From NCBI GenBank assembly GCA_035525055.1, contig DATLEZ010000133.1, positions 35,943 through 99,942 on the forward strand: 64,000 nt of DNA, given 5' to 3'. The notes under the pieces are model-generated. The model saw only the letters and a list, made by a program, of their open reading frames with translations. It was not told where the DNA came from and did not search any database. Made by a program: the position numbers and the translations under genes. Below are positions 1 through 64,000 of this stretch, piece by piece. This DNA is from Acidimicrobiia bacterium. Its GTDB lineage: Bacteria > Actinomycetota > Acidimicrobiia > Spongiisociales > ZC4RG35. Within the stretch, counting starts at the first letter, position 1; each line of letters opens with the position of its first letter.

Positions 1-30
1 ACGAAAACGCCACCGCAAGCGAGGAACACC

Positions 31-1755
31 ATGACCAAGATGACCGGAGCCCAAGCCCTCATCACCTCCCTCGAGTACGAAGGGGTAGACATTGTCTTTG
101 GTGTACCGGGAGGGGCCATCCTCCCCGCTTACGACCCGCTGCTCGACTCACCGATTCGACACATCCTGGCCCGCCATGAGCAAGGGGCGGGACATATGGC
201 CGAGGGCTTCGCCTGGGCCACCGGAAGGGTCGGAGTCTGCATCGCCACGTCGGGTCCCGGTGCCACCAACCTGGTGACCCCCTTGGCCGATGCTCTCATG
301 GACTCAGTTCCACTGGTTGCGATCACAGGGCAAGTCCCGACATCTTCGGTCGGCAACGACGCCTTCCAGGAGGCCTACACGACGGGGATCACGATGCCCG
401 CGACCAAGCACAACTATTTCGTGACCGATCCCAATGACATCGCCGACACGATCCACGAGGCCTTTCACATTGCCTCCACGGGTCGGCCTGGCCCGGTCCT
501 GGTTGACCTTCCCAAGGACATCCTCAATCAGTCCTTGACCTGGAAGAACCCCAAGGCGCTCAACATGCCCGGTTACAAGCCGACCGTGGACGGACATCCG
601 AGACGGATCAAGGAAGCCATCGAGTTGATCGCCCAATCCAAGCGGCCGGTGCTCTATATCGGCGGGGGCGTCATCAAAGCCAACGGATCCAAAGAGTTGC
701 GGAGGCTGGCCGAACTCACCGGGGCCCCGGTCAGCACCACCCTGATGGGCCGCGGTGCCTTCCCCGACTCACATCCTCTGGCGATGGGGATGCCCGGTAT
801 GCACGGCACTTACACCTCGATCACCGCCATTCAGAAGGCCGACCTTCTCATCTCGATCGGCGTGCGCTTCGATGATCGCGTCACCGGCAATCCGAAATTC
901 TTCGCACCCCACGCCAAAGTGATCCACGTCGATGTCGATCCCGCCGAAATCGGAAAGGTGCGCGTGGCGGACGTGCCGATCGTCGGTGACGCTCGCCGGG
1001 TGATGGAGCAAATGATCGAAGCGTGGGGTGAGCGCGATGTCCCCGACCGCACCGCCTGGCTCGACACCATCCGCCGGTGGCAGCAGGAATATCCGCTTCG
1101 CTACGACCAGGACGCCGATGGACCGATCAAGCCGCAATTCGTGGTTGAAGAGTTGTACCGGTTGACCGGCGGCGATGCCACCGTGGTCGCCGGCGTGGGC
1201 CAGCATCAGATGTGGACCAGCCAGTTCTGGAAGTTCGACAGGCCCCGTCGTTGGATCAACTCGGGAGGGCTGGGAACGATGGGCTTCGCAGTTCCTGCCG
1301 CCATCGGGGCCAAAGCCGGCATGCCCGACGATCTGATTTTCGCCATCGATGGCGACGGCTGTTTCCAGATGACCTTCAACGAACTCGTCACTGCCGCAGT
1401 GGAGAAGATCCCGGTGAAGATCGCCGTCTTCAACAACGGCGTCCACGGCATGGTCACTCAGTGGCAGCGCCTCTTCTACGGCGGCCGCTTTTCGGGAACG
1501 ATCCTGGGAGACGTCATCGACTACCCCAAGCTCGCCGAAGCGATGGGTTGCGCCGGCTTCCGGGCCGAGACCCCGGACGAGGTGGGCCCCACCCTGGAGA
1601 AGGCCCTGGCGATCGACGACCGGCCGGTCGTTGTCGAGATGGTGGTCGATCGCGAGGAGATGGTTTTCCCGATGGTCCCGGCCGGTGGCTCCAACGACGA
1701 AGTCATCCTGGGCCCATCGGAAAGAGTGATCAGCCCGGCGAGTGACCTGCCATGA
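31..1755 (+). CDS. ilvB: Acetolactate (acetohydroxyacid) synthase large catalytic subunit
   Basis: 574-aa ORF. It has an N-terminal 'GAQALITSLEYEGVDIVFGVPGGAILPAYD', 'RHEQGAGHMAEG' and the ThDP motif 'GGLGTMGFAVPAAIGAK...IDGDGCFQM'. A GAGGAA SD-like sequence lies upstream, and ilvN and ilvC follow immediately. Confidence 0.95.
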   Translation: MTKMTGAQALITSLEYEGVDIVFGVPGGAILPAYDPLLDSPIRHILARHEQGAGHMAEGFAWATGRVGVCIATSGPGATNLVTPLADALMDSVPLVAITGQVPTSSVGNDAFQEAYTTGITMPATKHNYFVTDPNDIADTIHEAFHIASTGRPGPVLVDLPKDILNQSLTWKNPKALNMPGYKPTVDGHPRRIKEAIELIAQSKRPVLYIGGGVIKANGSKELRRLAELTGAPVSTTLMGRGAFPDSHPLAMGMPGMHGTYTSITAIQKADLLISIGVRFDDRVTGNPKFFAPHAKVIHVDVDPAEIGKVRVADVPIVGDARRVMEQMIEAWGERDVPDRTAWLDTIRRWQQEYPLRYDQDADGPIKPQFVVEELYRLTGGDATVVAGVGQHQMWTSQFWKFDRPRRWINSGGLGTMGFAVPAAIGAKAGMPDDLIFAIDGDGCFQMTFNELVTAAVEKIPVKIAVFNNGVHGMVTQWQRLFYGGRFSGTILGDVIDYPKLAEAMGCAGFRAETPDEVGPTLEKALAIDDRPVVVEMVVDREEMVFPMVPAGGSNDEVILGPSERVISPASDLP

Positions 1756-1775
1756 GTCGTCGCTTCGCTCCTCCC

Positions 1776-1806
1776 GTTATGCGTTATGCGTCGCACCACG
1801 CACCAC
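1776..1806. repeat. Two adjacent tandem heptamer pairs (GTTATGC x2, GCACCAC x2) in the ilvB-ilvN spacer
   Basis: Read directly: gttatgc gttatgc gtc gcaccac gcaccac. It is followed by the small hairpin gctcc-gaa-ggagc, which carries the ilvN SD. Confidence 0.8.
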
Positions 1807-1828
1807 CACCGCTCCGAAGGAGCGGTTC

Positions 1829-2332
1829 ATGAACCACACTCTTTCTGTCATCGTTGAGGACAAGCCGGGGGTTTTGGCGCGGGTTTCTTCGCTGCTGGCC
1901 CGCCGCGGCTTCAACATCCACTCGCTGGCAGTGGGACCCTCCCACGAAGAGGGCATGTCGCGAATGACCATCGTCGTCGACGCCCCCGAAGTCGAACAGG
2001 TGAAGAAGCAGCTGCACAAGCTCATCAACGTTGTGAAGATCTTCGAGTTCGACCCGGCATTCTCGATCGAGCGCGAGATCATGCTCGTGCGCGTCGCCAG
2101 TGGCTCCGGCAAACGTGGAGAGATCCTCGAGATCGCTTCGATCTTCGATGCCATCGCGGTCGATGTCGGCGCCAACTCGATCAGTTTCCAGATCGCCGGC
2201 GATCCCCGTAAGGTCAACGACTTCCTCGAACTGGTGCGCCCTTTCGGGCTGGTCGAATTAGTCAAGTCGGGACGGGTGGCATTGGCGCGAGAACCGAAAG
2301 GACGCCCGGCCAAGCTGCGGGCCGTCACCTGA
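1829..2332 (+). CDS. ilvN: Acetolactate synthase small regulatory subunit (ACT domain)
   Basis: An internal ATG of the 1742..2332 ORF gives 'MNHTLSVIVEDKPGVLARVSSLLARRGFNIHSLAVG', the classic IlvN N-terminus. AAGGAG lies 6 nt upstream. The 29 codons before this start are non-homologous. Confidence 0.9.
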   Translation: MNHTLSVIVEDKPGVLARVSSLLARRGFNIHSLAVGPSHEEGMSRMTIVVDAPEVEQVKKQLHKLINVVKIFEFDPAFSIEREIMLVRVASGSGKRGEILEIASIFDAIAVDVGANSISFQIAGDPRKVNDFLELVRPFGLVELVKSGRVALAREPKGRPAKLRAVT

Positions 2333-2353
2333 GTTATCGGAGGCATGAAGGCA

Positions 2354-3358
2354 ATGGCAACGATCTACTACGAAAAGGATGCCGACCCGGCATTGATCAA
2401 GGACCGCAAGGTCGCTGTGATCGGGTACGGCAGCCAGGGTCACGCCCACGCCCTCAACATGAAGGAGTCCGGAATCGACGTCGTGGTCGGACTGAAGGAG
2501 GGCTCAGCCTCCAAGGCGAAAGCCGAAGCGGAGGGACTTAAGGTCATGACGCCCGGCGAGGCGGCAAGATGGGCCAACGTCGTGATGTTGCTCGTGCCCG
2601 ACCAGCACATGGGCGATCTCTATCAGAACGACATTGCCCCCAACCTCGACCGTGACGATGCCCTTCTCTTTGCCCACGGGTTCAACATCCACTTCGAAGC
2701 GATCGAACCGCCGGGTGACGTCGACGTGCTGATGATCGCCCCCAAAGGACCTGGACATCTGGTCAGGCGGACCTTCACCGAAGGCTCGGGAGTGCCGTGT
2801 CTTCTGGCTGTGCATCAGGACGCCACCGGAACGGCGAACGCTCTCGGCCTCTCCTACGCCTGGGCCATCGGGGGGACCCGGGCGGGAGTCCTGCTCACGA
2901 CCTTCAAGGAAGAAACCGAGACCGACCTGTTCGGCGAACAGGTGATTCTCTGCGGCGGCCTGTCCCAGTTGGTCAAGAATGCCTATGAGACCCTGGTCGA
3001 CGCCGGCTATCAGCCCGAGTCGGCCTACTTCGAGACACTCCACGAACTCAAGCTCATCGTCGATCTCATGTACGAGGGTGGCCTGTCGTGGATGCGCTAT
3101 TCGATCTCGGATACAGCCGAGTACGGCGACTACACCCGCGGCTCGAGGATCGTCAACGAGGAGTCCAAGGCGGAGATGCGCAAGGTCCTCGACGAGATCC
3201 AGTCGGGAGCTTTTGCCAACGAGTGGCTGGCCCAGGCGCGTGAGGGAGCACCCTTCCTGCTCGAGCAGCGCGCAGCCAACCGCAACCACCCGATCGAAGT
3301 GGTGGGAGCCGAACTCCGCGAGCTGATGCCCTTCATGAAACCGAAGCACGCCCCATGA
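2354..3358 (+). CDS. ilvC: Ketol-acid reductoisomerase (class I)
   Basis: Motifs 'IYYEKDAD', '[21 protein letters not shown]' and 'AHGFNIHF'. GGAGG at 2339-2343 is well spaced for the ATG at 2354. The alternative in-frame ATG at 2345 is only 1 nt from the SD. Confidence 0.93.
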
Positions 3359-3366
3359 GCAAAGCA

Positions 3367-3381
3367 GACGGAAGACGGAAG
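3367..3381 (+). repeat. (GACGGAA)x2 heptamer repeat, located in the loop of an AGCAGAC/GTCTGCT hairpin after ilvC
   Basis: Read directly. The stem is 3363-3369 / 3389-3395. This is the complement-type partner of the CTTCCGA array 60 nt downstream. Confidence 0.85.
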
Positions 3382-3444
3382 TGATCCTGTCTGCTGGCGG
3401 GCTACTGGCGCTTTGATGGCCGGGCGGCGATAAGCCGACTCGGC

Positions 3445-3479
3445 CTTCCGACTTCCGACTTCCGACTTCCGACTTCCGA
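3445..3479 (+). repeat. (CTTCCGA)x5 perfect tandem heptamer array abutting the leuA RBS
   Basis: Five perfect 7-nt units read directly. GGAG (3482-3485) and the leuA ATG (3493) follow immediately. Confidence 0.9.
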
Positions 3480-3492
3480 CTGGAGCACCTTC

Positions 3493-4995
3493 ATGAATGA
3501 CCGCATAACTATCTTCGATACCACTCTTCGGGACGGGGAACAGGCCCCGGGGATCGCCTTGACACCCGATGAGAAAGTCACGATCGCTCATCAGCTGGCC
3601 AAGCTGCGGGTAGACGTCCTGGAGGCAGGCTTCGCCGCCTCCTCCCCCGGCGACTTCGAGGCCGTCTCGCGTATCGCCGCCGGTGTCCGAGGGCCGGTAA
3701 TCGCCTCGTTGGCCCGGGCCCATCCCGACGACATCGACAAGGCGCACGACGCGCTGAAGTCGGCTGATCGCTATCGAATCCACGTCTTCATGTCGACGTC
3801 GGCGATCCATATGGAGAAGATGCTCCGGCTCACTCCCGATGAGGTGCTGAAGGCATCGATCGAAGGGGTGCGACGAGCCCGCGGCTACACCGACGACGTA
3901 GAGTTCTCACCCCAGGACGCCACCCGATCCGATCCTGACTTCATGATCGCCGTTTGCAGGGCGGCGGTGGAGGCGGGGGCTACCACTATCAACATCCCCG
4001 ACACCGTTGGGTTCGCCACACCTATCGAATTCGCCGAACTCCTCAAGCGGGTCTTCAAGGAGGTGCGGGGGGACCGCGAGGACGTGATCATGTCCGTGCA
4101 CTGTCACAACGACCTCGGCTTGGCGGTGGCCAACTCCCTCGCGTCTCTAGCGGCCGGAGCCCGTCAAATCGAAGGCGCGATCAACGGCATCGGTGAGCGG
4201 GCAGGCAATACCTCAATCGAGGAGGTGGTCATGGCGATCAAGACCCGCCAGGACGTATATGGGGTCGATCTCGGGGTCGACACCACCCAGCTGTATGACA
4301 CCTCCCGCCTGGTGGCGCGTTTGACCGGCTATCCGGTCCAGTACAACAAGGCTGTCGTCGGTCGCAATGCGTTCGCCCACGAGTCCGGCATCCACCAGCA
4401 CGGAGTGCTCAGGGACAAGGAGACCTACGAAATCATGGATGCGGCGGCCGTCGGCCAGCAAGCCGCCCAGATCGTCCTCGGCAAGCACTCGGGACGGGCC
4501 GGCTTCCTCGACGCCCTCGACAAGATGGGCATCACCCTCGAAGAGGACGCCTTCACCCGCGCCTTCGAGCGCTTCAAGCAACTGGCGGATCGCAAGATCC
4601 AGATCGGCGAGGACGAGGTAAGAGCGATCGTGGAAGACCAGACCGGGGAGTCCACGGAGAAGGTCAAGATGGTCAGCCTCCACGTTGCCGGAGGCAACGA
4701 GGTCACGCCGACTGCCACAGTGAAGGTGATCAAGGATGGCGTCGAACAGACGTACATTGGCCAGGGGGACGGCATGGTGCATGCCACCTTCGCCGCGCTG
4801 CGGCTTGCCTTCGAGACGGAGGCGAGGTTGATCGACTACCGGGTGGTACCGGTCACGTCGGGGGCAGATGCCATGGCGGAGGTCAACGTGGTAGTCAGGG
4901 TCGGCGATCGCACCTTTGCCGGACACTCGCTGAATACCGATGTCGTCGAGGGATCCGCCGAGGCGTTTGCGAACGCGTTGAATAAAGCCGGCTGA
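3493..4995 (+). CDS. leuA: 2-isopropylmalate synthase (short LeuA/CimA-type; citramalate synthase not excluded)
   Basis: 500-aa ORF with 'IFDTTLRDGEQAPG', 'HCHNDLGLAVANSLA', 'ERAGN' and 'HESGIHQ' motifs plus a C-terminal LeuA regulatory domain. Confidence 0.88.
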   Translation: MNDRITIFDTTLRDGEQAPGIALTPDEKVTIAHQLAKLRVDVLEAGFAASSPGDFEAVSRIAAGVRGPVIASLARAHPDDIDKAHDALKSADRYRIHVFMSTSAIHMEKMLRLTPDEVLKASIEGVRRARGYTDDVEFSPQDATRSDPDFMIAVCRAAVEAGATTINIPDTVGFATPIEFAELLKRVFKEVRGDREDVIMSVHCHNDLGLAVANSLASLAAGARQIEGAINGIGERAGNTSIEEVVMAIKTRQDVYGVDLGVDTTQLYDTSRLVARLTGYPVQYNKAVVGRNAFAHESGIHQHGVLRDKETYEIMDAAAVGQQAAQIVLGKHSGRAGFLDALDKMGITLEEDAFTRAFERFKQLADRKIQIGEDEVRAIVEDQTGESTEKVKMVSLHVAGGNEVTPTATVKVIKDGVEQTYIGQGDGMVHATFAALRLAFETEARLIDYRVVPVTSGADAMAEVNVVVRVGDRTFAGHSLNTDVVEGSAEAFANALNKAG

Positions 4996-5003
4996 TTGAG
5001 GAA

Positions 5004-5053
5004 CGCGATCCGCTATCCGCTAGAACCCCGATTCTGGCGGATCGCGGATCGCG
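5004..5053. terminator. 17-bp stem hairpin whose arms are tandem GATCCGC duplications (leuA terminator candidate)
   Basis: The arm cgcgatccgctatccgc (5004-5020) pairs with gcggatcgcggatcgcg (5037-5053) with one mismatch and a 16-nt loop. There is no clear T-tract. Confidence 0.6.
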
Positions 5054-5134
5054 AACTCCCAAGTTTGCTTCGTATCCAGCCCAGAGCTGACAAGGTAATG
5101 TTCCTCGCCACCGTGCCCGCTCGCGAGCAGATCT

Positions 5135-6442
5135 ATTAGTACAGGCGCCGGCCTTCTAGCCGTTGCGATACTCGTTCTTCTTACGGCCTTCTTTGTCGCT
5201 GGTGAATTCGCCCTTGTAGCCGTCGATCGAAGTCGGGTGAAGAGGCTTGCCCAGGAAGGGGATCGGCGGGCGACCCAGGTCGACCGCAGCCTCCGCCAGC
5301 TCTCCTTCGAGTTGTCGGGAGCCCAACTCGGGATCACCGTCACCTCGCTGCTGACCGGTGCCATCGCCGAACCGGCTCTGGCGGACCTGTTCGATCCCAT
5401 CCTCACTCGCATCGGCTGGACCGGTGTCACCGACAACCCGGCGGTGAAGGTCGGTCTAGCGCTCTTCGTTGCCAATGTCGCGTCGATGCTGATCGGCGAG
5501 CTGGTGCCCAAGAACTTCGCCATCGCCAAGCCCTACGCAACCGCGGTCCTGGTGGCGATCCCGATGTCGTTCCTCAACAGGCTCCTGCGTCCGATCATCC
5601 TCTTCCTCAATCACTCGGCCAACTGGACTGTTCGCCGTTTTGGCATCGAGCCCCGCGAGGAACTAGCGGGAGTGCGGTCGCTCGAAGAGCTCGAACTCAT
5701 GATCCGTTCGTCGGGGAAAGAGGGGGAACTTGACGACGCCGAGCTGTCACTTCTTACTCGGGCCATCTCGTTCACGGAGAAGGTCGCGGCAGACGTGATG
5801 GTGCCGCGGGTAGCGGTCGACTCCCTGTCACGCCACGACTCGGTCGCCGATCTACGCCGCCTGGCTCGCGAGACCGGCCACTCGCGTTTCCCGGTGACAG
5901 GCGAAGACTTCGACGAGGTCGTGGGCGTCGTCCATGTGAAGGACTCATTCAAAGTCCCCCCCGAGCGTCGCTCCATCACACCTGTCGGGCACATTGCCAA
6001 GCCTGCCCTGGCGATTCCAGACTCACGGCCCCTGGATCAGTTACTCATCGACATGCAACGACAAAGCCGGGCTCTGGCGATAGTCGTCGACGAGTACGGA
6101 GGCACAGCCGGAATCATCACCATTGAGGACCTTCTCGAAGAGATCCTCGGCGAGATCGCAGACGAGCACGACCCGGTAGATGCCAATGGATCGGCTCTCC
6201 AATCCGGCAATCAACGAGAGGTTCCCGGTCAGATCAACCGCCACGACCTCGAGGAGGAATTCGGACTGGAGCTCCCGGAAGGACACTTCGAAACGTTGGG
6301 CGGTTTCGTCATATCTCAGCTCGGCCGGTTCCCCCAGCCCGGTGACCGGGTCGCCTACGAGGGTTGGATCTTCGAGGTCCTCGAGATGGATGGCCGCCGG
6401 ATCGAACGGGTCAAGGTCACGATTCCTGAGGGGATGCCATGA
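5135..6442 (+). CDS. CNNM/CorC-HlyC family transporter (DUF21 + CBS pair + CorC_HlyC)
   Basis: The track ORF starts at GTG 5237 ('[11 protein letters not shown]'). The frame is open back to 5099 and encodes '[31 protein letters not shown]', the conserved DUF21 TM1 / 'FFVAAEFA' motif also seen in the paralog at 6439. No ATG/GTG/TTG exists in 5099-5236, so the 5' end is uncertain; ATT at 5135 is one option. Confidence 0.8.
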
Positions 6443-7719
6443 ACTTTGGTGCCCTGATGTGGATGCTGTTCCTGCTGGTCGCCAACGGATTCTTCGTCGC
6501 GGCCGAGTTCGCCTTCACCGCCGCCCGCAAGGAAGTAATCGAGAAGATCGGTACCAGGCCCGCCAAGGCGGCCCTGGGAGCAATGAGGGAGCTGTCCAAT
6601 ACTTTGGCCGGTGCACAGCTAGGGATCACACTGGCCACCCTGCTGCTCGGTTTCGTAGCCGAACCTTCGGTGGCACGCCTGCTCGAGACCTTGTTCGGAT
6701 GGCTGCCGATCCCCTCCTCCGTCCTTCACACGATCGCCCTTGTCATAGCAATCCTGATCGTCGTCTTCCTGCACATGGTCATCGGGGAGATGGCCCCGAA
6801 GAACATCGCCATCGCCAACCCCGAAAGGCTTGCCCTGTGGCTGGCCATTCCGTGGCGGACCTACATGACCGTGTTCCGGCCCCTGGTCTTCGTTCTCAAC
6901 AGCATTGCCAACCTCATCCTAAGAATCTTCGGGGTCGAACCCCGCGACGAACTCGAGACCGTCCACACGGCCGAAGACCTGGCGACAATCATTTCCGCCG
7001 GACGCCAGGAGGGCGTGATCGAGGAGTTCGCCAGCAAGCTGTTGGCCGGGGCGATTCTTTTCTCGGAACGGGCCGCTGCCGAAGTGATGGTCCCTCGCCC
7101 CGACATCGTCGCCCTGCCGATGTCGGCCACCTCGGCCGACCTCGAACGAGTGGTCACCGACGAAGGCTTCTCACGAATACCGATTTTCCACCAGGACATC
7201 GACGACATTGTCGGGTTCGTCCACGCCAAAGACCTGCTCTCGATCCCCGACGAGAAGTACAACGAGCCGATCGACCCCATCCTGATCCGACCATTGATGG
7301 TGGCACCGGAGTCGGCGCCGGTACGACCACTTCTCGCGGAGATGCAGCAAACCGGCCGCCATCTCGCTCTGATCATCGACGAGCACGGTGGAGCCGCCGG
7401 TTTGTTGAGCCTCGAAGACATTGTCGAGGAGCTGGTCGGCGAGATCCGCGACGAATACGACGAAGGAGAAGCAACCATACGGCGAATCGGCGAAGCCGCC
7501 TGGTACTACGTCCCCGGCTCAGCCCGACCCGATCAGCTCCGCAGCCAGGTCGGCATCAAGCTCCCCGAAGGAGAGTACGAGACCGTGGGGGGCTTCGTCA
7601 TGGACCGCCTCGGCCGGATCCCCCGCCGAGGCGATCGACTGGAGTTCGATGGCTGGGTCATGAGAGTCCGCCGGATGGAAGGTCGCCGCGTGGCCGAGGT
7701 GGAACTGTTGAAGCGGTGA
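6439..7719 (+). CDS. CNNM/CorC-HlyC family transporter, tandem paralog
   Basis: 426 aa with 'LLVANGFFVAAEFAF', a CBS pair and a C-terminal CorC_HlyC domain. ATGA start/stop overlap with the upstream paralog. Confidence 0.9.
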   Translation: MNFGALMWMLFLLVANGFFVAAEFAFTAARKEVIEKIGTRPAKAALGAMRELSNTLAGAQLGITLATLLLGFVAEPSVARLLETLFGWLPIPSSVLHTIALVIAILIVVFLHMVIGEMAPKNIAIANPERLALWLAIPWRTYMTVFRPLVFVLNSIANLILRIFGVEPRDELETVHTAEDLATIISAGRQEGVIEEFASKLLAGAILFSERAAAEVMVPRPDIVALPMSATSADLERVVTDEGFSRIPIFHQDIDDIVGFVHAKDLLSIPDEKYNEPIDPILIRPLMVAPESAPVRPLLAEMQQTGRHLALIIDEHGGAAGLLSLEDIVEELVGEIRDEYDEGEATIRRIGEAAWYYVPGSARPDQLRSQVGIKLPEGEYETVGGFVMDRLGRIPRRGDRLEFDGWVMRVRRMEGRRVAEVELLKR

Positions 7720-7720
7720 G

Positions 7721-7860
7721 GAGCGTGGTGCGGGGTACGTGGTACGTGCAGATCGCAAGCGGTTCGAAGTTTGAGGTTTGGGGTCCGAGGTTTTGACCTT
7801 CAAAGTTCGAACCTGTGCCTCGATCCTTCCTGAACGTACCACGTACCCCGTACCACGCTC
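7721..7860. terminator. Very long nested hairpin filling the entire convergent spacer (bidirectional terminator candidate)
   Basis: The outer arms 7721-7747 and 7834-7860 are 27 nt long and complementary apart from one G:T. They are built from GGTACGT-type tandem units. An imperfect inner hairpin pairs 7761-7776 with 7797-7813. The arms start directly after both stop codons. Confidence 0.7.
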
Positions 7861-9771
7861 TTAGATCTCCACCGGGATGCCGATTTCTATGACTCGGTCT
7901 ACCGGGAGCTTGAAGTAGTCGGCGGCACTGCGGGCATTGCGGTGCATGAAATTGAACAGGCGTTCGCGGAATCCGTTGATACCTTCGGCCGGGTTTGAGA
8001 TCACATGCTCCTTGCCAAGGAAGTAGGTCGTGTGGAGCGGGTCAAAGGCCACCTCGGCCATCATCTGCCGAAGTTCGGTCGGGACGTCCGGCGCCTCCAT
8101 GAATCCATAGCGGAGTATCACCTGATAGAAACGGCTCCCGAGGTGTTCTACGTCGTCGCGGCGAGCCCTCGGCACGCGGGGCATGTCCGACGTGATGACA
8201 GCGAGGAAGACCACCGACTCGTGGACCGCGTGGTTGTGGCGCAGGTTGGCCAGGAAAGCTGGAGGAACGTTGCCCGGATTAGGGAACAGGTAGACAGCGG
8301 TTCCCTCGATGCGAGGAACCTGGGTGCGGGCCAGACTGGCGATCATCGCCTTCATCGGTTGGTGAGCCCGCTTGAGCTTGAACGACAACAGGCGCCTTCC
8401 CGTCCGCCAGGTCGTCATCACGTAGAAGACCAGCGCTGCCGCCACCAAAGGAAACCATCCGCCATGTGGAATCTTGATGAGGTTGGCAGCAAGGAAGGTG
8501 AGGTCGATGACCAGGAACAGCCCGATTAACGCGACCAGCCTGCGGCGACTCCATCGCCAGTGTTCGGCAGCAAACACACCGATCATCACGCTGGTAATGA
8601 TCATTGTGGCCGTAACCGCGATGCCGTAGGCGCCGGCCAGGTTGGCCGAATTGCCGAAACCCCATACCAGGCCCACACACGCCGCCAGCAGTAACCAGTT
8701 GACGAGTGGCAAATAGACCTGACCATGGGACGCCGCCGACGTGTGGCGAACCTCGAGGCGAGGGGTGAATCCAAGCTGGATCGCCTGATGGGTGAGCGAG
8801 AACACTCCCGATATCAATGCCTGCGACGCGATCACGGTGGCGATGGTCGCCAGGCCGACTAGCGGATAAATTGCCCACTCCGGAGCCAACAGGAAGAATG
8901 GGCTTCTGACCGCCGCGGGATCGGCCAGCAACAGGGCGCCCTGGCCGAAGTAGTTGAGTAGCAAGGCAGGAAGCACCACTGCGAACCAACCCCGCTTGAT
9001 CGGGGCTGCTCCGAAGTGGCCCAGGTCCGCATAGAGCGCCTCTCCTCCGGTCACCACCAGGACCACACCACCTAGGGCAATGAAAGCGCGCGAAGTGAAC
9101 TCGACGAAGAACCTGACGGCATAGACCGGGTTGACCGCCGCCAGAACCGACGGATGATCGATGACGTGGACGATGCCAAGCAGGGCCAGCACAGCAAACC
9201 ACACGACCATCACCGGTCCGAAGAAACGGCCGACCACCTCGCTCCCGCGTCGTTGAATGGAAAAGAGCCCCACCAGGATCGCGATCGCCGTTGGCACGAC
9301 GAACCTCGAGAGGCCGGGTGCCGCGACCTCCACTCCTTCGACAGCAGACAGCACCGAAATCGCTGGCGTGATAGCGCCGTCTCCGTAGAGCAAGGCCGCT
9401 CCGAATAGCCCGGCCAGGACCAGGCGGTTGCGTCGGCGTCGAGCTTCCTCGGTGGGCGTTACCAGAGCGGTGAGAGCGAGGATGCCACCCTCGCCGTGGT
9501 TATCCGCCCGCAACACCACCGTGACGTACTTGATCGTGATGATCACGACCAGCGACCAGAAGATCAGCGAGAGCACACCGAGGATCGATGAACGAGTGAC
9601 CGGCACCCGGTGAATTTCGGCGAATGTCTCCCGTATCGAATAGAGCGGACTTGTGCCGATGTCGCCGTAGACGATGCCGAGGGCTCCGATTGTCAGCGGC
9701 AACATTCGCTGGACCGGGCGCCTGTACGAACTCCCGGTCACCTTGGGATCTGGCAGTCGGGAGTCAGGCAT
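7861..9771 (-). CDS. kup: KUP/HAK/KT potassium uptake transporter
   Basis: '[16 protein letters not shown]' signature, about 12 TM segments and a cytoplasmic C-terminal domain. The start is placed at ATG 9771 (GGAAG 4 nt upstream). The upstream ATG at 9891 would overlap the leuB start and adds low-complexity sequence. Confidence 0.9.
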
Positions 9772-9884
9772 CTTGCTTCCGTAAGAACCGTGAAGGTTGT
9801 CGGAGGACGGTACCCGACGCGGGCGTCCTACCTGGGAGGACTGACCGTCCGGGGAGTCGGACGGGGTTCGTACACTCCCCGGCC

Positions 9885-10940
9885 ATGACATATCGATTGG
9901 CCGTCATTGGCGGCGACGGAGTTGGCCCCGAGGTCACTGACCAGGCACTCAAGGCAATTCGGGCGGCCGGGGGCCAATTCGGGTTCGAAATCACCACCGA
10001 GGACTATGACCTCGGGGGAAGGAGGTTCCTGACCACCGGTGAGGTGCTTCCGGCTTCGGTCCAGGAAGAACTCAGCAGGCATGACGCCATCCTGCTTGGA
10101 GCGGTTGGCACTCCTGACGTACCCCCGGGCGTCCTCGAACGAGGTCTTCTCCTGAAGTTGCGATTCGACTTCGACCTGTACATCAATTTGCGACCGGTCA
10201 GGCTCTATCCCGGTGTCCCGACTCCGATCGCGGGTCTCACCCCGGACCGTTGCGATCTGGTGGTGATCCGTGAGAACACCGAGGGCCTCTACGTAGGGGC
10301 AGGAGGGATTGCCCGCCGCGGAACTCCCCACGAGATCGCGACCCAGGAGTCGATCAACACAAGGTTCGGAGCCGAGCGAGCATGTCGGTTTGCGTTCGAG
10401 CAGGCTGTCGGCCGGCGCCGGAAGCTGACCCTTTGCCATAAGACCAACGTCCTCACGTTTGCTGCGGACCTGTGGCAACGAACCGTTCTCGAGGTCGCAG
10501 CCGACTACCCCGGCGTAGCAGTCGACTACGTCCACGTTGACGCGGCCTGCCTCTATCTGGTCCAGTCCCCCGAACGTTTCGACGTGATCGTGACCGACAA
10601 CCTGTTCGGCGACATCATCACCGACCTCGGCGCCGCGGTGCAGGGCGGACTGGGGCTGGCGGCGTCTGGCAACCTCAACCCCGACCGCACCTTTCCCTCC
10701 ATGTTCGAACCGGTTCACGGCTCAGCTCCCGACATTGCCGGCAAAGGCTGGGCCAATCCGGTAGCGGCGGTCCTCTCGGCCTCGATGTGCCTCACCCACC
10801 TTGGTGAAATCGCTGCTGGCCGGGCGGTTGAGGAGGCGGCGGTCTCGGTCCTCCCGGAGCTGAAGACGATGGGGGGTCCCGACATGGGCATGTCGACGTC
10901 CGAGATCGGCGACCTAATCGCAGCGAGGATCAGCAAGTAG
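9885..10940 (+). CDS. leuB: 3-isopropylmalate dehydrogenase
   Basis: '[17 protein letters not shown]', '[13 protein letters not shown]' and '[14 protein letters not shown]' motifs. This is an internal ATG of the 9624 ORF. Confidence 0.93.
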
Positions 10941-10965
10941 CTACGGCGGTGTAGGTTCGTCGAGG

Positions 10966-11598
10966 ATGTTCGAACGTTTCACCGACAGAGCCCGGCGGGC
11001 GGTGGTGCTCGCGCAAGAGGAGGCCCGGCTCCTCAAACACAACTACATCGGCACCGAGCATGTGTTGCTGGGCTTGATTCACGACCCCGACGAAGTGTTT
11101 GCACAAGTGCTGGCGTCGCATGGTCTGAACATAGCGGCGATCCGCAACGCGGTCGTTGACATCGTCGGGGAAGGTACCGGATCTCAGACAGATCACATTC
11201 CCTTTACGCCCCGGGCCAAAAGGGTGCTCGAACTGTCGCTGCGCGAGTCCCTGCAGTTGGGACACAACTACATCGGACGCGAGCACATCTTGCTCGGACT
11301 CATTCGAGAAGGGGAAGGCATCGGCGCTCAAGTTCTGACCCGGCACGGTGTCAATCTCGACGAGCTGAGAGCGACCGTTATCAGGGAAGCGGGGTCTAGC
11401 CAGGAGGGTGCCGAGACGATCTCAGCCTATCGATGGCCGGAAGGAGTGGGGCGGGCCCGTGGAATGTGTCGACACTTGCCGGGGCAGCTGTCGGTCGAAG
11501 TCCACGAAATCTTGGGAGGCGACCCGAAGTCACCCGTGGCCGTCAGGCTCATCATTTGCACCGCTTGTGGCACCACAGTCGGTGTGTTGCCAGCCTGA
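10966..11598 (+). CDS. Clp_N (double Clp repeat) domain protein with short Cys-containing C-terminal tail
   Basis: 'MFERFTDRARRAVVLAQEEARLLKHNYIGTEHVLLGLI' and a second repeat 'FTPRAKRVLELSLRESLQLGHNYIGREHILLGLI'. There is no AAA module. The tail contains C-x...-CTAC. Confidence 0.75.
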   Translation: MFERFTDRARRAVVLAQEEARLLKHNYIGTEHVLLGLIHDPDEVFAQVLASHGLNIAAIRNAVVDIVGEGTGSQTDHIPFTPRAKRVLELSLRESLQLGHNYIGREHILLGLIREGEGIGAQVLTRHGVNLDELRATVIREAGSSQEGAETISAYRWPEGVGRARGMCRHLPGQLSVEVHEILGGDPKSPVAVRLIICTACGTTVGVLPA

Positions 11599-11616
11599 AC
11601 CACCCCCCTTCTTTGG

Positions 11617-12540
11617 CTAGGCAGGGATCCGTCGAGCCGCGACCACCTGAGCGATGACGTAGTCGGGTGCCGCAAAGACATCCCACGCGGTAAATCTCAG
11701 GATCCGATAGCCCTCCTGGATGAGTTCATTCTGGCGCCGACGATCCGAACGGAATGTGTTGCGGTCGGTGTGGTAGCGCTCTCCGTCGAGTTCGATGATC
11801 AGCCGCAGGTCGAGGTAGACAAAGTCCACTCGGGCAACAGTTCGGCCTCCGCGTTTTCAGATGCGAACCTGCGAAACCGGTAGCTCGACTCCGGTTGCCT
11901 GCAAGATCCTGAGGAACTCGTCCTCGAGTTGGCTCTGGGTGATGGCTGCCCAGCCAAGCCGATCCTCGAGGATCAGAGGCATCACCCCTGCCCCTCTTCG
12001 TCAATTGCGGGCAACTCGATGAAGGACGCTCGCCACACTCCTCAAGTCCGTGAGCTCCCGGCGCTGCGCTTCGTCGAGGGCCGGCGAAGCCATCGCCTGT
12101 CCCCACGGGACGCCAACGTCTCCGAGTGTCCGAGCAATCGACGTGATCGGAATACCTGATCGATCAACTACGTCTTGCTTCTCGAGATCACTTGACCGGT
12201 GAATGATGTGTGGACGATCGGGTCGCCGCCCCTTCATCGACGATGTCACCTCGAGCGTGCGGGGCCGCCCAATCACTCCCCAGATGTGAGCAGCTGTTGC
12301 GTGCGATGCGACGGCTGCGGAGCCCGAAGCGAAGACAGCGGTAACAACTGCACGTTCCCAGGTCGAGGCACTCCCGGCGACCACATACACCCCTTCGTAG
12401 GGTCGCAGCCACTCTCCGGTTCGGGCCCGACGGTCGAGCATCGAAGGGGTCGCGCCGGCGTCGAGGGCCATCCTCCTCGTGAAGGCACCGTAATGATGCG
12501 AGGCAATTGCGGCGATTCGAAGCAGCACTTCTCTGTCCAT
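11617..12540 (-). pseudogene. AbiEi-like N-terminal wHTH + DUF559 (Vsr-like endonuclease fold) gene interrupted by two in-frame TGA codons
   Basis: The ORFs 12540..12001 and 11829..11617 are in the same frame. The 47 codons between them ('RRGAGVMPLILEDRLGWAAITQSQLEDEFLRILQATGVELPVSQVRI') are also in frame and family-like. The only disruptions are TGA at 12003-12001 and at 11859-11857. The C-terminus 'RVDFVYLDLRLIIELDGERYH' is the DUF559 core. Confidence 0.75.
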
Positions 12541-12594
12541 GAGGCTTCTCTACGGGGTTGGCACGGACACTGCAATGGGTCCGAACGCAAGCCA

Positions 12595-12720
12595 GTCGGA
12601 CCGTTCTTTGGCGCCACAGCGTCGGTCCTGACCTTCTTTGGCGCCACAGCTTCGCCGGCGACGCCCACGCGCCAAAGAAGGAGAAAAGCGACGCCCACGG
12701 GCCAAAGAAAGCGAACCGGG
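12595..12720. repeat. 2 direct + 2 inverted copies of a TTCTTTGGCGCC-type motif (tricorn terminator / DUF559 promoter region)
   Basis: ttctttggcgccacagc occurs at 12604-12620 and 12634-12650. The inverted copies are gcgccaaagaagg at 12669-12681 and ggccaaagaaagc at 12700-12712. The flanking gcgacgcccacg is also duplicated. Confidence 0.8.
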
Positions 12721-12726
12721 ACGGAG

Positions 12727-15700
12727 CTAACGCAGTCTTGGGGGCTTTACCGAGGGGCGGTCGCCGAAGTCGGGAACCAATGGTGGCGAGGTCTCGATGA
12801 TCGAGATGAGTTCGGCTATTCCACGCTCGAGCTGGGGGTCGTCACCGCGGGCGTAGTCCTGGGGCCGGTTGATGACTTCGATGTCGGGCACCGTGCCGAA
12901 GTTCTCAACTGCGTAACCGACATCGGTGAACCAGTGGCCGAACTCCGGCTGGGTGGTCACGGTCCCGTCGACCAGCGACTGTTGGGGCCAAATTCCCACG
13001 ACTCCTCCCCAGGTGCGGACGCCGATCAGGGGTCCCAGGCCGAGCATCTTGAACGTATGGGAAAAGATGTCCCCGTCGGAGCCGGCGTTCTCATTGGTCA
13101 GACACACCATCGGCCCGGCCGGCGAATCGTTCGGAACCGCATGCGGCAGCCTCCAGCGAGTGACCTGGTAGCCGATCCGCCTTCGCACCAGCTTCTCGAT
13201 CAAGAGCTGGCTGACGTTGCCGCCTCGATTGAAACGAACGTCGATCACCAGACCCGGCAAGTCGACCGAGGACTTCCAGTATCGGTGAAACTCCGCGAAG
13301 CCCGAAGGCCCCATGTCCGGGATGTGGATATACCCGGCCTGTCCCCCGGTCCTCTCGGCGACTACCGCCCGATTGTTTTCGACCCAGTCCCGATACCGGA
13401 GGGCGTACTCGTCCGCCAGCGGGGCGATGGTGACCCGGCGTGCGGCCTTGCGTCCGGAAGCGACACTGAGGGTTACGGCCTGACCGGCCCGCTCCACCAG
13501 CAACGCCTGAGGGGAGACGACTTCCCTGGTCTCCCTTCCATCTACGGCGACGATCCGATCACCCACGGCGACGCCAGTCCCGGGCGCGGCCAGCGGTGAC
13601 GCAGCCTTCTGATCCCAGACGTCGCCCGCAGGGATGGCAGTGATCCGCCACGCACCGCGATTCCACTCGACGTCGGCCCCCAGATGGCCCTGAGTCCAGA
13701 CCGGTGGCGGGCGGTAGTCCCCCCCGAGTTCGTAAGCATGCGAGGTGCCCAGCTCCCCCTGCATCTCCCACAGGAGATCGGAAAACTCGGCCCGACTGGC
13801 CACCCGATCGACGAGTTCGAGGTATCGCTCCCGGATCCCGATCCAATCGACCCCGCCCATGTCTTCCCACCAGTAGTGGTCTCGTTGCAGGCGCCAGGCC
13901 TCTTCGAACATCTGGCGCCACTCGGCGGAGGGGTTGACCTCGACCCGAATACGGGTGAGGTCGACAAGCCCGGTTTCCCGGCCCGGCTTGTCGTTAGGGT
14001 TCTTGTCGTCCTTCCAACCCACCGGGACTACTCGCAACGCGGCCTTGGTTCTGATTGCCAGCACCTTGCCGTCGGCCGAAAGGGTGAACCCGGACACGCC
14101 GTCGGCTACGACCTCGACCTTGTCGGTGGCAAAGTCCCAACTTTCGAGACGTCCCATCGGGCCGTCCGACTCCTTCACCCCGAGGATTCCGACGACCGGC
14201 TGGGATTGGATGTATGTGCGCCCTTTCCCTGCCCTGATCCTGGAGTAGGCCGCGGGCGGCACCGGAAACGCCTGGACCCGCTCGGCGATGCCTTCGAGGT
14301 CGATCTCGGTCGTGACGGACACGGGCTCACCACTGGCAGGCGTGCCCGCAGCAGGAGCACCCGGGGTGTCGGGCGGCGCCGGCGGACCGGGGGGGCCCGG
14401 AGGTCGGGGATCACGGGCCATCACCGAAAACGGCGACCGGGCATCGGCTTTGAGCGGGATCAACATCGCAAGGGCCGCTCGCGGAAAGCCGTAGTCGTGA
14501 AAGTGGAGATCGGGCACAGGATCAAAGACCCGGGCCGAGAGAAAAGCCAGATAACGGCCCTCGGGATCGAAGCTGGGAGCCCAGTCGTCGAAGTCGGGCC
14601 GGCCGATTTGATGGGTATCGCCCGTACGAGTGTCGTGGAGGAAGAGGTTGGTGGTGGTGCGACTCACCGCCGCGGCGAAGGCCAGCCAGTTCCCGTCGGG
14701 CGACCAGGCGGTGCCAGCGATCCACGAGTAAGTGCTTCGGTGAATCTGCTCGACGGTTCCCCGACCGACATCCAACAGCAGAACCTCATGGCGATGGTTG
14801 GTGACCGCCACCAGGTCCCCTCCGCCCGGTGCCGGGTCGATGGTCCGGACTCTCCCGAGGTCCCCCTGGATGACCTTCTCTCTCTGACGCCGGACCACCT
14901 CTCCCCCGTCGGCCCGGCGCAAGGCAATCGCCTCCTCACCGGTCTCGTCGGTCACGGTCACGATCCGCTGCCCGTCGCTCAGCCACGAGGTCAGACGCTG
15001 GCGGGCGGACGACACCGGTCCGTGTCGCGCGGGCGCACCCTCCCACAGGGCCATCGTGTAGGCGCCACCACGGGCGGTGACCGCCAGCGAATGGCCTTGA
15101 GGATGAAGATCGATCGATTCGACGAATCGACCAGGCGAGTGGAACCGACGCTGGCGCTGGGGACGCGATGAGGGCAGCGAAACGGTCAATCTCGTGGTGG
15201 CCTCGGCGCGGGGATCGAACAGCCAGAGGTCGGCCCCGCAGTGGTAGATGGCCCGGCGTCCATCGGTCGATGCGAAACGGGCGTAGAAATCGCGGTGCCG
15301 GGTGTGTCGAGTGAGAGCCGTGCCGGCCGAGGTCACCGAGTAGATGTTGCCGACACCTTCGTGATCGGACAGGAAGTAGACCCTGGCCCCGATCCACATC
15401 GGGTCAGCCAGGTTCCCCGCCAACCGGACCAGCTCGACGAATTCTCCGTCACCTGCTCGATCGATCCAGAGGGATCCGGTTCGTCCGCCCCGGTAACGCT
15501 TCCAGCGGGCAGGATCGAAGGAGTTGCGGCCGATCACCACACCGGGCCCGTTTCGCTGGAAAGACACGGACCGTGACGGTCCCCAGCCCAGAGACTGAGG
15601 TCCTGGCCCGTCCACCGGGACCTCCCATAAATGACCCCAACCCTCGAAGGGTTGCCTGTGATCGCTGGTGACGATGACTCGTGAGCCATCGGGAGACCAG

Positions 15701-15981
15701 TCGGCCACCTGGGTCGCGTTGGAACCGAAGAAAGTCAACCGGCGACCGCTCCCGCCGTCGCTTGGCATGACGAAGACGTCGAGGCGCCCCTCGTCCCTCC
15801 CGACATAGGCGATCTGACGCCCGTCGGGAGAAAAGCGCGGGAAGGTCTCGGTCCCCGGGTTGGCGGTGAGCCGGTGGGCTTGTCCGCCATCGGTTCCTAC
15901 CGCCCACAGATCGTCCTCGGCCACGAACACGATTTGGTCGCGGTAGATCGTGGGATGGCGGTAGTAACCGCGAACTGCCAG
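12727..15981 (-). CDS. Tricorn-like protease (beta-propellers + PDZ + S41 C-terminal peptidase domain)
   Basis: Over 1060 aa with 'FPRFSPDGRQIAYV', repeated WD/TolB-like blades and a C-terminal 'GYIHIPDMG...VIDVRFNRGGNVSQLLIEKL...NENAGSDGDIF...GVRTWGGVVG'. The start is extended to CTG 15981, with GAGGAGG 6 nt upstream. This recovers the conserved 'GYYRHPTIYRDQIVFVAEDDLW' N-terminus, which lies upstream of the first GTG (15930). Confidence 0.88.
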   Translation of the reverse strand: MAVRGYYRHPTIYRDQIVFVAEDDLWAVGTDGGQAHRLTANPGTETFPRFSPDGRQIAYVGRDEGRLDVFVMPSDGGSGRRLTFFGSNATQVADWSPDGSRVIVTSDHRQPFEGWGHLWEVPVDGPGPQSLGWGPSRSVSFQRNGPGVVIGRNSFDPARWKRYRGGRTGSLWIDRAGDGEFVELVRLAGNLADPMWIGARVYFLSDHEGVGNIYSVTSAGTALTRHTRHRDFYARFASTDGRRAIYHCGADLWLFDPRAEATTRLTVSLPSSRPQRQRRFHSPGRFVESIDLHPQGHSLAVTARGGAYTMALWEGAPARHGPVSSARQRLTSWLSDGQRIVTVTDETGEEAIALRRADGGEVVRRQREKVIQGDLGRVRTIDPAPGGGDLVAVTNHRHEVLLLDVGRGTVEQIHRSTYSWIAGTAWSPDGNWLAFAAAVSRTTTNLFLHDTRTGDTHQIGRPDFDDWAPSFDPEGRYLAFLSARVFDPVPDLHFHDYGFPRAALAMLIPLKADARSPFSVMARDPRPPGPPGPPAPPDTPGAPAAGTPASGEPVSVTTEIDLEGIAERVQAFPVPPAAYSRIRAGKGRTYIQSQPVVGILGVKESDGPMGRLESWDFATDKVEVVADGVSGFTLSADGKVLAIRTKAALRVVPVGWKDDKNPNDKPGRETGLVDLTRIRVEVNPSAEWRQMFEEAWRLQRDHYWWEDMGGVDWIGIRERYLELVDRVASRAEFSDLLWEMQGELGTSHAYELGGDYRPPPVWTQGHLGADVEWNRGAWRITAIPAGDVWDQKAASPLAAPGTGVAVGDRIVAVDGRETREVVSPQALLVERAGQAVTLSVASGRKAARRVTIAPLADEYALRYRDWVENNRAVVAERTGGQAGYIHIPDMGPSGFAEFHRYWKSSVDLPGLVIDVRFNRGGNVSQLLIEKLVRRRIGYQVTRWRLPHAVPNDSPAGPMVCLTNENAGSDGDIFSHTFKMLGLGPLIGVRTWGGVVGIWPQQSLVDGTVTTQPEFGHWFTDVGYAVENFGTVPDIEVINRPQDYARGDDPQLERGIAELISIIETSPPLVPDFGDRPSVKPPRLR

Positions 15982-16077
15982 GGTCGGCCTCCTCGTGTGG
16001 GTCCACGATCCTAGGGGAGGCCGCCCCAGCGCAAGGCCGATCAGGAAAGAGACGGCCGGCCAGAAAGGGAAGGCCGA

Positions 16078-17265
16078 TCAAGCGGGGGAAGCGAATTCCT
16101 TGAGGAACTCGCCAAGGCGGCGCTCGTAAGCCTCAGGGCTGATGTTCCACGAACGGACATGGCCTGCCCCGGGAACGATCACAAGTCGCACCAAGTCGGG
16201 TCTTGCTTCAAAGAACTCCTGACTGCTGGACAGCGGGACGGTGTCGTCGTCGGTTCCGTGAAAGACGAGCACCGGAACATTGAGCAACTCGGCGCGGCTG
16301 ACGTAGTCGATAGCCGCCCAGTTGACCCCGAAGCGAATCGAGGACAACCTTTTGGCCGTCCACACGAGCGTTCCCGGGAGCGGAAGCGGGATCAGCGGCA
16401 ACCTTCTCTGCGACGCCCCCAGATTGACGGTCTCCTCGAAGTCGATGTTGGGCGAGTCGAAAACCGCTGCCACCACGCGGCTGTCGGGAGACCTGAACAG
16501 GTACGACGCAATATGGGCGGCGCCTGTTGAGTATCCGATCAGAACGATTCGTTCAGCCCCGCGCTCGACCGCATATGCCACGGCGCCGGCGACGTCCTCC
16601 CACTCCGATTGGCCGTAGCCGTAATAGCCGCTCGGATCAGCCGGCTCACCGGGGTCGTTGCGATAGTTGATAACGAGTTGGGGATGTCCTTCAGCGGCAA
16701 TCGGCTGCACCGCCCGGAGCGCCTCCGACCGGGGAGCTCCGAGCCCGTGGACGTGAATCACCCACAGCGAGGACGGAGCCAGGATCTCCCATGCGTTCAT
16801 CGCCCCGAGCGGGGTGTCGAATTGAACCTCGGTGTAACTCAGCCCGAACGCGCGGTCGGGATTGCCCGGGAACGCCGCCCCGTCGATGTCGGCCAGCATC
16901 CCCACCTCCGGCGGCTCTCCGTCGGTGCGAGTCATCGACCTCACCACACTGCCATCCGTTCCCTCGGAAACGACCTCGCCGAGTTGCCCGTAACCGGTGC
17001 CCCAGTCGATGCCGAGGACGCCGGTCGCGGTCAAGTCGGAGTCCTCTCCCTCGACAGCTCTCAGCCCGATGGTTCCTGCCCCGACCTCCGTGACGGAGAT
17101 GTCAAAGACCTGCTCGCCGGATTCGGGGACCAGAGCGTCTATCCGCAATTGATCAGCGAAGTAGAAACCGCCCCCCAGGTGCAACAGGATCACGATCGCC
17201 AGGACGAAGTAGGCGACTAACCGCCAGCGACGCCGTTTTTCCGAGCGGGGACCGTAACAAACCAC
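16078..17265 (-). CDS. Membrane-anchored alpha/beta hydrolase
   Basis: N-terminal TM 'WRLVAYFVLAIVILLHLGG', 'VIHVHGLG', nucleophile elbow 'GYSTGA' and C-terminal 'VFHGTDDDTVP...GAGH'. The start is set at GTG 17265, downstream of the preceding stop. Confidence 0.7.
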   Translation of the reverse strand: MVCYGPRSEKRRRWRLVAYFVLAIVILLHLGGGFYFADQLRIDALVPESGEQVFDISVTEVGAGTIGLRAVEGEDSDLTATGVLGIDWGTGYGQLGEVVSEGTDGSVVRSMTRTDGEPPEVGMLADIDGAAFPGNPDRAFGLSYTEVQFDTPLGAMNAWEILAPSSLWVIHVHGLGAPRSEALRAVQPIAAEGHPQLVINYRNDPGEPADPSGYYGYGQSEWEDVAGAVAYAVERGAERIVLIGYSTGAAHIASYLFRSPDSRVVAAVFDSPNIDFEETVNLGASQRRLPLIPLPLPGTLVWTAKRLSSIRFGVNWAAIDYVSRAELLNVPVLVFHGTDDDTVPLSSSQEFFEARPDLVRLVIVPGAGHVRSWNISPEAYERRLGEFLKEFASPA

Positions 17266-17285
17266 CTGGACATTCTTCCAGAACC

Positions 17286-18179
17286 TCAGTCCACGGCGCT
17301 GCCAAGAGCCCCGATGAGACGCCCGGCCTGGTCGACAACGGGAATCGGCCCGGGACCGCCGGCCAGTTCCGTATCGAAACTCTCGAGCAGCGAGTCCCAC
17401 GGGATCGAGATGGACGGTTCCATCAACTCCGAAATAGTCACATCCGGATCGGCCGCTTCCAGGACCGACCGTCGGACCACCCCCACCAGAACACCGTTGT
17501 CCACGACTGCAGTGAGAGCAGTGCTGTGCAGGAGCAAGCTATCGGCGGCGTGATGGAGCGGGCCGAAGAACACGGGTTCCGACATGCGTTGGAAAGCCCG
17601 CGGTGGGGCGTATCGAACCATCACTGCCCCGGCCGGGGCCTTGGCCCTGAGCCGGGCCCCGGGGCCGAAGAAAAGCCTCGACAGAAACGTACCTCCAGGC
17701 TCTCCGAGAATCAGGAGGGAACGCTCCGGAAGCTTTGCGATGAATTCGGTCGGATCGTCGGCCCCGATGACCAGTTTCTTGATCTCGGGCATCCTTGATG
17801 CCACTCGATCGAGGGTCTGGTGGGCCTCTGGCTCGGCGGCTTCGGCAAAGTAGGCAGTTGCCGCGATGGTCTCCACTCCGAGCCGACGGCCGATCGCCTC
17901 GGCTAGAGAAATGTTCAATTCCGAATGGGGCCCACCTGCCACAGCCGCCACCACAGCTTTGATCTCGGTCGGCTGGAAGTCGATCGGAACGGCCACACTG
18001 ACGAGGTCGAAACCTCCAGGGGGCTTGCGGGTGACCAACAAGTCAGCTCTCGATTCGAGGCACGCCTCGGCTAGATCACCTGCAACCCGCGTCGCGGAGG
18101 CGGAGAGAAGGTCTGCCAGTTCGGCGCAACCCTGACCTCTGGTGTAAAGCACCCTGGGGTCCCACAACCAATTCTTCAT
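17286..18179 (-). CDS. Hypothetical protein with C-terminal CBS-pair-like region
   Basis: The start is at 'MKNWLWDP'. The C-terminal 'TALTAVVDNGVLVGVVRRSVL ... IPVVDQAGRLIGAL' resembles a CBS pair. The N-terminal part may be USP-like (weak). Confidence 0.5.
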   Translation of the reverse strand: MKNWLWDPRVLYTRGQGCAELADLLSASATRVAGDLAEACLESRADLLVTRKPPGGFDLVSVAVPIDFQPTEIKAVVAAVAGGPHSELNISLAEAIGRRLGVETIAATAYFAEAAEPEAHQTLDRVASRMPEIKKLVIGADDPTEFIAKLPERSLLILGEPGGTFLSRLFFGPGARLRAKAPAGAVMVRYAPPRAFQRMSEPVFFGPLHHAADSLLLHSTALTAVVDNGVLVGVVRRSVLEAADPDVTISELMEPSISIPWDSLLESFDTELAGGPGPIPVVDQAGRLIGALGSAVD

Positions 18180-18281
18180 TGGTCGATCATCGTTGGGCAG
18201 TGTGCCACAGATCGAGACGCAAAGGCGACACCTCGACGCAGGCAACGCCAGGGGCTCGGCGGCGTGGCAGCATGCAGCCTG

Positions 18282-19388
18282 ATGGAAATCGGGATACCTG
18301 CCGAAAAGGGACCGGGCGAGCGGAGGGTGGCCGTCACTCCGATAGCCGTTGGACGCCTGGTCGAAAGCGGCAATACGGTTGTTCTGGAGGAAGGTGCCGG
18401 AGTCGCAGCCGGGTTTCCCGATTCGGGCTATCGCACCGCTGGCGCCGCGGTCGTCGATCGTCAGACTGCTCTGAGCCGCCCTCTCGTGACCGTGCTCGAC
18501 CTGCCCGCGGACCTACCCGGTGGAGGAATGACCATCGGCCTCCTGAAGCCGTTGGAACGCCCCAAGGACATGCAAAGACTGGCCGCCCAGGCGACCACGT
18601 CCTTGGCCTTCGAACTGGTGCCCCGGATCACAAGGGCCCAGGGGATGGATGCGCTGTCATCGCAGGCCACCGTTGCCGGCTATCAGGCCGCCCTGGAGGC
18701 CGCCGGCGCCGCGATCAGGTTTTTTCCGATGCTGACCACCGCAGCCGGAACTGTGCCCCCGGGCAAGGCCCTGGTCCTGGGTGCCGGTGTTGCGGGTCTT
18801 CAGGCAATTGCGACCTGCCGACGTCTGGGAGCCGTGGTCTCGGGCTTTGACGTTCGGGCAGCGGCGGCGGAGCAAGTTCGGAGCCTCGGCGCCACCTTCG
18901 TCGAGATCGATGTTGCGGCCCAGGACGAAGCCGCCAGCGGTGGCTACGCCCGCGAGCTTGACACCACCTCGGAACAGGCCGTTCTTGCCGGGCTCGCTCC
19001 TTTCGTCGCCGCCGCAGATGTGGTGATCTCGACGGCTTCGATACCCGGCCGCCCGGCCCCCCTGCTGATCACGGCCCACATGGTTGCTTCGATGCGTCCC
19101 GGATCGGTGGTAGTTGACCTGGCAGCTTCAACCGGAGGCAATTGTGAGCTGACCCGACCAGACGAGGTCGTCGTGGTCGACGGCGTGAGCATCGTCGGTC
19201 ACACGAACCTCCCAGCTCGCAAGCCGTACGACGCCAGTCAGATGTACGCCCGCAACGTCGCTGCGTTCCTCGGTTTGATCGGAGCCAACGGGGAACTCGA
19301 CTTCGGAGACGAAATCCTCGACCAGGCGTGTGTAACCCATTCGGGAGAGATTCGCATTCCGAGAGTCCGCGAACTGATCTCATCGTGA
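18282..19388 (+). CDS. pntA: NAD(P) transhydrogenase alpha subunit part 1 (dI, AlaDH/PNT fold)
   Basis: 'MEIGIPAEKGPGERRVA', 'SSQATVAGYQAAL' and the Rossmann motif 'VLGAGVAGLQAIATCRRLGA'. An alternative GTG start exists at 18264. Confidence 0.85.
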   Translation: MEIGIPAEKGPGERRVAVTPIAVGRLVESGNTVVLEEGAGVAAGFPDSGYRTAGAAVVDRQTALSRPLVTVLDLPADLPGGGMTIGLLKPLERPKDMQRLAAQATTSLAFELVPRITRAQGMDALSSQATVAGYQAALEAAGAAIRFFPMLTTAAGTVPPGKALVLGAGVAGLQAIATCRRLGAVVSGFDVRAAAAEQVRSLGATFVEIDVAAQDEAASGGYARELDTTSEQAVLAGLAPFVAAADVVISTASIPGRPAPLLITAHMVASMRPGSVVVDLAASTGGNCELTRPDEVVVVDGVSIVGHTNLPARKPYDASQMYARNVAAFLGLIGANGELDFGDEILDQACVTHSGEIRIPRVRELISS

Positions 19389-19756
19389 ATCGCCAGGAGA
19401 AATATGGCAGGCCGGACGACGGGGTCAAGTCGGTTCTGTTCGGCCTGGGAGTCTGCGGGGGACTGTTGTACATGTTCTTCTTCGCCACGGCCGGCAGCGT
19501 CCAGGTAGTTGTTCTCCTAGCCACGATCGCGATGCTGATCTGGTTCGGAACCGCCGACCCGGCTCGCATGGTCGACGCCAACTCGCGTCCACATTGGAGG
19601 CTGTTCCTCTTGGCCGGACTCGGCCTGGCGCTCTTGATTTCGGCGATGCTCGCCCTAAGCAGCGGCACGATGCTGTTGACCCTCGCGATCGGCCTCATCG
19701 CCATCACCATCGGTTTGTTCCGGGCGATTCGGCACGGAATCGACAGGGAGGCTTGA
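19385..19756 (+). CDS. Small polytopic membrane protein (not recognisably PntAB)
   Basis: GTGA overlap with the pntAA stop and ATGA overlap with the next gene. It has 3-4 hydrophobic segments. Confidence 0.45.
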   Translation: MNRQEKYGRPDDGVKSVLFGLGVCGGLLYMFFFATAGSVQVVVLLATIAMLIWFGTADPARMVDANSRPHWRLFLLAGLGLALLISAMLALSSGTMLLTLAIGLIAITIGLFRAIRHGIDREA

Positions 19757-20382
19757 TGGAGTACCAGGAGGTCCTGCGACGACGGAGGATGGTGCGGAAC
19801 TACTCAGGCGAACCGGTAAGCGCGGATGTCCTCGAACGCGTCGTGCAGGCGGCCCGCAAGGCACCATCGGCCGGCTTCACCCAGGGCACCGCCTTTCTCA
19901 TCATTACCGATCCATGGCTCCGCACCGCCATCGCCAACCTGTGCGACGAGCCGGAGTACGTGGCGGCGGGCTTTGACCCTTGGATCTCCAAAGCGCCCGC
20001 TCACATCGTCGTTTGCATCTCGGAGAACGCCTATCACGAGCGGTACCGGGAGCCCGACAAGGTCGACGGAGCCGGCAACGAGATCGAGTGGCCCGTACCG
20101 TTCTGGTGGATCGACGCCGGAGCAGCGCTGATGTTGGTCTTGTTGACCGCAGTGGACGAAGGCCTCGCCGCCGGATTCCTCGGGACCGACGCCGTCGACC
20201 TCCAGCGCCTGCTCGAAATCCCAGCGGCGATGGTCCCCATCGGGATCGTGACGGTTGGGCATCCGGCTCCCGACCGTCGCTCCAACTCGCTCAAACGCGG
20301 CTGGCGCCCCGACGATCAGGTGGTCCACTGGCAGAAATGGGGCAGCGGTCCCCCGGGTGATGGTGTAACAAACCCCCTCTAG
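19756..20382 (+). CDS. Nitroreductase-family flavoprotein
   Basis: 'RRRRMVRNYSGEPVSADVLERVVQAARKAPSAGFTQG', typical of the nitroreductase fold. This is an internal ATG of the 19594 ORF. Confidence 0.8.
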   Translation: MEYQEVLRRRRMVRNYSGEPVSADVLERVVQAARKAPSAGFTQGTAFLIITDPWLRTAIANLCDEPEYVAAGFDPWISKAPAHIVVCISENAYHERYREPDKVDGAGNEIEWPVPFWWIDAGAALMLVLLTAVDEGLAAGFLGTDAVDLQRLLEIPAAMVPIGIVTVGHPAPDRRSNSLKRGWRPDDQVVHWQKWGSGPPGDGVTNPL

Positions 20383-20400
20383 AAACGACTTTCAAACCGA

Positions 20401-21090
20401 ATGGACAGTCGACGAGATACCGAGAGCCGAGCCATCGAGGACCTTCGTGACTACGGACGGTCCCTGGTCGAAGGCGTGCCAGTCGTACAGGCAGAGATGG
20501 CTGTCGGGCGGGTATTGGCCTCCCGGCACCAGAGTCAACGACCCCGTCGGCTGGTTCTGATGTTGGCTTCCGCGGGCCTACTGGCGGTTTCCAATGTCGC
20601 CCTGGCCGCAGTTTCGGATGCCGCGGCTCCCGGTGATTTTCTCTACCCGCTTGACCGTGGCTACGAAAGGGTGAGCGATCTCTTCGGGGATACCGACCGC
20701 ACGATTGAACGGCTGGCGGAATCGGAGACTCTGGTCCAACGAGGCGACATCGATCATGCCATCGCCTTCCTCCGCGAACTCGCCACCGAGTCGTCCAACG
20801 AGGCCCTGCTGGCCGCCATACAAAAACTCGAAGCCAGAGGCGAACAGGGGCAGGGGAACCAGAACGATCAGGGTCCAGCCACACCGGCGACAACCGCCCC
20901 CGGCCAGCTGAAGGATGGCGGGAGCAGCGATCCACCTGCCAGCCCTTCGGAGACTGCACCGGGACGGATTCAAGGCGACGACGCGGACGATTCGCCCAGC
21001 GATACGGCACCGGGCCGGAACAAGGACGCCCCGACGAAATCCAACGGCGCACTGAACGGGAACGACAGCAGGGGCAACGACCGCGCGTAG
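20401..21090 (+). CDS. Single-pass membrane protein, DUF5667-like (anti-sigma candidate)
   Basis: TM 'LVLMLASAGLLAVSNVALAAV' followed by 'PGDFLYPLDRGYE' and a P/T/D-rich tail. It sits directly upstream of an ECF sigma gene. Confidence 0.5.
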   Translation: MDSRRDTESRAIEDLRDYGRSLVEGVPVVQAEMAVGRVLASRHQSQRPRRLVLMLASAGLLAVSNVALAAVSDAAAPGDFLYPLDRGYERVSDLFGDTDRTIERLAESETLVQRGDIDHAIAFLRELATESSNEALLAAIQKLEARGEQGQGNQNDQGPATPATTAPGQLKDGGSSDPPASPSETAPGRIQGDDADDSPSDTAPGRNKDAPTKSNGALNGNDSRGNDRA

Positions 21091-21099
21091 TCTCTGACA

Positions 21100-21669
21100 A
21101 TGCAATCTGGGTCAGGTGACCGCCGCCCTGGCTACGAACATAGCGAGTGGCCCCCCGCTATCGCAGTCATCAGACTCGCCATCACAGGCGAGGATCGGTC
21201 ACTCTCTGAGATCCTGCGGGGTGGATATCCGCGCCTGGTGGGCTTCTATCTCGGTGTGGGCCTCGGTCGCCACGAAGCCGAAGAGCTTTCGGCGGAAACT
21301 TGCGAGGCGGTAGTCACACGCATCGATGGCCTCCGGGCTCCCGAAGCATTCGAAGCGTGGTTCTGGTCGATCGCCCGGAATCGGCTCCGCACGCTGTTTC
21401 GGCGGCGTCGAGCCGCCAAGCCGACGGACGCAATGGTCTCCCCAGCGACTCCAGAGGAGATCTCGATGCAGGGAGACGAGCACCGCCGAATCCGTATCGC
21501 ACTTGAACATCTGTCGCCCAAGGACCGCGAGTTGTTGTGGCTTCGTGAAGTGGAGGGACTCGAATATGACGACATCGCCCGCCGGCTCGGCGCCACCCCC
21601 GGCACCGTTCGGGTCGCCTGCCACCGTGCGCGGCGCCGCCTTGAAGCGGCCTACCTTGCTGACGAATGA
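21100..21669 (+). CDS. ECF-type sigma-70 family factor
   Basis: Region 2 'AEELSAETCEAVV...FEAWFWSIARNRL' and region 4 'LSPKDRELLWLREVEGLEYDDIARRLGATPGTVRVACHRARRRL'. Confidence 0.8.
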   Translation: MQSGSGDRRPGYEHSEWPPAIAVIRLAITGEDRSLSEILRGGYPRLVGFYLGVGLGRHEAEELSAETCEAVVTRIDGLRAPEAFEAWFWSIARNRLRTLFRRRRAAKPTDAMVSPATPEEISMQGDEHRRIRIALEHLSPKDRELLWLREVEGLEYDDIARRLGATPGTVRVACHRARRRLEAAYLADE

Positions 21670-22493
21670 TCACGTCAGCCAGTAACCGCGAAGTGAGGTC
21701 GGTCGCTGCGCTACATAGGCGAGCCGAGCGAGAAGCGACCGGTCTGTTCTTGATCGAAGGGCGGCCGGAGGTCGAACGAGCAGTAGCCGCTGGGGTTGAG
21801 ATCGCCGCGGTGTACCGATTGAGCGGCTCGGATCCTTTGATCCTGCCGGGAAACCCGCGCTCGGTGGAACTGGGCGACACGGCTTTTCACAAACTCGCCT
21901 ACGGGCGGGACGGGATCGTGGCGACCGCCAGGACCCCGGCGTTTGCCATCGACGATCTGATCCTCGTCGAGCCAGCCCTGGTTCTGGTGGTCGAGTCGAT
22001 AGAGAAGCCCGGCAATCTAGGCGCCATCCTCCGGTCGGCCGACGCGGCCGGAGCTTCGATGATCGTCGCCGATCCCGTGACCGACATGGTGAACCCAAAC
22101 GTCGTCAGGGCTTCAGTCGGGTCGCTCTTTGCCGTGCCCCTGGCCGTGGCCACAACCGACGAGGCGATCGCATTCCTCAAGAAACGCACGATTGCCATCT
22201 TTCCTGCAATGGTCGGTTCTGGTCGAGCTCCGTGGGATCTCGATCTCACCGGCCCGCTCGCGATCATCATCGGGAACGAGCACACCGGCCTGTCACTTTC
22301 CTGGAGCCAGGCCGCAGATAACGAGGTAACCCTGCCAATGGCAGGGAGCGCCGACTCACTCAACGCGTCAATTACGGCCGCCGTGATGTTGTTTGAGACC
22401 GTCCGACAACGTTCCTCGGCCCCGCGCAAGATCTGGGAAGCGAAAGAGTTGAATCCAGGGTTCCTGCGAGGTCGCGCAGCGCACGACCTGTGA
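21666..22493 (+). CDS. SpoU/TrmH-family RNA 2'-O-methyltransferase
   Basis: 'FLIEGRPEV', 'IEKPGNLGAILRSADAAG', 'IIIGNEHTGLS' and 'LPMAGSADSLNASITAAVMLFE' motifs. ATGA overlap with the sigma gene. Confidence 0.85.
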   Translation: MITSASNREVRSVAALHRRAEREATGLFLIEGRPEVERAVAAGVEIAAVYRLSGSDPLILPGNPRSVELGDTAFHKLAYGRDGIVATARTPAFAIDDLILVEPALVLVVESIEKPGNLGAILRSADAAGASMIVADPVTDMVNPNVVRASVGSLFAVPLAVATTDEAIAFLKKRTIAIFPAMVGSGRAPWDLDLTGPLAIIIGNEHTGLSLSWSQAADNEVTLPMAGSADSLNASITAAVMLFETVRQRSSAPRKIWEAKELNPGFLRGRAAHDL

Positions 22494-22584
22494 TGCATCC
22501 CGCCGTCCCTGGCTCACAAGAAAGGACGCCCGCGATGGCGATTTGTTACCGATGTTCTCTATATGCGTGCGCGTAGTCCGCTGC

Positions 22585-22614
22585 TTGACATCGAACATAT
22601 GTTCGACTTATCGT
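22585..22614 (+). promoter_or_regulatory. Promoter (-35 TTGACA, -10 TATCGT) with an embedded perfect LexA/SOS-type palindrome TCGAACATATGTTCGA
   Basis: TTGACA is at 22585-22590, the palindrome at 22591-22606 and TATCGT at 22609-22614. The ATG at 22622 is 7 nt past the -10, which implies a leaderless mRNA. Confidence 0.75.
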
Positions 22615-22621
22615 CCGGTCT

Positions 22622-24274
22622 ATGGCTGTCGTCGGTCAAATTGCATTTGACGACCTCGGAGTGCCGCTGCACGCCGTGACTTTCTGCGTGCTCGATCTCG
22701 AAACGACCGGAGCCTCCGCCAACACATGCGAGATCACCGAGATCGGAGCGGTCAAGTACCTGGGGGGCGAGGTCGTCGGGACCTTCCAGACGCTGGTGAA
22801 TCCCGGCACCGGCATTCCGCCGTTCATAACAATCCTGACCGGGATCACCGAAGCAATGGTGTGCGAGGCACCCCGGATCCAGGCCGTACTTCCCTCGTTC
22901 CTCGAGTTCTGCCACGACGCCGTCCTGGTTGGGCACAACATTCGATTCGACCTTTCGTTTCTCGACGCCGCCGCTCGCCGCCTCGACTATCCGCTGGCTG
23001 GGACCGAGCCGTTGTCGCGGCGAGTGGTTGACACAGTGGGATTGGCCCGCAGGTTGATCCGGTCAGAGGTGCGCGATCTCACCCTGGCCACGCTCGCCGT
23101 CCACCTCAGGTCGCCTTTCCCCCCAACTCACCGCGCACTTGACGATGCCAGGGCGACGGCTCATGTCTTTCACACTCTGCTGGAGCGAGCGGGCTCGCTC
23201 GGGGTGACCGGCCTCGACGACCTTCTACAACTGCCGACGGCTCGGGGCTCGGCCTACTACACCAAGATCGGGCTGACCGACGGTCTCCCCCGTCGACCCG
23301 GGGTCTACCTGTTTTCGGATCGAGCGGGAGAGATCATCTACGTCGGCAAGGCCGACAATCTCCGCACCAGGGTGCGCAGCTATTTCTATGGCGACGATCG
23401 CCGGCGTATCGCCGACATGCTCCGCCAGCTCCATCACATCGACCACCGGGTGTGCGTGAACACGCTCGACGCCGAAGTGACCGAGCTGCGGCTCATCCAC
23501 GCTCACCGGCCCCGCTTCAACCAGCGGTCGCGTCCACCGCGCCGCGAGCTGTTTGTGAAAGTCACCGACGAAACGTTCCCCCGGCTCAGCCAGGCGCATC
23601 GCGCCTCCAGCCCAGGGCTGTGGTGGCTCGGGCCATTTCGATCCAAGCACGCCGCCGACGAGGTGACAGAGGCGCTGTGGGGGGCCACGAAGATTCGTCG
23701 CTGCACAGGTCGGCCGGGCAGCAGAGCGGGCGAATGTGCCCCGGCCCAGCTCGGCGTTTCCACCTGCCCTTGCGCCGGTGGAATCGACGCAGGCGACTAT
23801 CGACGCATGATCGACGGGATCATCATGTTGGCCGACCGTTCCCCGGCCAGCCTCCTCGAGCCCCTCGAGGTCCAGATGCGCCGACTGGCCGCTGAGCAGC
23901 GTTTTGAGGAGGCAGCCCAGATGCGTGATCGTCATCGGGCCCTTGCTCGAGCCCTGGAACGGCAGCGAGCCTGGCGTGCGCTTTCCGAAGCCGGTCGGAT
24001 CGCACTGGAGAGCCTGGCCGGCGACCGGATCGTCGTCGAACAGGGATTGCTGACGGCGGCCTTTGGCCACGATCAACCGCCGTCACTCCTGGATCCGTTA
24101 TTCGTGCCGGGAGATCCCCTTCCTCCTCCAAGCCCGGTTCCGCCCTCGGTGGCGATTGCCGAGGAAGCCCACTTGATCTGGCGATGGATGACTTCGGGCG
24201 ATGTCAAAGTGCTCGACTCCACCGGGCCGTTGACTCTGCCGTCGAGTCCGATCCCACATCTGCGGGCCGCCTGA
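22622..24274 (+). CDS. DEDDh 3'-5' exonuclease (DnaQ-like) fused to a GIY-YIG (UvrC/Cho-like) nuclease domain
   Basis: Exo motifs 'FCVLDLETTG', 'LVGHNIRFDLSFL' and 'HRALDDARATAHV', then 'PGVYLFSDRAGEIIYVGKADNLRTRVRSYF'. Confidence 0.85.
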   Translation: MAVVGQIAFDDLGVPLHAVTFCVLDLETTGASANTCEITEIGAVKYLGGEVVGTFQTLVNPGTGIPPFITILTGITEAMVCEAPRIQAVLPSFLEFCHDAVLVGHNIRFDLSFLDAAARRLDYPLAGTEPLSRRVVDTVGLARRLIRSEVRDLTLATLAVHLRSPFPPTHRALDDARATAHVFHTLLERAGSLGVTGLDDLLQLPTARGSAYYTKIGLTDGLPRRPGVYLFSDRAGEIIYVGKADNLRTRVRSYFYGDDRRRIADMLRQLHHIDHRVCVNTLDAEVTELRLIHAHRPRFNQRSRPPRRELFVKVTDETFPRLSQAHRASSPGLWWLGPFRSKHAADEVTEALWGATKIRRCTGRPGSRAGECAPAQLGVSTCPCAGGIDAGDYRRMIDGIIMLADRSPASLLEPLEVQMRRLAAEQRFEEAAQMRDRHRALARALERQRAWRALSEAGRIALESLAGDRIVVEQGLLTAAFGHDQPPSLLDPLFVPGDPLPPPSPVPPSVAIAEEAHLIWRWMTSGDVKVLDSTGPLTLPSSPIPHLRAA

Positions 24275-24317
24275 CCTCCCTACCATCGCCCAGAGAGCCA
24301 GCTGAGGTGATTCGGGG

Positions 24318-26387
24318 ATGAGATTCGTCGTGAGGAAGGGCACCGACCCTGTTGCTCGCGCCGACACCACGATCCTCAAGGCCCTGGGTCTGCCGTTCGG
24401 AGGTGTTCTCAAAGTAGGGCGTACCCACTTCCTCGTGCAGGGAGGCGACACCCCCGAATCGACCGCCCTCGAACTCGGGCCTATCACCCTGGCCAACGCC
24501 CAGACGAGCGAAGGGCAATCAATTGACGCGGTCCGGGCCGTCCTCGGTCCGGCCGAGGTGGTTGTCATCGACGTTGAAAACCTCGAGGTCGACCCCAAGC
24601 TTCTGGTCCGGGGCCTCCAGGGTCGCCCCATGTCGAACGGCGACCGGGTCGAAGTGGCCGGCTCCTACCTTTCCCGCCCGGAACCGTTCGCTTTTGCGGT
24701 CAACCAGGTCGACCCGGCGGGCGCCGGCCTGATCGGAGCCGGCACTCGATTTGTCTCGAGGAGCGAAGAGTCGACTTCGAGCCTCAAGCCCGAAGCCTCA
24801 AGCCCCAAGCCCCAAGCCTCAAGCCTCAAGCCAGAGACGTCGCGATCCGAACCGGATGTACCAGCTGGCCCCACAACTGCCCAGGCCCTCCTCGCCGGCC
24901 TCGACGCCGAGCAGGACCTGCTTACCGGCTGGCTATCGCTTCTGACCTCGCCCGACAACCTCCCGGCCACCTGGGGGCTTCCGAGAGTCGCGGGTGTCCT
25001 GCTGGAGGGACCTCATGGCTGCGGGAAGTCCGAACTCGTTGCGGCCTCGGCGGCCGAGTCCGGTGCGCGGGTCCACGAAGTCCTGGTCGACCAGGTCTTC
25101 AAGCCGGACCGTCTCCTCGATTTGCTCGAAGCCGCGGTGAAGTCGAGCAGTGGACCAACCGTCATCTTCGTTGACCGGCTCGAAGCCGTCGCCGGCGAGG
25201 AAGGGCTGGCGCCTTTCAAGACTCAGGTCGGCGCGGTGCTCCGCTGGTTTCTCGATGCAGTTTCGGAGAAGATCGGCCTGGCGTGCGTGCTGGGCGTAAC
25301 CTCCCGATCCAACCTCGACCCGGCGCTAGCCCAGAGCCCCCTGCTCCCCCGATCACTCTCGATTCCGCCTCCCGACCTGAACCGTCGACGGCTTCTGTTC
25401 GAAGCCGCCCTGACCCTGGTCCCCACCGAAGAAATCGACTACGACCTTCTAGCCGCTCGATCGGCGGGCTTCAGCGGGGCCGACGTCGTTGCCTCGGTCA
25501 TACACGCCTCGACCCGGCTCGCCCGATCGGCCCGTTCGGGTCACCCCGGAAAGCTGACCACCGAAGACATCATGGAAGCCGTGAAGGAGACAACGCCGTC
25601 GCTGGGCTCGATCTCACTCGGGGAGATGCCCAACTATGGCTTCGACAGGGTCGCCAACCTCAACGAAGTGAAGCAGCGGCTGATCGAAGCCGTTGTGTGG
25701 CCAGTCACCGAGCCTGATCGCTTCAAGTCGATGGGGATCGACCCGCCACGCGGCATCCTTCTATACGGACCGCCCGGGACCGGCAAGACATTCGTAATCC
25801 GCGCCCTGGCCCACGAAGCTGGTGCCGCCTTCTTTCCCGTCAAGGGCGCCGAGTTGTTGGACAAGTACGTGGGTGAGTCGGAGCGCGGTGTCCGGGAGGT
25901 GTTCGCGCGTGCCAGGGCGGCCGCCCCGTCGATCATCTTCTTCGACGAGATCGACGCACTCGCACCGGTCAGGGGTCGCTCCACCACCAACGTCACCGAC
26001 TCCGTCGTAGCTGCCCTTCTGACCGAGATGGACGGCATCACCGATCGGGGCAACGTAGCAGTGATCGGAGCGACCAACCGGGCCGACCTCATCGATCCGG
26101 CTTTGCTTCGGGCCGGGCGATTCGAAACTCAGATCGAGCTCGGCCTTCCCGATCCCAAGGCCCGCCGGGCACTGATCGACCTGTCCGATGTGCCTTTTGC
26201 CCCCGAGGTCGACAAGGAGAAACTGGCGGACGTCACCGAAGGCATGTCGATGGCCGATCTCTCCGGGGTGCTCCGCGAGGCGGCCCTGGCGGCCTTGCGA
26301 GCGGACCGCAACGCCAAGCAGGTGAGCTGGGAGCACTTGATTGGGGCCATCGAGCGCTGGCAACGAAGCCAGGCCGCGGCCTCATAA
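24318..26387 (+). CDS. Cdc48/p97-like double-AAA ATPase (Cpa-like)
   Basis: N-domain, degenerate D1 ('LLEGPHGCGKSEL') and canonical D2 ('LLYGPPGTGKTF...IIFFDEIDALAP...ATNRADLIDPALLRAGRF'). A low-complexity insert 'SLKPEASSPKPQASSLKPE' is encoded by tandem repeats at 24780-24835. Confidence 0.85.
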   Translation: MRFVVRKGTDPVARADTTILKALGLPFGGVLKVGRTHFLVQGGDTPESTALELGPITLANAQTSEGQSIDAVRAVLGPAEVVVIDVENLEVDPKLLVRGLQGRPMSNGDRVEVAGSYLSRPEPFAFAVNQVDPAGAGLIGAGTRFVSRSEESTSSLKPEASSPKPQASSLKPETSRSEPDVPAGPTTAQALLAGLDAEQDLLTGWLSLLTSPDNLPATWGLPRVAGVLLEGPHGCGKSELVAASAAESGARVHEVLVDQVFKPDRLLDLLEAAVKSSSGPTVIFVDRLEAVAGEEGLAPFKTQVGAVLRWFLDAVSEKIGLACVLGVTSRSNLDPALAQSPLLPRSLSIPPPDLNRRRLLFEAALTLVPTEEIDYDLLAARSAGFSGADVVASVIHASTRLARSARSGHPGKLTTEDIMEAVKETTPSLGSISLGEMPNYGFDRVANLNEVKQRLIEAVVWPVTEPDRFKSMGIDPPRGILLYGPPGTGKTFVIRALAHEAGAAFFPVKGAELLDKYVGESERGVREVFARARAAAPSIIFFDEIDALAPVRGRSTTNVTDSVVAALLTEMDGITDRGNVAVIGATNRADLIDPALLRAGRFETQIELGLPDPKARRALIDLSDVPFAPEVDKEKLADVTEGMSMADLSGVLREAALAALRADRNAKQVSWEHLIGAIERWQRSQAAAS

Positions 26388-26420
26388 TCATCTATTCATA
26401 GACCCCCCAAGTAAATCTGA

Positions 26421-28097
26421 TTGGCCGATACCTTTTCGATCATGCAGCCGTCGCCGTTTTCCCGTTGGCCGAACTCCGCCATCATCGTCACAGTCGTTCT
26501 CGGTCTCCTCGTCCTCATGGTGGGTGGATGGGCCGTGGTTGAGGCGAACCGGATTTCTGACCTCCGCGAGCAGATTGAGGCAGCCAGGTCTGATCTCGAC
26601 GAGGCCGAAGACCGGATCGCCGACCTCGAGGACGAGCTCGCCGAAGCCGACTCGGGTGGCTCCCTCTTCGGTGATCTCCTCGGAGGCAGTGAAGGCGGCG
26701 GTCTCGGTGACCTCCTGGGCGGGTTGCTTGGAGGTGACACCGAAGGACTGGGCGGCCTGGAAGATCTGCTCGGAGCCCTTCTCGGGGGCTCGAATCTTGG
26801 GGATCTTGGGGATCTCGGAGACCTCGGAGACCTGGGGGGTCTGCTCGGTGGCCTCGGCGCGTCTGGTGACCTCGGTTCATGTCTCACCGGGACGCCCGGC
26901 TCCTACGAGATCGGAGACGGGTCGCTCGAGGCGCAGGTGAGCGACATCGCTTCGGCGGTCGAGGATCTGCGCGGACTGACCTTTCCGTCCGACATCGACC
27001 CTGTCTTCGTCGATCAGGAAGAGATGGGCCGACGGGTACGAGATCTGGTCGAGGAGGGTTATCCAGCCGACATCGAAGACTTCGACACGCGCTTGCTTGT
27101 GGCCCTCGGGATGCTCCCGGCCGGTTACGACCTGATGTCCGCGCAGATGGACCTCCTCGATTCCGGGGTGGCGGGCTACTACGACCCCGACAGCGGCGAA
27201 CTAGTTGTGGCAACTCCCGATAGCGATCAGCCACTGGCGGCCATCGATCAAATCACGCTGGCTCACGAGATGATCCACGCCCTCACCGATGCCCGGCTCG
27301 GAATCCCCGACGCCCTCGAGGATCCGAGGGCTGATCCAGAGATCATTCGTGCCCAACAGGCCCTCATCGAGGGGGACGCCACACTCGGAATGCAGCAGTA
27401 CACCCTCGGCGCCCTTGGCTTCGAGGAGCAATTGGCCATGCTGATGGACCCGCGGGTGCTTGGCGCTCAGCAGGAGGCTGGCGAATTTCCTTACGTCCTC
27501 TCCAACGGCCTGCAACTGCCTTATGTGGAAGGAATGAACTTCACCTGTGCGCTCTACGCCGACGGCGGCTGGGAGGCGGTGGACGCGGCGTACGCCGACC
27601 CTCCCACCAACACCTCCCAGATCCTCTTCCCGGAGCGATATACCCAGGACCGGATCGAAGCCGTCAACCCCGACCCGATCGGATCACCGGGTGGCACCTG
27701 GGAGAGTCTGCGCGAGATCGGGTTTGGTGCGGTCGACTTGCTGATGTTGTTCTCCGCTCCCGGGGACGACATCGACTCGGCCCTCTCCGATCCCCGCGAA
27801 CGCGCCCGGGCTTGGGGTGGCGGACAAGCCGAGGTCCGGTCGCGCGGCAACGACACCGCTGTCGGAATCTCGTTGGCCGATACAGGTGAAGGCCTCGAGT
27901 CTCTCTGCGACTCGATGGTCAGCTGGGAGCTGGCAGCCTTTCCCGATCACGACCTAGTCGACCAGAACGGTCAAGAAGAATTCGCCCACTCCGGAGAAGG
28001 CCGGGCCGCGGTAGTGGTTTGTGACGGCCCGAGCGTTCGGGTAGGGATCGGACCCGACCTCGCGACCGCCCGCTCGGTAGCTGGGAGCCGCTCCTAG
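26421..28097 (+). CDS. Membrane-anchored putative zinc metalloprotease (HExxH) with coiled-coil and G/L/D-rich low-complexity region
   Basis: TM 'SAIIVTVVLGLLVLMVGGWAV', a coiled coil, about 70 aa of GDLLGG/LGD repeats (9-nt tandem units at 26794-26838), then 'LAHEMIHALTD...ALIEGDATL' (gluzincin-like). The start is TTG 26421 or ATG 26442. Confidence 0.6.
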   Translation: MADTFSIMQPSPFSRWPNSAIIVTVVLGLLVLMVGGWAVVEANRISDLREQIEAARSDLDEAEDRIADLEDELAEADSGGSLFGDLLGGSEGGGLGDLLGGLLGGDTEGLGGLEDLLGALLGGSNLGDLGDLGDLGDLGGLLGGLGASGDLGSCLTGTPGSYEIGDGSLEAQVSDIASAVEDLRGLTFPSDIDPVFVDQEEMGRRVRDLVEEGYPADIEDFDTRLLVALGMLPAGYDLMSAQMDLLDSGVAGYYDPDSGELVVATPDSDQPLAAIDQITLAHEMIHALTDARLGIPDALEDPRADPEIIRAQQALIEGDATLGMQQYTLGALGFEEQLAMLMDPRVLGAQQEAGEFPYVLSNGLQLPYVEGMNFTCALYADGGWEAVDAAYADPPTNTSQILFPERYTQDRIEAVNPDPIGSPGGTWESLREIGFGAVDLLMLFSAPGDDIDSALSDPRERARAWGGGQAEVRSRGNDTAVGISLADTGEGLESLCDSMVSWELAAFPDHDLVDQNGQEEFAHSGEGRAAVVVCDGPSVRVGIGPDLATARSVAGSRS

Positions 28098-28792
28098 GAG
28101 ATTGCCCGGGCTTCTTCGAGGGTGAACCGTCGCTCGTAGATGGCGCGTCCAACGATGGTCGCCTCGCATCCGGCATCTGCCAGGGTCTGCAGGTCTGTGA
28201 GATCGCCCACGCCGCCCGAGGCGATCAACGACATGTCAGGAGCCAGTGTTCTGACCTTCTCGATGAGGGTTACGTCGGGACCGGCCATGGTCCCGTCCCT
28301 GGAGATGGAAGTGACCAGCATGCGCTCGACCCTGTTGGCCCGTAGTCCCTCCAGAACAGATTCGAGGCCGAGTCCCTTCCCGGACCAACCGTCGCCCAGG
28401 GCCTCGCCGTCGGCGACGTCGATCGCAGCCACGACCTGAGCCGGGCTCCCGATATCTGCCAGGACCTGCGGACTCCAGACTGCGGCGGTACCCAGGACCA
28501 CCCTCGCCGCTCCGGCGCCGAGTGCGGCCCGGGCGGTGGGAACATCCCGGATGCCTCCCCCGACCTGAAACGGAACCCCGGCGACCGCAAACCGGGCCCA
28601 TAGAGACTGGTCGGGCCGGCCTGACCTGGCACCTGCCAGGTCGACCAGGTGGACCAGCTCCGCTCCGCTCTGGATCCAGGCACGCCCGATCGCCACGGGA
28701 TCGTCGCCGTAGACGGTGACCTCCGAAAAGGACCCCCGCAATAGACGCACGACCTTGCCCTCCAGCACGTCGACGGCGGGAATCACCAGCAC
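28094..28792 (-). CDS. hisA: ProFAR isomerase HisA (possibly PriA-type)
   Basis: 'MLVIPAVDVLEGKVVRL', 'QVGGGIR' and 'GGVG' motifs. GTG start. It is divergent from the rest of the his cluster. Confidence 0.9.
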   Translation of the reverse strand: MLVIPAVDVLEGKVVRLLRGSFSEVTVYGDDPVAIGRAWIQSGAELVHLVDLAGARSGRPDQSLWARFAVAGVPFQVGGGIRDVPTARAALGAGAARVVLGTAAVWSPQVLADIGSPAQVVAAIDVADGEALGDGWSGKGLGLESVLEGLRANRVERMLVTSISRDGTMAGPDVTLIEKVRTLAPDMSLIASGGVGDLTDLQTLADAGCEATIVGRAIYERRFTLEEARAIS

Positions 28793-28795
28793 GAC

Positions 28796-28837
28796 TTGAC
28801 CAGCCTTTCCGAACGGTTTAATGTTTTAGCACGCTAA
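28796..28837 (+). promoter_or_regulatory. AT-rich promoter candidate (-35 TTGACC, -10 TAATGT) followed by palindrome TTAGC-AC-GCTAA
   Basis: TTGACC is at 28796-28801, followed by a 17-nt spacer and TAATGT at 28819-28824. The palindrome at 28826-28837 covers the expected transcription start upstream of yerC-hisG. Confidence 0.4.
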
Positions 28838-28850
28838 CACACTGACACAG

Positions 28851-29156
28851 ATGACCACAACCAACGGATGGCGAACCAAGGACACCTCTGCCCTCTTCGA
28901 GGCCGTCCTGGCCGTCCGCACCGAAGACGAGGCCGCGGCCTTCTTCCGGGACCTTTGCACCCTGCGGGAGTTGAATGACCTCTCTCACCGCTGGGCCGTG
29001 GTCAGGCTTCTTGATCAAGGCCATCCGTACCGGCAGATCGCCGAGGAGACCGGCGCCTCCACGGCGACTATCACGAGGATCAATCAATGGCTCCAGCATG
29101 GGGCGGGGGGTTACCGCCTGGTTCTCGATCGGCTGCACAAGAAGAGACGGAAATGA
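28851..29156 (+). CDS. YerC/YecD-family TrpR-like DNA-binding protein
   Basis: 101 aa with '...FFRDLCTLRELNDLSHRWAVVRLLDQGHPYRQIAEETGASTATITRINQWLQHG', the TrpR-related family signature. Confidence 0.8.
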   Translation: MTTTNGWRTKDTSALFEAVLAVRTEDEAAAFFRDLCTLRELNDLSHRWAVVRLLDQGHPYRQIAEETGASTATITRINQWLQHGAGGYRLVLDRLHKKRRK

Positions 29157-29166
29157 TCGGGCCAAA

Positions 29167-30009
29167 GTGATTCGACTCGCACTACCGAACAAGGGCCGGC
29201 TGCAACAGCCCACTCTCGACCTCATGAGGACTGCCGGCCTTTCCTTCGAGGCCACCGACCGCGCCCTCTCAGTGATGGCCCGCAACGCCGATATCGAGCT
29301 TCTGTTCGTCCGCACCGAGGACGTCCCGGAACTGGTCAACGACGGAGTCGCCGACCTCGGCATTACCGGGCAGGACCTTCTGGCCGAATACGGCACCGAC
29401 CTTGAGGTGCTGGCCGAACTCGCCTATGGGCACTGTCGACTGGCGGCGGCCGTGCCGACCGGCTCGACAGTAACGAGAGTCGAGGAGCTCGACGGGCTCC
29501 GGGTTGCCACCGCCCATCCACGGGCCACAGCTCGCTTCTTCGACGAACGTGGGATCGAAGTGACAGTGGTGCCGTTGCGAGGCTCGGTCGAAGTCGCCAC
29601 CAAACTCGGTGTCGCCGACGGCATCGTCGACCTGGTGTCAACCGGATCAACCTTGATGGTCAACGGCCTCCGCGAGGTGGGGCTGGTGCTCGCATCGCAA
29701 GCTGTCCTAGTGGCGGGGCCGACTCCGGGCAATGGCGATGCCAGCCGGGTGGCGACGGCCCTTCGGGCGGTCGTGGCGGGCCGGGGCAAGCGGTATCTGC
29801 TTCTCAACTCGCCGGTGGGGGCTGTCGACGAGATCGCAACACTGATCCCAGGCCTGGAAGCGCCAACCATCGTCCCTCTGGCAGAGGAGGGGATGGTGGC
29901 GATCCACTCGGTGGTCGCTGCGGACGACATCTGGAACCTGCTCCCCCGGCTCGAAGAAGCTGGCGGGACTGGAATTCTGGTGCTTCCTATCGAGCAACTG
30001 GTGCCATGA
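29167..30009 (+). CDS. hisG: ATP phosphoribosyltransferase (long form)
   Basis: GTG start giving 'VIRLALPNKGRLQQPTLDLMRTAG', plus 'DLVSTGSTL' and a C-terminal regulatory domain. Confidence 0.9.
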   Translation: MIRLALPNKGRLQQPTLDLMRTAGLSFEATDRALSVMARNADIELLFVRTEDVPELVNDGVADLGITGQDLLAEYGTDLEVLAELAYGHCRLAAAVPTGSTVTRVEELDGLRVATAHPRATARFFDERGIEVTVVPLRGSVEVATKLGVADGIVDLVSTGSTLMVNGLREVGLVLASQAVLVAGPTPGNGDASRVATALRAVVAGRGKRYLLLNSPVGAVDEIATLIPGLEAPTIVPLAEEGMVAIHSVVAADDIWNLLPRLEEAGGTGILVLPIEQLVP

Positions 30010-31316
30010 GAACGGTCGTCCTTGAACAGCTGTCTCCGGAAGAACGGCGATCACTCTTGCGACGATCGGCGGTCCCCGACCAGGACGTGCGCTCCAAGGC
30101 AACCGACATCTGCCGCGATGTCATGGACCGGGGAGCGGAAGGGGTCGAGGACTATGCCCGCGCCTTCGGTGGTGGCTTCGGTCGCGTCACGGTCGCCGCG
30201 ATCGAAGAAGCAATCGATTCTCTTCCGCAGGAGTTGAGGACAGCTCTCGATCTGGCCATGTCAGCGATCGAAACGTTCCACCTGGCCCAGGGTCCCAATA
30301 CCACGAGCGTCACGACCACTCCCGGGGTCGAGATCACGCGACGATGGACGCCACTGCGAAGGGTCGGTGCGTACGTTCCGGGGGGCAGCGCCCCGCTTCC
30401 ATCCACCGCGCTAATGACGATCACTCCGGCCCGCCTCGCTGGAGTCGCCGAGATCGTCGCCGTCTCCCCTGCTACTGATAGCGGGCAGGCGAGCCCTCTG
30501 GTTGTTGCTGCCGCGGCTCTGGCCGGGGCAACTGAAATCTGGACGATTGGTGGCGCCCAGGCCATCGCTGCTCTCGCCTACGGCGCCGGCGAGTTGCAAC
30601 GGGTCCAAAAGATCGTCGGCCCCGGCAACTCCTGGGTCACCGCCGCGAAGCTGGCAGTCTTCGGAGACGTCGCCATCGACCTACCGGCCGGTCCCTCGGA
30701 GGTCCTGGTTCTGGCGGATGCCACAGCGAACCCCCGATTGGTGGCGGTGGACCTCCTCTGTCAAGCCGAGCATGGTCCTGACTCACCGGCGGTCCTGGTC
30801 ACCACCGATGCCGGAATCCCTGACCTCGTCCTGGCCGAGATTGAACGCCTGCTCCCCTCGCTCGAGCGCAGTTCCATTCTTCGCCGAACCCTCAACACCA
30901 ACGGCCTGGCCGTCATCACCTCCAGCCACGACAGCGCCGTGCTCTTCGCCCAGGAGTATGCGGCCGAACACGTCTCGATCGCCACCGCCTTTCCCGACGC
31001 CGACGCTGCCCGGATCACATCGGCCGGTTCGGTCTACATTGGCCCGTGGGCGGCGGAGTCGGCCGGTGACTACGCCACCGGGGCCAACCACGTTCTTCCG
31101 ACTGGCGGACTGGCAGGCGCCTGCAATCCCCTCCAGATCGAGGACTACGGCTCTTGGCGGCAGGAGCAACGACTGACCCGACGGGGCCTTGAGGCTCTCA
31201 CCCCGACCATCACGACCCTGGCCAGGGCAGAGGGCCTCACGGCCCATGCCCTGGCGGCAACAATTCGATTCGAGACAGAAGGTCGATTGGAAGAAAGTGA
31301 GGGACGGGGGCGATGA
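30006..31316 (+). CDS. hisD: Histidinol dehydrogenase
   Basis: 436 aa with 'YVPGGSAPLPSTALM', 'QAEHGPDS' and 'GDYATGANHVLPT' motifs. ATGA overlap with hisG. Confidence 0.95.
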   Translation: MRTVVLEQLSPEERRSLLRRSAVPDQDVRSKATDICRDVMDRGAEGVEDYARAFGGGFGRVTVAAIEEAIDSLPQELRTALDLAMSAIETFHLAQGPNTTSVTTTPGVEITRRWTPLRRVGAYVPGGSAPLPSTALMTITPARLAGVAEIVAVSPATDSGQASPLVVAAAALAGATEIWTIGGAQAIAALAYGAGELQRVQKIVGPGNSWVTAAKLAVFGDVAIDLPAGPSEVLVLADATANPRLVAVDLLCQAEHGPDSPAVLVTTDAGIPDLVLAEIERLLPSLERSSILRRTLNTNGLAVITSSHDSAVLFAQEYAAEHVSIATAFPDADAARITSAGSVYIGPWAAESAGDYATGANHVLPTGGLAGACNPLQIEDYGSWRQEQRLTRRGLEALTPTITTLARAEGLTAHALAATIRFETEGRLEESEGRGR

Positions 31317-31897
31317 GCCGGACGGCAACCGTTGAACGCGTGACGAGCGAGACTCGCATCAAGCTGACGATCGATCTCGACGGGACCGGTCGATCCAGCA
31401 TCGATACCGGGGTGGGGTTCCTCGATCACATGTTGACTTCCTTTGCCCACCATGGCCTCTTCGATCTCGAAGTGGCAGCCAAAGGAGATCTCGAAATAGA
31501 CGACCACCACACCGTCGAAGACACGGCCCTGGCGCTCGGGGAGGCAATCTCGAAAGCCCTGGGTGATAGATCCGGAATCACCCGTTTTGGAGATGCCGTT
31601 GTCCCAATGGACGAGGCGCGGGCAACCGTAGCGATAGACATTTCCGGCCGCCCGTATGCGGTGCTCGATCTTCAACTCCGCACCGATCGCCTGGGGACGC
31701 TGACGACGCAGAACATCCCTCACTTGCTTGAAGCCTTTACCCGCAACGCCGGACTCACCCTGCACATCTCATCCGTGGGATCCAACGATCACCATGTGGC
31801 CGAAGCCGCTTTCAAGGCCCTGGGACGAGCCCTGCGGATGGCTGTCTCGATCGACCCGCGGCGGAGCGGCGTGCCTTCGACCAAGGGGACACTTTGA
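31313..31897 (+). CDS. hisB: Imidazoleglycerol-phosphate dehydratase
   Basis: 'RVTSETRIKLTIDLDG', 'GFLDHML', 'DDHHTVEDTALALG' and 'NDHHVAEAAFKALGRAL'. Confidence 0.95.
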   Translation: MSRTATVERVTSETRIKLTIDLDGTGRSSIDTGVGFLDHMLTSFAHHGLFDLEVAAKGDLEIDDHHTVEDTALALGEAISKALGDRSGITRFGDAVVPMDEARATVAIDISGRPYAVLDLQLRTDRLGTLTTQNIPHLLEAFTRNAGLTLHISSVGSNDHHVAEAAFKALGRALRMAVSIDPRRSGVPSTKGTL

Positions 31898-32499
31898 CTT
31901 CACTCGTCGTCGTCGATCACGGGGCGGGGAACCTCGTTTCAATCTCCCAGGGTCTCGCCGCCAGCGGGGCCCGGGTCGAAATCTCGTCGGACCCGGCGGT
32001 GATCGCCACAGCCGATGGAGTCGTCCTTCCCGGGGTCGGAGCCACCGAGACGGTCATGGGCGGGATCATCGCCTCCGGCCTCGCCGAGACCTTGCAGAGT
32101 CTGCAGGTTCCGGTGCTCGGAATCTGCGTTGGGATGCAGGTTCTGTTCGATCGCTCGGAGGAAGATGGGGCCCGTTGCCTTGGGGTGATACCTGGAGTTG
32201 TGCGCCGCCTCGAGGGCACTCCGAGATTGCCCCACATCGGTTGGAACGACGTCGACGGCTCACACCCCCTTCTGGTCGGGACCGACCACATGTTCTACTT
32301 CGTGCATTCCTACGCTCCCGTCCCCGATGACGCCGACGTGATCATCGGGCTCACCGACTACGAGGACGTCTTCGTATCCGCCGTGGCGAGCGGCAACTAC
32401 TACGGCGTCCAGTTTCACCCCGAGCGAAGCGGCTCTGCCGGGCTCCGGTTGCTCGCCAATTTCGTCTCCCTGTGCGCCGAGGTTTCGATTGCTACGTAA
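31894..32499 (+). CDS. hisH: Imidazole glycerol phosphate synthase, glutaminase subunit
   Basis: '[10 protein letters not shown]', 'LPGVGA', '[11 protein letters not shown]' and '[10 protein letters not shown]'. Confidence 0.95.
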
Positions 32500-33277
32500 G
32501 CGCGTGATTCCCTGCCTCGACGTGATCGGCGGACGCGTTGTCAAAGGTGTCAATTTCATCGACTTGCGCGATGAAGGCGATCCGGTCGAACTGGCGTCCC
32601 GCTATGCCGCCGAGGGAGCCGACGAGATCACATTTCTCGACATCGGGGCGGCACCGGAGCACCGAGCCACGATGCTCGACGTCGTGCGACGGACAGCTTC
32701 CGAGGTCTTCATTCCGCTGACCGTCGGCGGCGGCATTCGGTCGCCCGATGACATGAAGGCCGCCCTTCGGGCAGGAGCAGACAAGGTCAGCGTCAACACA
32801 GCCGCCGTCCGAGATCCCTCGCTTCTCGAAGCCTGCAGTCGCCGCTTTGGCCGCCAGTGCGTGGTCCTGGCCATCGACGCCCGGCGCTTCACCGACGGTC
32901 CGTTCGACGCCACCAAATTCAACGGGTATTGGGAAGTCGTCGTAGTCGGCGGTCGCGAGAGGACTGGCATCGATGTCGTCGAATGGGCCAGGCGGGGAGT
33001 GGATCTCGGGGCTGGCGAGATCCTCCTGACGTCGATGGATCGGGACGGGACCCAGGATGGATACGACCTCGACCTCATCTCTTTGATCACCGAAGCCGTG
33101 GAAGTACCCGTCATTGCGTCAGGGGGTGCGGGCTCACCGGCCGATTTCGTCGCTGCCATCTCCGCCGGAGCCGAGGCGGTGCTGGCCGCGTCGCTATTCC
33201 ATCGTGAGCAAATGACGATCGCTGATGCCAAACGCGCGCTGGCGGCAGCAGGCTATCCCGTCCGGACAGCAGCATGA
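32489..33277 (+). CDS. hisF: Imidazole glycerol phosphate synthase, cyclase subunit
   Basis: TTG start giving '[12 protein letters not shown]', plus 'ADEITFLDI', 'TVGGGIR', '[15 protein letters not shown]' and 'VIASGGAG'. Confidence 0.95.
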
Positions 33278-33855
33278 CCGACGAGTTGACCGCGGGCATC
33301 GTCCAGGACGACCTCACCGGACAGGTGCTGATGCTCGGATTTCTCGACGAGGAAGCGCTCCAACTCACCCGCCAAACCGGGCTGGTCCACTTTCACTCCC
33401 GCAGCCGCGACCAACTCTGGAAGAAGGGAGAGACCAGCGGCAACACTCTGTCGGTGGTCTCGATATCGAAAGACTGCGATGGTGACGCTCTGTTGATCAA
33501 GGCGGTTCCGGCCGGTCCAACCTGTCACACCGGATCGGTCAGCTGCTTCGGAGACGCCGAGTCCTTCGGGACAATTCCAAGGCTGTGGGTGACCATCCTG
33601 TCCCGACGAGACGAGCGGCCGGATGGCTCGTACACCGTCTCGCTCCTGGAGGGCGGGGTCGAAGCCGCCGGCCGAAAAATGGTGGAAGAGGCCGTTGAGG
33701 TCCTCCTGGCAGCAACAGATCACGCCGGTGGAGGGCCGCCCGAACGAGTTGCCGAGGAGGCCGCCGATCTGGTCTATCACCTGATGGTGCTGTTGGCCGA
33801 ACGCGGGATCGAACTCGGGTCGGTCATGGAGGTGCTCGACCAACGAGCCCGCTAA
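33274..33855 (+). CDS. hisI: Bifunctional phosphoribosyl-AMP cyclohydrolase / phosphoribosyl-ATP pyrophosphatase
   Basis: HisI part '[23 protein letters not shown]...DCDGDALL...[12 protein letters not shown]'. HisE part '[10 protein letters not shown]...[12 protein letters not shown]...[18 protein letters not shown]'. Confidence 0.9.
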
Positions 33856-33868
33856 ACATCCTGGCGGG

Positions 33869-34615
33869 CTAGGTCGCAACCCACGGGTACCCGACCTTGA
33901 CGTCCACTCCGGGAGACCAATGGACCACGGGAGGATGGGTAGGTGCGGGAAGGCCTGCCGCCCCGACGAGCCCATCCTCGAGCACCACGACCCGGGCCTG
34001 ATGAAGCGGCCATGGCGCGTGCTGGGCACGGGCCATCAGCAGCTTCCAACCCCACGTTCCGTAGAGAGTCCAGCGGGCGGTGAGGTAGTGGTCGAAATCT
34101 GTGAGTTCGTGTGGGAGGTAGGGATCACCGATCTCGATCTCGACCTTGGATCCGACTGTGCCCGGATGGGGCCACCGACGCTGGGAGGTATAGCGCATGG
34201 TCTGACCATCGCGAGCAACCTCCATCTGTGACCAGAAGTACGGAACCCGATAGGTGCTGCGGGCCGTCACCACCGCAGCCAATCGGGCCGCCTCCAGGGA
34301 GAAGAACCAGACACCGGGATCGCCCGATGGCCCGCGGACGTAGGTCCGCACATTGGTCTCGGGGAAATCGAACAACCAGGGAATCCGCCCGAGTCGGGGC
34401 AACCGGACTTCCATGTAGAAGGGCACCAGTCCCACCCACGCCCAACCGTCGTATGACTCCACAACGAGACCGGGCGGGAGCAATTGCTGGACCGCAGCCA
34501 CCGGGTATTTCCAATGGAGGAACGTCAGCCGATCCCACCGCTGCGGCATCGCCACCCGGTCAACGACGAACGGGCAGTACGGCGAGTGGTTGTCGAGATC
34601 GGCCCCGTCAGTCAT
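33869..34615 (-). CDS. DUF2071 (YqjF-like) family protein
   Basis: 'WDRLTFLHWKYP', 'WVGLVPFYM', 'FPETNVRTYV' and 'GVWFFSLEA' are typical of the family. Confidence 0.7.
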   Translation of the reverse strand: MTDGADLDNHSPYCPFVVDRVAMPQRWDRLTFLHWKYPVAAVQQLLPPGLVVESYDGWAWVGLVPFYMEVRLPRLGRIPWLFDFPETNVRTYVRGPSGDPGVWFFSLEAARLAAVVTARSTYRVPYFWSQMEVARDGQTMRYTSQRRWPHPGTVGSKVEIEIGDPYLPHELTDFDHYLTARWTLYGTWGWKLLMARAQHAPWPLHQARVVVLEDGLVGAAGLPAPTHPPVVHWSPGVDVKVGYPWVAT

Positions 34616-34879
34616 GGATTGCTCACGGTGGTCGAACCCTTATGTCGTGATTGGACCGTCGTTCCTTGCCATTCCTGGTCAGGTTGCGGTGCAGTACTGG
34701 ATTTCAGAATCAGCGAAGGAACCGGGATGGAGCCGGGCTCGGTGGCGGTCACTCTTCCGAACTCCCAAGGTCGACGGAGAGGGAATCCCGTGCGAACGGG
34801 AACCGGGACCCACCTGCACTCTTCGAGATTTCTTGTGAATCCACTCGGCAAGGGTATGGATTCTGTCCCACCCTACCGA

Positions 34880-34900
34880 TACAATCGAACACATGTTCGA
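34880..34900 (+). promoter_or_regulatory. -10 TACAAT immediately followed by perfect-arm LexA/SOS-type palindrome TCGAAC-ACAT-GTTCGA overlapping the start codon
   Basis: TACAAT is at 34880-34885 and the palindrome at 34885-34900. The ATG of the HNH gene (34893) lies in the palindrome spacer, which implies a leaderless mRNA. Confidence 0.7.
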
Positions 34901-36035
34901 GAGTTGGGACGGGAAGAACTGGGGAGAGAAGGTCGACGAGTTGGAGCGCCGGGTTCTCGCCAAGGAGGCGGAGATCTCCCGGCTTCGAGCCGAACAGGCC
35001 ACCGACCTGCAGATCCTCGACCAACTCCAGGTCGATCTCGGTGACGGCGACCGGTGCATGGACGAATGGGTTCAGGCCCACCTCGACGTGTCCCATCAGA
35101 CCGCCGCCCGACTGTTGCAAGTCGCCAGATCGAGCGATCGTGCCACCGTCGAGAAGATGAAGGCCGGGCTCTGGGGACTCGACCGGGCGTCTCTCTTGCT
35201 TCGCCTCGCGCAGGCCGGGGCCATCGCCGAGCAAGTAGCGGACGCAGCCGACAACTATTCGCTCGGCCGCATCTACGGGTTGATCCTGGAACTCAAAGAA
35301 ATCTCACCACTCCAGGAGCAGGCTTCCTTCGAAGATCGGTACCTGGTGATTCAACCCAACCTCGACTCCTCGATGTACAAGTTGTGGGGCCAGATCCACG
35401 GCGTCGACGGCCAGATCGTCGACGAGGTACTCCGCAAACGAGCCTCCACCTTTCCCAACATCCCCGACCAGTCCCAAGGCCAACTACTGGCCGACGCGCT
35501 CACCGATGTGTGCCTCGACAGCCTGACCGGTGGATCCGAGAGCGAGCAACCCGGCCGGCCCGTCGTAGTCGCCGAAGTCTTCGTAGACGCCACCGTGGCC
35601 GCCCCGACCCAAGGAGAAGCCGGCGCCACCACCAGCAGCGGCCTCCGTGTCGGACCCAACACCCTGGCCGAGATCCTCTGCAACGGCAGCGCTCGGGTCA
35701 TCTACAGCGACTGCAACGGCCCCTTCGCGGTTTCCCACCGAACCGAGACGATCTCCCCGGCAATCCGAGCGTTCGTACTGAAGAGAGACCAAGGACGATG
35801 CTCCATCGAGGGATGCGGAAGCCGTCATCGGCTGCAACCTCACCACATCAAGGAACAGCACGACGACATCGACCACGATCCGGACAACCTGATCACTCTC
35901 TGCTGGTACCACCACCACGTGGCGATACTTCAACTCGGCTTCACCATCGATCCCTATAGCCCACCCCACCGCCGACGACTCATCGGATGGCGACCCATCA
36001 ACGGCCCCCCTGTAAGACTCGCAAAATCCGCGTGA
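34893..36035 (+). CDS. DUF222 + HNH endonuclease (REP13E12-like family)
   Basis: 380 aa. The C-terminal 'RDQGRCSIEGCGSRHRLQPHHIKEQHDDIDHDPDNLITLCWYHHHVAI' is an HNH motif. The N-terminal region is helical and DUF222-like. Confidence 0.85.
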   Translation: MFESWDGKNWGEKVDELERRVLAKEAEISRLRAEQATDLQILDQLQVDLGDGDRCMDEWVQAHLDVSHQTAARLLQVARSSDRATVEKMKAGLWGLDRASLLLRLAQAGAIAEQVADAADNYSLGRIYGLILELKEISPLQEQASFEDRYLVIQPNLDSSMYKLWGQIHGVDGQIVDEVLRKRASTFPNIPDQSQGQLLADALTDVCLDSLTGGSESEQPGRPVVVAEVFVDATVAAPTQGEAGATTSSGLRVGPNTLAEILCNGSARVIYSDCNGPFAVSHRTETISPAIRAFVLKRDQGRCSIEGCGSRHRLQPHHIKEQHDDIDHDPDNLITLCWYHHHVAILQLGFTIDPYSPPHRRRLIGWRPINGPPVRLAKSA

Positions 36036-36040
36036 CCGCT

Positions 36041-36064
36041 TGTCCCCCCGCAGGCGAGGGGACA
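36041..36064. terminator. Hairpin TGTCCCC-N10-GGGGACA between convergent genes
   Basis: Stem 36041-36047 / 36058-36064, read directly. There is no T-tract. Confidence 0.45.
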
Positions 36065-36090
36065 GAAGCAAAGCGGCCCTCAGGCGAGGG

Positions 36091-36474
36091 TTAAGACCGA
36101 CGCCACCTCATCGCCCCCGCCACCAAGAGCACCAAGGCAAGACCGCCGAAGACCGGGATGTCGTAGACGGGCCTGCCACCCAGATCGATTCCGATGACGT
36201 GCGAGACGGCGTGAAGCGCTCCCCCGATCCCGACCCCAACCAGAGCCACCGTGAGAGCGTCCAGAGTTGGGATCATCCCGGCCAGGAGCAGGACTGCGCC
36301 GAGGCCGACCTGGAGAGCGCCCAGATCCTGAAGAAAGTGCTGGTTGTACGGTTCAAAGAGGGCAACCCTTGCAAAGAAGGACTGCGGGGCGACCATCGCC
36401 CACAATCCGAGGGCCACCAGACCAGCCCCGACTCCGACCGCCAGGACCGCAGATCCGCTTCGACTACTTGCCAT
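36091..36474 (-). CDS. Small integral membrane protein (4 TM), hypothetical
   Basis: The start is at 'MASSRSGSAVLAVGVGAGLVALGLWAM', followed by four hydrophobic segments. The upstream 42 codons of the track ORF overlap the divergent gene. Confidence 0.5.
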   Translation of the reverse strand: MASSRSGSAVLAVGVGAGLVALGLWAMVAPQSFFARVALFEPYNQHFLQDLGALQVGLGAVLLLAGMIPTLDALTVALVGVGIGGALHAVSHVIGIDLGGRPVYDIPVFGGLALVLLVAGAMRWRRS

Positions 36475-36560
36475 CAACTCTCTCCCTTCGATGGTCACCC
36501 AAGAGAGACGAACCACGACGCAACGCCGGGTGACTTCCCGTAAATACCCATAATGTCCGT

Positions 36561-37028
36561 GTGCGTCGTCTCCTTGCTCTCCTAGTCCTGGTCGCAGCAT
36601 GCGGCTCCGGCAGCCAGGCAGATCCGACGACCGCTGAGCTACCCGAAATCGACTTGGCGGGATTTCAGCGAGTGCTGGCCGACCTCGATCGACCGGCGGT
36701 CGTCAATGTCTGGGCATCCTGGTGCCTTCCCTGCCGGGCCGAGGCCCCACTACTTCGACAGGCACACGCCGAGTTCGGCGACGAGATCGCCTTCATCGGC
36801 ATCGACTACGACGACAGCCAGCGCGGAGCGCGACTTTTCCTCGACGAGTTTGACCTGCCGTTCATTCACTACTTCGATCACGATGGAGTGACGATCGCCG
36901 AGTACGGGGGCATCGGTGTGCCCCGAACCTATTTCTTCGCGACTGGCGGCGAACTCATCAATACCCACAACGGTGCGATCGACGAGCAAACCCTCGCCCT
37001 TCAAATAGATGAGCTCCTGAACCGGTAG
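36561..37028 (+). CDS. TlpA/ResA-like thiol-disulfide oxidoreductase lipoprotein
   Basis: Lipobox 'LLVLVAAC', the thioredoxin motif 'VNVWASWCLPCRAEAP' and 'GVPRTYFF'. CATAAT lies 6 nt upstream of the GTG, so the gene is possibly leaderless. Confidence 0.8.
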   Translation: MRRLLALLVLVAACGSGSQADPTTAELPEIDLAGFQRVLADLDRPAVVNVWASWCLPCRAEAPLLRQAHAEFGDEIAFIGIDYDDSQRGARLFLDEFDLPFIHYFDHDGVTIAEYGGIGVPRTYFFATGGELINTHNGAIDEQTLALQIDELLNR

Positions 37029-37724
37029 ATGGAATTCACCCTGCTCTGGGCGGCCCTCACGGCCTTCGCCTTCGCTTTTGTGACCTTATGGCTCACCAAA
37101 CCACCTGTGCCTGACCGGCCATTCGATCGAATCGTCGGAGCGGCCGTCGCCGGCATCGCCGTCGGCCGGGTCGCGGCGGTGCTCATGCAGGGAACCAACC
37201 CTCTCACCAGCCCGGGCGAATTGCTCATCATCCGAGGCGGCGTGGACACGGTCTGGGGATCTCTGGCCGGAGCGGCCGCCCTGATGTGGCCGCTGCGACG
37301 AGAGCCTGCCGCCCTTGATGCGGTCGCCCCGGCCGTTCTCGCAGCTCTGGCCGGATGGCACGGAGGCTGCCTCTGGCGGTCAACATGCCTGGGGGCGATC
37401 TCGGATCTTCCCTGGGCCTGGCCATTACCCGGATCCGACATCGCGCGGCACCCGGTTGAGATATACGCGGCGGTTCTTCTATTGGCCGGTGCTTGGGCGA
37501 TCAAGTGGATCAAGGGCTCTGCCGGGACGGCAGCAGCGATGGCCGTCTTCTGCGCCGGCCTGGCCCGGCTCGTCACCGAACCACTTCGTCCCAGCCTCGG
37601 ACCAGGTCTCTCGTGGTTCTATGCCCTGGCGACGGTCGCGGGCCTGGTAGCTGCCGGCCTCGTCGCCCTCAGGTCCCGACGGCTCGCCGGCAAAGCAGCG
37701 GCCAACCCATATCCTCCCGGTTGA
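37029..37724 (+). CDS. Polytopic membrane protein, Lgt (prolipoprotein diacylglyceryl transferase)-like
   Basis: 6-7 TM segments. 'RHPVEIYAAVLLLAG' resembles the Lgt 'HPxQLYE' motif. It directly abuts the flanking genes. Confidence 0.45.
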   Translation: MEFTLLWAALTAFAFAFVTLWLTKPPVPDRPFDRIVGAAVAGIAVGRVAAVLMQGTNPLTSPGELLIIRGGVDTVWGSLAGAAALMWPLRREPAALDAVAPAVLAALAGWHGGCLWRSTCLGAISDLPWAWPLPGSDIARHPVEIYAAVLLLAGAWAIKWIKGSAGTAAAMAVFCAGLARLVTEPLRPSLGPGLSWFYALATVAGLVAAGLVALRSRRLAGKAAANPYPPG

Positions 37725-39610
37725 TGACCGAAGCGGTCGAACAGCCCATCACGATCTACGACCTCCAAACGAGGGAGGACGCCAAGGTCGATTTGAAACG
37801 GATGCCCGATCTGCTTCGACGCGCTTTGCGCATTGTGCTGGCGGCGGGGCGCAGGGAGTTCATTCTCTCGACCTCGCTTCAGTTCGTCTCGGCCGCCACC
37901 ATCGGTGCACAGCTGGTCGTTGGCCGGGAGGCCCTGCAAGCCCTTCTCGAAGCAGACCGCGGCGGCGGTCTCGGAACAGTTGCACCGTGGGCCCTGCTGT
38001 TGGCGGGCCTCACCGCCGCTTCCCTGTTCGCCTCGGCCGTGCAACGCGAACAGCAGCAGATTTTGGGAGAACTGGTCGGGCGCCACATGCACGGCCATGC
38101 TCTAGCCGTTGCCTCGAAAGTGGAGCTCACTGCTTTCGAGCATCCGGAATTTCACAACCGGCTCCAGCGGGTCCAGGCTGGCATCCAGCAACCATTGAAC
38201 ATGGTCTACGGCGTCAGCGGCCTCATCTCGGCCCTGGTGGGCGTCGCCGGGGTCTCGATAGCTCTGATTGCGATCGAGCCGCTCCTGATACCCCTGGTCC
38301 TGACCGTGTTGCTGCCGGCCTGGATCGCCGCCTCCAAACGAAGCTCGGCCTTCTGGCGCTTCTTCTGGCGGATGACGCCCTCTGACCGAGAACGGCGATA
38401 TGTCGGGGAACTGCTCGGCGGACGGGACGAGGCCAAGGAGGTGAGAGCTTTCGACTTGGCCGATTTCCTATTCGAGAGATGGAACCGTCTCTACGACCAT
38501 CGGCTCAAGGAGTTGCGCTCGGTCGCCCGCCGCCAGCTCAAGTTCACGCTCTTCTCGACATTCGTGATCGGGCTGATGCTCGGCGCGATTCTGCTCCTGG
38601 TTGCGTTCCTCGCCTCGTCCGGTCGGGTGACTCTGGCGGAGGCAGGCGTGGCCGTTGCCGGGATTGCGATTATCGGGGCCAGGATCGCCGGGGCCGGTTA
38701 CAGCGTGAGCTCACTATCTGAAGCTGGCTTCTATCTCGATGACTTCGGATCGTTTCTCGAGATGGCAACGGCGCCGACACCGTCGTCTGCTGCCGCGCCC
38801 ACCAGGTTCACGACGATCACCGCCGAAGGCATTTCCTTCACCTATCCGAGCTCCAAAGAGCCCGCCCTCACTGATGTCAGCCTCGAGGTCAGGGCAGGAG
38901 AAGTGCTTGCCCTGGTCGGCGAGAACGGTTCAGGCAAGTCGACCCTGGCCAAGATCCTGGCCGGGCTCTATCGACCATCGATCGGTGTCGTTGCCTGGGA
39001 CGGCGTCGATGTTTCGACGATCGATCGGGCCGACTTCAGCCGGCGGGTGGCGGTCATCTTCCAGGACTTCCTGCGTTATCACCTCTCGGCATCGGACAAC
39101 ATCGGGCTGGGTCGGGTCGAGAGCGCCGGCGACCGCAACTCCATCATCGGTGCGGCCGAGCGGGCGGGAGCCGCCGAGATGATCGCCAAGCTTCCCTCCG
39201 GCTACGAAACGCTGCTCGGGCCCGAATTTCTGGGTGGGGTCGATCTCTCCGTGGGTCAATGGCAGCGGATGGCTCTGGCGCGGGCGTTCTTTCGCAATGC
39301 CCCTTTCGTGATACTCGATGAACCAACGGCCTCGCTCGATGCCCGCGCCGAGCACGAATTGTTCGAGAGAATTCGCAGCCTCCTCGACGACCGGACCGTG
39401 CTGCTGATTTCGCACCGGTTCTCCTCGGTCAGAACTGCCGACCGCATCTACGTTCTGCACGAGGGCCGGGTGGTCGAATCCGGCTCTCATGAGGAGTTGA
39501 TGTTCCGCAATGGTCGCTACGCCGATATGTTCAGGTTGCAGGCTGCCGCCTACACCGATCAGTCGGTTGCAAGGACCGCCTCCAACACGGCATCCCGACC
39601 CGAGAAGTAG
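37724..39610 (+). CDS. ABC exporter, fused permease + ATPase
   Basis: ATGA overlap start 'MTEAVEQP', a 6-TM domain, Walker A 'GENGSGKST', signature 'LSVGQWQR' and Walker B 'FVILDEPTASLD'. Confidence 0.9.
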   Translation: MTEAVEQPITIYDLQTREDAKVDLKRMPDLLRRALRIVLAAGRREFILSTSLQFVSAATIGAQLVVGREALQALLEADRGGGLGTVAPWALLLAGLTAASLFASAVQREQQQILGELVGRHMHGHALAVASKVELTAFEHPEFHNRLQRVQAGIQQPLNMVYGVSGLISALVGVAGVSIALIAIEPLLIPLVLTVLLPAWIAASKRSSAFWRFFWRMTPSDRERRYVGELLGGRDEAKEVRAFDLADFLFERWNRLYDHRLKELRSVARRQLKFTLFSTFVIGLMLGAILLLVAFLASSGRVTLAEAGVAVAGIAIIGARIAGAGYSVSSLSEAGFYLDDFGSFLEMATAPTPSSAAAPTRFTTITAEGISFTYPSSKEPALTDVSLEVRAGEVLALVGENGSGKSTLAKILAGLYRPSIGVVAWDGVDVSTIDRADFSRRVAVIFQDFLRYHLSASDNIGLGRVESAGDRNSIIGAAERAGAAEMIAKLPSGYETLLGPEFLGGVDLSVGQWQRMALARAFFRNAPFVILDEPTASLDARAEHELFERIRSLLDDRTVLLISHRFSSVRTADRIYVLHEGRVVESGSHEELMFRNGRYADMFRLQAAAYTDQSVARTASNTASRPEK

Positions 39611-39770
39611 TCGCTCGACAAGACCGGGACGTCGATATCCGGATCGATCGTCAGCCGGGGGTCATCGGCGAAGCTCTTTGCCAGTAGATGGTGCTTACCC
39701 CGATTCGCATGCTTCTGGCGCGGAGGATCGACCCCAGAGAAGCAGAACTCCGCGCCAAAATGATCCTCGT

Positions 39771-39805
39771 CTTCCGTCTTCCGTCTTCCGTCTTCCGTCT
39801 TTCGT
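39771..39805 (+). repeat. (CTTCCGT)x4 perfect + one degenerate (CTTTCGT) tandem heptamer array
   Basis: Read directly. It ends 3 nt before the HAD gene stop codon, in a convergent spacer. Confidence 0.9.
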
Positions 39806-39808
39806 CGT

Positions 39809-40405
39809 CTAGATCTCGTCCAGACTGTCGACGATCCGATCAGCCGCCATTAGAACCTCGTCGGCGAAGTGTCCCCTTCGCACCGCCACCACGCTCATCC
39901 CGGCGGCGCGGGCTGCAATCACACCGGTTGGACTGTCCTCGAATACGACGCAATCGCCGGGATTGATCCCGAGCAGCGTGGCGACCCGCAAGTAGACGTC
40001 AGGAGCCGGCTTCGGCTCGGCCACTTCGTCGCCGGCCACCGTCACATCGAATAGGGGCCTGACCCCGGCTGCTGAAAGGACCACTTCGAGGCGCCAGCGG
40101 TTGCTGTTGGAAGCGACTCCGATCGGCACCGCCACACGTTCGACCAACGCAATCGCATCCGGGAACGCGTTGAGGCCCTGGCCGGCGATCAGCCGCATCT
40201 CTTCCTCGGCGGCGTTGAGGACTTCTTCGACTCCAGCCCCGACCTGGGCCGCGAACGCCACCGCGAGGGCGCGGTCAGTGGTCCCGACGAATCCCGCGAA
40301 AGTGACAGCATCGATGTGGTAGTCGAAGCGCGCCAGGGCTGCCCGCCACGCCTCGGCGGAAGCTGACTCGGAGTCGACCAGGACTCCGTCGCAGTCGAAT
40401 ATCAC
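39809..40405 (-). CDS. HAD-superfamily hydrolase (beta-phosphoglucomutase-like subfamily IA)
   Basis: 'MIFDCDGVLVDSE', 'VASNS', 'KPAPDVY' and 'VVFEDSPTG' motifs. Confidence 0.85.
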   Translation of the reverse strand: MIFDCDGVLVDSESASAEAWRAALARFDYHIDAVTFAGFVGTTDRALAVAFAAQVGAGVEEVLNAAEEEMRLIAGQGLNAFPDAIALVERVAVPIGVASNSNRWRLEVVLSAAGVRPLFDVTVAGDEVAEPKPAPDVYLRVATLLGINPGDCVVFEDSPTGVIAARAAGMSVVAVRRGHFADEVLMAADRIVDSLDEI

Positions 40406-40422
40406 TGCCTTCAGGAGCGCCC

Positions 40423-41880
40423 CTAGGCAGACAGCTTCGTGCGAAGCAGTTGGTTGACCAGCTTTGGATCGGCCTTGCCGCCCGTAGATCTCATCACCAG
40501 CCCGACCAGGAAACCGAGGACTTTCTCCTCCCCCGAGCGGAAGCGGACGATCGCATCGGGATTGACCGCGAGCACCTCATCGACGGCTGCCGCGATGAGA
40601 CCCTGGTCGGAGACCTGGAGCAGATCCAATACTGCCGCCGCTTCAGCCGGAGACCCCTGTCCCGCCAACACTGCACCGAGAACCTCTTTCCCCGCCGACG
40701 AGGAGAGCTTGCCCTCCGTGATCATGCCCACCAGTTCGGCCAGGTGACCGGCCGTCAACGGAGTCTCAGCAACTGAGCTGCCGGTCCGACGAAGGGCAGC
40801 CGTTAGTTCGCCGGTGACCCAGTTGGCCGTCGTCGGGGCATCCGTTCCCAGCTCCACCGTCTCTTTGAACAGGTGGCGAAGGCTCGGCTCCGCCGATGAC
40901 AGCACCGCCACGGCGTGGGCATCGAGTCCGAGACCGGCATAACGGCGGCGACGATCAGCCGGGAGCTCGGGCATCGCCGACTGCACCTGGTTCAACAGCT
41001 CCGCTGAGATTTCGACCGGCACCAGGTCGGGCTCGATGAAGTATCGGTAGTCGGAGCTTCCCTCCTTGCTGCGCATAGACTGGGTCATCCCGGCCTCTTC
41101 ATCCCAGTGCCGGGTTTCCTGAACGATCCTCTCCCCCGCTTCGATAGCCGAGATCTGACGCGTGATTTCAGAAGCCACAGCGCGTTCGAGAGATCGAAAT
41201 GAGTTCATGTTCTTGATCTCGACCTTGGTCCCCAGCTCGGTCGTACCGATCGGCCGCACCGAGACATTGGCGTCGAAACGGATCGAACCTTCCTCCATCC
41301 GGGCGTCGGAGACGTCAAGCTCGGCCACTACTGCGCGAAGTTCCTGGGCATAGGCGCGGGCCTGCGGGGCCGATCTGATGTCCGGTCGCGAGACCACCTC
41401 GACCAGTGGCACGCCGGACCGGTTGAAATCGAGGAGCGTCGACGTAGCCGAGTGAATCCGTCCGCCGAGGCCCTCGTGGAGGCTCTTACCGGTGTCCTCC
41501 TCCATATGGGCGCGCTCGATCCCCACGCGAAACTCTTCGCCTTCGACTTCGACATCGAGCCATCCATCCGAGCAGATGGGAAGGTCGAACTGCGAGATCT
41601 GATAATTCTTGGGAAGGTCGGCGTAGAAGTAGTTCTTTCGATGAAAGACCGAGCGAGGTGAGATCTCGCAATGAAATGCCAGCCCTATTTTCGTGATCCA
41701 CTCGATGGCGGTGGCGTTGATGACTGGCAACGCCCCGGGCAAGCCCAGGCAGGTCGGGCACACGTTGGTGTTGGGCTCCTCACCGAACCCGACCGCACAC
41801 GAGCAGAACATCTTGGATGCGGTTTTGAGCTCGACATGTACCTCAATACCGATGACCGGTTCCCAGACAGTGGAGGTCAT
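40423..41880 (-). CDS. gatB: Asp/Glu-tRNA amidotransferase subunit B
   Basis: '[13 protein letters not shown]', 'SKMFCSC', '[11 protein letters not shown]' and a C-terminal YqeY-like domain. Confidence 0.96.
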
Positions 41881-43343
41881 GCCGCCACCTCGGCCAGCGC
41901 CGGTCGCGAGGTGAACGCCGCCAGTCGCTCAACGGCATTGGCAACCTGGAAGAGCATCGCCTCTCCCAGCGCGGGTGCCATCACCTGGAATCCGATCGGC
42001 AACCCCCCGTCGTCGAGCCCGATCGGCACAGAGATTGCCGGGTGACCCGAGAGGTTCGACGGAATCGTGCATACGTCGGACAGGTACATCGCCAGCGGAT
42101 CCTGGGTCTTGGCCCCCAATTCGAAAGCGGTGGTTGGGCTGGTCGGCGAGATCAGCACGTCGACTCGCTCATACGCGGCGTTCAACTCGGCGATGATCTT
42201 GCTCCGCACCTTCTGCGCCTGCCCGTAGAAGGCGTCGTAATAACCGGCTGAAAGGGCGTAGGTTCCAAGCAGGATTCTGCGGGTTACCTCCGGCCCGAAA
42301 CCTTCGGCCCGGGTCCTAGCCATCATTTCCTCAACTGTCTCACCTTTGACGCGCTGTCCGTATCGAACCCCGTCGAATCGCGCCAGATTGGAAGAGCACT
42401 CGGCCGGAGCGATCAGGTAGTAGGCCGAGAGGGCAACATCGAAGCTCGGTAGAGACACCTCTAGGACTTCAGCGCCCGACGCCGCCAGCTTCTCGACCAT
42501 CGCATTCGTGGCGGCAACTACGGCAGGCTCGTAGCCGTCACCGCCGAACTCCTTCACCAATCCGATTCGCACACCGGAGACACCCTCGTCGAGTGAGGAC
42601 CGAACTTCCGGAACCGGACCCGGATAGGACGTGCCGTCTTTGGGATCGTGACCGGAGACAACCTCGAAGAGGCTCAACGCGTCGGCCACCGATCTGGCGA
42701 ACGGCCCGATCTGATCGAGGCTCGAAGCGAACGCCACAAGACCGAATCTGCTGACCAGCCCGTACGTGGGCTTGAAACCGACCACTCCACACAGAGAGGC
42801 GGGCTGGCGGATCGACCCGCCCGTATCCGACCCGAAAGCTCCCAACGCCGACCCGACGGCCACCGCTGCGGCCGAGCCCCCCGAACTGCCACCGGGTACC
42901 CGGGAGGGATCCCACGGGTTGCGGGTGGGGCCGAAGGCCGAGTTCTCAGTTGAAGAGCCCATGGCGAACTCGTCGAGGTTGGTCTTGCCGACGATCACGG
43001 CTCCGGCCTTCCGCAGCCGCGCCACGGCGGTGGCGTCGTAGGGCGGCCGATAGCCAGCAAGAATCTGCGATCCGCAAGACGTCGGCAAGCCTTTGGTGCA
43101 GAAATTGTCCTTAACCGCGATAGGAATCCCATGGAGCAGACCGAGGTCACGACTTTCGGCGAACCGGGTATCGGCCGCCTCGGCCTGAGCCCGGGCTCCG
43201 TCGTGGTCGATCACGAGATAGCAGTGCAGTTCCGCCTCGGTCAACGAGGCGCGCTCGAGGACCGAATCCAAAAGGTCGACAGCAGAGATTTCCCCCGACC
43301 GGAGCTTTGCACCGGCCTCGGCAATCGTTAAGTCGGAGGTCAT
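41877..43343 (-). CDS. gatA: Asp/Glu-tRNA amidotransferase subunit A
   Basis: Amidase signature '[12 protein letters not shown]' and 'KDNFCTKG'. 4-nt overlaps with gatB and gatC. Confidence 0.96.
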
Positions 43344-43630
43344 CTGCTGTCCAGCGCTGGCGGCACCACTATGTAGCCATCCTTGACCTCGGGCGCCTGG
43401 GCTAGCACCTCTTCGCGATCGAGCGACGGCTCCACCACATCGGGACGAAACCGACTGGCCAGGTTGAGCGGGTGAGAAGTCGGCTCGAGGTCAACCGTAT
43501 CCAGTTCCTGGACCCGGGCGGCGTGTTCGAGAATCACGCCGAGTTGGCTCCGGTAGCCCTCCAACTCCTCATCGGTGAGGGCGAGACGAGCCAGGCGGGC
43601 AACGTGGGCGATATCGATGTCGACAGGCAT
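43340..43630 (-). CDS. gatC: Asp/Glu-tRNA amidotransferase subunit C
   Basis: 96 aa with '[28 protein letters not shown]'. Confidence 0.93.
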
Positions 43631-43664
43631 GAGGGACCGGAAGTGTAGGAACCGGACAGAAGGT

Positions 43665-43698
43665 GGAAGACGGTGGGCGGAAGACGGAAGACGGAAGG
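43665..43698 (+). repeat. GACGGAA-type heptamer array (2 perfect + 2-3 degenerate units) in the gatC / membrane-protein divergent spacer
   Basis: Read directly: ggaagacggtgggcggaagacggaagacggaagg. It is the reverse complement of the CTTCCGT array at 39771. Confidence 0.85.
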
Positions 43699-43719
43699 CA
43701 GTGGTTACCGTCTCGGGCG

Positions 43720-44013
43720 ATGAATTCGGTATCCACCCGGCGGCTGGTCGCAGTAATAGCGGTCGCCCTAACAGTCCCGGGGGCCTTTATTTACTGGCAG
43801 GGGAACGAAATCTCCGGGGGGATTCTGCTTCGATCGGGCCTGGTCCTGGGCGCCAGCTGGCTGGCGTGGCCCGCTCTAGTGAAGCTCAATCCCAGGTGGC
43901 TAGTCCCTGCTCTCGCCCTATTGGCGTTTGCCGTCACCAGACCAGGCCTGCTTATCTGGCTCGTGCCGGCGCTGTTGGTGTTTGCCCTCTTGCGGCGCCC
44001 GAAGGTCAAATAG
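43720..44013 (+). CDS. Small membrane protein (3 TM), hypothetical
   Basis: An internal ATG gives 'MNSVSTRRLVAVIAVALTVPGAF...'. The rest is hydrophobic segments with a basic C-terminus. Confidence 0.45.
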   Translation: MNSVSTRRLVAVIAVALTVPGAFIYWQGNEISGGILLRSGLVLGASWLAWPALVKLNPRWLVPALALLAFAVTRPGLLIWLVPALLVFALLRRPKVK

Positions 44014-44081
44014 GTTTGACCCGACAGAGGGGAGCCCACATGCCCATCAAGAACCCGGCCGATTGTGCCGAAGGCGCGAGA

Positions 44082-45170
44082 ATGGGAAAACAACGCCTGC
44101 TGTTACTGATCGCGGTATTGATGGCAATGATCCTGCCGTTGGTACCTGCCGCCGCCCAAACGGCGCCGTTCGACCCCAACCAGATCGTCTTTCCGATCGT
44201 TGGCGGAGAGATCAGCTTCATAGACGACTTCTATCAACTGCGCGGGGCCGGAAGGATCCACTCCGCCACTGACATCATGACCAACGGCGTCAAGGGACTA
44301 CCGGTGGTGGCGGCATCCGACGGCGTGGTCTCATGGATCGGTTCAACCTGCTGTTACATGTCGATCGATCACGGGGGCGGTTACGAGACTTGGTACATCC
44401 ATCTCAACAACGACACTCCCGGCACTGATGACGGGTTGGGATGGGGCATCGCCTCCGGCATCGAGGACGGCACCCCGGTCGCCAAGGGCCAACTGATCGG
44501 CTACGTCGGCGACAGTGGCAACGCCGAGGCAGTAGGCCCTCATCTTCACTTCGAAATCAGACTCGGCGGCGTTGCCATCAATCCATATCCGTACCTGCTC
44601 AACGCTCCGCGTCTGTCGGCGCCGGGTGGACCGATTCTCACTCCGACCGCCAATAGCTTCGTCGATGACGACGACTCGCCCCATGAGGCCGACATCGAGA
44701 TCCTCTACGCCCTGGGTGTCACCTTCGGTTGCGGTCCGTCGATCTATTGCCCGAACGACGCCATGACCCGCGGTCAGATCGCACTCTTCATCGCTCGTCA
44801 GCTGGCGCTTCCGCCGGTGGACGTCGACTACTTCGACGACGACCAGGGCTCGCAGTATGAGGTAGCCACCAACTCGGTGACCGCGGTTGGAATCGGGTTC
44901 GGTTGCGGCGACCGCCTGTTCTGTCCCGATGAGCCGCTCCTCCGCGAAGAGATGGCCGAGCTGTTGGTAAGGACGTTCTCTATCTCGCCGTCCACTACCA
45001 ACTGGTTCGACGACGACGAGGGATCGGCGTTCGAAGCAGCTATCAACGCACTCAAGGAAGCCAACATCACCTTCGGGTGCGACCCAGCCGACGAGAGCGC
45101 CTTCTGCCCGCAGGATCCGCTGACACGGGGACAAATGGCCTCGTTCTTTGTGAGGTCGATGGGGCTCTGA
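44082..45170 (+). CDS. Secreted M23 (LytM-type) peptidase with three C-terminal SLH-like repeats
   Basis: Signal peptide 'MGKQRLLLLIAVLMAMILPLVPAAAQ'. M23 motifs 'HSATDI', 'IDHGGGYETWYIHL' and 'GPHLHFEI'. Three repeats follow of the type 'F.DDD.S..E..I..L...G..FGC.....FCP.D..TRGQ.A.F..R'. Confidence 0.85.
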   Translation: MGKQRLLLLIAVLMAMILPLVPAAAQTAPFDPNQIVFPIVGGEISFIDDFYQLRGAGRIHSATDIMTNGVKGLPVVAASDGVVSWIGSTCCYMSIDHGGGYETWYIHLNNDTPGTDDGLGWGIASGIEDGTPVAKGQLIGYVGDSGNAEAVGPHLHFEIRLGGVAINPYPYLLNAPRLSAPGGPILTPTANSFVDDDDSPHEADIEILYALGVTFGCGPSIYCPNDAMTRGQIALFIARQLALPPVDVDYFDDDQGSQYEVATNSVTAVGIGFGCGDRLFCPDEPLLREEMAELLVRTFSISPSTTNWFDDDEGSAFEAAINALKEANITFGCDPADESAFCPQDPLTRGQMASFFVRSMGL

Positions 45171-45207
45171 GCGGGCGGGGTACGGTAGGGGCATGAAGCG
45201 GGTCCGG

Positions 45208-45248
45208 CTGTGAACCAGGTAAGCCTGTGAACCAGGTACCAGTGGTAC
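45208..45248. repeat. 17-nt-period direct repeat CTGTGAACCAGGTA x2 followed by palindrome GTACCA-G-TGGTAC
   Basis: Read directly. It overlaps the GTG at 45227 that the track used as a start. Confidence 0.7.
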
Positions 45249-46648
45249 TGACGACCGCACCTGAGCAGGTCGACCACATGACGGCTTCGTACGCGCGCAT
45301 CCCGCTGGCGGTTCGGATACCGGGCCGCCTGATTGACCAGCTTCCCCAGCGAGTGACCGAACTGCTCGCTTCGACCGAGTGGACCTTCCTCGTCGGTGGC
45401 TGGTCGGAGCCGATCCTGGCCATGCTCCCGGAGTCCTCACGCCAAGCCCAGCTCGAACGCGAACTTGTCATCTTCCGAGCCGCCGGGATCGACCGGGTCG
45501 CCGGGTTCGTGGCCGAAGGCTGGGATCCGGCCCTGGCCTCGCTGTTCGTCGCTCTGGGGGTCAACGAGATATTCGTTGTGTGGCACGATGATCCTCCCCT
45601 CGAGCCAGTTCTCATGGATCACCTCGGAGACGTCGCAACGATCTTCCCGGTCGGCGGCACTCTGAGTCCTCTGCTCAAGAACCCCGGCTCACTGAACGGT
45701 GATCCGGTCCTCCCGACCGAACTTCTGGGGGGAAAGCTCGAGAGGCGAGAACCTCCTATCGACCGAAAGTGGGCGGAGTCGATCTCCGACGACGCCGAGG
45801 GTGGCCTCTTGTACAGGAAGATGCTGCGCCTGGCTCATCGCCTTCCGGAGCGGATGCCACCCGAAGCAACCGAGTGGCTCGAGAGCGCTCAGGCGGGCCA
45901 TTGGTACAAACCTGGGACCGATCGGCACATAGCCCACTCCGCTCTCGCCGCCGCCCGTCACCGGATTGACCTGGGCCGGCGACGCCCCGCCGATTGGACC
46001 CGGTTGTCGGTTCTCGACTGGGACGCCGACGCCTCCGATGAAGTACAGATCGAGACACCCGAACTCTCACTCGTTGTAGACGCGGAGGAAGGACTGGTCC
46101 TCTACGTCGACCACAAGCCCAGCGAGCGGTCAGTGTCCTACCTTCCGGGCCAGGCACCATGGCACATTGCCCAAGCGATGCTCGGCGAGGTAGCGCAGAG
46201 GATGACGTTTGCCCTCACCGGCGTCGAAGAAGACCGGAACCGGGTCGGAGTCACGATGACCAGCCAGGGGGTCGAGGTCGGACTGACAACGAGCCGGAAC
46301 TCGATCGAACTCCAATACCGGATCACGGCCAATTCGGGTTGGCAGCGATTGGGACCGGAGATCTCGTTTTCGTTTTCGGGATCCATCAGGTTCCGACTGG
46401 ATGGCAGCGCCTGGCAGACGGTCACCGAACCCGTGGCGTTGAATGGCCACCGATTCCGACTCGAACATGGGTCCGAGCAGATCCTCGTGACAGCTCTGCA
46501 ACCGGCCGACTTCTTTCTTCGGCCGGTCACCGGGGGCGTCATTGTCTGGGCCAATTGGCCCCTGGCTCTCTCCGGTACGCCCGAGGACGTCCCCCCCGCC
46601 GCCCAGCTCGGCGTCGAGTACCGGATGACGGTGGAGATCACCGGGTGA
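45227..46648 (+). CDS. GH57-family-like protein (4-alpha-glucanotransferase/DUF1925-1926-like), N-terminally divergent
   Basis: 'FLVGGWSEPILAMLP...AGFVAEGWDPALASLFVALGVNEIFVVWHDD' resembles the GH57 'GFYEPVLAAIP...WLTERVW...VVVDD' block, and 'LLYRKMLRL' occurs later. The start is uncertain (45227 GTG or ATG 45278). Confidence 0.45.
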   Translation: MNQVPVVLTTAPEQVDHMTASYARIPLAVRIPGRLIDQLPQRVTELLASTEWTFLVGGWSEPILAMLPESSRQAQLERELVIFRAAGIDRVAGFVAEGWDPALASLFVALGVNEIFVVWHDDPPLEPVLMDHLGDVATIFPVGGTLSPLLKNPGSLNGDPVLPTELLGGKLERREPPIDRKWAESISDDAEGGLLYRKMLRLAHRLPERMPPEATEWLESAQAGHWYKPGTDRHIAHSALAAARHRIDLGRRRPADWTRLSVLDWDADASDEVQIETPELSLVVDAEEGLVLYVDHKPSERSVSYLPGQAPWHIAQAMLGEVAQRMTFALTGVEEDRNRVGVTMTSQGVEVGLTTSRNSIELQYRITANSGWQRLGPEISFSFSGSIRFRLDGSAWQTVTEPVALNGHRFRLEHGSEQILVTALQPADFFLRPVTGGVIVWANWPLALSGTPEDVPPAAQLGVEYRMTVEITG

Positions 46649-46662
46649 GAACCAACCGTCGC

Positions 46663-46681
46663 CGCCAGGCGTCTCCTGGCG
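46663..46681 (+). terminator. Hairpin CGCCAGG-CGTCT-CCTGGCG
   Basis: 7-bp stem read directly, 15 nt after the stop of the upstream gene. Confidence 0.4.
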
Positions 46682-46725
46682 ATGACCGGAATTCTCTGCC
46701 ATCAGAACGGACCCGGGAGCAGCCG

Positions 46726-47235
46726 ATGATGGCAGTCGACACCGGGGAGTTGCCAGTGGTTCGGATGCAGCACACGGCCTTTGAGGCGTTCTACCGCCAG
46801 AACCGACAGCACTTGTTCCGGGCGCTCGCCCTGACGCTGGGAGACCGCGATCTGGCAGCGGACGCCGCCGACGAAGCGATGGCCCGGGCCTATCAACACT
46901 GGCGCACGGTCCAAACATACGACAACCAGGCCGGGTGGGCATATCGGGTCGGCCTCAATTGGGCCCGGTCGCGCCTGCGCAAGCGCAAACGTGAAATCCT
47001 GGCCGACAAGATGCCCGAGGCGCCGACGGAGATCTCCTTCACGGACCCCGACCTTGATCGAGCTGTCAAGGCGCTGCCCGTTGACTCGAGAGCTGTGGTG
47101 GTGCTTCGCCACTACATGGATTGGAGCACCGACGAGGTCGCCCGGGTGTTGCAGATCCGTCCCGGAACGGTCAAGAGCCGTCTCCACCGGGCGATGGCGG
47201 AGCTACGAACGAACCTCGAGGGAATGCAGCCGTGA
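46726..47235 (+). CDS. ECF-type sigma-70 family factor
   Basis: An internal ATG gives 'MMAVDTGELPVVRMQHTAFEAFYRQNRQHLFRALALTLGDRDLAADAADEAMARAY'. Region 4 is 'VVLRHYMDWSTDEVARVLQIRPGTVKSRLHRAM'. Confidence 0.85.
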   Translation: MMAVDTGELPVVRMQHTAFEAFYRQNRQHLFRALALTLGDRDLAADAADEAMARAYQHWRTVQTYDNQAGWAYRVGLNWARSRLRKRKREILADKMPEAPTEISFTDPDLDRAVKALPVDSRAVVVLRHYMDWSTDEVARVLQIRPGTVKSRLHRAMAELRTNLEGMQP

Positions 47236-48761
47236 AGATCGAAGACCGCCTCCGTCGAGAACTCAACGACACCGCCGAGCACCTCGCCCTCGACATAGAT
47301 ACCTACGAGCACGTCCTCGACCTCGGACGCCGTCGACGGCGCTCTCGTCAACTGGCCGCGGCCGTAGGCACCGCCATGATCGTGACCGTCGTCGTGGGCG
47401 TGCTGGCCTTCAGGCCACCCGGCACCTCCGGCCCGATCGTGGCGACGACTACGACCCCGCCTCCGAGCACCACCGCCTCGACGACCGGAAGTCTGATTTC
47501 CGCGACCAAAGGCGTCCTGCTGGCGACTCCGAACGATGGAGTCGTCATCTCTGGTCTTGATGGGACCAGCGGTGCCTTGACGTCGGACAAGTACTACGAG
47601 CCGATCGCCTGGGTGATTTCGGACGGCGCCGGCGGGATCATCTTCCAACACGAGGTCACTCCGCTTCCGTGGGCTCAGGGATCGATTCTCCACCTTCCAA
47701 CCGGAGACGCGAGTCCGACGGTCCTGGTGGGCCCGGATCCGGGAACGCTCATCCGGCCGCTCGACACCGATTCCGGGTTGCTCCTTTACCGGGTCGACTC
47801 GGGCGGTTCCTCCGAGGTCCGGACGATCGACCTCAGCACGCAGGCAATTCAGACGGTGATACCTGCCAGCGAGTTTCTCGTTGGCGCCGGGGCAGAGGAT
47901 GGCGTAGTGGTTTCTGCATTTGGGGGCGACTGCCCGCGGCTCGAGGTCTTCAGCCTGGATGGGTCTGGTCCGGTGATCGCGAACTGGGACGCTGGCAGGT
48001 GCCAGATAGGGTTCATCAACGACCTCGCCTTCAGCGGCGGATACATCTACACGATCGAAGATGGGGACGAGCGCAGCCTGGTCCGGCGTAACTTCTTAAC
48101 CGGCGAGACGGCTTTCGCCCCAATCGGCGACGCCTGGTCGGTGGCTGCTCTTCCCGATGGGACCGTTGCCGTGGGAGGCACGGAGATCATGGTCGGTTCC
48201 TTCCAAGGAGACGCCTTCGTCGAGACCGCCCGGCTGCCAGCGAGTACAAGCTTCACTCTCGCGACGGTTGACGGCTTCCCGGCGGCGACCATCGGCAGCG
48301 GAACCGTCGAACTTCCGTGCACGCCGCTGGAACTGCCGCCGGTCTCCCCGCAGGGCTTGCCTCAGGCCGTAGAGGACCGACGACTATTGATATTCGAAAT
48401 GGCCGCTTCCTGCGACCTCGAAGGATTGGCCGAACTCGCCATCGCCGACGGCACCGTATTCAGCTTCGGGAGCGAAGCAGACCCCCTTCGTTCATGGATA
48501 CGAAGCGCCCGCAACGGCTTCGACGTGATGACGTGGATAGTCCGCCTCTTCAACGCCGACCCGGCCATCGATCCGGTCGGGACCTATGCCTGGCCGGCGG
48601 TTCATGCGACCGGCTCGGACGAGGACTGGAACGCGCTCTCGGGGACCCTCACTGCCGCCGAGTTCGAGCAATACAGCCAGTACCGCGACAGTGGTTGGCT
48701 CGGTCTCAGAATCGGAATCGCCGAGGACGGGACCTGGCGCTACGTCGTCGCCGGCGACTGA
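47232..48761 (+). CDS. Single-pass membrane protein with large extracytoplasmic domain (anti-sigma candidate)
   Basis: GTGA overlap with the sigma gene. TM 'LAAAVGTAMIVTVVVGVLAF', a T/P-rich linker, then about 400 aa of beta-rich sequence. Confidence 0.55.
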   Translation: MKIEDRLRRELNDTAEHLALDIDTYEHVLDLGRRRRRSRQLAAAVGTAMIVTVVVGVLAFRPPGTSGPIVATTTTPPPSTTASTTGSLISATKGVLLATPNDGVVISGLDGTSGALTSDKYYEPIAWVISDGAGGIIFQHEVTPLPWAQGSILHLPTGDASPTVLVGPDPGTLIRPLDTDSGLLLYRVDSGGSSEVRTIDLSTQAIQTVIPASEFLVGAGAEDGVVVSAFGGDCPRLEVFSLDGSGPVIANWDAGRCQIGFINDLAFSGGYIYTIEDGDERSLVRRNFLTGETAFAPIGDAWSVAALPDGTVAVGGTEIMVGSFQGDAFVETARLPASTSFTLATVDGFPAATIGSGTVELPCTPLELPPVSPQGLPQAVEDRRLLIFEMAASCDLEGLAELAIADGTVFSFGSEADPLRSWIRSARNGFDVMTWIVRLFNADPAIDPVGTYAWPAVHATGSDEDWNALSGTLTAAEFEQYSQYRDSGWLGLRIGIAEDGTWRYVVAGD

Positions 48762-48771
48762 ACGCCCCCGT

Positions 48772-49536
48772 TCACCGACCCAACCGATCCATCACCCGCA
48801 GCAGCTCCATCGGCAGTGGGAAGATGAGCGTCGAGTTCTGCTCAGCTGCAACCTCCGTCATGGTCTGAAGCATGCGGAGTTGGATCCCAGCAGGATGCGC
48901 CTCCAGTAATCCTGCCGCGTCAGCGAGAGTCTCCGCTGCTTCTTTCTCACCCAGAGCGTGGATGACCTTCGCTCTCCGTTCCCTTTCGGCCTCTGCCTGG
49001 CGGGCCATGGCCCGGCGCATCGAATCGGGGAGCTCGACATCCTTGACCTCGACCAGTGCCACCTTCACCCCCCAGGGATCGGTAAGGGCGTCAATGGTCT
49101 GCTGCAGGTTCTGGTTGATCTCGTCGCGGTTTATGAGCAGTTCATCGAGGGTGGCCTGACCGATGTTGGATCGCAACGTCGTCTGGGCAATCTGGGAAGT
49201 CGCGAACCTGTAGTCCTCGATCTCCAATATGGCGCGGGACGGATCAAGTACTCGGAAGTAGGTAACTGCGTTCACCTTCACAGTCACGTTGTCCCTCGTG
49301 ATTATGTCCTGGGGAGGAATATCCATAGTCACCGTCCGCAGGCTCACTCGTACAAGGCGGTCGACCACCGGGATCAGAAATATCAGGCCGGGCCCTCGGG
49401 GGGGACCGGTTACGCGTCCCAGCCGGAAGACAACTCCCCGCTCATATTCAGGGAGAATCCGAATTGCCGCCCTGAGGATCGTGATCAAGACCGTCACCGC
49501 CAGGGCCACGCCCACCAATCCGTCAAACGTCATCAT
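48772..49536 (-). CDS. SPFH/band-7 (stomatin-like) protein
   Basis: '[17 protein letters not shown]', '[15 protein letters not shown]' and '[17 protein letters not shown]'. Confidence 0.9.
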
Positions 49537-50863
49537 GAACCTCCTCTACCACCAGTCGGATGCCTTCTCTTCCAATCACTTTCGCCTCCGATCCATCGTT
49601 GAGCTCTTGTTGCGACTCGAGGTCCCACCAGGTCCCGTCGAGAAAAGCGGTGTAGCGCCCGCCGCGCACTTTGACCGTGACCGGCCTCCCCACCAGCGTT
49701 TCGGCGCCGGTCGTTGGCGGGCGCCGCCTGGCGACCAGGGCCGCCCGGCCTGCCACAGCGCTGGCAGCGCCAAGGACGAGGGCGCTGGGCCACACCAGCA
49801 CCGGACTGACTCTGACAGTGCCATCTTGAAAGAGAAAAAGACCACTCAGAAGAAGAGCGACGGCTCCTCCTCCGGCGAGGACACCCACCCCGGGGACGAA
49901 TAACTCGGCCACCAGCAGAGCCACGGCCAGGACAAATAGTGCAATTCCTGCGGCCTGCACCGGGAGCACGCTCAACGCAAAGAAAGCGAGAATCAACATG
50001 ATCACTCCGGCTATCCCCGAGAACCCGAGGCCAGGATTGGCGGCCTCGTAGATAACGGCGAGGGTCCCAATCGAAAGAAAAATGAAGGCGAGGTTGGGAT
50101 CGGCGATTCGGCCCAGGATCCCTCTGAGGGGACCGAGCTCTCTGCGCTCGACGGTGGCGCCGGCAGTCGAAAGAGTCACGCCAAGCGGTTCGATGGTCAG
50201 GCCGTCGATCTGCAGCAGAAGGTCATCGAGATCGTCGGCTATTAGATCGACGACTCCCGACTCGACCGCTTCTCGTGAGCTCACCGAGCTCCCCTCCCGA
50301 ACCGAGGCCTCGGCGAACTCGACGCTGCGACCTCGATGCTCCGCCACCGAGACGGCAAACGCCACTGCGTCATTGATGATCTTGTCGGTGATCTCGCCGC
50401 CCTGTAGATCGACGGGCGTAGCCGCCCCGATCGCGGTGGCGGGGGCCATGGCGGCCACGTTGGCGGCCATGGTGATGAACGTGCCCGCCGAGGCGGCCCT
50501 GGCCCCCTCCGGGCTCACATAGACCACGGTCGGAATGCTGGCATTCAGCAAGGACTGGACGATCTCTCGCATCGAGACATCGAGGCCTCCCGGAGTGTCA
50601 ATGGTGACGATCAGCAATTGAAACCCTTCGCTCTCAGCTTCGGCGACAGCGTCGTCGACATAGTCAGCAACGACCGGAGTGATTGCACCGTCCACCTCGA
50701 TCAGCAAGACACTCGCCTCCTGCCCCAGAGCCAGTTCCGTCGGAGGTACCTGTGCCTGTACAGACCCGCCCGCCAGCCCGGTCATCGCGAGCCCGAGAAG
50801 AACCATCAAGAGGCGACCGGCGTGGGTGCGTCGAGCTTCAGTCATCGAGCTGATCGTCACCAA
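49523..50863 (-). CDS. NfeD-family membrane-bound serine protease (ClpP-class N-domain + NfeD OB C-domain)
   Basis: Signal sequence, 'IDTPGGL', multiple TM segments and a C-terminal OB-like '[24 protein letters not shown]'. It overlaps the SPFH gene. Confidence 0.85.
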
Positions 50864-51920
50864 TATCTTCGTCCCCGAGGACGGAATGGAGGTTCTGGAA
50901 GACCGTCTCGAGATCGGTCAACGCCACGCTTTCAGCTACCTGATGGGCCCGGGCGGCTTCACCGGGGCCATAGTTCACTGCCGGCACGCCATAGACCCCG
51001 AACCGGGCTACATCGGTCCACCCCTGCTTGGCCGCCCTCGGCGCCCCTGAGACTTTCGCCAGCTTGGTCACGAAAGGTGTGTCTACGCGGACCGGACCAG
51101 ATGGGGCGGAGTCGGTGATGACGAAGCCATCCGCCTCCGAGCACACCTCGGCCAGATACGCCTCGGCTTCCTTAAGCGAGCGAGTGGGGGGAAAGCGGTA
51201 ATTCACGTTCAGGTCGAATCGAGGAGGAATGATGTTGTTGGCGATCCCGCCCGAGGCTCTCGTGACCGAGATCACCTCTCGATAGACCATGCCGTCGATG
51301 TCGACTTCCGCCGGCTCCAGCTGGTGCAGCCGTGTCATCCACTCCCCTGCCTTGGTGACGGCGTTCTCGCCCAACCAGGGTCGGGCGGAATGAGCCGACT
51401 TGCCTTCGAAAGAGACGGTGGCGTTGATGATCCCGTTGCACCCGATTTGGAGCTCGCCGTCAGAAGGCTCGAGCACGACAGCGAACTCAGCCTGAGACAC
51501 CCAGGCTGCCCTGGTGAGGACCTCCTCCAGTTGATTGCCGGACGACGGTCCTTCCTCGCCTGCGTAGAAGATCCCGAAGACGTCGTATGGGCCTGCCTGG
51601 ATGCCGGGATCTTCGAGAAGGTGGATCATGACTGCGAGCCCCGCCTTCATATCCGCGGCACCGAGTCCGTGGAGGCGGCCTCCTGCGACATGAGCCGGGT
51701 CCTGTCCCTGCGACGGAACTGTGTCGAGGTGCCCCGCCAGCAGCAGCAGGGGCCGGCCGGTTCGCCGCCCGACGATCAACGAGTCGCTGAAACGAACCAC
51801 TGCGTCCCGTCCCAGCGACGGGTAAAGCCGAGTTGCGATCGCAGTGCAGATCCGGCCTTCGTCACCGGTGACAGAGGGGATGTCAACCAGCCACGTCAGC
51901 GTGTCCTCGAATGTCTTCAA
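50838..51920 (-). CDS. dapE: Succinyl-diaminopimelate desuccinylase (M20 family)
   Basis: 'LLLAGHLDTVP', 'GLGAADMKAG' and 'EEG' motifs. It lies in a dapD/aminotransferase context. Confidence 0.8.
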   Translation of the reverse strand: MKTFEDTLTWLVDIPSVTGDEGRICTAIATRLYPSLGRDAVVRFSDSLIVGRRTGRPLLLLAGHLDTVPSQGQDPAHVAGGRLHGLGAADMKAGLAVMIHLLEDPGIQAGPYDVFGIFYAGEEGPSSGNQLEEVLTRAAWVSQAEFAVVLEPSDGELQIGCNGIINATVSFEGKSAHSARPWLGENAVTKAGEWMTRLHQLEPAEVDIDGMVYREVISVTRASGGIANNIIPPRFDLNVNYRFPPTRSLKEAEAYLAEVCSEADGFVITDSAPSGPVRVDTPFVTKLAKVSGAPRAAKQGWTDVARFGVYGVPAVNYGPGEAARAHQVAESVALTDLETVFQNLHSVLGDEDIGDDQLDD

Positions 51921-52720
51921 ATCTGCACCCCAAGCTCGCGGAGGAATTCGTTGAGGTTGGTCTTCTCGTCGGTCTTCTCGCTGCGCTGGCCGATGATCAA
52001 CGCACAGGAGAGCTCATAGGTCCCGGCCGGGAATTCCTTGGGCCTGGTGCCGGGCACCACAACCGACCCCGCCGGGACGCGGCCCCGATACTCGACGGGT
52101 TCCGGCCCGGTGACGTCGATGATCGGAGTGCTGGCGGCTATCACCGTGTTGGCCCCGAGGACGGCCCGCTCCTCGATCAACACGCCCTCGACCACGATCG
52201 AGCGACTGCCGATGAAGGCCCCGTCTTCGACGATCACTGGTCGCGCCCCGGCCGGTTCCAACACTCCCCCGATTCCGACCCCTCCCGATAGGTGGACGTT
52301 GCTTCCGATCTGGGCGCACGAACCCACCGTTGCCCAGGTATCGACCATGGTGCCTGCACCGACCCGGGCACCGATATTGACATAGCCCGGCATGACGATC
52401 ACCCCCGGTTCGCAGTGGGCGCCATATCGGATGACACCCGGCGGAACCACCCGGACTCCTTGTTTCGCCAGGTTCTTCTTCATTGGGATCTTGTCGTGGT
52501 ACTCGAAGGGCCCGGCCTCGAAGGTGGTCATCTTCTGCAGCCTGAAATAGAGCAGGATTGCCTGCTTCAGCCAGCCATTCACCCGCCACTCCCCGCCGAC
52601 TTTCTCGGCCACGCGGACAGCGCCGGCATCGAGGTCGGCGATCGCCTGGTCGACTGCGGACCGGGCGTCCTCAAGTCGGATCTCTCCCGTGAAGGCGGCT
52701 TCGATCAGCGTCCGAGACAT
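51917..52720 (-). CDS. dapD: Tetrahydrodipicolinate N-succinyltransferase
   Basis: 'NGWLKQAILLYFRL', 'YHDKIPMKK' and left-handed beta-helix hexapeptide repeats. Confidence 0.85.
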   Translation of the reverse strand: MSRTLIEAAFTGEIRLEDARSAVDQAIADLDAGAVRVAEKVGGEWRVNGWLKQAILLYFRLQKMTTFEAGPFEYHDKIPMKKNLAKQGVRVVPPGVIRYGAHCEPGVIVMPGYVNIGARVGAGTMVDTWATVGSCAQIGSNVHLSGGVGIGGVLEPAGARPVIVEDGAFIGSRSIVVEGVLIEERAVLGANTVIAASTPIIDVTGPEPVEYRGRVPAGSVVVPGTRPKEFPAGTYELSCALIIGQRSEKTDEKTNLNEFLRELGVQI

Positions 52721-53877
52721 GCCGCCAGCGCTTCCGCCGCTTCCTCACACTGGTCAAGGGTGGGAACCAGCGCGAGCCGGATGTAGCCCACCCCGCCTGG
52801 TCCGAAGCCCCGGCCCGGAGTGACGAGAATGCCGTCGTTGAGCAGTCGCTCGCTCACAACGACATCATCGTCGACTTCCACCCATAGGTGGATTCCGGCC
52901 ACCGATCCTGAGATCTGATAGCCGAGCGAATCGAAGGCTTTCGCCAGGATCGCCCGCTTTTGCCGAAAAATGTCACGTCGCTCGGCCACATGATCGTCGT
53001 CAGCCCATGCCGCGATGGCGGCCGACTGGATGAACTCGGGAGAGGCCGTTCCCGTGGCGGTTCTTAGGGACTTGATGGCCTTGATGGCCTCGGGGTCACC
53101 GACGATGGCACCCGACCGGTAGCCGGTCATACCGGAGCGCTTGGAAAGCGATAGAAACGAGAGACACCCGGCCGACCCCGGACCCGCGATCTGCAGAATC
53201 GAGCTGGGCGGAGCTTCGTCGTAGAGATCGGCATAACACTCGTCGGAACAGAGCAAGGTGTCGTACTGGCGGGCTCGTTCGTAGAGCACCCCCAGGTCGG
53301 CGGCAGAAGTCACCGAACCGGCCGGGTTGTGGGGGGTGCAAATCCACAGCATGGCGGCTTGCTGCCAGATCGGATCGGGAATGTCGGACGCCCGCAACAC
53401 GAAGTCACCTGACACCTTGACCGGATAAGGGGTAGCTCCCGAGAGCACCGCCCCCCGTTGATATATCGGATAGCCGGGCGTGGGCCACGCCACAACGTCC
53501 GAACGGTTCCGATCGACGAAGGCGAGGTGGCTGGAAAATATCGACTCCTTGCCGCCCGAGGTCGGCATCACCTGGGTTGACGGATCGATCTCTACTCCGA
53601 ACCGGCGCACCACGTACCCTGCGATGGCATCACGCAGTTCCGGGAGCCCCGACGTGGTGGGATACTGCGACACCGCCGGAATCGCTTCCTTGGCGGCCTC
53701 GATGATGAACCGGGCGGTCGGCTCTCGCGGATCTCCGATGGAGAAGTCGAACATCGGGCGGCCGTCGGCCCGCATCTGTCGGGCCATCTCCTGAAGCCGG
53801 CCGATCGAATACTCGCCCAGCGCGGTAAGCGACGGATTGATCCTCATCAGTCCTGACGGTAGCTGGGTTGGCCTCAA
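52705..53877 (-). CDS. dapC: PLP-dependent aminotransferase class I/II (succinyldiaminopimelate aminotransferase candidate)
   Basis: 'FSIGDPREP', 'NPAGSV' and 'SLSKRSGMTGYRSG' (PLP lysine). The assignment comes from operon context. An alternative start is at 53847. Confidence 0.6.
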   Translation of the reverse strand: MRPTQLPSGLMRINPSLTALGEYSIGRLQEMARQMRADGRPMFDFSIGDPREPTARFIIEAAKEAIPAVSQYPTTSGLPELRDAIAGYVVRRFGVEIDPSTQVMPTSGGKESIFSSHLAFVDRNRSDVVAWPTPGYPIYQRGAVLSGATPYPVKVSGDFVLRASDIPDPIWQQAAMLWICTPHNPAGSVTSAADLGVLYERARQYDTLLCSDECYADLYDEAPPSSILQIAGPGSAGCLSFLSLSKRSGMTGYRSGAIVGDPEAIKAIKSLRTATGTASPEFIQSAAIAAWADDDHVAERRDIFRQKRAILAKAFDSLGYQISGSVAGIHLWVEVDDDVVVSERLLNDGILVTPGRGFGPGGVGYIRLALVPTLDQCEEAAEALAACLGR

Positions 53878-53960
53878 CGCTTTTGCCAGGGAATCGGGGC
53901 CCTTAACCTGGGTCGGGCTCCAACCAGGATCGAAATATCAATCGGCATTCAGGAAAACAT

Positions 53961-54380
53961 GTGGCGAATCCGTCGACAGGCTCGATTCCATACCGATTGG
54001 TGTACGTAGGGCTGGGGCTGATAGTGGTGGCGTCGGTGGCCCTGGCGGTCGCTTTTGGTGGCGGCGGGGAACCGGTCACTCTCCCTGCGGTCGTTGAGTC
54101 GCTCGGCCCTGGCCCCGGAGACTCCGCCCTTGCCCAAGCCATCATCGAGGTCGACCTGCAGCCAGGCTTTCTCGCCCAGATATTCATCGATGGGTTTCCG
54201 ATCCCGCCGGGCGAAGTCACCTTCGTCGAGGCCACCGGCGTCCACCGATGGCAACCCGCCCCGACCAGCCTGGTCTTCGATCGCTGGTCGCCGGGTGAAC
54301 ACGAGGTGCGGATTGTTTGGGACAGCCTCGCCGGACTCCCCCAACCCGGCGAGTTCTCGTGGACCTTCCGGGTCCAGTAG
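53961..54380 (+). CDS. Membrane-anchored hypothetical protein
   Basis: 139 aa. TM 'LVYVGLGLIVVASVALAVAF' followed by a beta-rich domain. Confidence 0.5.
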   Translation: MANPSTGSIPYRLVYVGLGLIVVASVALAVAFGGGGEPVTLPAVVESLGPGPGDSALAQAIIEVDLQPGFLAQIFIDGFPIPPGEVTFVEATGVHRWQPAPTSLVFDRWSPGEHEVRIVWDSLAGLPQPGEFSWTFRVQ

Positions 54381-54412
54381 GCCCCGGATCCGGTTCTCCC
54401 TACCCGGCTGTT

Positions 54413-56524
<2,112 letters not shown>

Positions 56525-56879
56525 CTATGGATGTTCAGATGCAGCCAAGATCAGCGAAGAAGGGATCCGCCCGTCATCGGTCCGCCTCGCAATTTGGCGG
56601 CTGGCTCCCGCTGAATCCGTAATTCGGTTTGAGAGTCCCGGAAACCGGGAGTGTGGGGCCAGGTTTCGTCTGATCCGGGAGCGGTGAGCCAAATTTGGCG
56701 ACGGGCCAGCTGTATCCGATTCCTTGGCTGATGGATTGGAGAATCCTCAAGCCTTGGAAGGTCGAACCCGTGCCTTCGCTCCATCTGACCCACTACCGGC
56801 GTCGGCTGCCCTCCCCCTACGACAAGGAAACCCATGGTCAGCTACATTTGTGGGCCCCCAGCCAACGTGGTCAAACCGT

Positions 56880-57026
56880 CTACCAGGGCTCTTCGGCGAT
56901 CATCTGGATCGTCGATTCGTCGGCCCAAGCCGCCTCGTCATCCGTTGGGGGAGTCGCCGTGTAACCCTCAACGATGGCGGCGGCAATATGGCCCCGAGCG
57001 ACCTTGTCGAGTTCATACCATTTCAT
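56880..57026 (-). CDS. Small acidic hypothetical protein (48 aa), translationally coupled to mnmA
   Basis: Not in the ORF track because it is under 60 aa. The ATG overlaps the mnmA stop (gtATGA). Translation: 'MKWYELDKVARGHIAAAIVEGYTATPPTDDEAAWADESTIQMIAEEPW', ending in TAG. Third-position GC is similar to neighbouring genes. Confidence 0.4.
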   Translation of the reverse strand: MKWYELDKVARGHIAAAIVEGYTATPPTDDEAAWADESTIQMIAEEPW

Positions 57027-58072
57027 ACAGCAGCCTCGATGATCCCGCTGCCGAGCACCCGATCGCCCCGGTAAAGGGCTGCTGTCTGGCCGGGCGCCAC
57101 CGCCGTCTGGGCAGTCTCGAAGAACAACGTCCCGCCCTCCCAGAGCGCCTTCATCGGTGCTCCGTGGGCCCGGTATTGCACCTCAATCGCCTCCCCGTTC
57201 ATCACAGGAGAGTCGACCCACGTGAGTTCGCTCAGCCGAACCGCCTCAACCTCCAGGTCGGAGCGCTTGCCCAGGACAATCGTCGAAGTCTCCGGCCGCA
57301 CTTCGACTACGTAGCGTCGCTCCCCAAGGGCCACCCCCACCCCTCGCCGCTGGCCGATGGTGAAACCGGCGATGCCCTGGTGGGAGCCGAGCACCTGGCC
57401 GGCGGTGTCGAGAATCTGGCCCGGGGCCATGGTCGCTGGCTCCACCTTGCGAAGAAAGTTCCGGTAATGGTCCTTGCCGACGAAGCAGATGTCCTGGCTG
57501 TCGGGCTTGGCGGCTGTGCGCAGACCGAGACCCGTCGCGAGTTCCCGCGTCCGGGTTTTCTCCAAACCGCCGACCGGGAACCGGACCCTGGCAAGCTCGC
57601 GCTGGCCGAGCATGGCAAGCACGTAGGACTGGTCCTTGTTGCGGTCTTTGCCGCGCAACAGTTGATGTCGACCCTCGACTTGGGCGACCCGAGCGTAGTG
57701 GCCCGTGACGAGGAGGTCGCAGCCGAAGGCGGCGCTCTGCTCCAGCAACTTCGAGAACTTGACCGTGCGATTGCACTCGACACATGGGTTGGGAGTGCGA
57801 CCGTGCCGATAGTCGGCTACGAAACGGTCAATCACACCGCTGCGAAAGTGATCTGTGTAGTCGAGGACGAAATAAGGAATGCCGAGTTGGGCGGCGACCC
57901 GGCGGGCGTCTTCGGAGTCGCTGACCGTGCAACAACCAGCAGTTGGACCCTCCCCCGACGGTCCCCGCCACATCTTGAGGGTGGCGCCGATGACCTCGTG
58001 GCCGTCCTCCTTCATCAGGGCCGCCGCGACCGACGAATCGACGCCCCCCGACATCGCGACGAGAACTCTCAT
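57023..58072 (-). CDS. mnmA: tRNA 2-thiouridine(34) synthase
   Basis: 'MRVLVAMSGGVDSSVAA' PP-loop, plus 'GRTPNPCVECN' and 'KDQSYVL'. Confidence 0.95.
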   Translation of the reverse strand: MRVLVAMSGGVDSSVAAALMKEDGHEVIGATLKMWRGPSGEGPTAGCCTVSDSEDARRVAAQLGIPYFVLDYTDHFRSGVIDRFVADYRHGRTPNPCVECNRTVKFSKLLEQSAAFGCDLLVTGHYARVAQVEGRHQLLRGKDRNKDQSYVLAMLGQRELARVRFPVGGLEKTRTRELATGLGLRTAAKPDSQDICFVGKDHYRNFLRKVEPATMAPGQILDTAGQVLGSHQGIAGFTIGQRRGVGVALGERRYVVEVRPETSTIVLGKRSDLEVEAVRLSELTWVDSPVMNGEAIEVQYRAHGAPMKALWEGGTLFFETAQTAVAPGQTAALYRGDRVLGSGIIEAAV

Positions 58073-59184
58073 GACGGGCCCTCGAGAGCCTGGATCACGA
58101 GTTCGGCCGCTCGTTCGGCTTCGTCCGTCGTCGAGGTCCAGCCGAAGGTGAAGCGCATGGAATGCCGAGCCTGGTCCTTGCTGATACCCATTGCCGAAAG
58201 GACGTGGGAGACGGTAGTGGCGCCCGACTGACAGGCCGATCCGGCCGAGGCAGCAACACCGAGCCGATCGAGTCGCACGAGCATCGTTTCGTTCTCGACC
58301 CCGAGTCGAACGTGGCTGTGCTGGGGAGCGCTCATAGCTTCAGGCACCGTCCGCTCGATTCGATCGGCGAGCTTCGCCTCGAACGCCTGGCGGGCTTCTC
58401 GAACCTCGCGCCGGAAACGATCACGGTCGGCAGCTGCGGCAACCATTGCTGCGACCATGCCGGCAACCCCGGCCACGTTGTGGGTGCCGCTGCGGCGGTC
58501 GTACTCCTGACCACCACCGTGCAGCAACGGCTCGAGGTTGATGCCCGACCGGACGTAAAGCAACCCGACCCCCTGGGGGCCGCCAAACTTATGGGCCGCC
58601 AGCGAGAGCAAATCAACCCCAAGTTCATTCACCGACAGGTCGAGTGATGAGAAGGCCTGGATGGCGTCGGTGTGCACAAGCGTTCGCTGGTTCGAGCGCT
58701 TGACCGCTTCGACCACGCGCTCGATGGGCTGGCGGGTTCCGGTCTCATTGTTGATCGCCATGACGGAAACCACGGCAGTGTGACGGCCGACCAACTTCTC
58801 GATTTGGGTCGGATCGACCACGCCGTAGTGATCAACCTCGAGGATGTCGAGCTTGCTGCCCATCCTCTCGAGAAAGTAACCGGTCTCGATCACTGCTTCG
58901 TGCTCCGTGGCGACGGTGACGACCCCTCCCCGACTGGGAAGAGCGGCGCCTTTGAGTGCAAGGTTGTCAGCCTCAGTGCCTCCTCCGGTGAAGATCACCT
59001 CGGATGGGTTGGCCCCCAGAATCCCGGCGGCCTGCTCCCGCGCCTCTTCCAGGACGTTCTTGGCCCGCCGGCTGATGTCATGGCTGCCAGAGGTATTTCC
59101 AAAGCGGCCTCTGAGGAATGGCTCCATTGCCTCGGCGGCCTGGGGGCGCAAGGGGGTGGTGGCGGCGTGGTCAAGGTAGATCAA
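58069..59184 (-). CDS. iscS: Cysteine desulfurase (NifS/IscS class)
   Basis: 'IYLDHAATTP', 'FTGGGTEADN', 'LSLAAHKFGGPQGVG' (PLP lysine) and 'GSACQSG'. The start is placed at TTG 59184 ('MIYLDHAATTP'). The ATG at 59268 would overlap the divergent gene by 37 nt. Confidence 0.85.
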   Translation of the reverse strand: MIYLDHAATTPLRPQAAEAMEPFLRGRFGNTSGSHDISRRAKNVLEEAREQAAGILGANPSEVIFTGGGTEADNLALKGAALPSRGGVVTVATEHEAVIETGYFLERMGSKLDILEVDHYGVVDPTQIEKLVGRHTAVVSVMAINNETGTRQPIERVVEAVKRSNQRTLVHTDAIQAFSSLDLSVNELGVDLLSLAAHKFGGPQGVGLLYVRSGINLEPLLHGGGQEYDRRSGTHNVAGVAGMVAAMVAAAADRDRFRREVREARQAFEAKLADRIERTVPEAMSAPQHSHVRLGVENETMLVRLDRLGVAASAGSACQSGATTVSHVLSAMGISKDQARHSMRFTFGWTSTTDEAERAAELVIQALEGPS

Positions 59185-59230
59185 GACCAGAATTGTCGCA
59201 TGAGACCAAATTGTCGCAGAAGAATTGACA
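59184..59230. promoter_or_regulatory. Direct repeats AGACCA(G)AATTGTCGCA x2 plus partial third copy (AATTGACA) in the iscS / SRPBCC divergent region
   Basis: Read directly: agaccagaattgtcgca (59184-59200), gagaccaaattgtcgca (59202-59218) and gaagaattgaca (59219-59230). Confidence 0.35.
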
Positions 59231-59231
59231 G

Positions 59232-59666
59232 ATGCCGTCGGTAACGGTTTCCGTCGACATAAGGGCACCCCTTGACTCGGTGTGGGAGGCGGCCGCCGAC
59301 CTGGCCAACCATGGCCGGTGGATGGCCGATGTCGAGTCGATCGGTTTTGACTCCGAAGCCCGCCAGGGCCCCGGAACGGTCATGCGGGTAGCCACGAGGG
59401 TCGGGCCCTTCCGGACCACCGACGTCATGAAAGTGACGTCCTGGGAAAAGGGGCGCCGCATCTCGGTCGAGCACCGAGGTTTGTTCACCGGTCGCGGCGA
59501 GTTCGAGTTGTCCGCCGTCGGCGGCGCCACCCGTTTCACCTGGAGCGAGGAGATCGACTTTCCCTGGCGTTTCGGCGGCCCCATCGGCGCGGCCTTCGCC
59601 CGCCCCATCCTCACGCTGATCTGGCAAGGCAACCTCCGCCGCCTGAAAGCACTCTTGGAGACCTAA
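59232..59666 (+). CDS. SRPBCC (START/polyketide-cyclase-like) family protein
   Basis: 144 aa with 'VSVDIRAPLDSVWEAAADLANHGRWMADVESI'. Confidence 0.75.
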   Translation: MPSVTVSVDIRAPLDSVWEAAADLANHGRWMADVESIGFDSEARQGPGTVMRVATRVGPFRTTDVMKVTSWEKGRRISVEHRGLFTGRGEFELSAVGGATRFTWSEEIDFPWRFGGPIGAAFARPILTLIWQGNLRRLKALLET

Positions 59667-59675
59667 GAACCCACT

Positions 59676-59696
59676 GTCCCCCCGCCTGGGGGGGAC
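59676..59696. terminator. GC hairpin GTCCCCCC-loop-GGGGGGAC between convergent genes
   Basis: 8-bp stem read directly. It shares the string TGTCCCCCCGC with the hairpin at 36041. Confidence 0.5.
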
Positions 59697-59790
59697 CGAC
59701 CGAGGCTTTGCGAGGTCGAGGGGGGTGCGAGAACTCCGGTCGCAGGCGAACCCGACAACCGCCGCCGGTTCGTCTCGATGCCTCTTGCTT

Positions 59791-60558
59791 CTACCGGCCT
59801 TGGAAGTTGGGGTTGCGCTTCTCGAGGAAGGCGGCGACGCCTTCCCGGGCGTCGTCGGTCCAGAAGCTGGCCTCGAACTCCTGCTCCTCCACCGCCATGC
59901 CGTCCTCGAGAGGGCGGCCCCAACCACCGGCTAACGCCCGCTTGGCGGCGGTGATCGCCTTGGTGGGCCAGGTGGCCATATCAGCGGCGGCTTGCATCGA
60001 TTCCTCCAACAATTGCTCAGTCGGATAGACCCGATCGGCCAGACCGATCGCCATCGCTTCCTGTGCTCCTACTTGGCGCCCGCTGAAGACGATGTCTTTG
60101 GCTTTCTGAAAGCCGACGACCCTGCTGAGACGCTGGGTGCCGCCGGCTCCCGGGATCAAGCCAAGTTTGATCTCGGGCTGACCCACAAGGGCGTCTTCGG
60201 CCAGATAACGGAAATCCGCACCAAGGGACAACTCCAAGCCGCCTCCCAGGGCGTAGCCGTGGATCGCGGCGATGGTCGGTTTCTCCAAGGCCTCCAGTAC
60301 CGACACCGTCTCGGCCAGAGTTCGGGCCAAACGCTGTTCACCACCCGACTCGTAGACCGCCCGAAAGCCCTTGATGTCAGCGCCGGCCGCGAAATGGGGT
60401 TGACCGGTCACGACCAGCGCCCGGATCTGAGGGTCGGCGGCCTGCTCAAACGCTGCTTTCAGATCGGCCGACAGCTCAGCCGAGAGAGCGTTGACCGGAG
60501 GCCGGTTGAGGCGGACCAACGCCACCGACCCCTCGACTGTGAAGTCCACCAAAGCCAT
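59791..60558 (-). CDS. Enoyl-CoA hydratase/isomerase (crotonase) family
   Basis: 'VALVRLNRPPVNALS', 'FAAGADIK', 'IAAIHGYALGGGLELSL' and 'EGVAAFLEKR'. Confidence 0.9.
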   Translation of the reverse strand: MALVDFTVEGSVALVRLNRPPVNALSAELSADLKAAFEQAADPQIRALVVTGQPHFAAGADIKGFRAVYESGGEQRLARTLAETVSVLEALEKPTIAAIHGYALGGGLELSLGADFRYLAEDALVGQPEIKLGLIPGAGGTQRLSRVVGFQKAKDIVFSGRQVGAQEAMAIGLADRVYPTEQLLEESMQAAADMATWPTKAITAAKRALAGGWGRPLEDGMAVEEQEFEASFWTDDAREGVAAFLEKRNPNFQGR

Positions 60559-60591
60559 TGGTAGCAGAATATCAATCGCGTCGACGATGCA

Positions 60592-63321
60592 TCACTCGCG
60601 CCTCCGCCGGCGCGCCGACGGGAGATCGGCCAGTTCCGGGGATCGCTCCGGTTGCAGACGCTTCACCCTGATTCGGGCATCGACCGGTCGGACGCCCTCT
60701 CCAGGGGCGAGAACCTTGACGGGGTTGAGATCGAGCTCGACCATCTCGGGAACGAGGTGGATCAGGGCCGACACCCGCAGGAGAGCCTCTTCGAGTGCTT
60801 CGAGGTCACCGAGTGGGAGATTCCGATAGCCTTGGAGAAGGCGTGAGGTGCGTATGGAGAGGATCATCGAGCGCGCTTCGGTGTCGGTCAACGGGTGGAT
60901 CCGGAAAGCAACGTCACCGAGCAGTTCAACGAGCACCCCGCCCATGCCAAAGACGATCAGCGGACCGAAGTTGGGGTCCTCGGTCATGCCAATCAAGACT
61001 TCGTGACCGCCGGCCACCATCTCCTGAACCAGGACCGCTTCCGGATCGGGAACTGCGTTCCATACTCGCCGGAATCCCTCGGCCACGACTCCGTCTCCTT
61101 CGAGGTTGAGAAGCACACCGCCGACGTCTGACTTGTGGAGAGCCGACGGCGCCACCACCTTGAGAACTACCGGGCCGCCGATCTCGGCGGCGGCGGCCCG
61201 GGCACTTTCTTCGTCCGTCACTAACCGGCTGCGCGGCAAAGCAAGGCCGGCAGCCGCCAAGAGCGATTCCACCTCGGCGGTCTCCAGCCATCCGCCTTCT
61301 TCTCCGAGCCGCTCCACTGCCGGTTCCACAACCCCCCTGACAAGAGACGCGTCGATGTCGGCGAAGGCGCGCTCGACCCCCGGATCACGCGAACGCCATT
61401 CACTGTGGCGAACCGCCCGCGACATGGCCAGGGCCCCGGCCTCGGGAAACCTGAAGGTGGGAATCGTCCGGCGCCCGCCTGCCAAAAGCGTCGCGGTTCC
61501 CTGTTGCATGAACACAGCCAGGAGCGTGACGTCTTCCGAGTGAGAGTCCGCTGCGCTCCGGATGGCGCCGGCAACGTCGGCGGCTCCCCCAACGGTGGTG
61601 GGCACGTAGATCACCATCACGGCATCAACCTCATCCGAATCGATCAATACCCCCAGGCAGTGGGCGTACTCATCGGGTCCTCCGGAGGCAATCGTGTCGA
61701 CCGGGTTGCGGGTGGAAGCCTCGGCCGGGAGCTTTTCCGCGAGGCGCTTCCTGGTCGCCTCCGACAACTCAGGCAGGATCAGACCCGCCGCTTCGAGGGC
61801 ATCGGCGGCCAGGATGCCCGGCCCGCCGGCGTTGGTGACGATTCCCACCCTTCGGCCGCGCGGGAGTGGCTGGTTGGCCAGCAGGGATGCCACCGCAAAC
61901 ATCTCTTCGATGGTGTCGGTCCGGATCACCCCGGCCTGCTCGAACAGCGCATCGACCGCGACATCGGAACTCGCCAGAGCTCCGGTATGGCTCGTGGCGG
62001 CCATGCTGCCGGACTTGGACCGGCCCGACTTGACCGCGATGATCGGCTTGCTCATGCCGACCCGACGGGCGATGCGGCTGAATTTGCGTGGATTGCCGAA
62101 GGACTCCAGGTAAAGGAGGATGACGTCGGTCGATGGGTCGTCCTCCCAGGCAAGCAGCAAATCGTTGCCCGAAACGTCGGCCTTGTTGCCCACAGACACG
62201 AACTGGCTGATACCGATGTTCGACTGACTGGCATAGTCGAGAATGGCGATGCCCAACGCCCCCGACTGAGACGACATCGCGATGTTGCCTTGAGGTGGAT
62301 AGACCGGGGCGAATGTGCCGTTGAGTTTGACCGCCGGCGCCGTGTTGAGGAGGCCCATGCAATTGGGGCCTACCATCCTCATTCCGGCTCCCCGCACCAA
62401 AGCAAGCAGTTCGGCTTCGAGCTTGGCTCCCGCCTCTCCGACCTCCGAGAACCCGGCCGAGATCACCGAAAGCCCGCGTACTCCCTTCTGCGCGCATTCG
62501 GCTGCCACCCCCAACACCGCGTTGGCGGGGACCGCAATGAAGGCGAGATCCACGACGTCGGGGATGTCGAGGACACTTGTGTAGGCCCGGACCGAATGGA
62601 CCACGGGCGCGGTCCGGTTGACCGGGAAGAGTGGCCCGGAAAAGCCGGTGGAGAGAAGGTTGCCAAAGAGGCGGAACCCGATCGATCCTGGCGTTGTGGA
62701 GGCTCCGATCACTGCAATGGAACGAGGGAAGAAGATCGGCAGCAGAGACGCAGCCACCGCCCGCTTTTCTCTCATGTCCTCGGCGGTCCTGGCGTCGTGA
62801 GAGTGGTCGACCGGGAAGTCGACGGTGAAGACCCCATCGTCGAGCGTTCTCGACAGGCGATACCCGGAGTTGCGAAAGACCCTCATCATCTGAAGGTTCT
62901 CAGGCAATACGAAAGCTCGGAATGAATTGACTCCTGTCTGGCGGGCATAGCTCGTGAGCAGGGCCAACAACTCCGAGGCGATCCCTTTCCCCTGGTGGGC
63001 GTCATCGACGACGAAGGCGACCTCCGCCACCGATGGTTCATCGCTCATGCGGTCGTAACGAGCTACTCCGACGATAAGACCGCCGTCGACTGCCACTAAA
63101 GCCATACGGTCGTGATAGTCGACGTTCGAGAAGAACTCGGCTTCGCTTCTCTCGAGGGTGTCCTTGACCCGGAAGAACCGGAAGTAGCGGCTCTCGGTGC
63201 TGAGCCGCCCATGAAAGGCAATGAGTTGGTCGGCGTCCTCGGGCTTGATCGGGCGGACCTGAACCACGTCGCCATCGGCAAGCACGGCGTCAAGTTCGTA
63301 CTCGGCTGGATAACTCGCCAT
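60592..63321 (-). CDS. GNAT acetyltransferase fused to ADP-forming acyl-CoA synthetase-like module (Pat-type protein acetyltransferase candidate)
   Basis: 909 aa. An N-terminal GNAT ('VVDDAHQGKGIASELL') is followed by a CoA-binding domain ('SIAVIGAS'), a succinyl-CoA-ligase-like domain and an ATP-grasp domain. Confidence 0.85.
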   Translation of the reverse strand: MASYPAEYELDAVLADGDVVQVRPIKPEDADQLIAFHGRLSTESRYFRFFRVKDTLERSEAEFFSNVDYHDRMALVAVDGGLIVGVARYDRMSDEPSVAEVAFVVDDAHQGKGIASELLALLTSYARQTGVNSFRAFVLPENLQMMRVFRNSGYRLSRTLDDGVFTVDFPVDHSHDARTAEDMREKRAVAASLLPIFFPRSIAVIGASTTPGSIGFRLFGNLLSTGFSGPLFPVNRTAPVVHSVRAYTSVLDIPDVVDLAFIAVPANAVLGVAAECAQKGVRGLSVISAGFSEVGEAGAKLEAELLALVRGAGMRMVGPNCMGLLNTAPAVKLNGTFAPVYPPQGNIAMSSQSGALGIAILDYASQSNIGISQFVSVGNKADVSGNDLLLAWEDDPSTDVILLYLESFGNPRKFSRIARRVGMSKPIIAVKSGRSKSGSMAATSHTGALASSDVAVDALFEQAGVIRTDTIEEMFAVASLLANQPLPRGRRVGIVTNAGGPGILAADALEAAGLILPELSEATRKRLAEKLPAEASTRNPVDTIASGGPDEYAHCLGVLIDSDEVDAVMVIYVPTTVGGAADVAGAIRSAADSHSEDVTLLAVFMQQGTATLLAGGRRTIPTFRFPEAGALAMSRAVRHSEWRSRDPGVERAFADIDASLVRGVVEPAVERLGEEGGWLETAEVESLLAAAGLALPRSRLVTDEESARAAAAEIGGPVVLKVVAPSALHKSDVGGVLLNLEGDGVVAEGFRRVWNAVPDPEAVLVQEMVAGGHEVLIGMTEDPNFGPLIVFGMGGVLVELLGDVAFRIHPLTDTEARSMILSIRTSRLLQGYRNLPLGDLEALEEALLRVSALIHLVPEMVELDLNPVKVLAPGEGVRPVDARIRVKRLQPERSPELADLPSARRRRRE

Positions 63322-63338
63322 CAGCCCGAAGTTAGCTC

Positions 63339-64000
63339 CTATCCCGGCTCTTCCCAGCGCCCGACAATGGTCGCCCGGGCTTCTTGAGCCTGGCGCACGA
63401 CCGACTCATCCAGCGGTTGCAGGCTGAACCGCGCCAGTTCGTAGATACCGGTGAGGACCCCGAGGGCAGCCTCGCTCGTTTCGGCGGCTTCGATTCGACG
63501 GGCCAGTTCGGACGGCGTTTCGGTGCCGGGGATTGGTCCGATTCGTTCGCGCGTCGCGGTCAGGAAAGCACGGTATTCGCCGGCAATGCGGCGCCGAATT
63601 GGATCGGCCGGCGACCAACCGGGCGGGACCGTCGTCCCCGATCGAGAACGATGATCCCGGGCGGCAGCGCGATTCGCCCGTGGCTTGAAGAACGACTTCA
63701 ACAGCTTGCCGAGTTCCTTCAGAAACACTCCCAGGGCATCCCAAATCGCTCGGAGCGCGCGCGAGAACATCGAGGAATCCGACCCGCCCCGGGCCTGGAC
63801 CCGACGTCGGAAGACAACGAAGGCGAACGCGAAGATCGCGCCGGCTATAAGCAGGAGGAACAAATCAAACCACTCCGGCGGTGGTGTCACGGGGTTGCCT
63901 GAGTTTGTCGGAGGAGGGGGAACAACCGTGGTCTGGGAGGGACCGGAGGGACCGGAGGGATTGGCCGTCGGAAGATCGGCTCCGAACAGCCGTCCAATGA
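63339..64000 (-). CDS. DUF4129-domain membrane protein (5' end probably beyond the window)
   Basis: C-terminal 'IRRRIAGEYRAFLTA...ETPSELARRIE...GIYELARFS'. The frame stays open upstream of the GTG at 63890 to the window edge and passes a 'PSGPSGPS' repeat. Confidence 0.6.
   Translation of the reverse strand, partial: IGRLFGADLPTANPSGPSGPSQTTVVPPPPTNSGNPVTPPPEWFDLFLLLIAGAIFAFAFVVFRRRVQARGGSDSSMFSRALRAIWDALGVFLKELGKLLKSFFKPRANRAAARDHRSRSGTTVPPGWSPADPIRRRIAGEYRAFLTATRERIGPIPGTETPSELARRIEAAETSEAALGVLTGIYELARFSLQPLDESVVRQAQEARATIVGRWEEPG

Follow-up and report, generated by a model that had tools for sequence, protein, structure and literature searches.

The gatC-gatA-gatB-HAD operon and its two flanking arrays

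The window, the whole 64-kb stretch of DNA that was analysed, carried on its minus strand four genes identified by Pfam, gatC (43340-43630), gatA (41877-43343), gatB (40423-41880) and HAD (39809-40405), and the segment formed by this operon (39809-43630) was bracketed by two arrays of tandem heptamers. The gatC-gatA-gatB-HAD order recurred in L003, L004, L006, L007, L012, L203, L204, and L210. Among the neighbours of the operon were genes for an ABC ATPase, an M23 peptidase, and a small membrane protein. The membrane-protein gene (97 aa, 43720-44013, plus strand), also called in the independent Logan contig L202, was divergent from gatC and was followed by the M23 peptidase/SLH gene.

The downstream array (39768-39806, minus strand) contained four perfect AGACGGA units and degenerate ones on the operon strand, and read as (CTTCCGT)n on the plus strand, again with four perfect units and degenerate ones. 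TRF reported the same plus-strand interval as CGTCTTC x5.6 with 96% matches. The HAD stop codon and the array overlapped or adjoined, since the operon strand read TAG ACGACGAA followed by AGACGGA x4. The upstream array (43647-43697, minus strand) read CCTTCCGT CTTCCGT CTTCCGC CCACCGT CTTCCAC CTTCTGT on the operon strand. TRF reported its plus-strand part at 43665-43697 as GGAAGAC x4.7 with 76% matches and 2-3 perfect GACGGAA units, and the degenerate units reached to about 43647, so that the array lay ~17-67 nt before the gatC ATG at 43630. L202 had this array in identical copy. Both arrays were head-to-tail tandem 7-nt copies (TRF period 7, in agreement with a diagonal scan). An inverted-repeat search revealed arms at 39771-39810 and 43658-43697, each of 40 nt, 83% complementary, and separated by 3847 nt, with a 20-nt core at 95% complementarity. 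The 14-mer CTTCCGTCTTCCGT, with at most two mismatches allowed, gave 12 matches against 0.81 expected, and 0 of 100 shuffles reached 12. The two opposite-facing arrays at the operon ends are real, non-random, and complementary, which confirmed the inverted (CTTCCGT)n/(GACGGAA)n bracket around HAD-gatBAC described in the sequence-only reading.

The putative -10 box of gatC, TACACT (43641-43646, minus strand), was located 11 nt before the ATG. Among related Acidimicrobiia, all 23 gatC loci compared had the pattern TAnnnT ending 6-11 nt ahead of the start codon, and none of them had a Shine-Dalgarno sequence. These features suggested that the gatC mRNA is probably leaderless or has a leader of ~4 nt, and hence lacks the upstream array. 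The 97-aa gene had a putative -10 box of its own, TACCGT (43706-43711, plus strand), which stood 8 nt ahead of the start codon (ATG at 43720), and the block ACGGTAA(A/C)C was kept in the window, L203, L204-206, L207, L209, and L213 and altered in L208 and L210/L211. The upstream array occupied the spacer between these two divergent -10 boxes. Since the gatC box stands downstream of the array and a Shine-Dalgarno sequence is missing, the array would fill an untranscribed stretch that separates two divergent promoters, both of them leaderless.

At the other end, the downstream array would run from the HAD stop codon in the 3' UTR and precede a GC-rich hairpin, GGCGCGGAG ... CTCCGCGCC (39717-39756), which RNA folding placed between HAD and the convergent ABC-ATPase gene, outside the bracket and downstream of the array. 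This hairpin, which lacks a U-tract, is probably a terminator; a consensus terminator scan gave no match at 39717-39756. Folding of the operon 3' region showed no local pairing of the downstream array (z = -0.3). The upstream and downstream arrays probably never meet in one RNA.

This arrangement bears on one explanation of the bracket, in which the arrays are a functional pair whose complementarity is selected for base-pairing, either between the 5' UTR and the 3' UTR of a longer mRNA or between (ACGGAAG)n RNA of the 3' UTR and the DNA of its own promoter spacer (an R-loop-type feedback). The pairing of mRNA ends had been suggested in the sequence-only reading. The comparative data spoke against it, because the -10 box conserved in 23/23 relatives stands downstream of the upstream array and no sense promoter was visible farther upstream in the 89-bp divergent spacer.

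Heptamer arrays in the window and in metagenomes

The gat arrays were not the only ones in the window. Repeats of period 7 were strongly enriched: a scan found 11 such runs, whereas each of the periods 5, 6, and 8-10 gave 0-6. Ten of the period-7 runs fell in non-coding DNA (8.5% of the window), where they occupied 6 of ~32 spacers. Three of these six spacers contained local inverted array pairs with strong predicted hairpins. The CTTCCGN unit was present in three spacers as four arrays, up to 40 kb apart. Exact ACGGAAG occurred at both the upstream and downstream gat arrays and on the ilvC side of the ilvC-leuA spacer 36 kb off, where the leuA-side partner was TCGGAAG. The ilvC-leuA arrays (3366-3481, plus strand) consisted of (AGACGGA) x2.3 after the ilvC stop (3366-3381) and (CTTCCGA) x5.3 ahead of the Shine-Dalgarno sequence of leuA (3445-3481), and paired 6/7 per unit around a conserved loop (RNA fold z = -3.4). 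The expected family upstream of leuA was therefore recovered, and its restriction to intergenic DNA held within the window. Rfam 15 gave no match at gathering score anywhere in the window.

The other array-bearing spacers carried different units. Just past the leuA stop, an (ATCCGCT)2/(GCGGATC)2 hairpin with a 6-nt loop (5004-5053, plus strand) had a predicted energy of -46.9 kcal/mol (z = -7.1) and was absent in L212. A (GGTACGT)n/(ACGTACC)n hairpin filled the whole convergent CNNM-kup spacer (7721-7860), with 31-nt arms at 94% complementarity and -89.9 kcal/mol (z = -10.7). The ilvB-ilvN spacer contained (CGTTATG) x2.4 and (CGCACCA) x2 (1775-1806, plus strand). Since every array-bearing spacer in the first 8 kb had its own unit, the sharing of a unit between two spacers is not the default. 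The loops and flanks of the local pairs were unique, and the stems varied from site to site. Within a gene, an in-frame 21-nt repeat (3 x 7 nt) outside the CTTCCGN family was seen at 24780-24832.

The recurrence of one unit beside two amino-acid or tRNA-related operons would fit operator sites for a heptamer-specific DNA- or RNA-binding regulator that coordinates ilvC-leuA with gatCAB-HAD, and the -35 regions of both putative promoters fall within the upstream array at least in part. Actinomycete SARP regulators do use heptamer direct repeats (PMC5930380). However, SARP operators have spacers of 3-4 nt between heptamers and a period of 10-11 bp (PMC5930380), whereas the units here are contiguous with a 7-bp period; a SARP/OmpR-type operator was not borne out, as the spacers are missing. 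In addition, the unit differed at one site between close relatives and several unrelated units coexisted in one genome, so that co-evolution of a binding protein with every unit would be required; it was the complementarity that was conserved and not the sequence. We regard such a regulator as very improbable.

In a survey of 90 high-GC metagenome contigs, 142 of 183 heptamer arrays were intergenic in DNA that was 86% coding. Other heptamer-rich contigs also had one unit recurring kilobases apart in both orientations, with 15 exact pairs that were direct and 9 that were inverted. Arrays reading CGGAAG were nearer the left-hand gene (12:4) and those reading CTTCCG nearer the right-hand gene (17:10), a modest statistic (Fisher p = 0.027) based on pooled unknown organisms and heuristic gene calls. 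The ACGGAAG-type strand tended to read outward from the neighbouring gene, and all such arrays in the window, L204, L210, L212, and L002 conformed. With this outward-facing tendency, any transcription unit that has an array of the currently expanded family at each end will look bracketed by inverted repeats.

Turnover and covariation among relatives

Comparison of two strains that were 99.7% identical showed that the downstream gat array differed by exactly one 7-nt unit, in line with the slippage-prone character expected from a heptamer, and that 2 of 11 substitutions and the sole internal indel fell within the ~70 nt of the arrays. The length of the upstream array was equal in L204, L205, and L206; strain variation in copy number was seen downstream and not upstream. 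Among close relatives, the arrays varied in length and sequence and were gained or lost.

These data bear on a possible contingency (phase-variable) role of the upstream array, in which changes in its copy number would adjust gatCAB or the divergent gene. In the hmw1A/hmw2A promoter of Haemophilus influenzae, a 7-bp SSR lies between promoter elements and slippage changes its copy number (PMC8262952). The upstream array is likewise in a putative promoter region, heptamer copy number at gat changes between strains, and Actinobacteria lack MutS/MutL (PMC3176237), which counts for this idea. But the copy-number change was in the downstream array, upstream length being equal in three samples. The hmw1A repeat has 11-24 copies, serves a surface adhesin, and has a demonstrated effect on transcription (PMC8262952); the arrays here are short (3-6 units) and stand beside housekeeping genes. 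A contingency role is thus very unlikely in our estimate.

In L204-206 (92% GatA identity), CTGGCGT upstream and ACGCCAG downstream occupied the two array positions of the window, so that the unit was different and the ends were still complementary. The L204 pair resembled that of the window, with 40-nt, 83% arms and a 20-24-nt near-perfect core in both lineages. Duplexes within a lineage were predicted at -75.6 and -92.3 kcal/mol, ~4-5 sd below shuffles, and those across lineages were weaker (-46.5 and -63.0 kcal/mol). The ilvC-leuA spacer behaved in a similar way, as both hairpin arms were swapped to CAGTAGG/CCTACTG in L212 with the conserved loop between them. The upstream unit at gat was CTTCCGT in the window and L210, CTGGCGT in L204, CGTGTGA in L203, and CCTACTG in L002.

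The distribution of the arrays was patchy. The upstream array was absent in L209, the closest relative, and in L208, L207, and L213. L207 had an array at neither end, and L203 and L210 had a short upstream array without a clean downstream partner. Both ends could be read in five lineages and only two of these had a matched pair, which did not bear out the bracket as a conserved unit. The window and L204 were not sister lineages, and each had an array-less sister.

Selection for base-pairing is supported by the compensatory covariation of CTTCCGT/ACGGAAG in the window with CTGGCGT/ACGCCAG in L204-206, a single independent comparison at gat, by the stronger duplexes predicted within lineages, and by the local pairs, which act like selected stems in that the ilvC-leuA arms were exchanged with complementarity and loop kept. 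Nevertheless, the matched pair is limited to two of five lineages, the closest relative lacks the upstream array, an essential housekeeping operon works in sister lineages without arrays, and the arms of the gat pair follow the reverse of the order seen in the local hairpins. The part of the pairing proposal that stood was the compensatory change; both arms in one transcript and presence in most relatives were not borne out. We consider selected base-pairing unlikely.

Another way to keep the arrays alike is recombination at the DNA level, in which occasional gene conversion, template switching, or inversion would homogenise the two inverted arrays of 30-40 bp and the cassette from -10 box to stop codon might be invertible. 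Arms of 40 nt at 83% complementarity with a near-perfect core of 20-24 nt come close to the shortest length that RecA-dependent exchange requires, the two gat ends changed their unit together, and both arrays gathered substitutions and indels faster than their flanks. On the other hand, no recombinase gene was found by Pfam adjacent to the gat segment, and the orientation of the operon relative to both neighbours was constant in every relative examined; an invertible segment was rejected on these two grounds. Moreover, the ilvC-leuA pair, only 64 nt apart, matches worse (6/7 per unit) than the pair 3.85 kb apart, the opposite of distance-dependent homogenisation. Recombination partnership is rather improbable.

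A probable dispersed heptamer family and its known counterparts

We lean slightly towards the explanation that both gat arrays belong to a lineage-wide, dispersed family of intergenic heptamers, which is oriented and driven by slippage, and that the bracket is a by-product. Tandem 7-mers, an excess of period 7, a unit shared by several loci, inverted pairs with a preferred orientation, and variation among relatives were all found, and the class is that of the LSSR or STRR, which is already described in other bacteria and of which GGGAATC has been studied in Xanthomonas. The arrays would arise and turn over through replication slippage in a 7-nt register. Among these lineages there is a small library of related units (ACGGAAG, ACGCCAG, and CAGTAGG), of which one or two are expanded at several spacers per genome (window, L212). 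Ectopic conversion and template switching are candidates for the spread of a unit between sites with partner complementarity kept. If the arrays affect expression at all, the upstream one would probably do so only through promoter spacing or local DNA structure and the downstream one only through 3'-UTR composition. The sequence-only reading was partly supported: it had named three signs of neutral slippage, namely absence from orthologous loci of close relatives, a position outside transcript boundaries, and scattering without relation to gene ends, and two of the three were found at least in part.

Against the by-product reading stand the separate units of the spacers in the first 8 kb and, above all, the fact that in two non-sister lineages the two operon ends were matched and complementary although each lineage had its own unit. 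The chance that family sharing and the orientation rule alone give such double matching was very roughly placed between slim and low, which is "not comfortable". It is possible, although doubtful, that partner arrays, whether 6 nt, 64-100 nt, or 3.85 kb apart, are actively coupled, the unit being replaced in both with complementarity and outward orientation kept. If so, a templated "writer" might lay down the current heptamer of the genome at gene boundaries in the orientation that 3'-end extension would give, or nucleic-acid pairing might function across the whole operon, e.g., between the 3'-UTR RNA and its own promoter spacer.

Several known systems resemble the by-product family in part. 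REP, BIME, and REPIN elements are extragenic palindromes that form stable hairpins between or after operon genes. Like REP/BIME, the local heptamer pairs are extragenic, and their predicted hairpins could protect upstream mRNA or terminate transcription. Unlike REP, they have no conserved palindromic unit of 20-40 nt; each stem is built from tandem heptamers specific to its locus, the loops are not dispersed but consist of unique, orthologous sequence, and the annotated parts of the window showed no gene for a RAYT transposase.

Intergenic heptamer families have been published (PMC4692102, PMC4679880, PMC2700814), so the earlier statement that no element of this form had been described does not stand. 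TAACTGA in marine Beggiatoaceae (MacGregor 2015, PMC4679880) and GGACCGG/MTYCTGA in Geobacter metallireducens (PMC2700814) occur in 2-6 copies per site; the sites are intergenic, number from tens to hundreds, and often lie immediately before start codons, and the regulatory role of these repeats is a proposal (PMC4679880, PMC2700814). Those are fixed single units, almost always direct and with one gene-relative orientation (169 direct sets versus 1 indirect), whereas inverted partners and unit turnover are prominent here. Certain genomes, those of some Actinobacteria among them, have heptanucleotide repeats as their dominant class of long SSRs (Mazel 1990; Mrazek et al. 2007, both cited in PMC4679880 and PMC4692102), and cyanobacterial STRRs and prokaryote long SSRs are described there as non-coding with a proposed origin by slippage. 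Our period-7 scan recovered cyanobacterial loci among the GatA matches, which served as a positive control; the loci of Nostoc, Symploca, and Dapis had 7-9 arrays in 10-13 kb, compared with a lower density of 6 spacers in 64 kb in the GC-rich host here.

The closest counterparts are two families of heptameric SSRs found between genes, GGGAATC in Xanthomonas and GGGGAYT in Nostoc/Anabaena (Rehm et al. 2015, PMC4692102). These occur mostly as 3-6 tandem copies, about 90% intergenic, with one unit at many loci; they are rarer between divergent ORFs, lie near housekeeping genes, and vary in close relatives (PMC4692102). Xanthomonas has 70-75 nearby inverted "convergent" pairs with the potential to form stem-loops, and Nostoc has few (PMC4692102). 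The orientation relative to ORF ends is shared with both (PMC4692102). In contrast to them, the units here are not G-tracts and therefore lack the potential to form G-quadruplexes, several families of units are found side by side in 64 kb, the unit is replaced between lineages with the complementarity of partners kept, and, in an uncultured host from the Acidimicrobiia (Actinomycetota), one complementary pair stands 3.85 kb apart around an operon.

Inverted heptamer arrays at the ends of the gat operon

The minus-strand genes for GatC, GatA, GatB and a HAD hydrolase were bracketed by inverted heptamer arrays, as the sequence-only reading had claimed and as TRF, a repeat search and shuffling confirmed. 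At the HAD stop codon, the downstream array read (CTTCCGT)n on the plus strand (39768-39806) and held four perfect units, with 5.6 copies and 96% matches in TRF. Upstream of gatC, the array read (GACGGAA)n on the plus strand (43665-43697), with 4.7 copies and 76% matches, and its degenerate units reached to about 43647. The inverted pair had 40-nt arms, separated by 3847 nt, that were 83% complementary overall and 95% over a 20-nt core. A two-unit pattern with at most two mismatches matched the window 12 times versus 0.81 expected, and 12 or more matches occurred in 0 of 100 shuffles. On the operon strand, the upstream array read CTTCCGT, and the downstream array read AGACGGA from the stop codon on (TAG ACGACGAA AGACGGA...). 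Both ends were exactly reproduced in two independent Logan contigs of run SRR8556377, one of which broke within the downstream array.

Several origins of the bracket were rejected. Expansion of a common word did not fit, since CTTCCG and CGGAAG occurred 26 and 21 times outside the arrays, where equally composed hexamers had a median of 22. A MITE-like mobile element with heptamer termini was opposed by the loops and flanking spacers, for which no further copy turned up in the window or any fetched locus, and by the ilvC-leuA loop, which was orthologous in the window and in L212 (the ilv-leu locus of a relative) though the arms differed. The arm order was wrong for an operon inserted into the loop of an earlier local hairpin, and an inversion would yield direct repeats. 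An Rfam search of the window returned no known RNA family. A DUF222-domain gene was located at 34893-36035, a few kilobases upstream of the gat region; in Actinobacteria, this family is often associated with repeat genes of HNH endonucleases.

The promoters were assigned from comparative conservation of the -10 element and not from a consensus sigma-70 scan. No consensus sigma-70 promoters or U-tract terminators were found around the operon, a result that says little in a GC-rich actinobacterium. A TAnnnT hexamer ended 6-11 nt 5' of the gatC start in all 23 loci compared from Acidimicrobiia (chance expectation roughly 5% per locus; TACACT at 43641-43646 in the window), and no Shine-Dalgarno sequence of gatC was found in the loci compared. 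A -10 box adjoining the start codon without a Shine-Dalgarno sequence is characteristic of leaderless or near-leaderless promoters in actinobacteria. The divergent gene for a 97-aa membrane protein (43720-44013) had its own TACCGT box 8 nt before the ATG, kept in most close relatives. In both genes, 6-11 nt separated the -10 box from the start codon, and both appeared leaderless. The upstream array occupied the 59 bp separating the two -10 boxes, a spacer whose length ranged over 36-65 bp in relatives with GatA identities of 87-94% (window 43631-43719, L203-L213) in which no conserved -35 element was found among the close relatives compared. The divergent layout was old, being present at 69-78% GatA identity, which likewise opposes an origin of the bracket by insertion or inversion. 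The upstream array thus probably lies outside the gatC transcript, and the downstream array is probably in the 3' UTR, because it was placed between the stop codon and a separate GC-rich hairpin predicted by RNA folding (39717-39756). Pairing between the 5' and 3' ends of the mRNA, as earlier proposed, is therefore probably wrong. In the folded 3' region of the operon, the downstream array had no local pairing partner (z = -0.3).

Heptamer units in the window and its relatives

The window had a GC content of about 63%, and its nearest relatives were uncultured Acidimicrobiia. It contained 11 period-7 tandem runs versus 0-6 for periods 5, 6 and 8-10, and 10 of the 11 fell within the non-coding 8.5%, in 6 of about 32 spacers. 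The sole run within a gene was AGCCYCA x7.6 (24780-24832), with a true period of 21 nt, in frame in a CDC48-like AAA ATPase gene and encoding an S/P/K-rich linker (SSLKPEASSPKPQASSLKPE). The units varied by spacer: CGTTATG and CGCACCA between ilvB and ilvN, AGACGGA and CTTCCGA between ilvC and leuA (bearing out the heptamers earlier noticed near leuA), ATCCGCT/GCGGATC 3' of leuA, and GGTACGT/ACGTACC between the CNNM and kup genes. The exact unit ACGGAAG was common to three different spacers. Three spacers held local inverted pairs predicted to fold into strong hairpins, at 7715-7866 (-89.9 kcal/mol, z -10.7), 4990-5075 (-46.9 kcal/mol, z -7.1) and 3355-3495 (-57.3 kcal/mol, z -3.4). In the ilvB-ilvN spacer (1756-1828), the ilvN Shine-Dalgarno sequence lay within a small hairpin (CCGCTCC GAA GGAGCGG, about 1808-1824) immediately 3' of both arrays, and the upstream segment CGCTCCTCC could compete for pairing with it. 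A double hairpin not built of heptamers, with 58-nt arms that were 74% complementary, was present at 12604-12709 between AbiEi-like and tricorn-protease genes; two direct copies of TTCTTTGGCGCCACAGC were followed there by two inverted copies (GCGACGCCCACGNGCCAAAGAA).

The relative represented by L212 shared 96% LeuA identity with the window. Its ilvC-leuA spacer (9845-10003) carried (CAGTAGG)n ... (CCTACTG)n versus (AGACGGA)n ... (CTTCCGA)n in the window (3366-3481), so the arms were completely replaced around a homologous, conserved central loop. In register, two positions were altered compensatorily in every unit of both arms, and the L212 spacer was still predicted to fold as a single long hairpin (-82 kcal/mol, z = -6.4). 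This hairpin, whose 3' arm adjoined the Shine-Dalgarno sequence of leuA (CTGGAGC), could serve as a stabiliser or an attenuator between the two cistrons. CAGTAGG arrays were also found in the ilvB-ilvN and CNNM-kup spacers of L212; the latter held in addition an ACGCCAG ... CTGGCGT pair, the unit of the gat locus L204, and CCTACTG was also the unit 5' of gatC in L002. The same spacers are thus occupied in different lineages by a small set of related units (xxGxxAG), of which one or two are expanded per genome. The CNNM-kup spacer was 409 nt long in L212 (14162-14502) versus 141 nt in the window, in the order (CAGTAGG) x4.4, (ACGCCGG/ACGCCAG) x about 5, a possible 70-aa membrane ORF with weak coding signal (14242-14454) and (CTGGCGT) x3.9; the inverted pair enclosed about 250 nt.

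A GatA search returned relatives at 82-94% protein identity, with eight lineages readable; the percentages that follow are GatA protein identities to the window (itself 100%). The window carried about six CTTCCGT units upstream of gatC and about five ACGGAAG units after the HAD stop. In L204-206 (92%), about five CTGGCGT units upstream were accompanied by ACGCCAG x3-4 after the stop. L203 (92%) had (CGTGTGA) x2.5 upstream and no array after the stop, L210/211 (89%) had CTTCCGT CTTCCGA CTTCC upstream and one GGAAG in a 36-nt spacer after the stop, and L207 (87%) had no array at either end. No upstream array was found in L209 (94%; one lone CTGGCGT), L208 (93%) or L213 (89%), whose contigs lacked the HAD stop (L213 ended inside HAD), and L002 (78%), with the HAD end off contig, had (CCTACTG) x2.4 upstream. 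In L009, the region upstream of gatC (about 750-905) had a directly repeated segment of about 50 nt (ccaccgtggtggtggggggctgcacgcggg...) in place of heptamers. The bracket was thus missing from most relatives at the orthologous locus, and the gat arrays are gained and lost fast: in the gatA nucleotide tree, the window and L204 were not placed as sisters, and each was paired with a sister that lacked arrays. The strain comparison called for by the sequence-only reading did reveal a copy-number change: L204 and L205, 99.7% identical over 3.9 kb, had downstream arrays that differed in length by exactly one 7-nt unit, and each of the two arrays showed one substitution between them. A phase-variation role like that of hmw1A (PMC8262952) is possible but counts among the less likely readings.

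The L204-206 operon was again bracketed, by 24-nt arms that were 96% complementary and 3867 nt apart, built of another unit than the window's. In register, the two units differed at two adjacent positions, with complementary changes at both ends. The unit thus covaried between the two operon ends. The regulator-binding array earlier suggested is unlikely, since complementarity and not sequence was conserved and the period is 7 bp versus 10-11 bp in SARP operators (PMC5930380). Genes for a 153-aa MarR-like protein and an S41 peptidase separated HAD from an ABC-ATPase gene in L203 (13569-15393) and L207 (13568-15387); of the first of these, L204 retained just the 3' end, and the window had lost both, with no remnant of the first found. 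The downstream array was rejected as the junction of this deletion because the L204 array was not at the junction, being located between the HAD stop and the kept 3' end.

Orientation and possible origin of the bracket

At least 120 metagenome contigs carried three CTTCCGN units. In 90 high-GC contigs among the matches listed, 142 of 183 heptamer arrays were intergenic though 86% of the DNA was coding, and the array spacers were 25 convergent versus 11 divergent. Many contigs among these matches held several arrays that differed in unit, along with local inverted pairs, and the same unit recurred kilobases apart, with 15 exact pairs in direct and 9 in inverted orientation. When both flanking genes were called in a nearest-gene test, top-strand CGGAAG arrays among the matches listed were closer to the left-hand gene (12:4) and CTTCCG arrays to the right-hand gene (17:10; Fisher p = 0.027). 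A simple gene-direction rule was rejected, given the near 50:50 split once every array no more than 120 nt from a gene end was counted in the pooled contigs listed. Since this cruder test gave no clear rule, the outward tendency was taken as real but modest: as in Xanthomonas, arrays more often point outward from the adjacent gene. Speculatively, this orientation would be as from 3'-end extension of gene-bearing DNA. Composite blocks of different arrays were repeated in the same order 1.5-4 kb apart in some high-GC metagenome contigs (L104, 3298-4911; L109, 242-10173, for example GCAATTG...CTTGCGA at 242-387 and again at 4324-4423), which suggests that whole array blocks are copied between spacers.

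On balance, we lean towards a bracket that is incidental to dispersed, oriented repeats. Each genome would have one currently expanded unit and arrays would face outward from genes, so that arrays at both ends of an operon would form an inverted bracket. This by-product reading is favoured because exact ACGGAAG was common to three window spacers, most relatives had no bracket, the upstream array is probably not transcribed, and the local ilvC-leuA pair (6/7 per unit) was less matched than the 3.85-kb pair. It would yield the observed double match with a probability of, very roughly, about 0.05-0.25. A pairing function shared by the two arrays, which we consider improbable, or sequence exchange between them at the DNA level, which seems somewhat less probable still, would each expect the covariation observed in two non-sister lineages, a single comparison; pairwise homogenisation would not leave the local ilvC-leuA pair the less matched of the two. 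If coupling is general, why such repeats are heptamers, oriented and paired becomes testable by comparative genomics within one clade; otherwise, the bracket is an incidental product like any other, and nothing about the gat operon calls for a separate account. The compensatory unit replacement, both local and operon-wide, is worth following up across whole genomes.

Comparison with known heptamer repeats

Intergenic heptamer repeats have been noticed since 1990, with many cases in several bacterial phyla and no accepted origin or function, so the earlier statement that no element of this form was described did not stand (PMC4692102, PMC4679880). Heptanucleotide repeats are the dominant class of long SSRs in several prokaryotes, including some Actinobacteria, and polymerase slippage was proposed as their origin (Mrazek 2007, as cited in PMC4679880 and PMC4692102). 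Other cases are the cyanobacterial STRR, TAACTGA of Beggiatoaceae (PMC4679880) and GGACCGG/MTYCTGA of Geobacter (PMC2700814); as a positive control, our period-7 scan flagged cyanobacterial loci retrieved as distant GatA matches. The nearest description is that of Rehm et al. 2015 for GGGAATC of Xanthomonas and GGGGAYT of Nostoc (PMC4692102). Those heptamers were about 90% intergenic and scarcer than expected between divergent ORFs, and no function was found for them. Xanthomonas had 70-75 nearby "convergent" pairs per genome that were capable of forming stem-loops, and the length and sequence of the repeats differed between Xcc and Xac (PMC4692102). The element type is thus already known, and the present arrays are a new case of it from Acidimicrobiia. 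To these systems the locus adds an Actinomycetota lineage, close relatives that can be compared at the same sites, and the replacement of units with complementarity to the partner kept, both in the ilvC-leuA hairpin and across a 3.85-kb operon.
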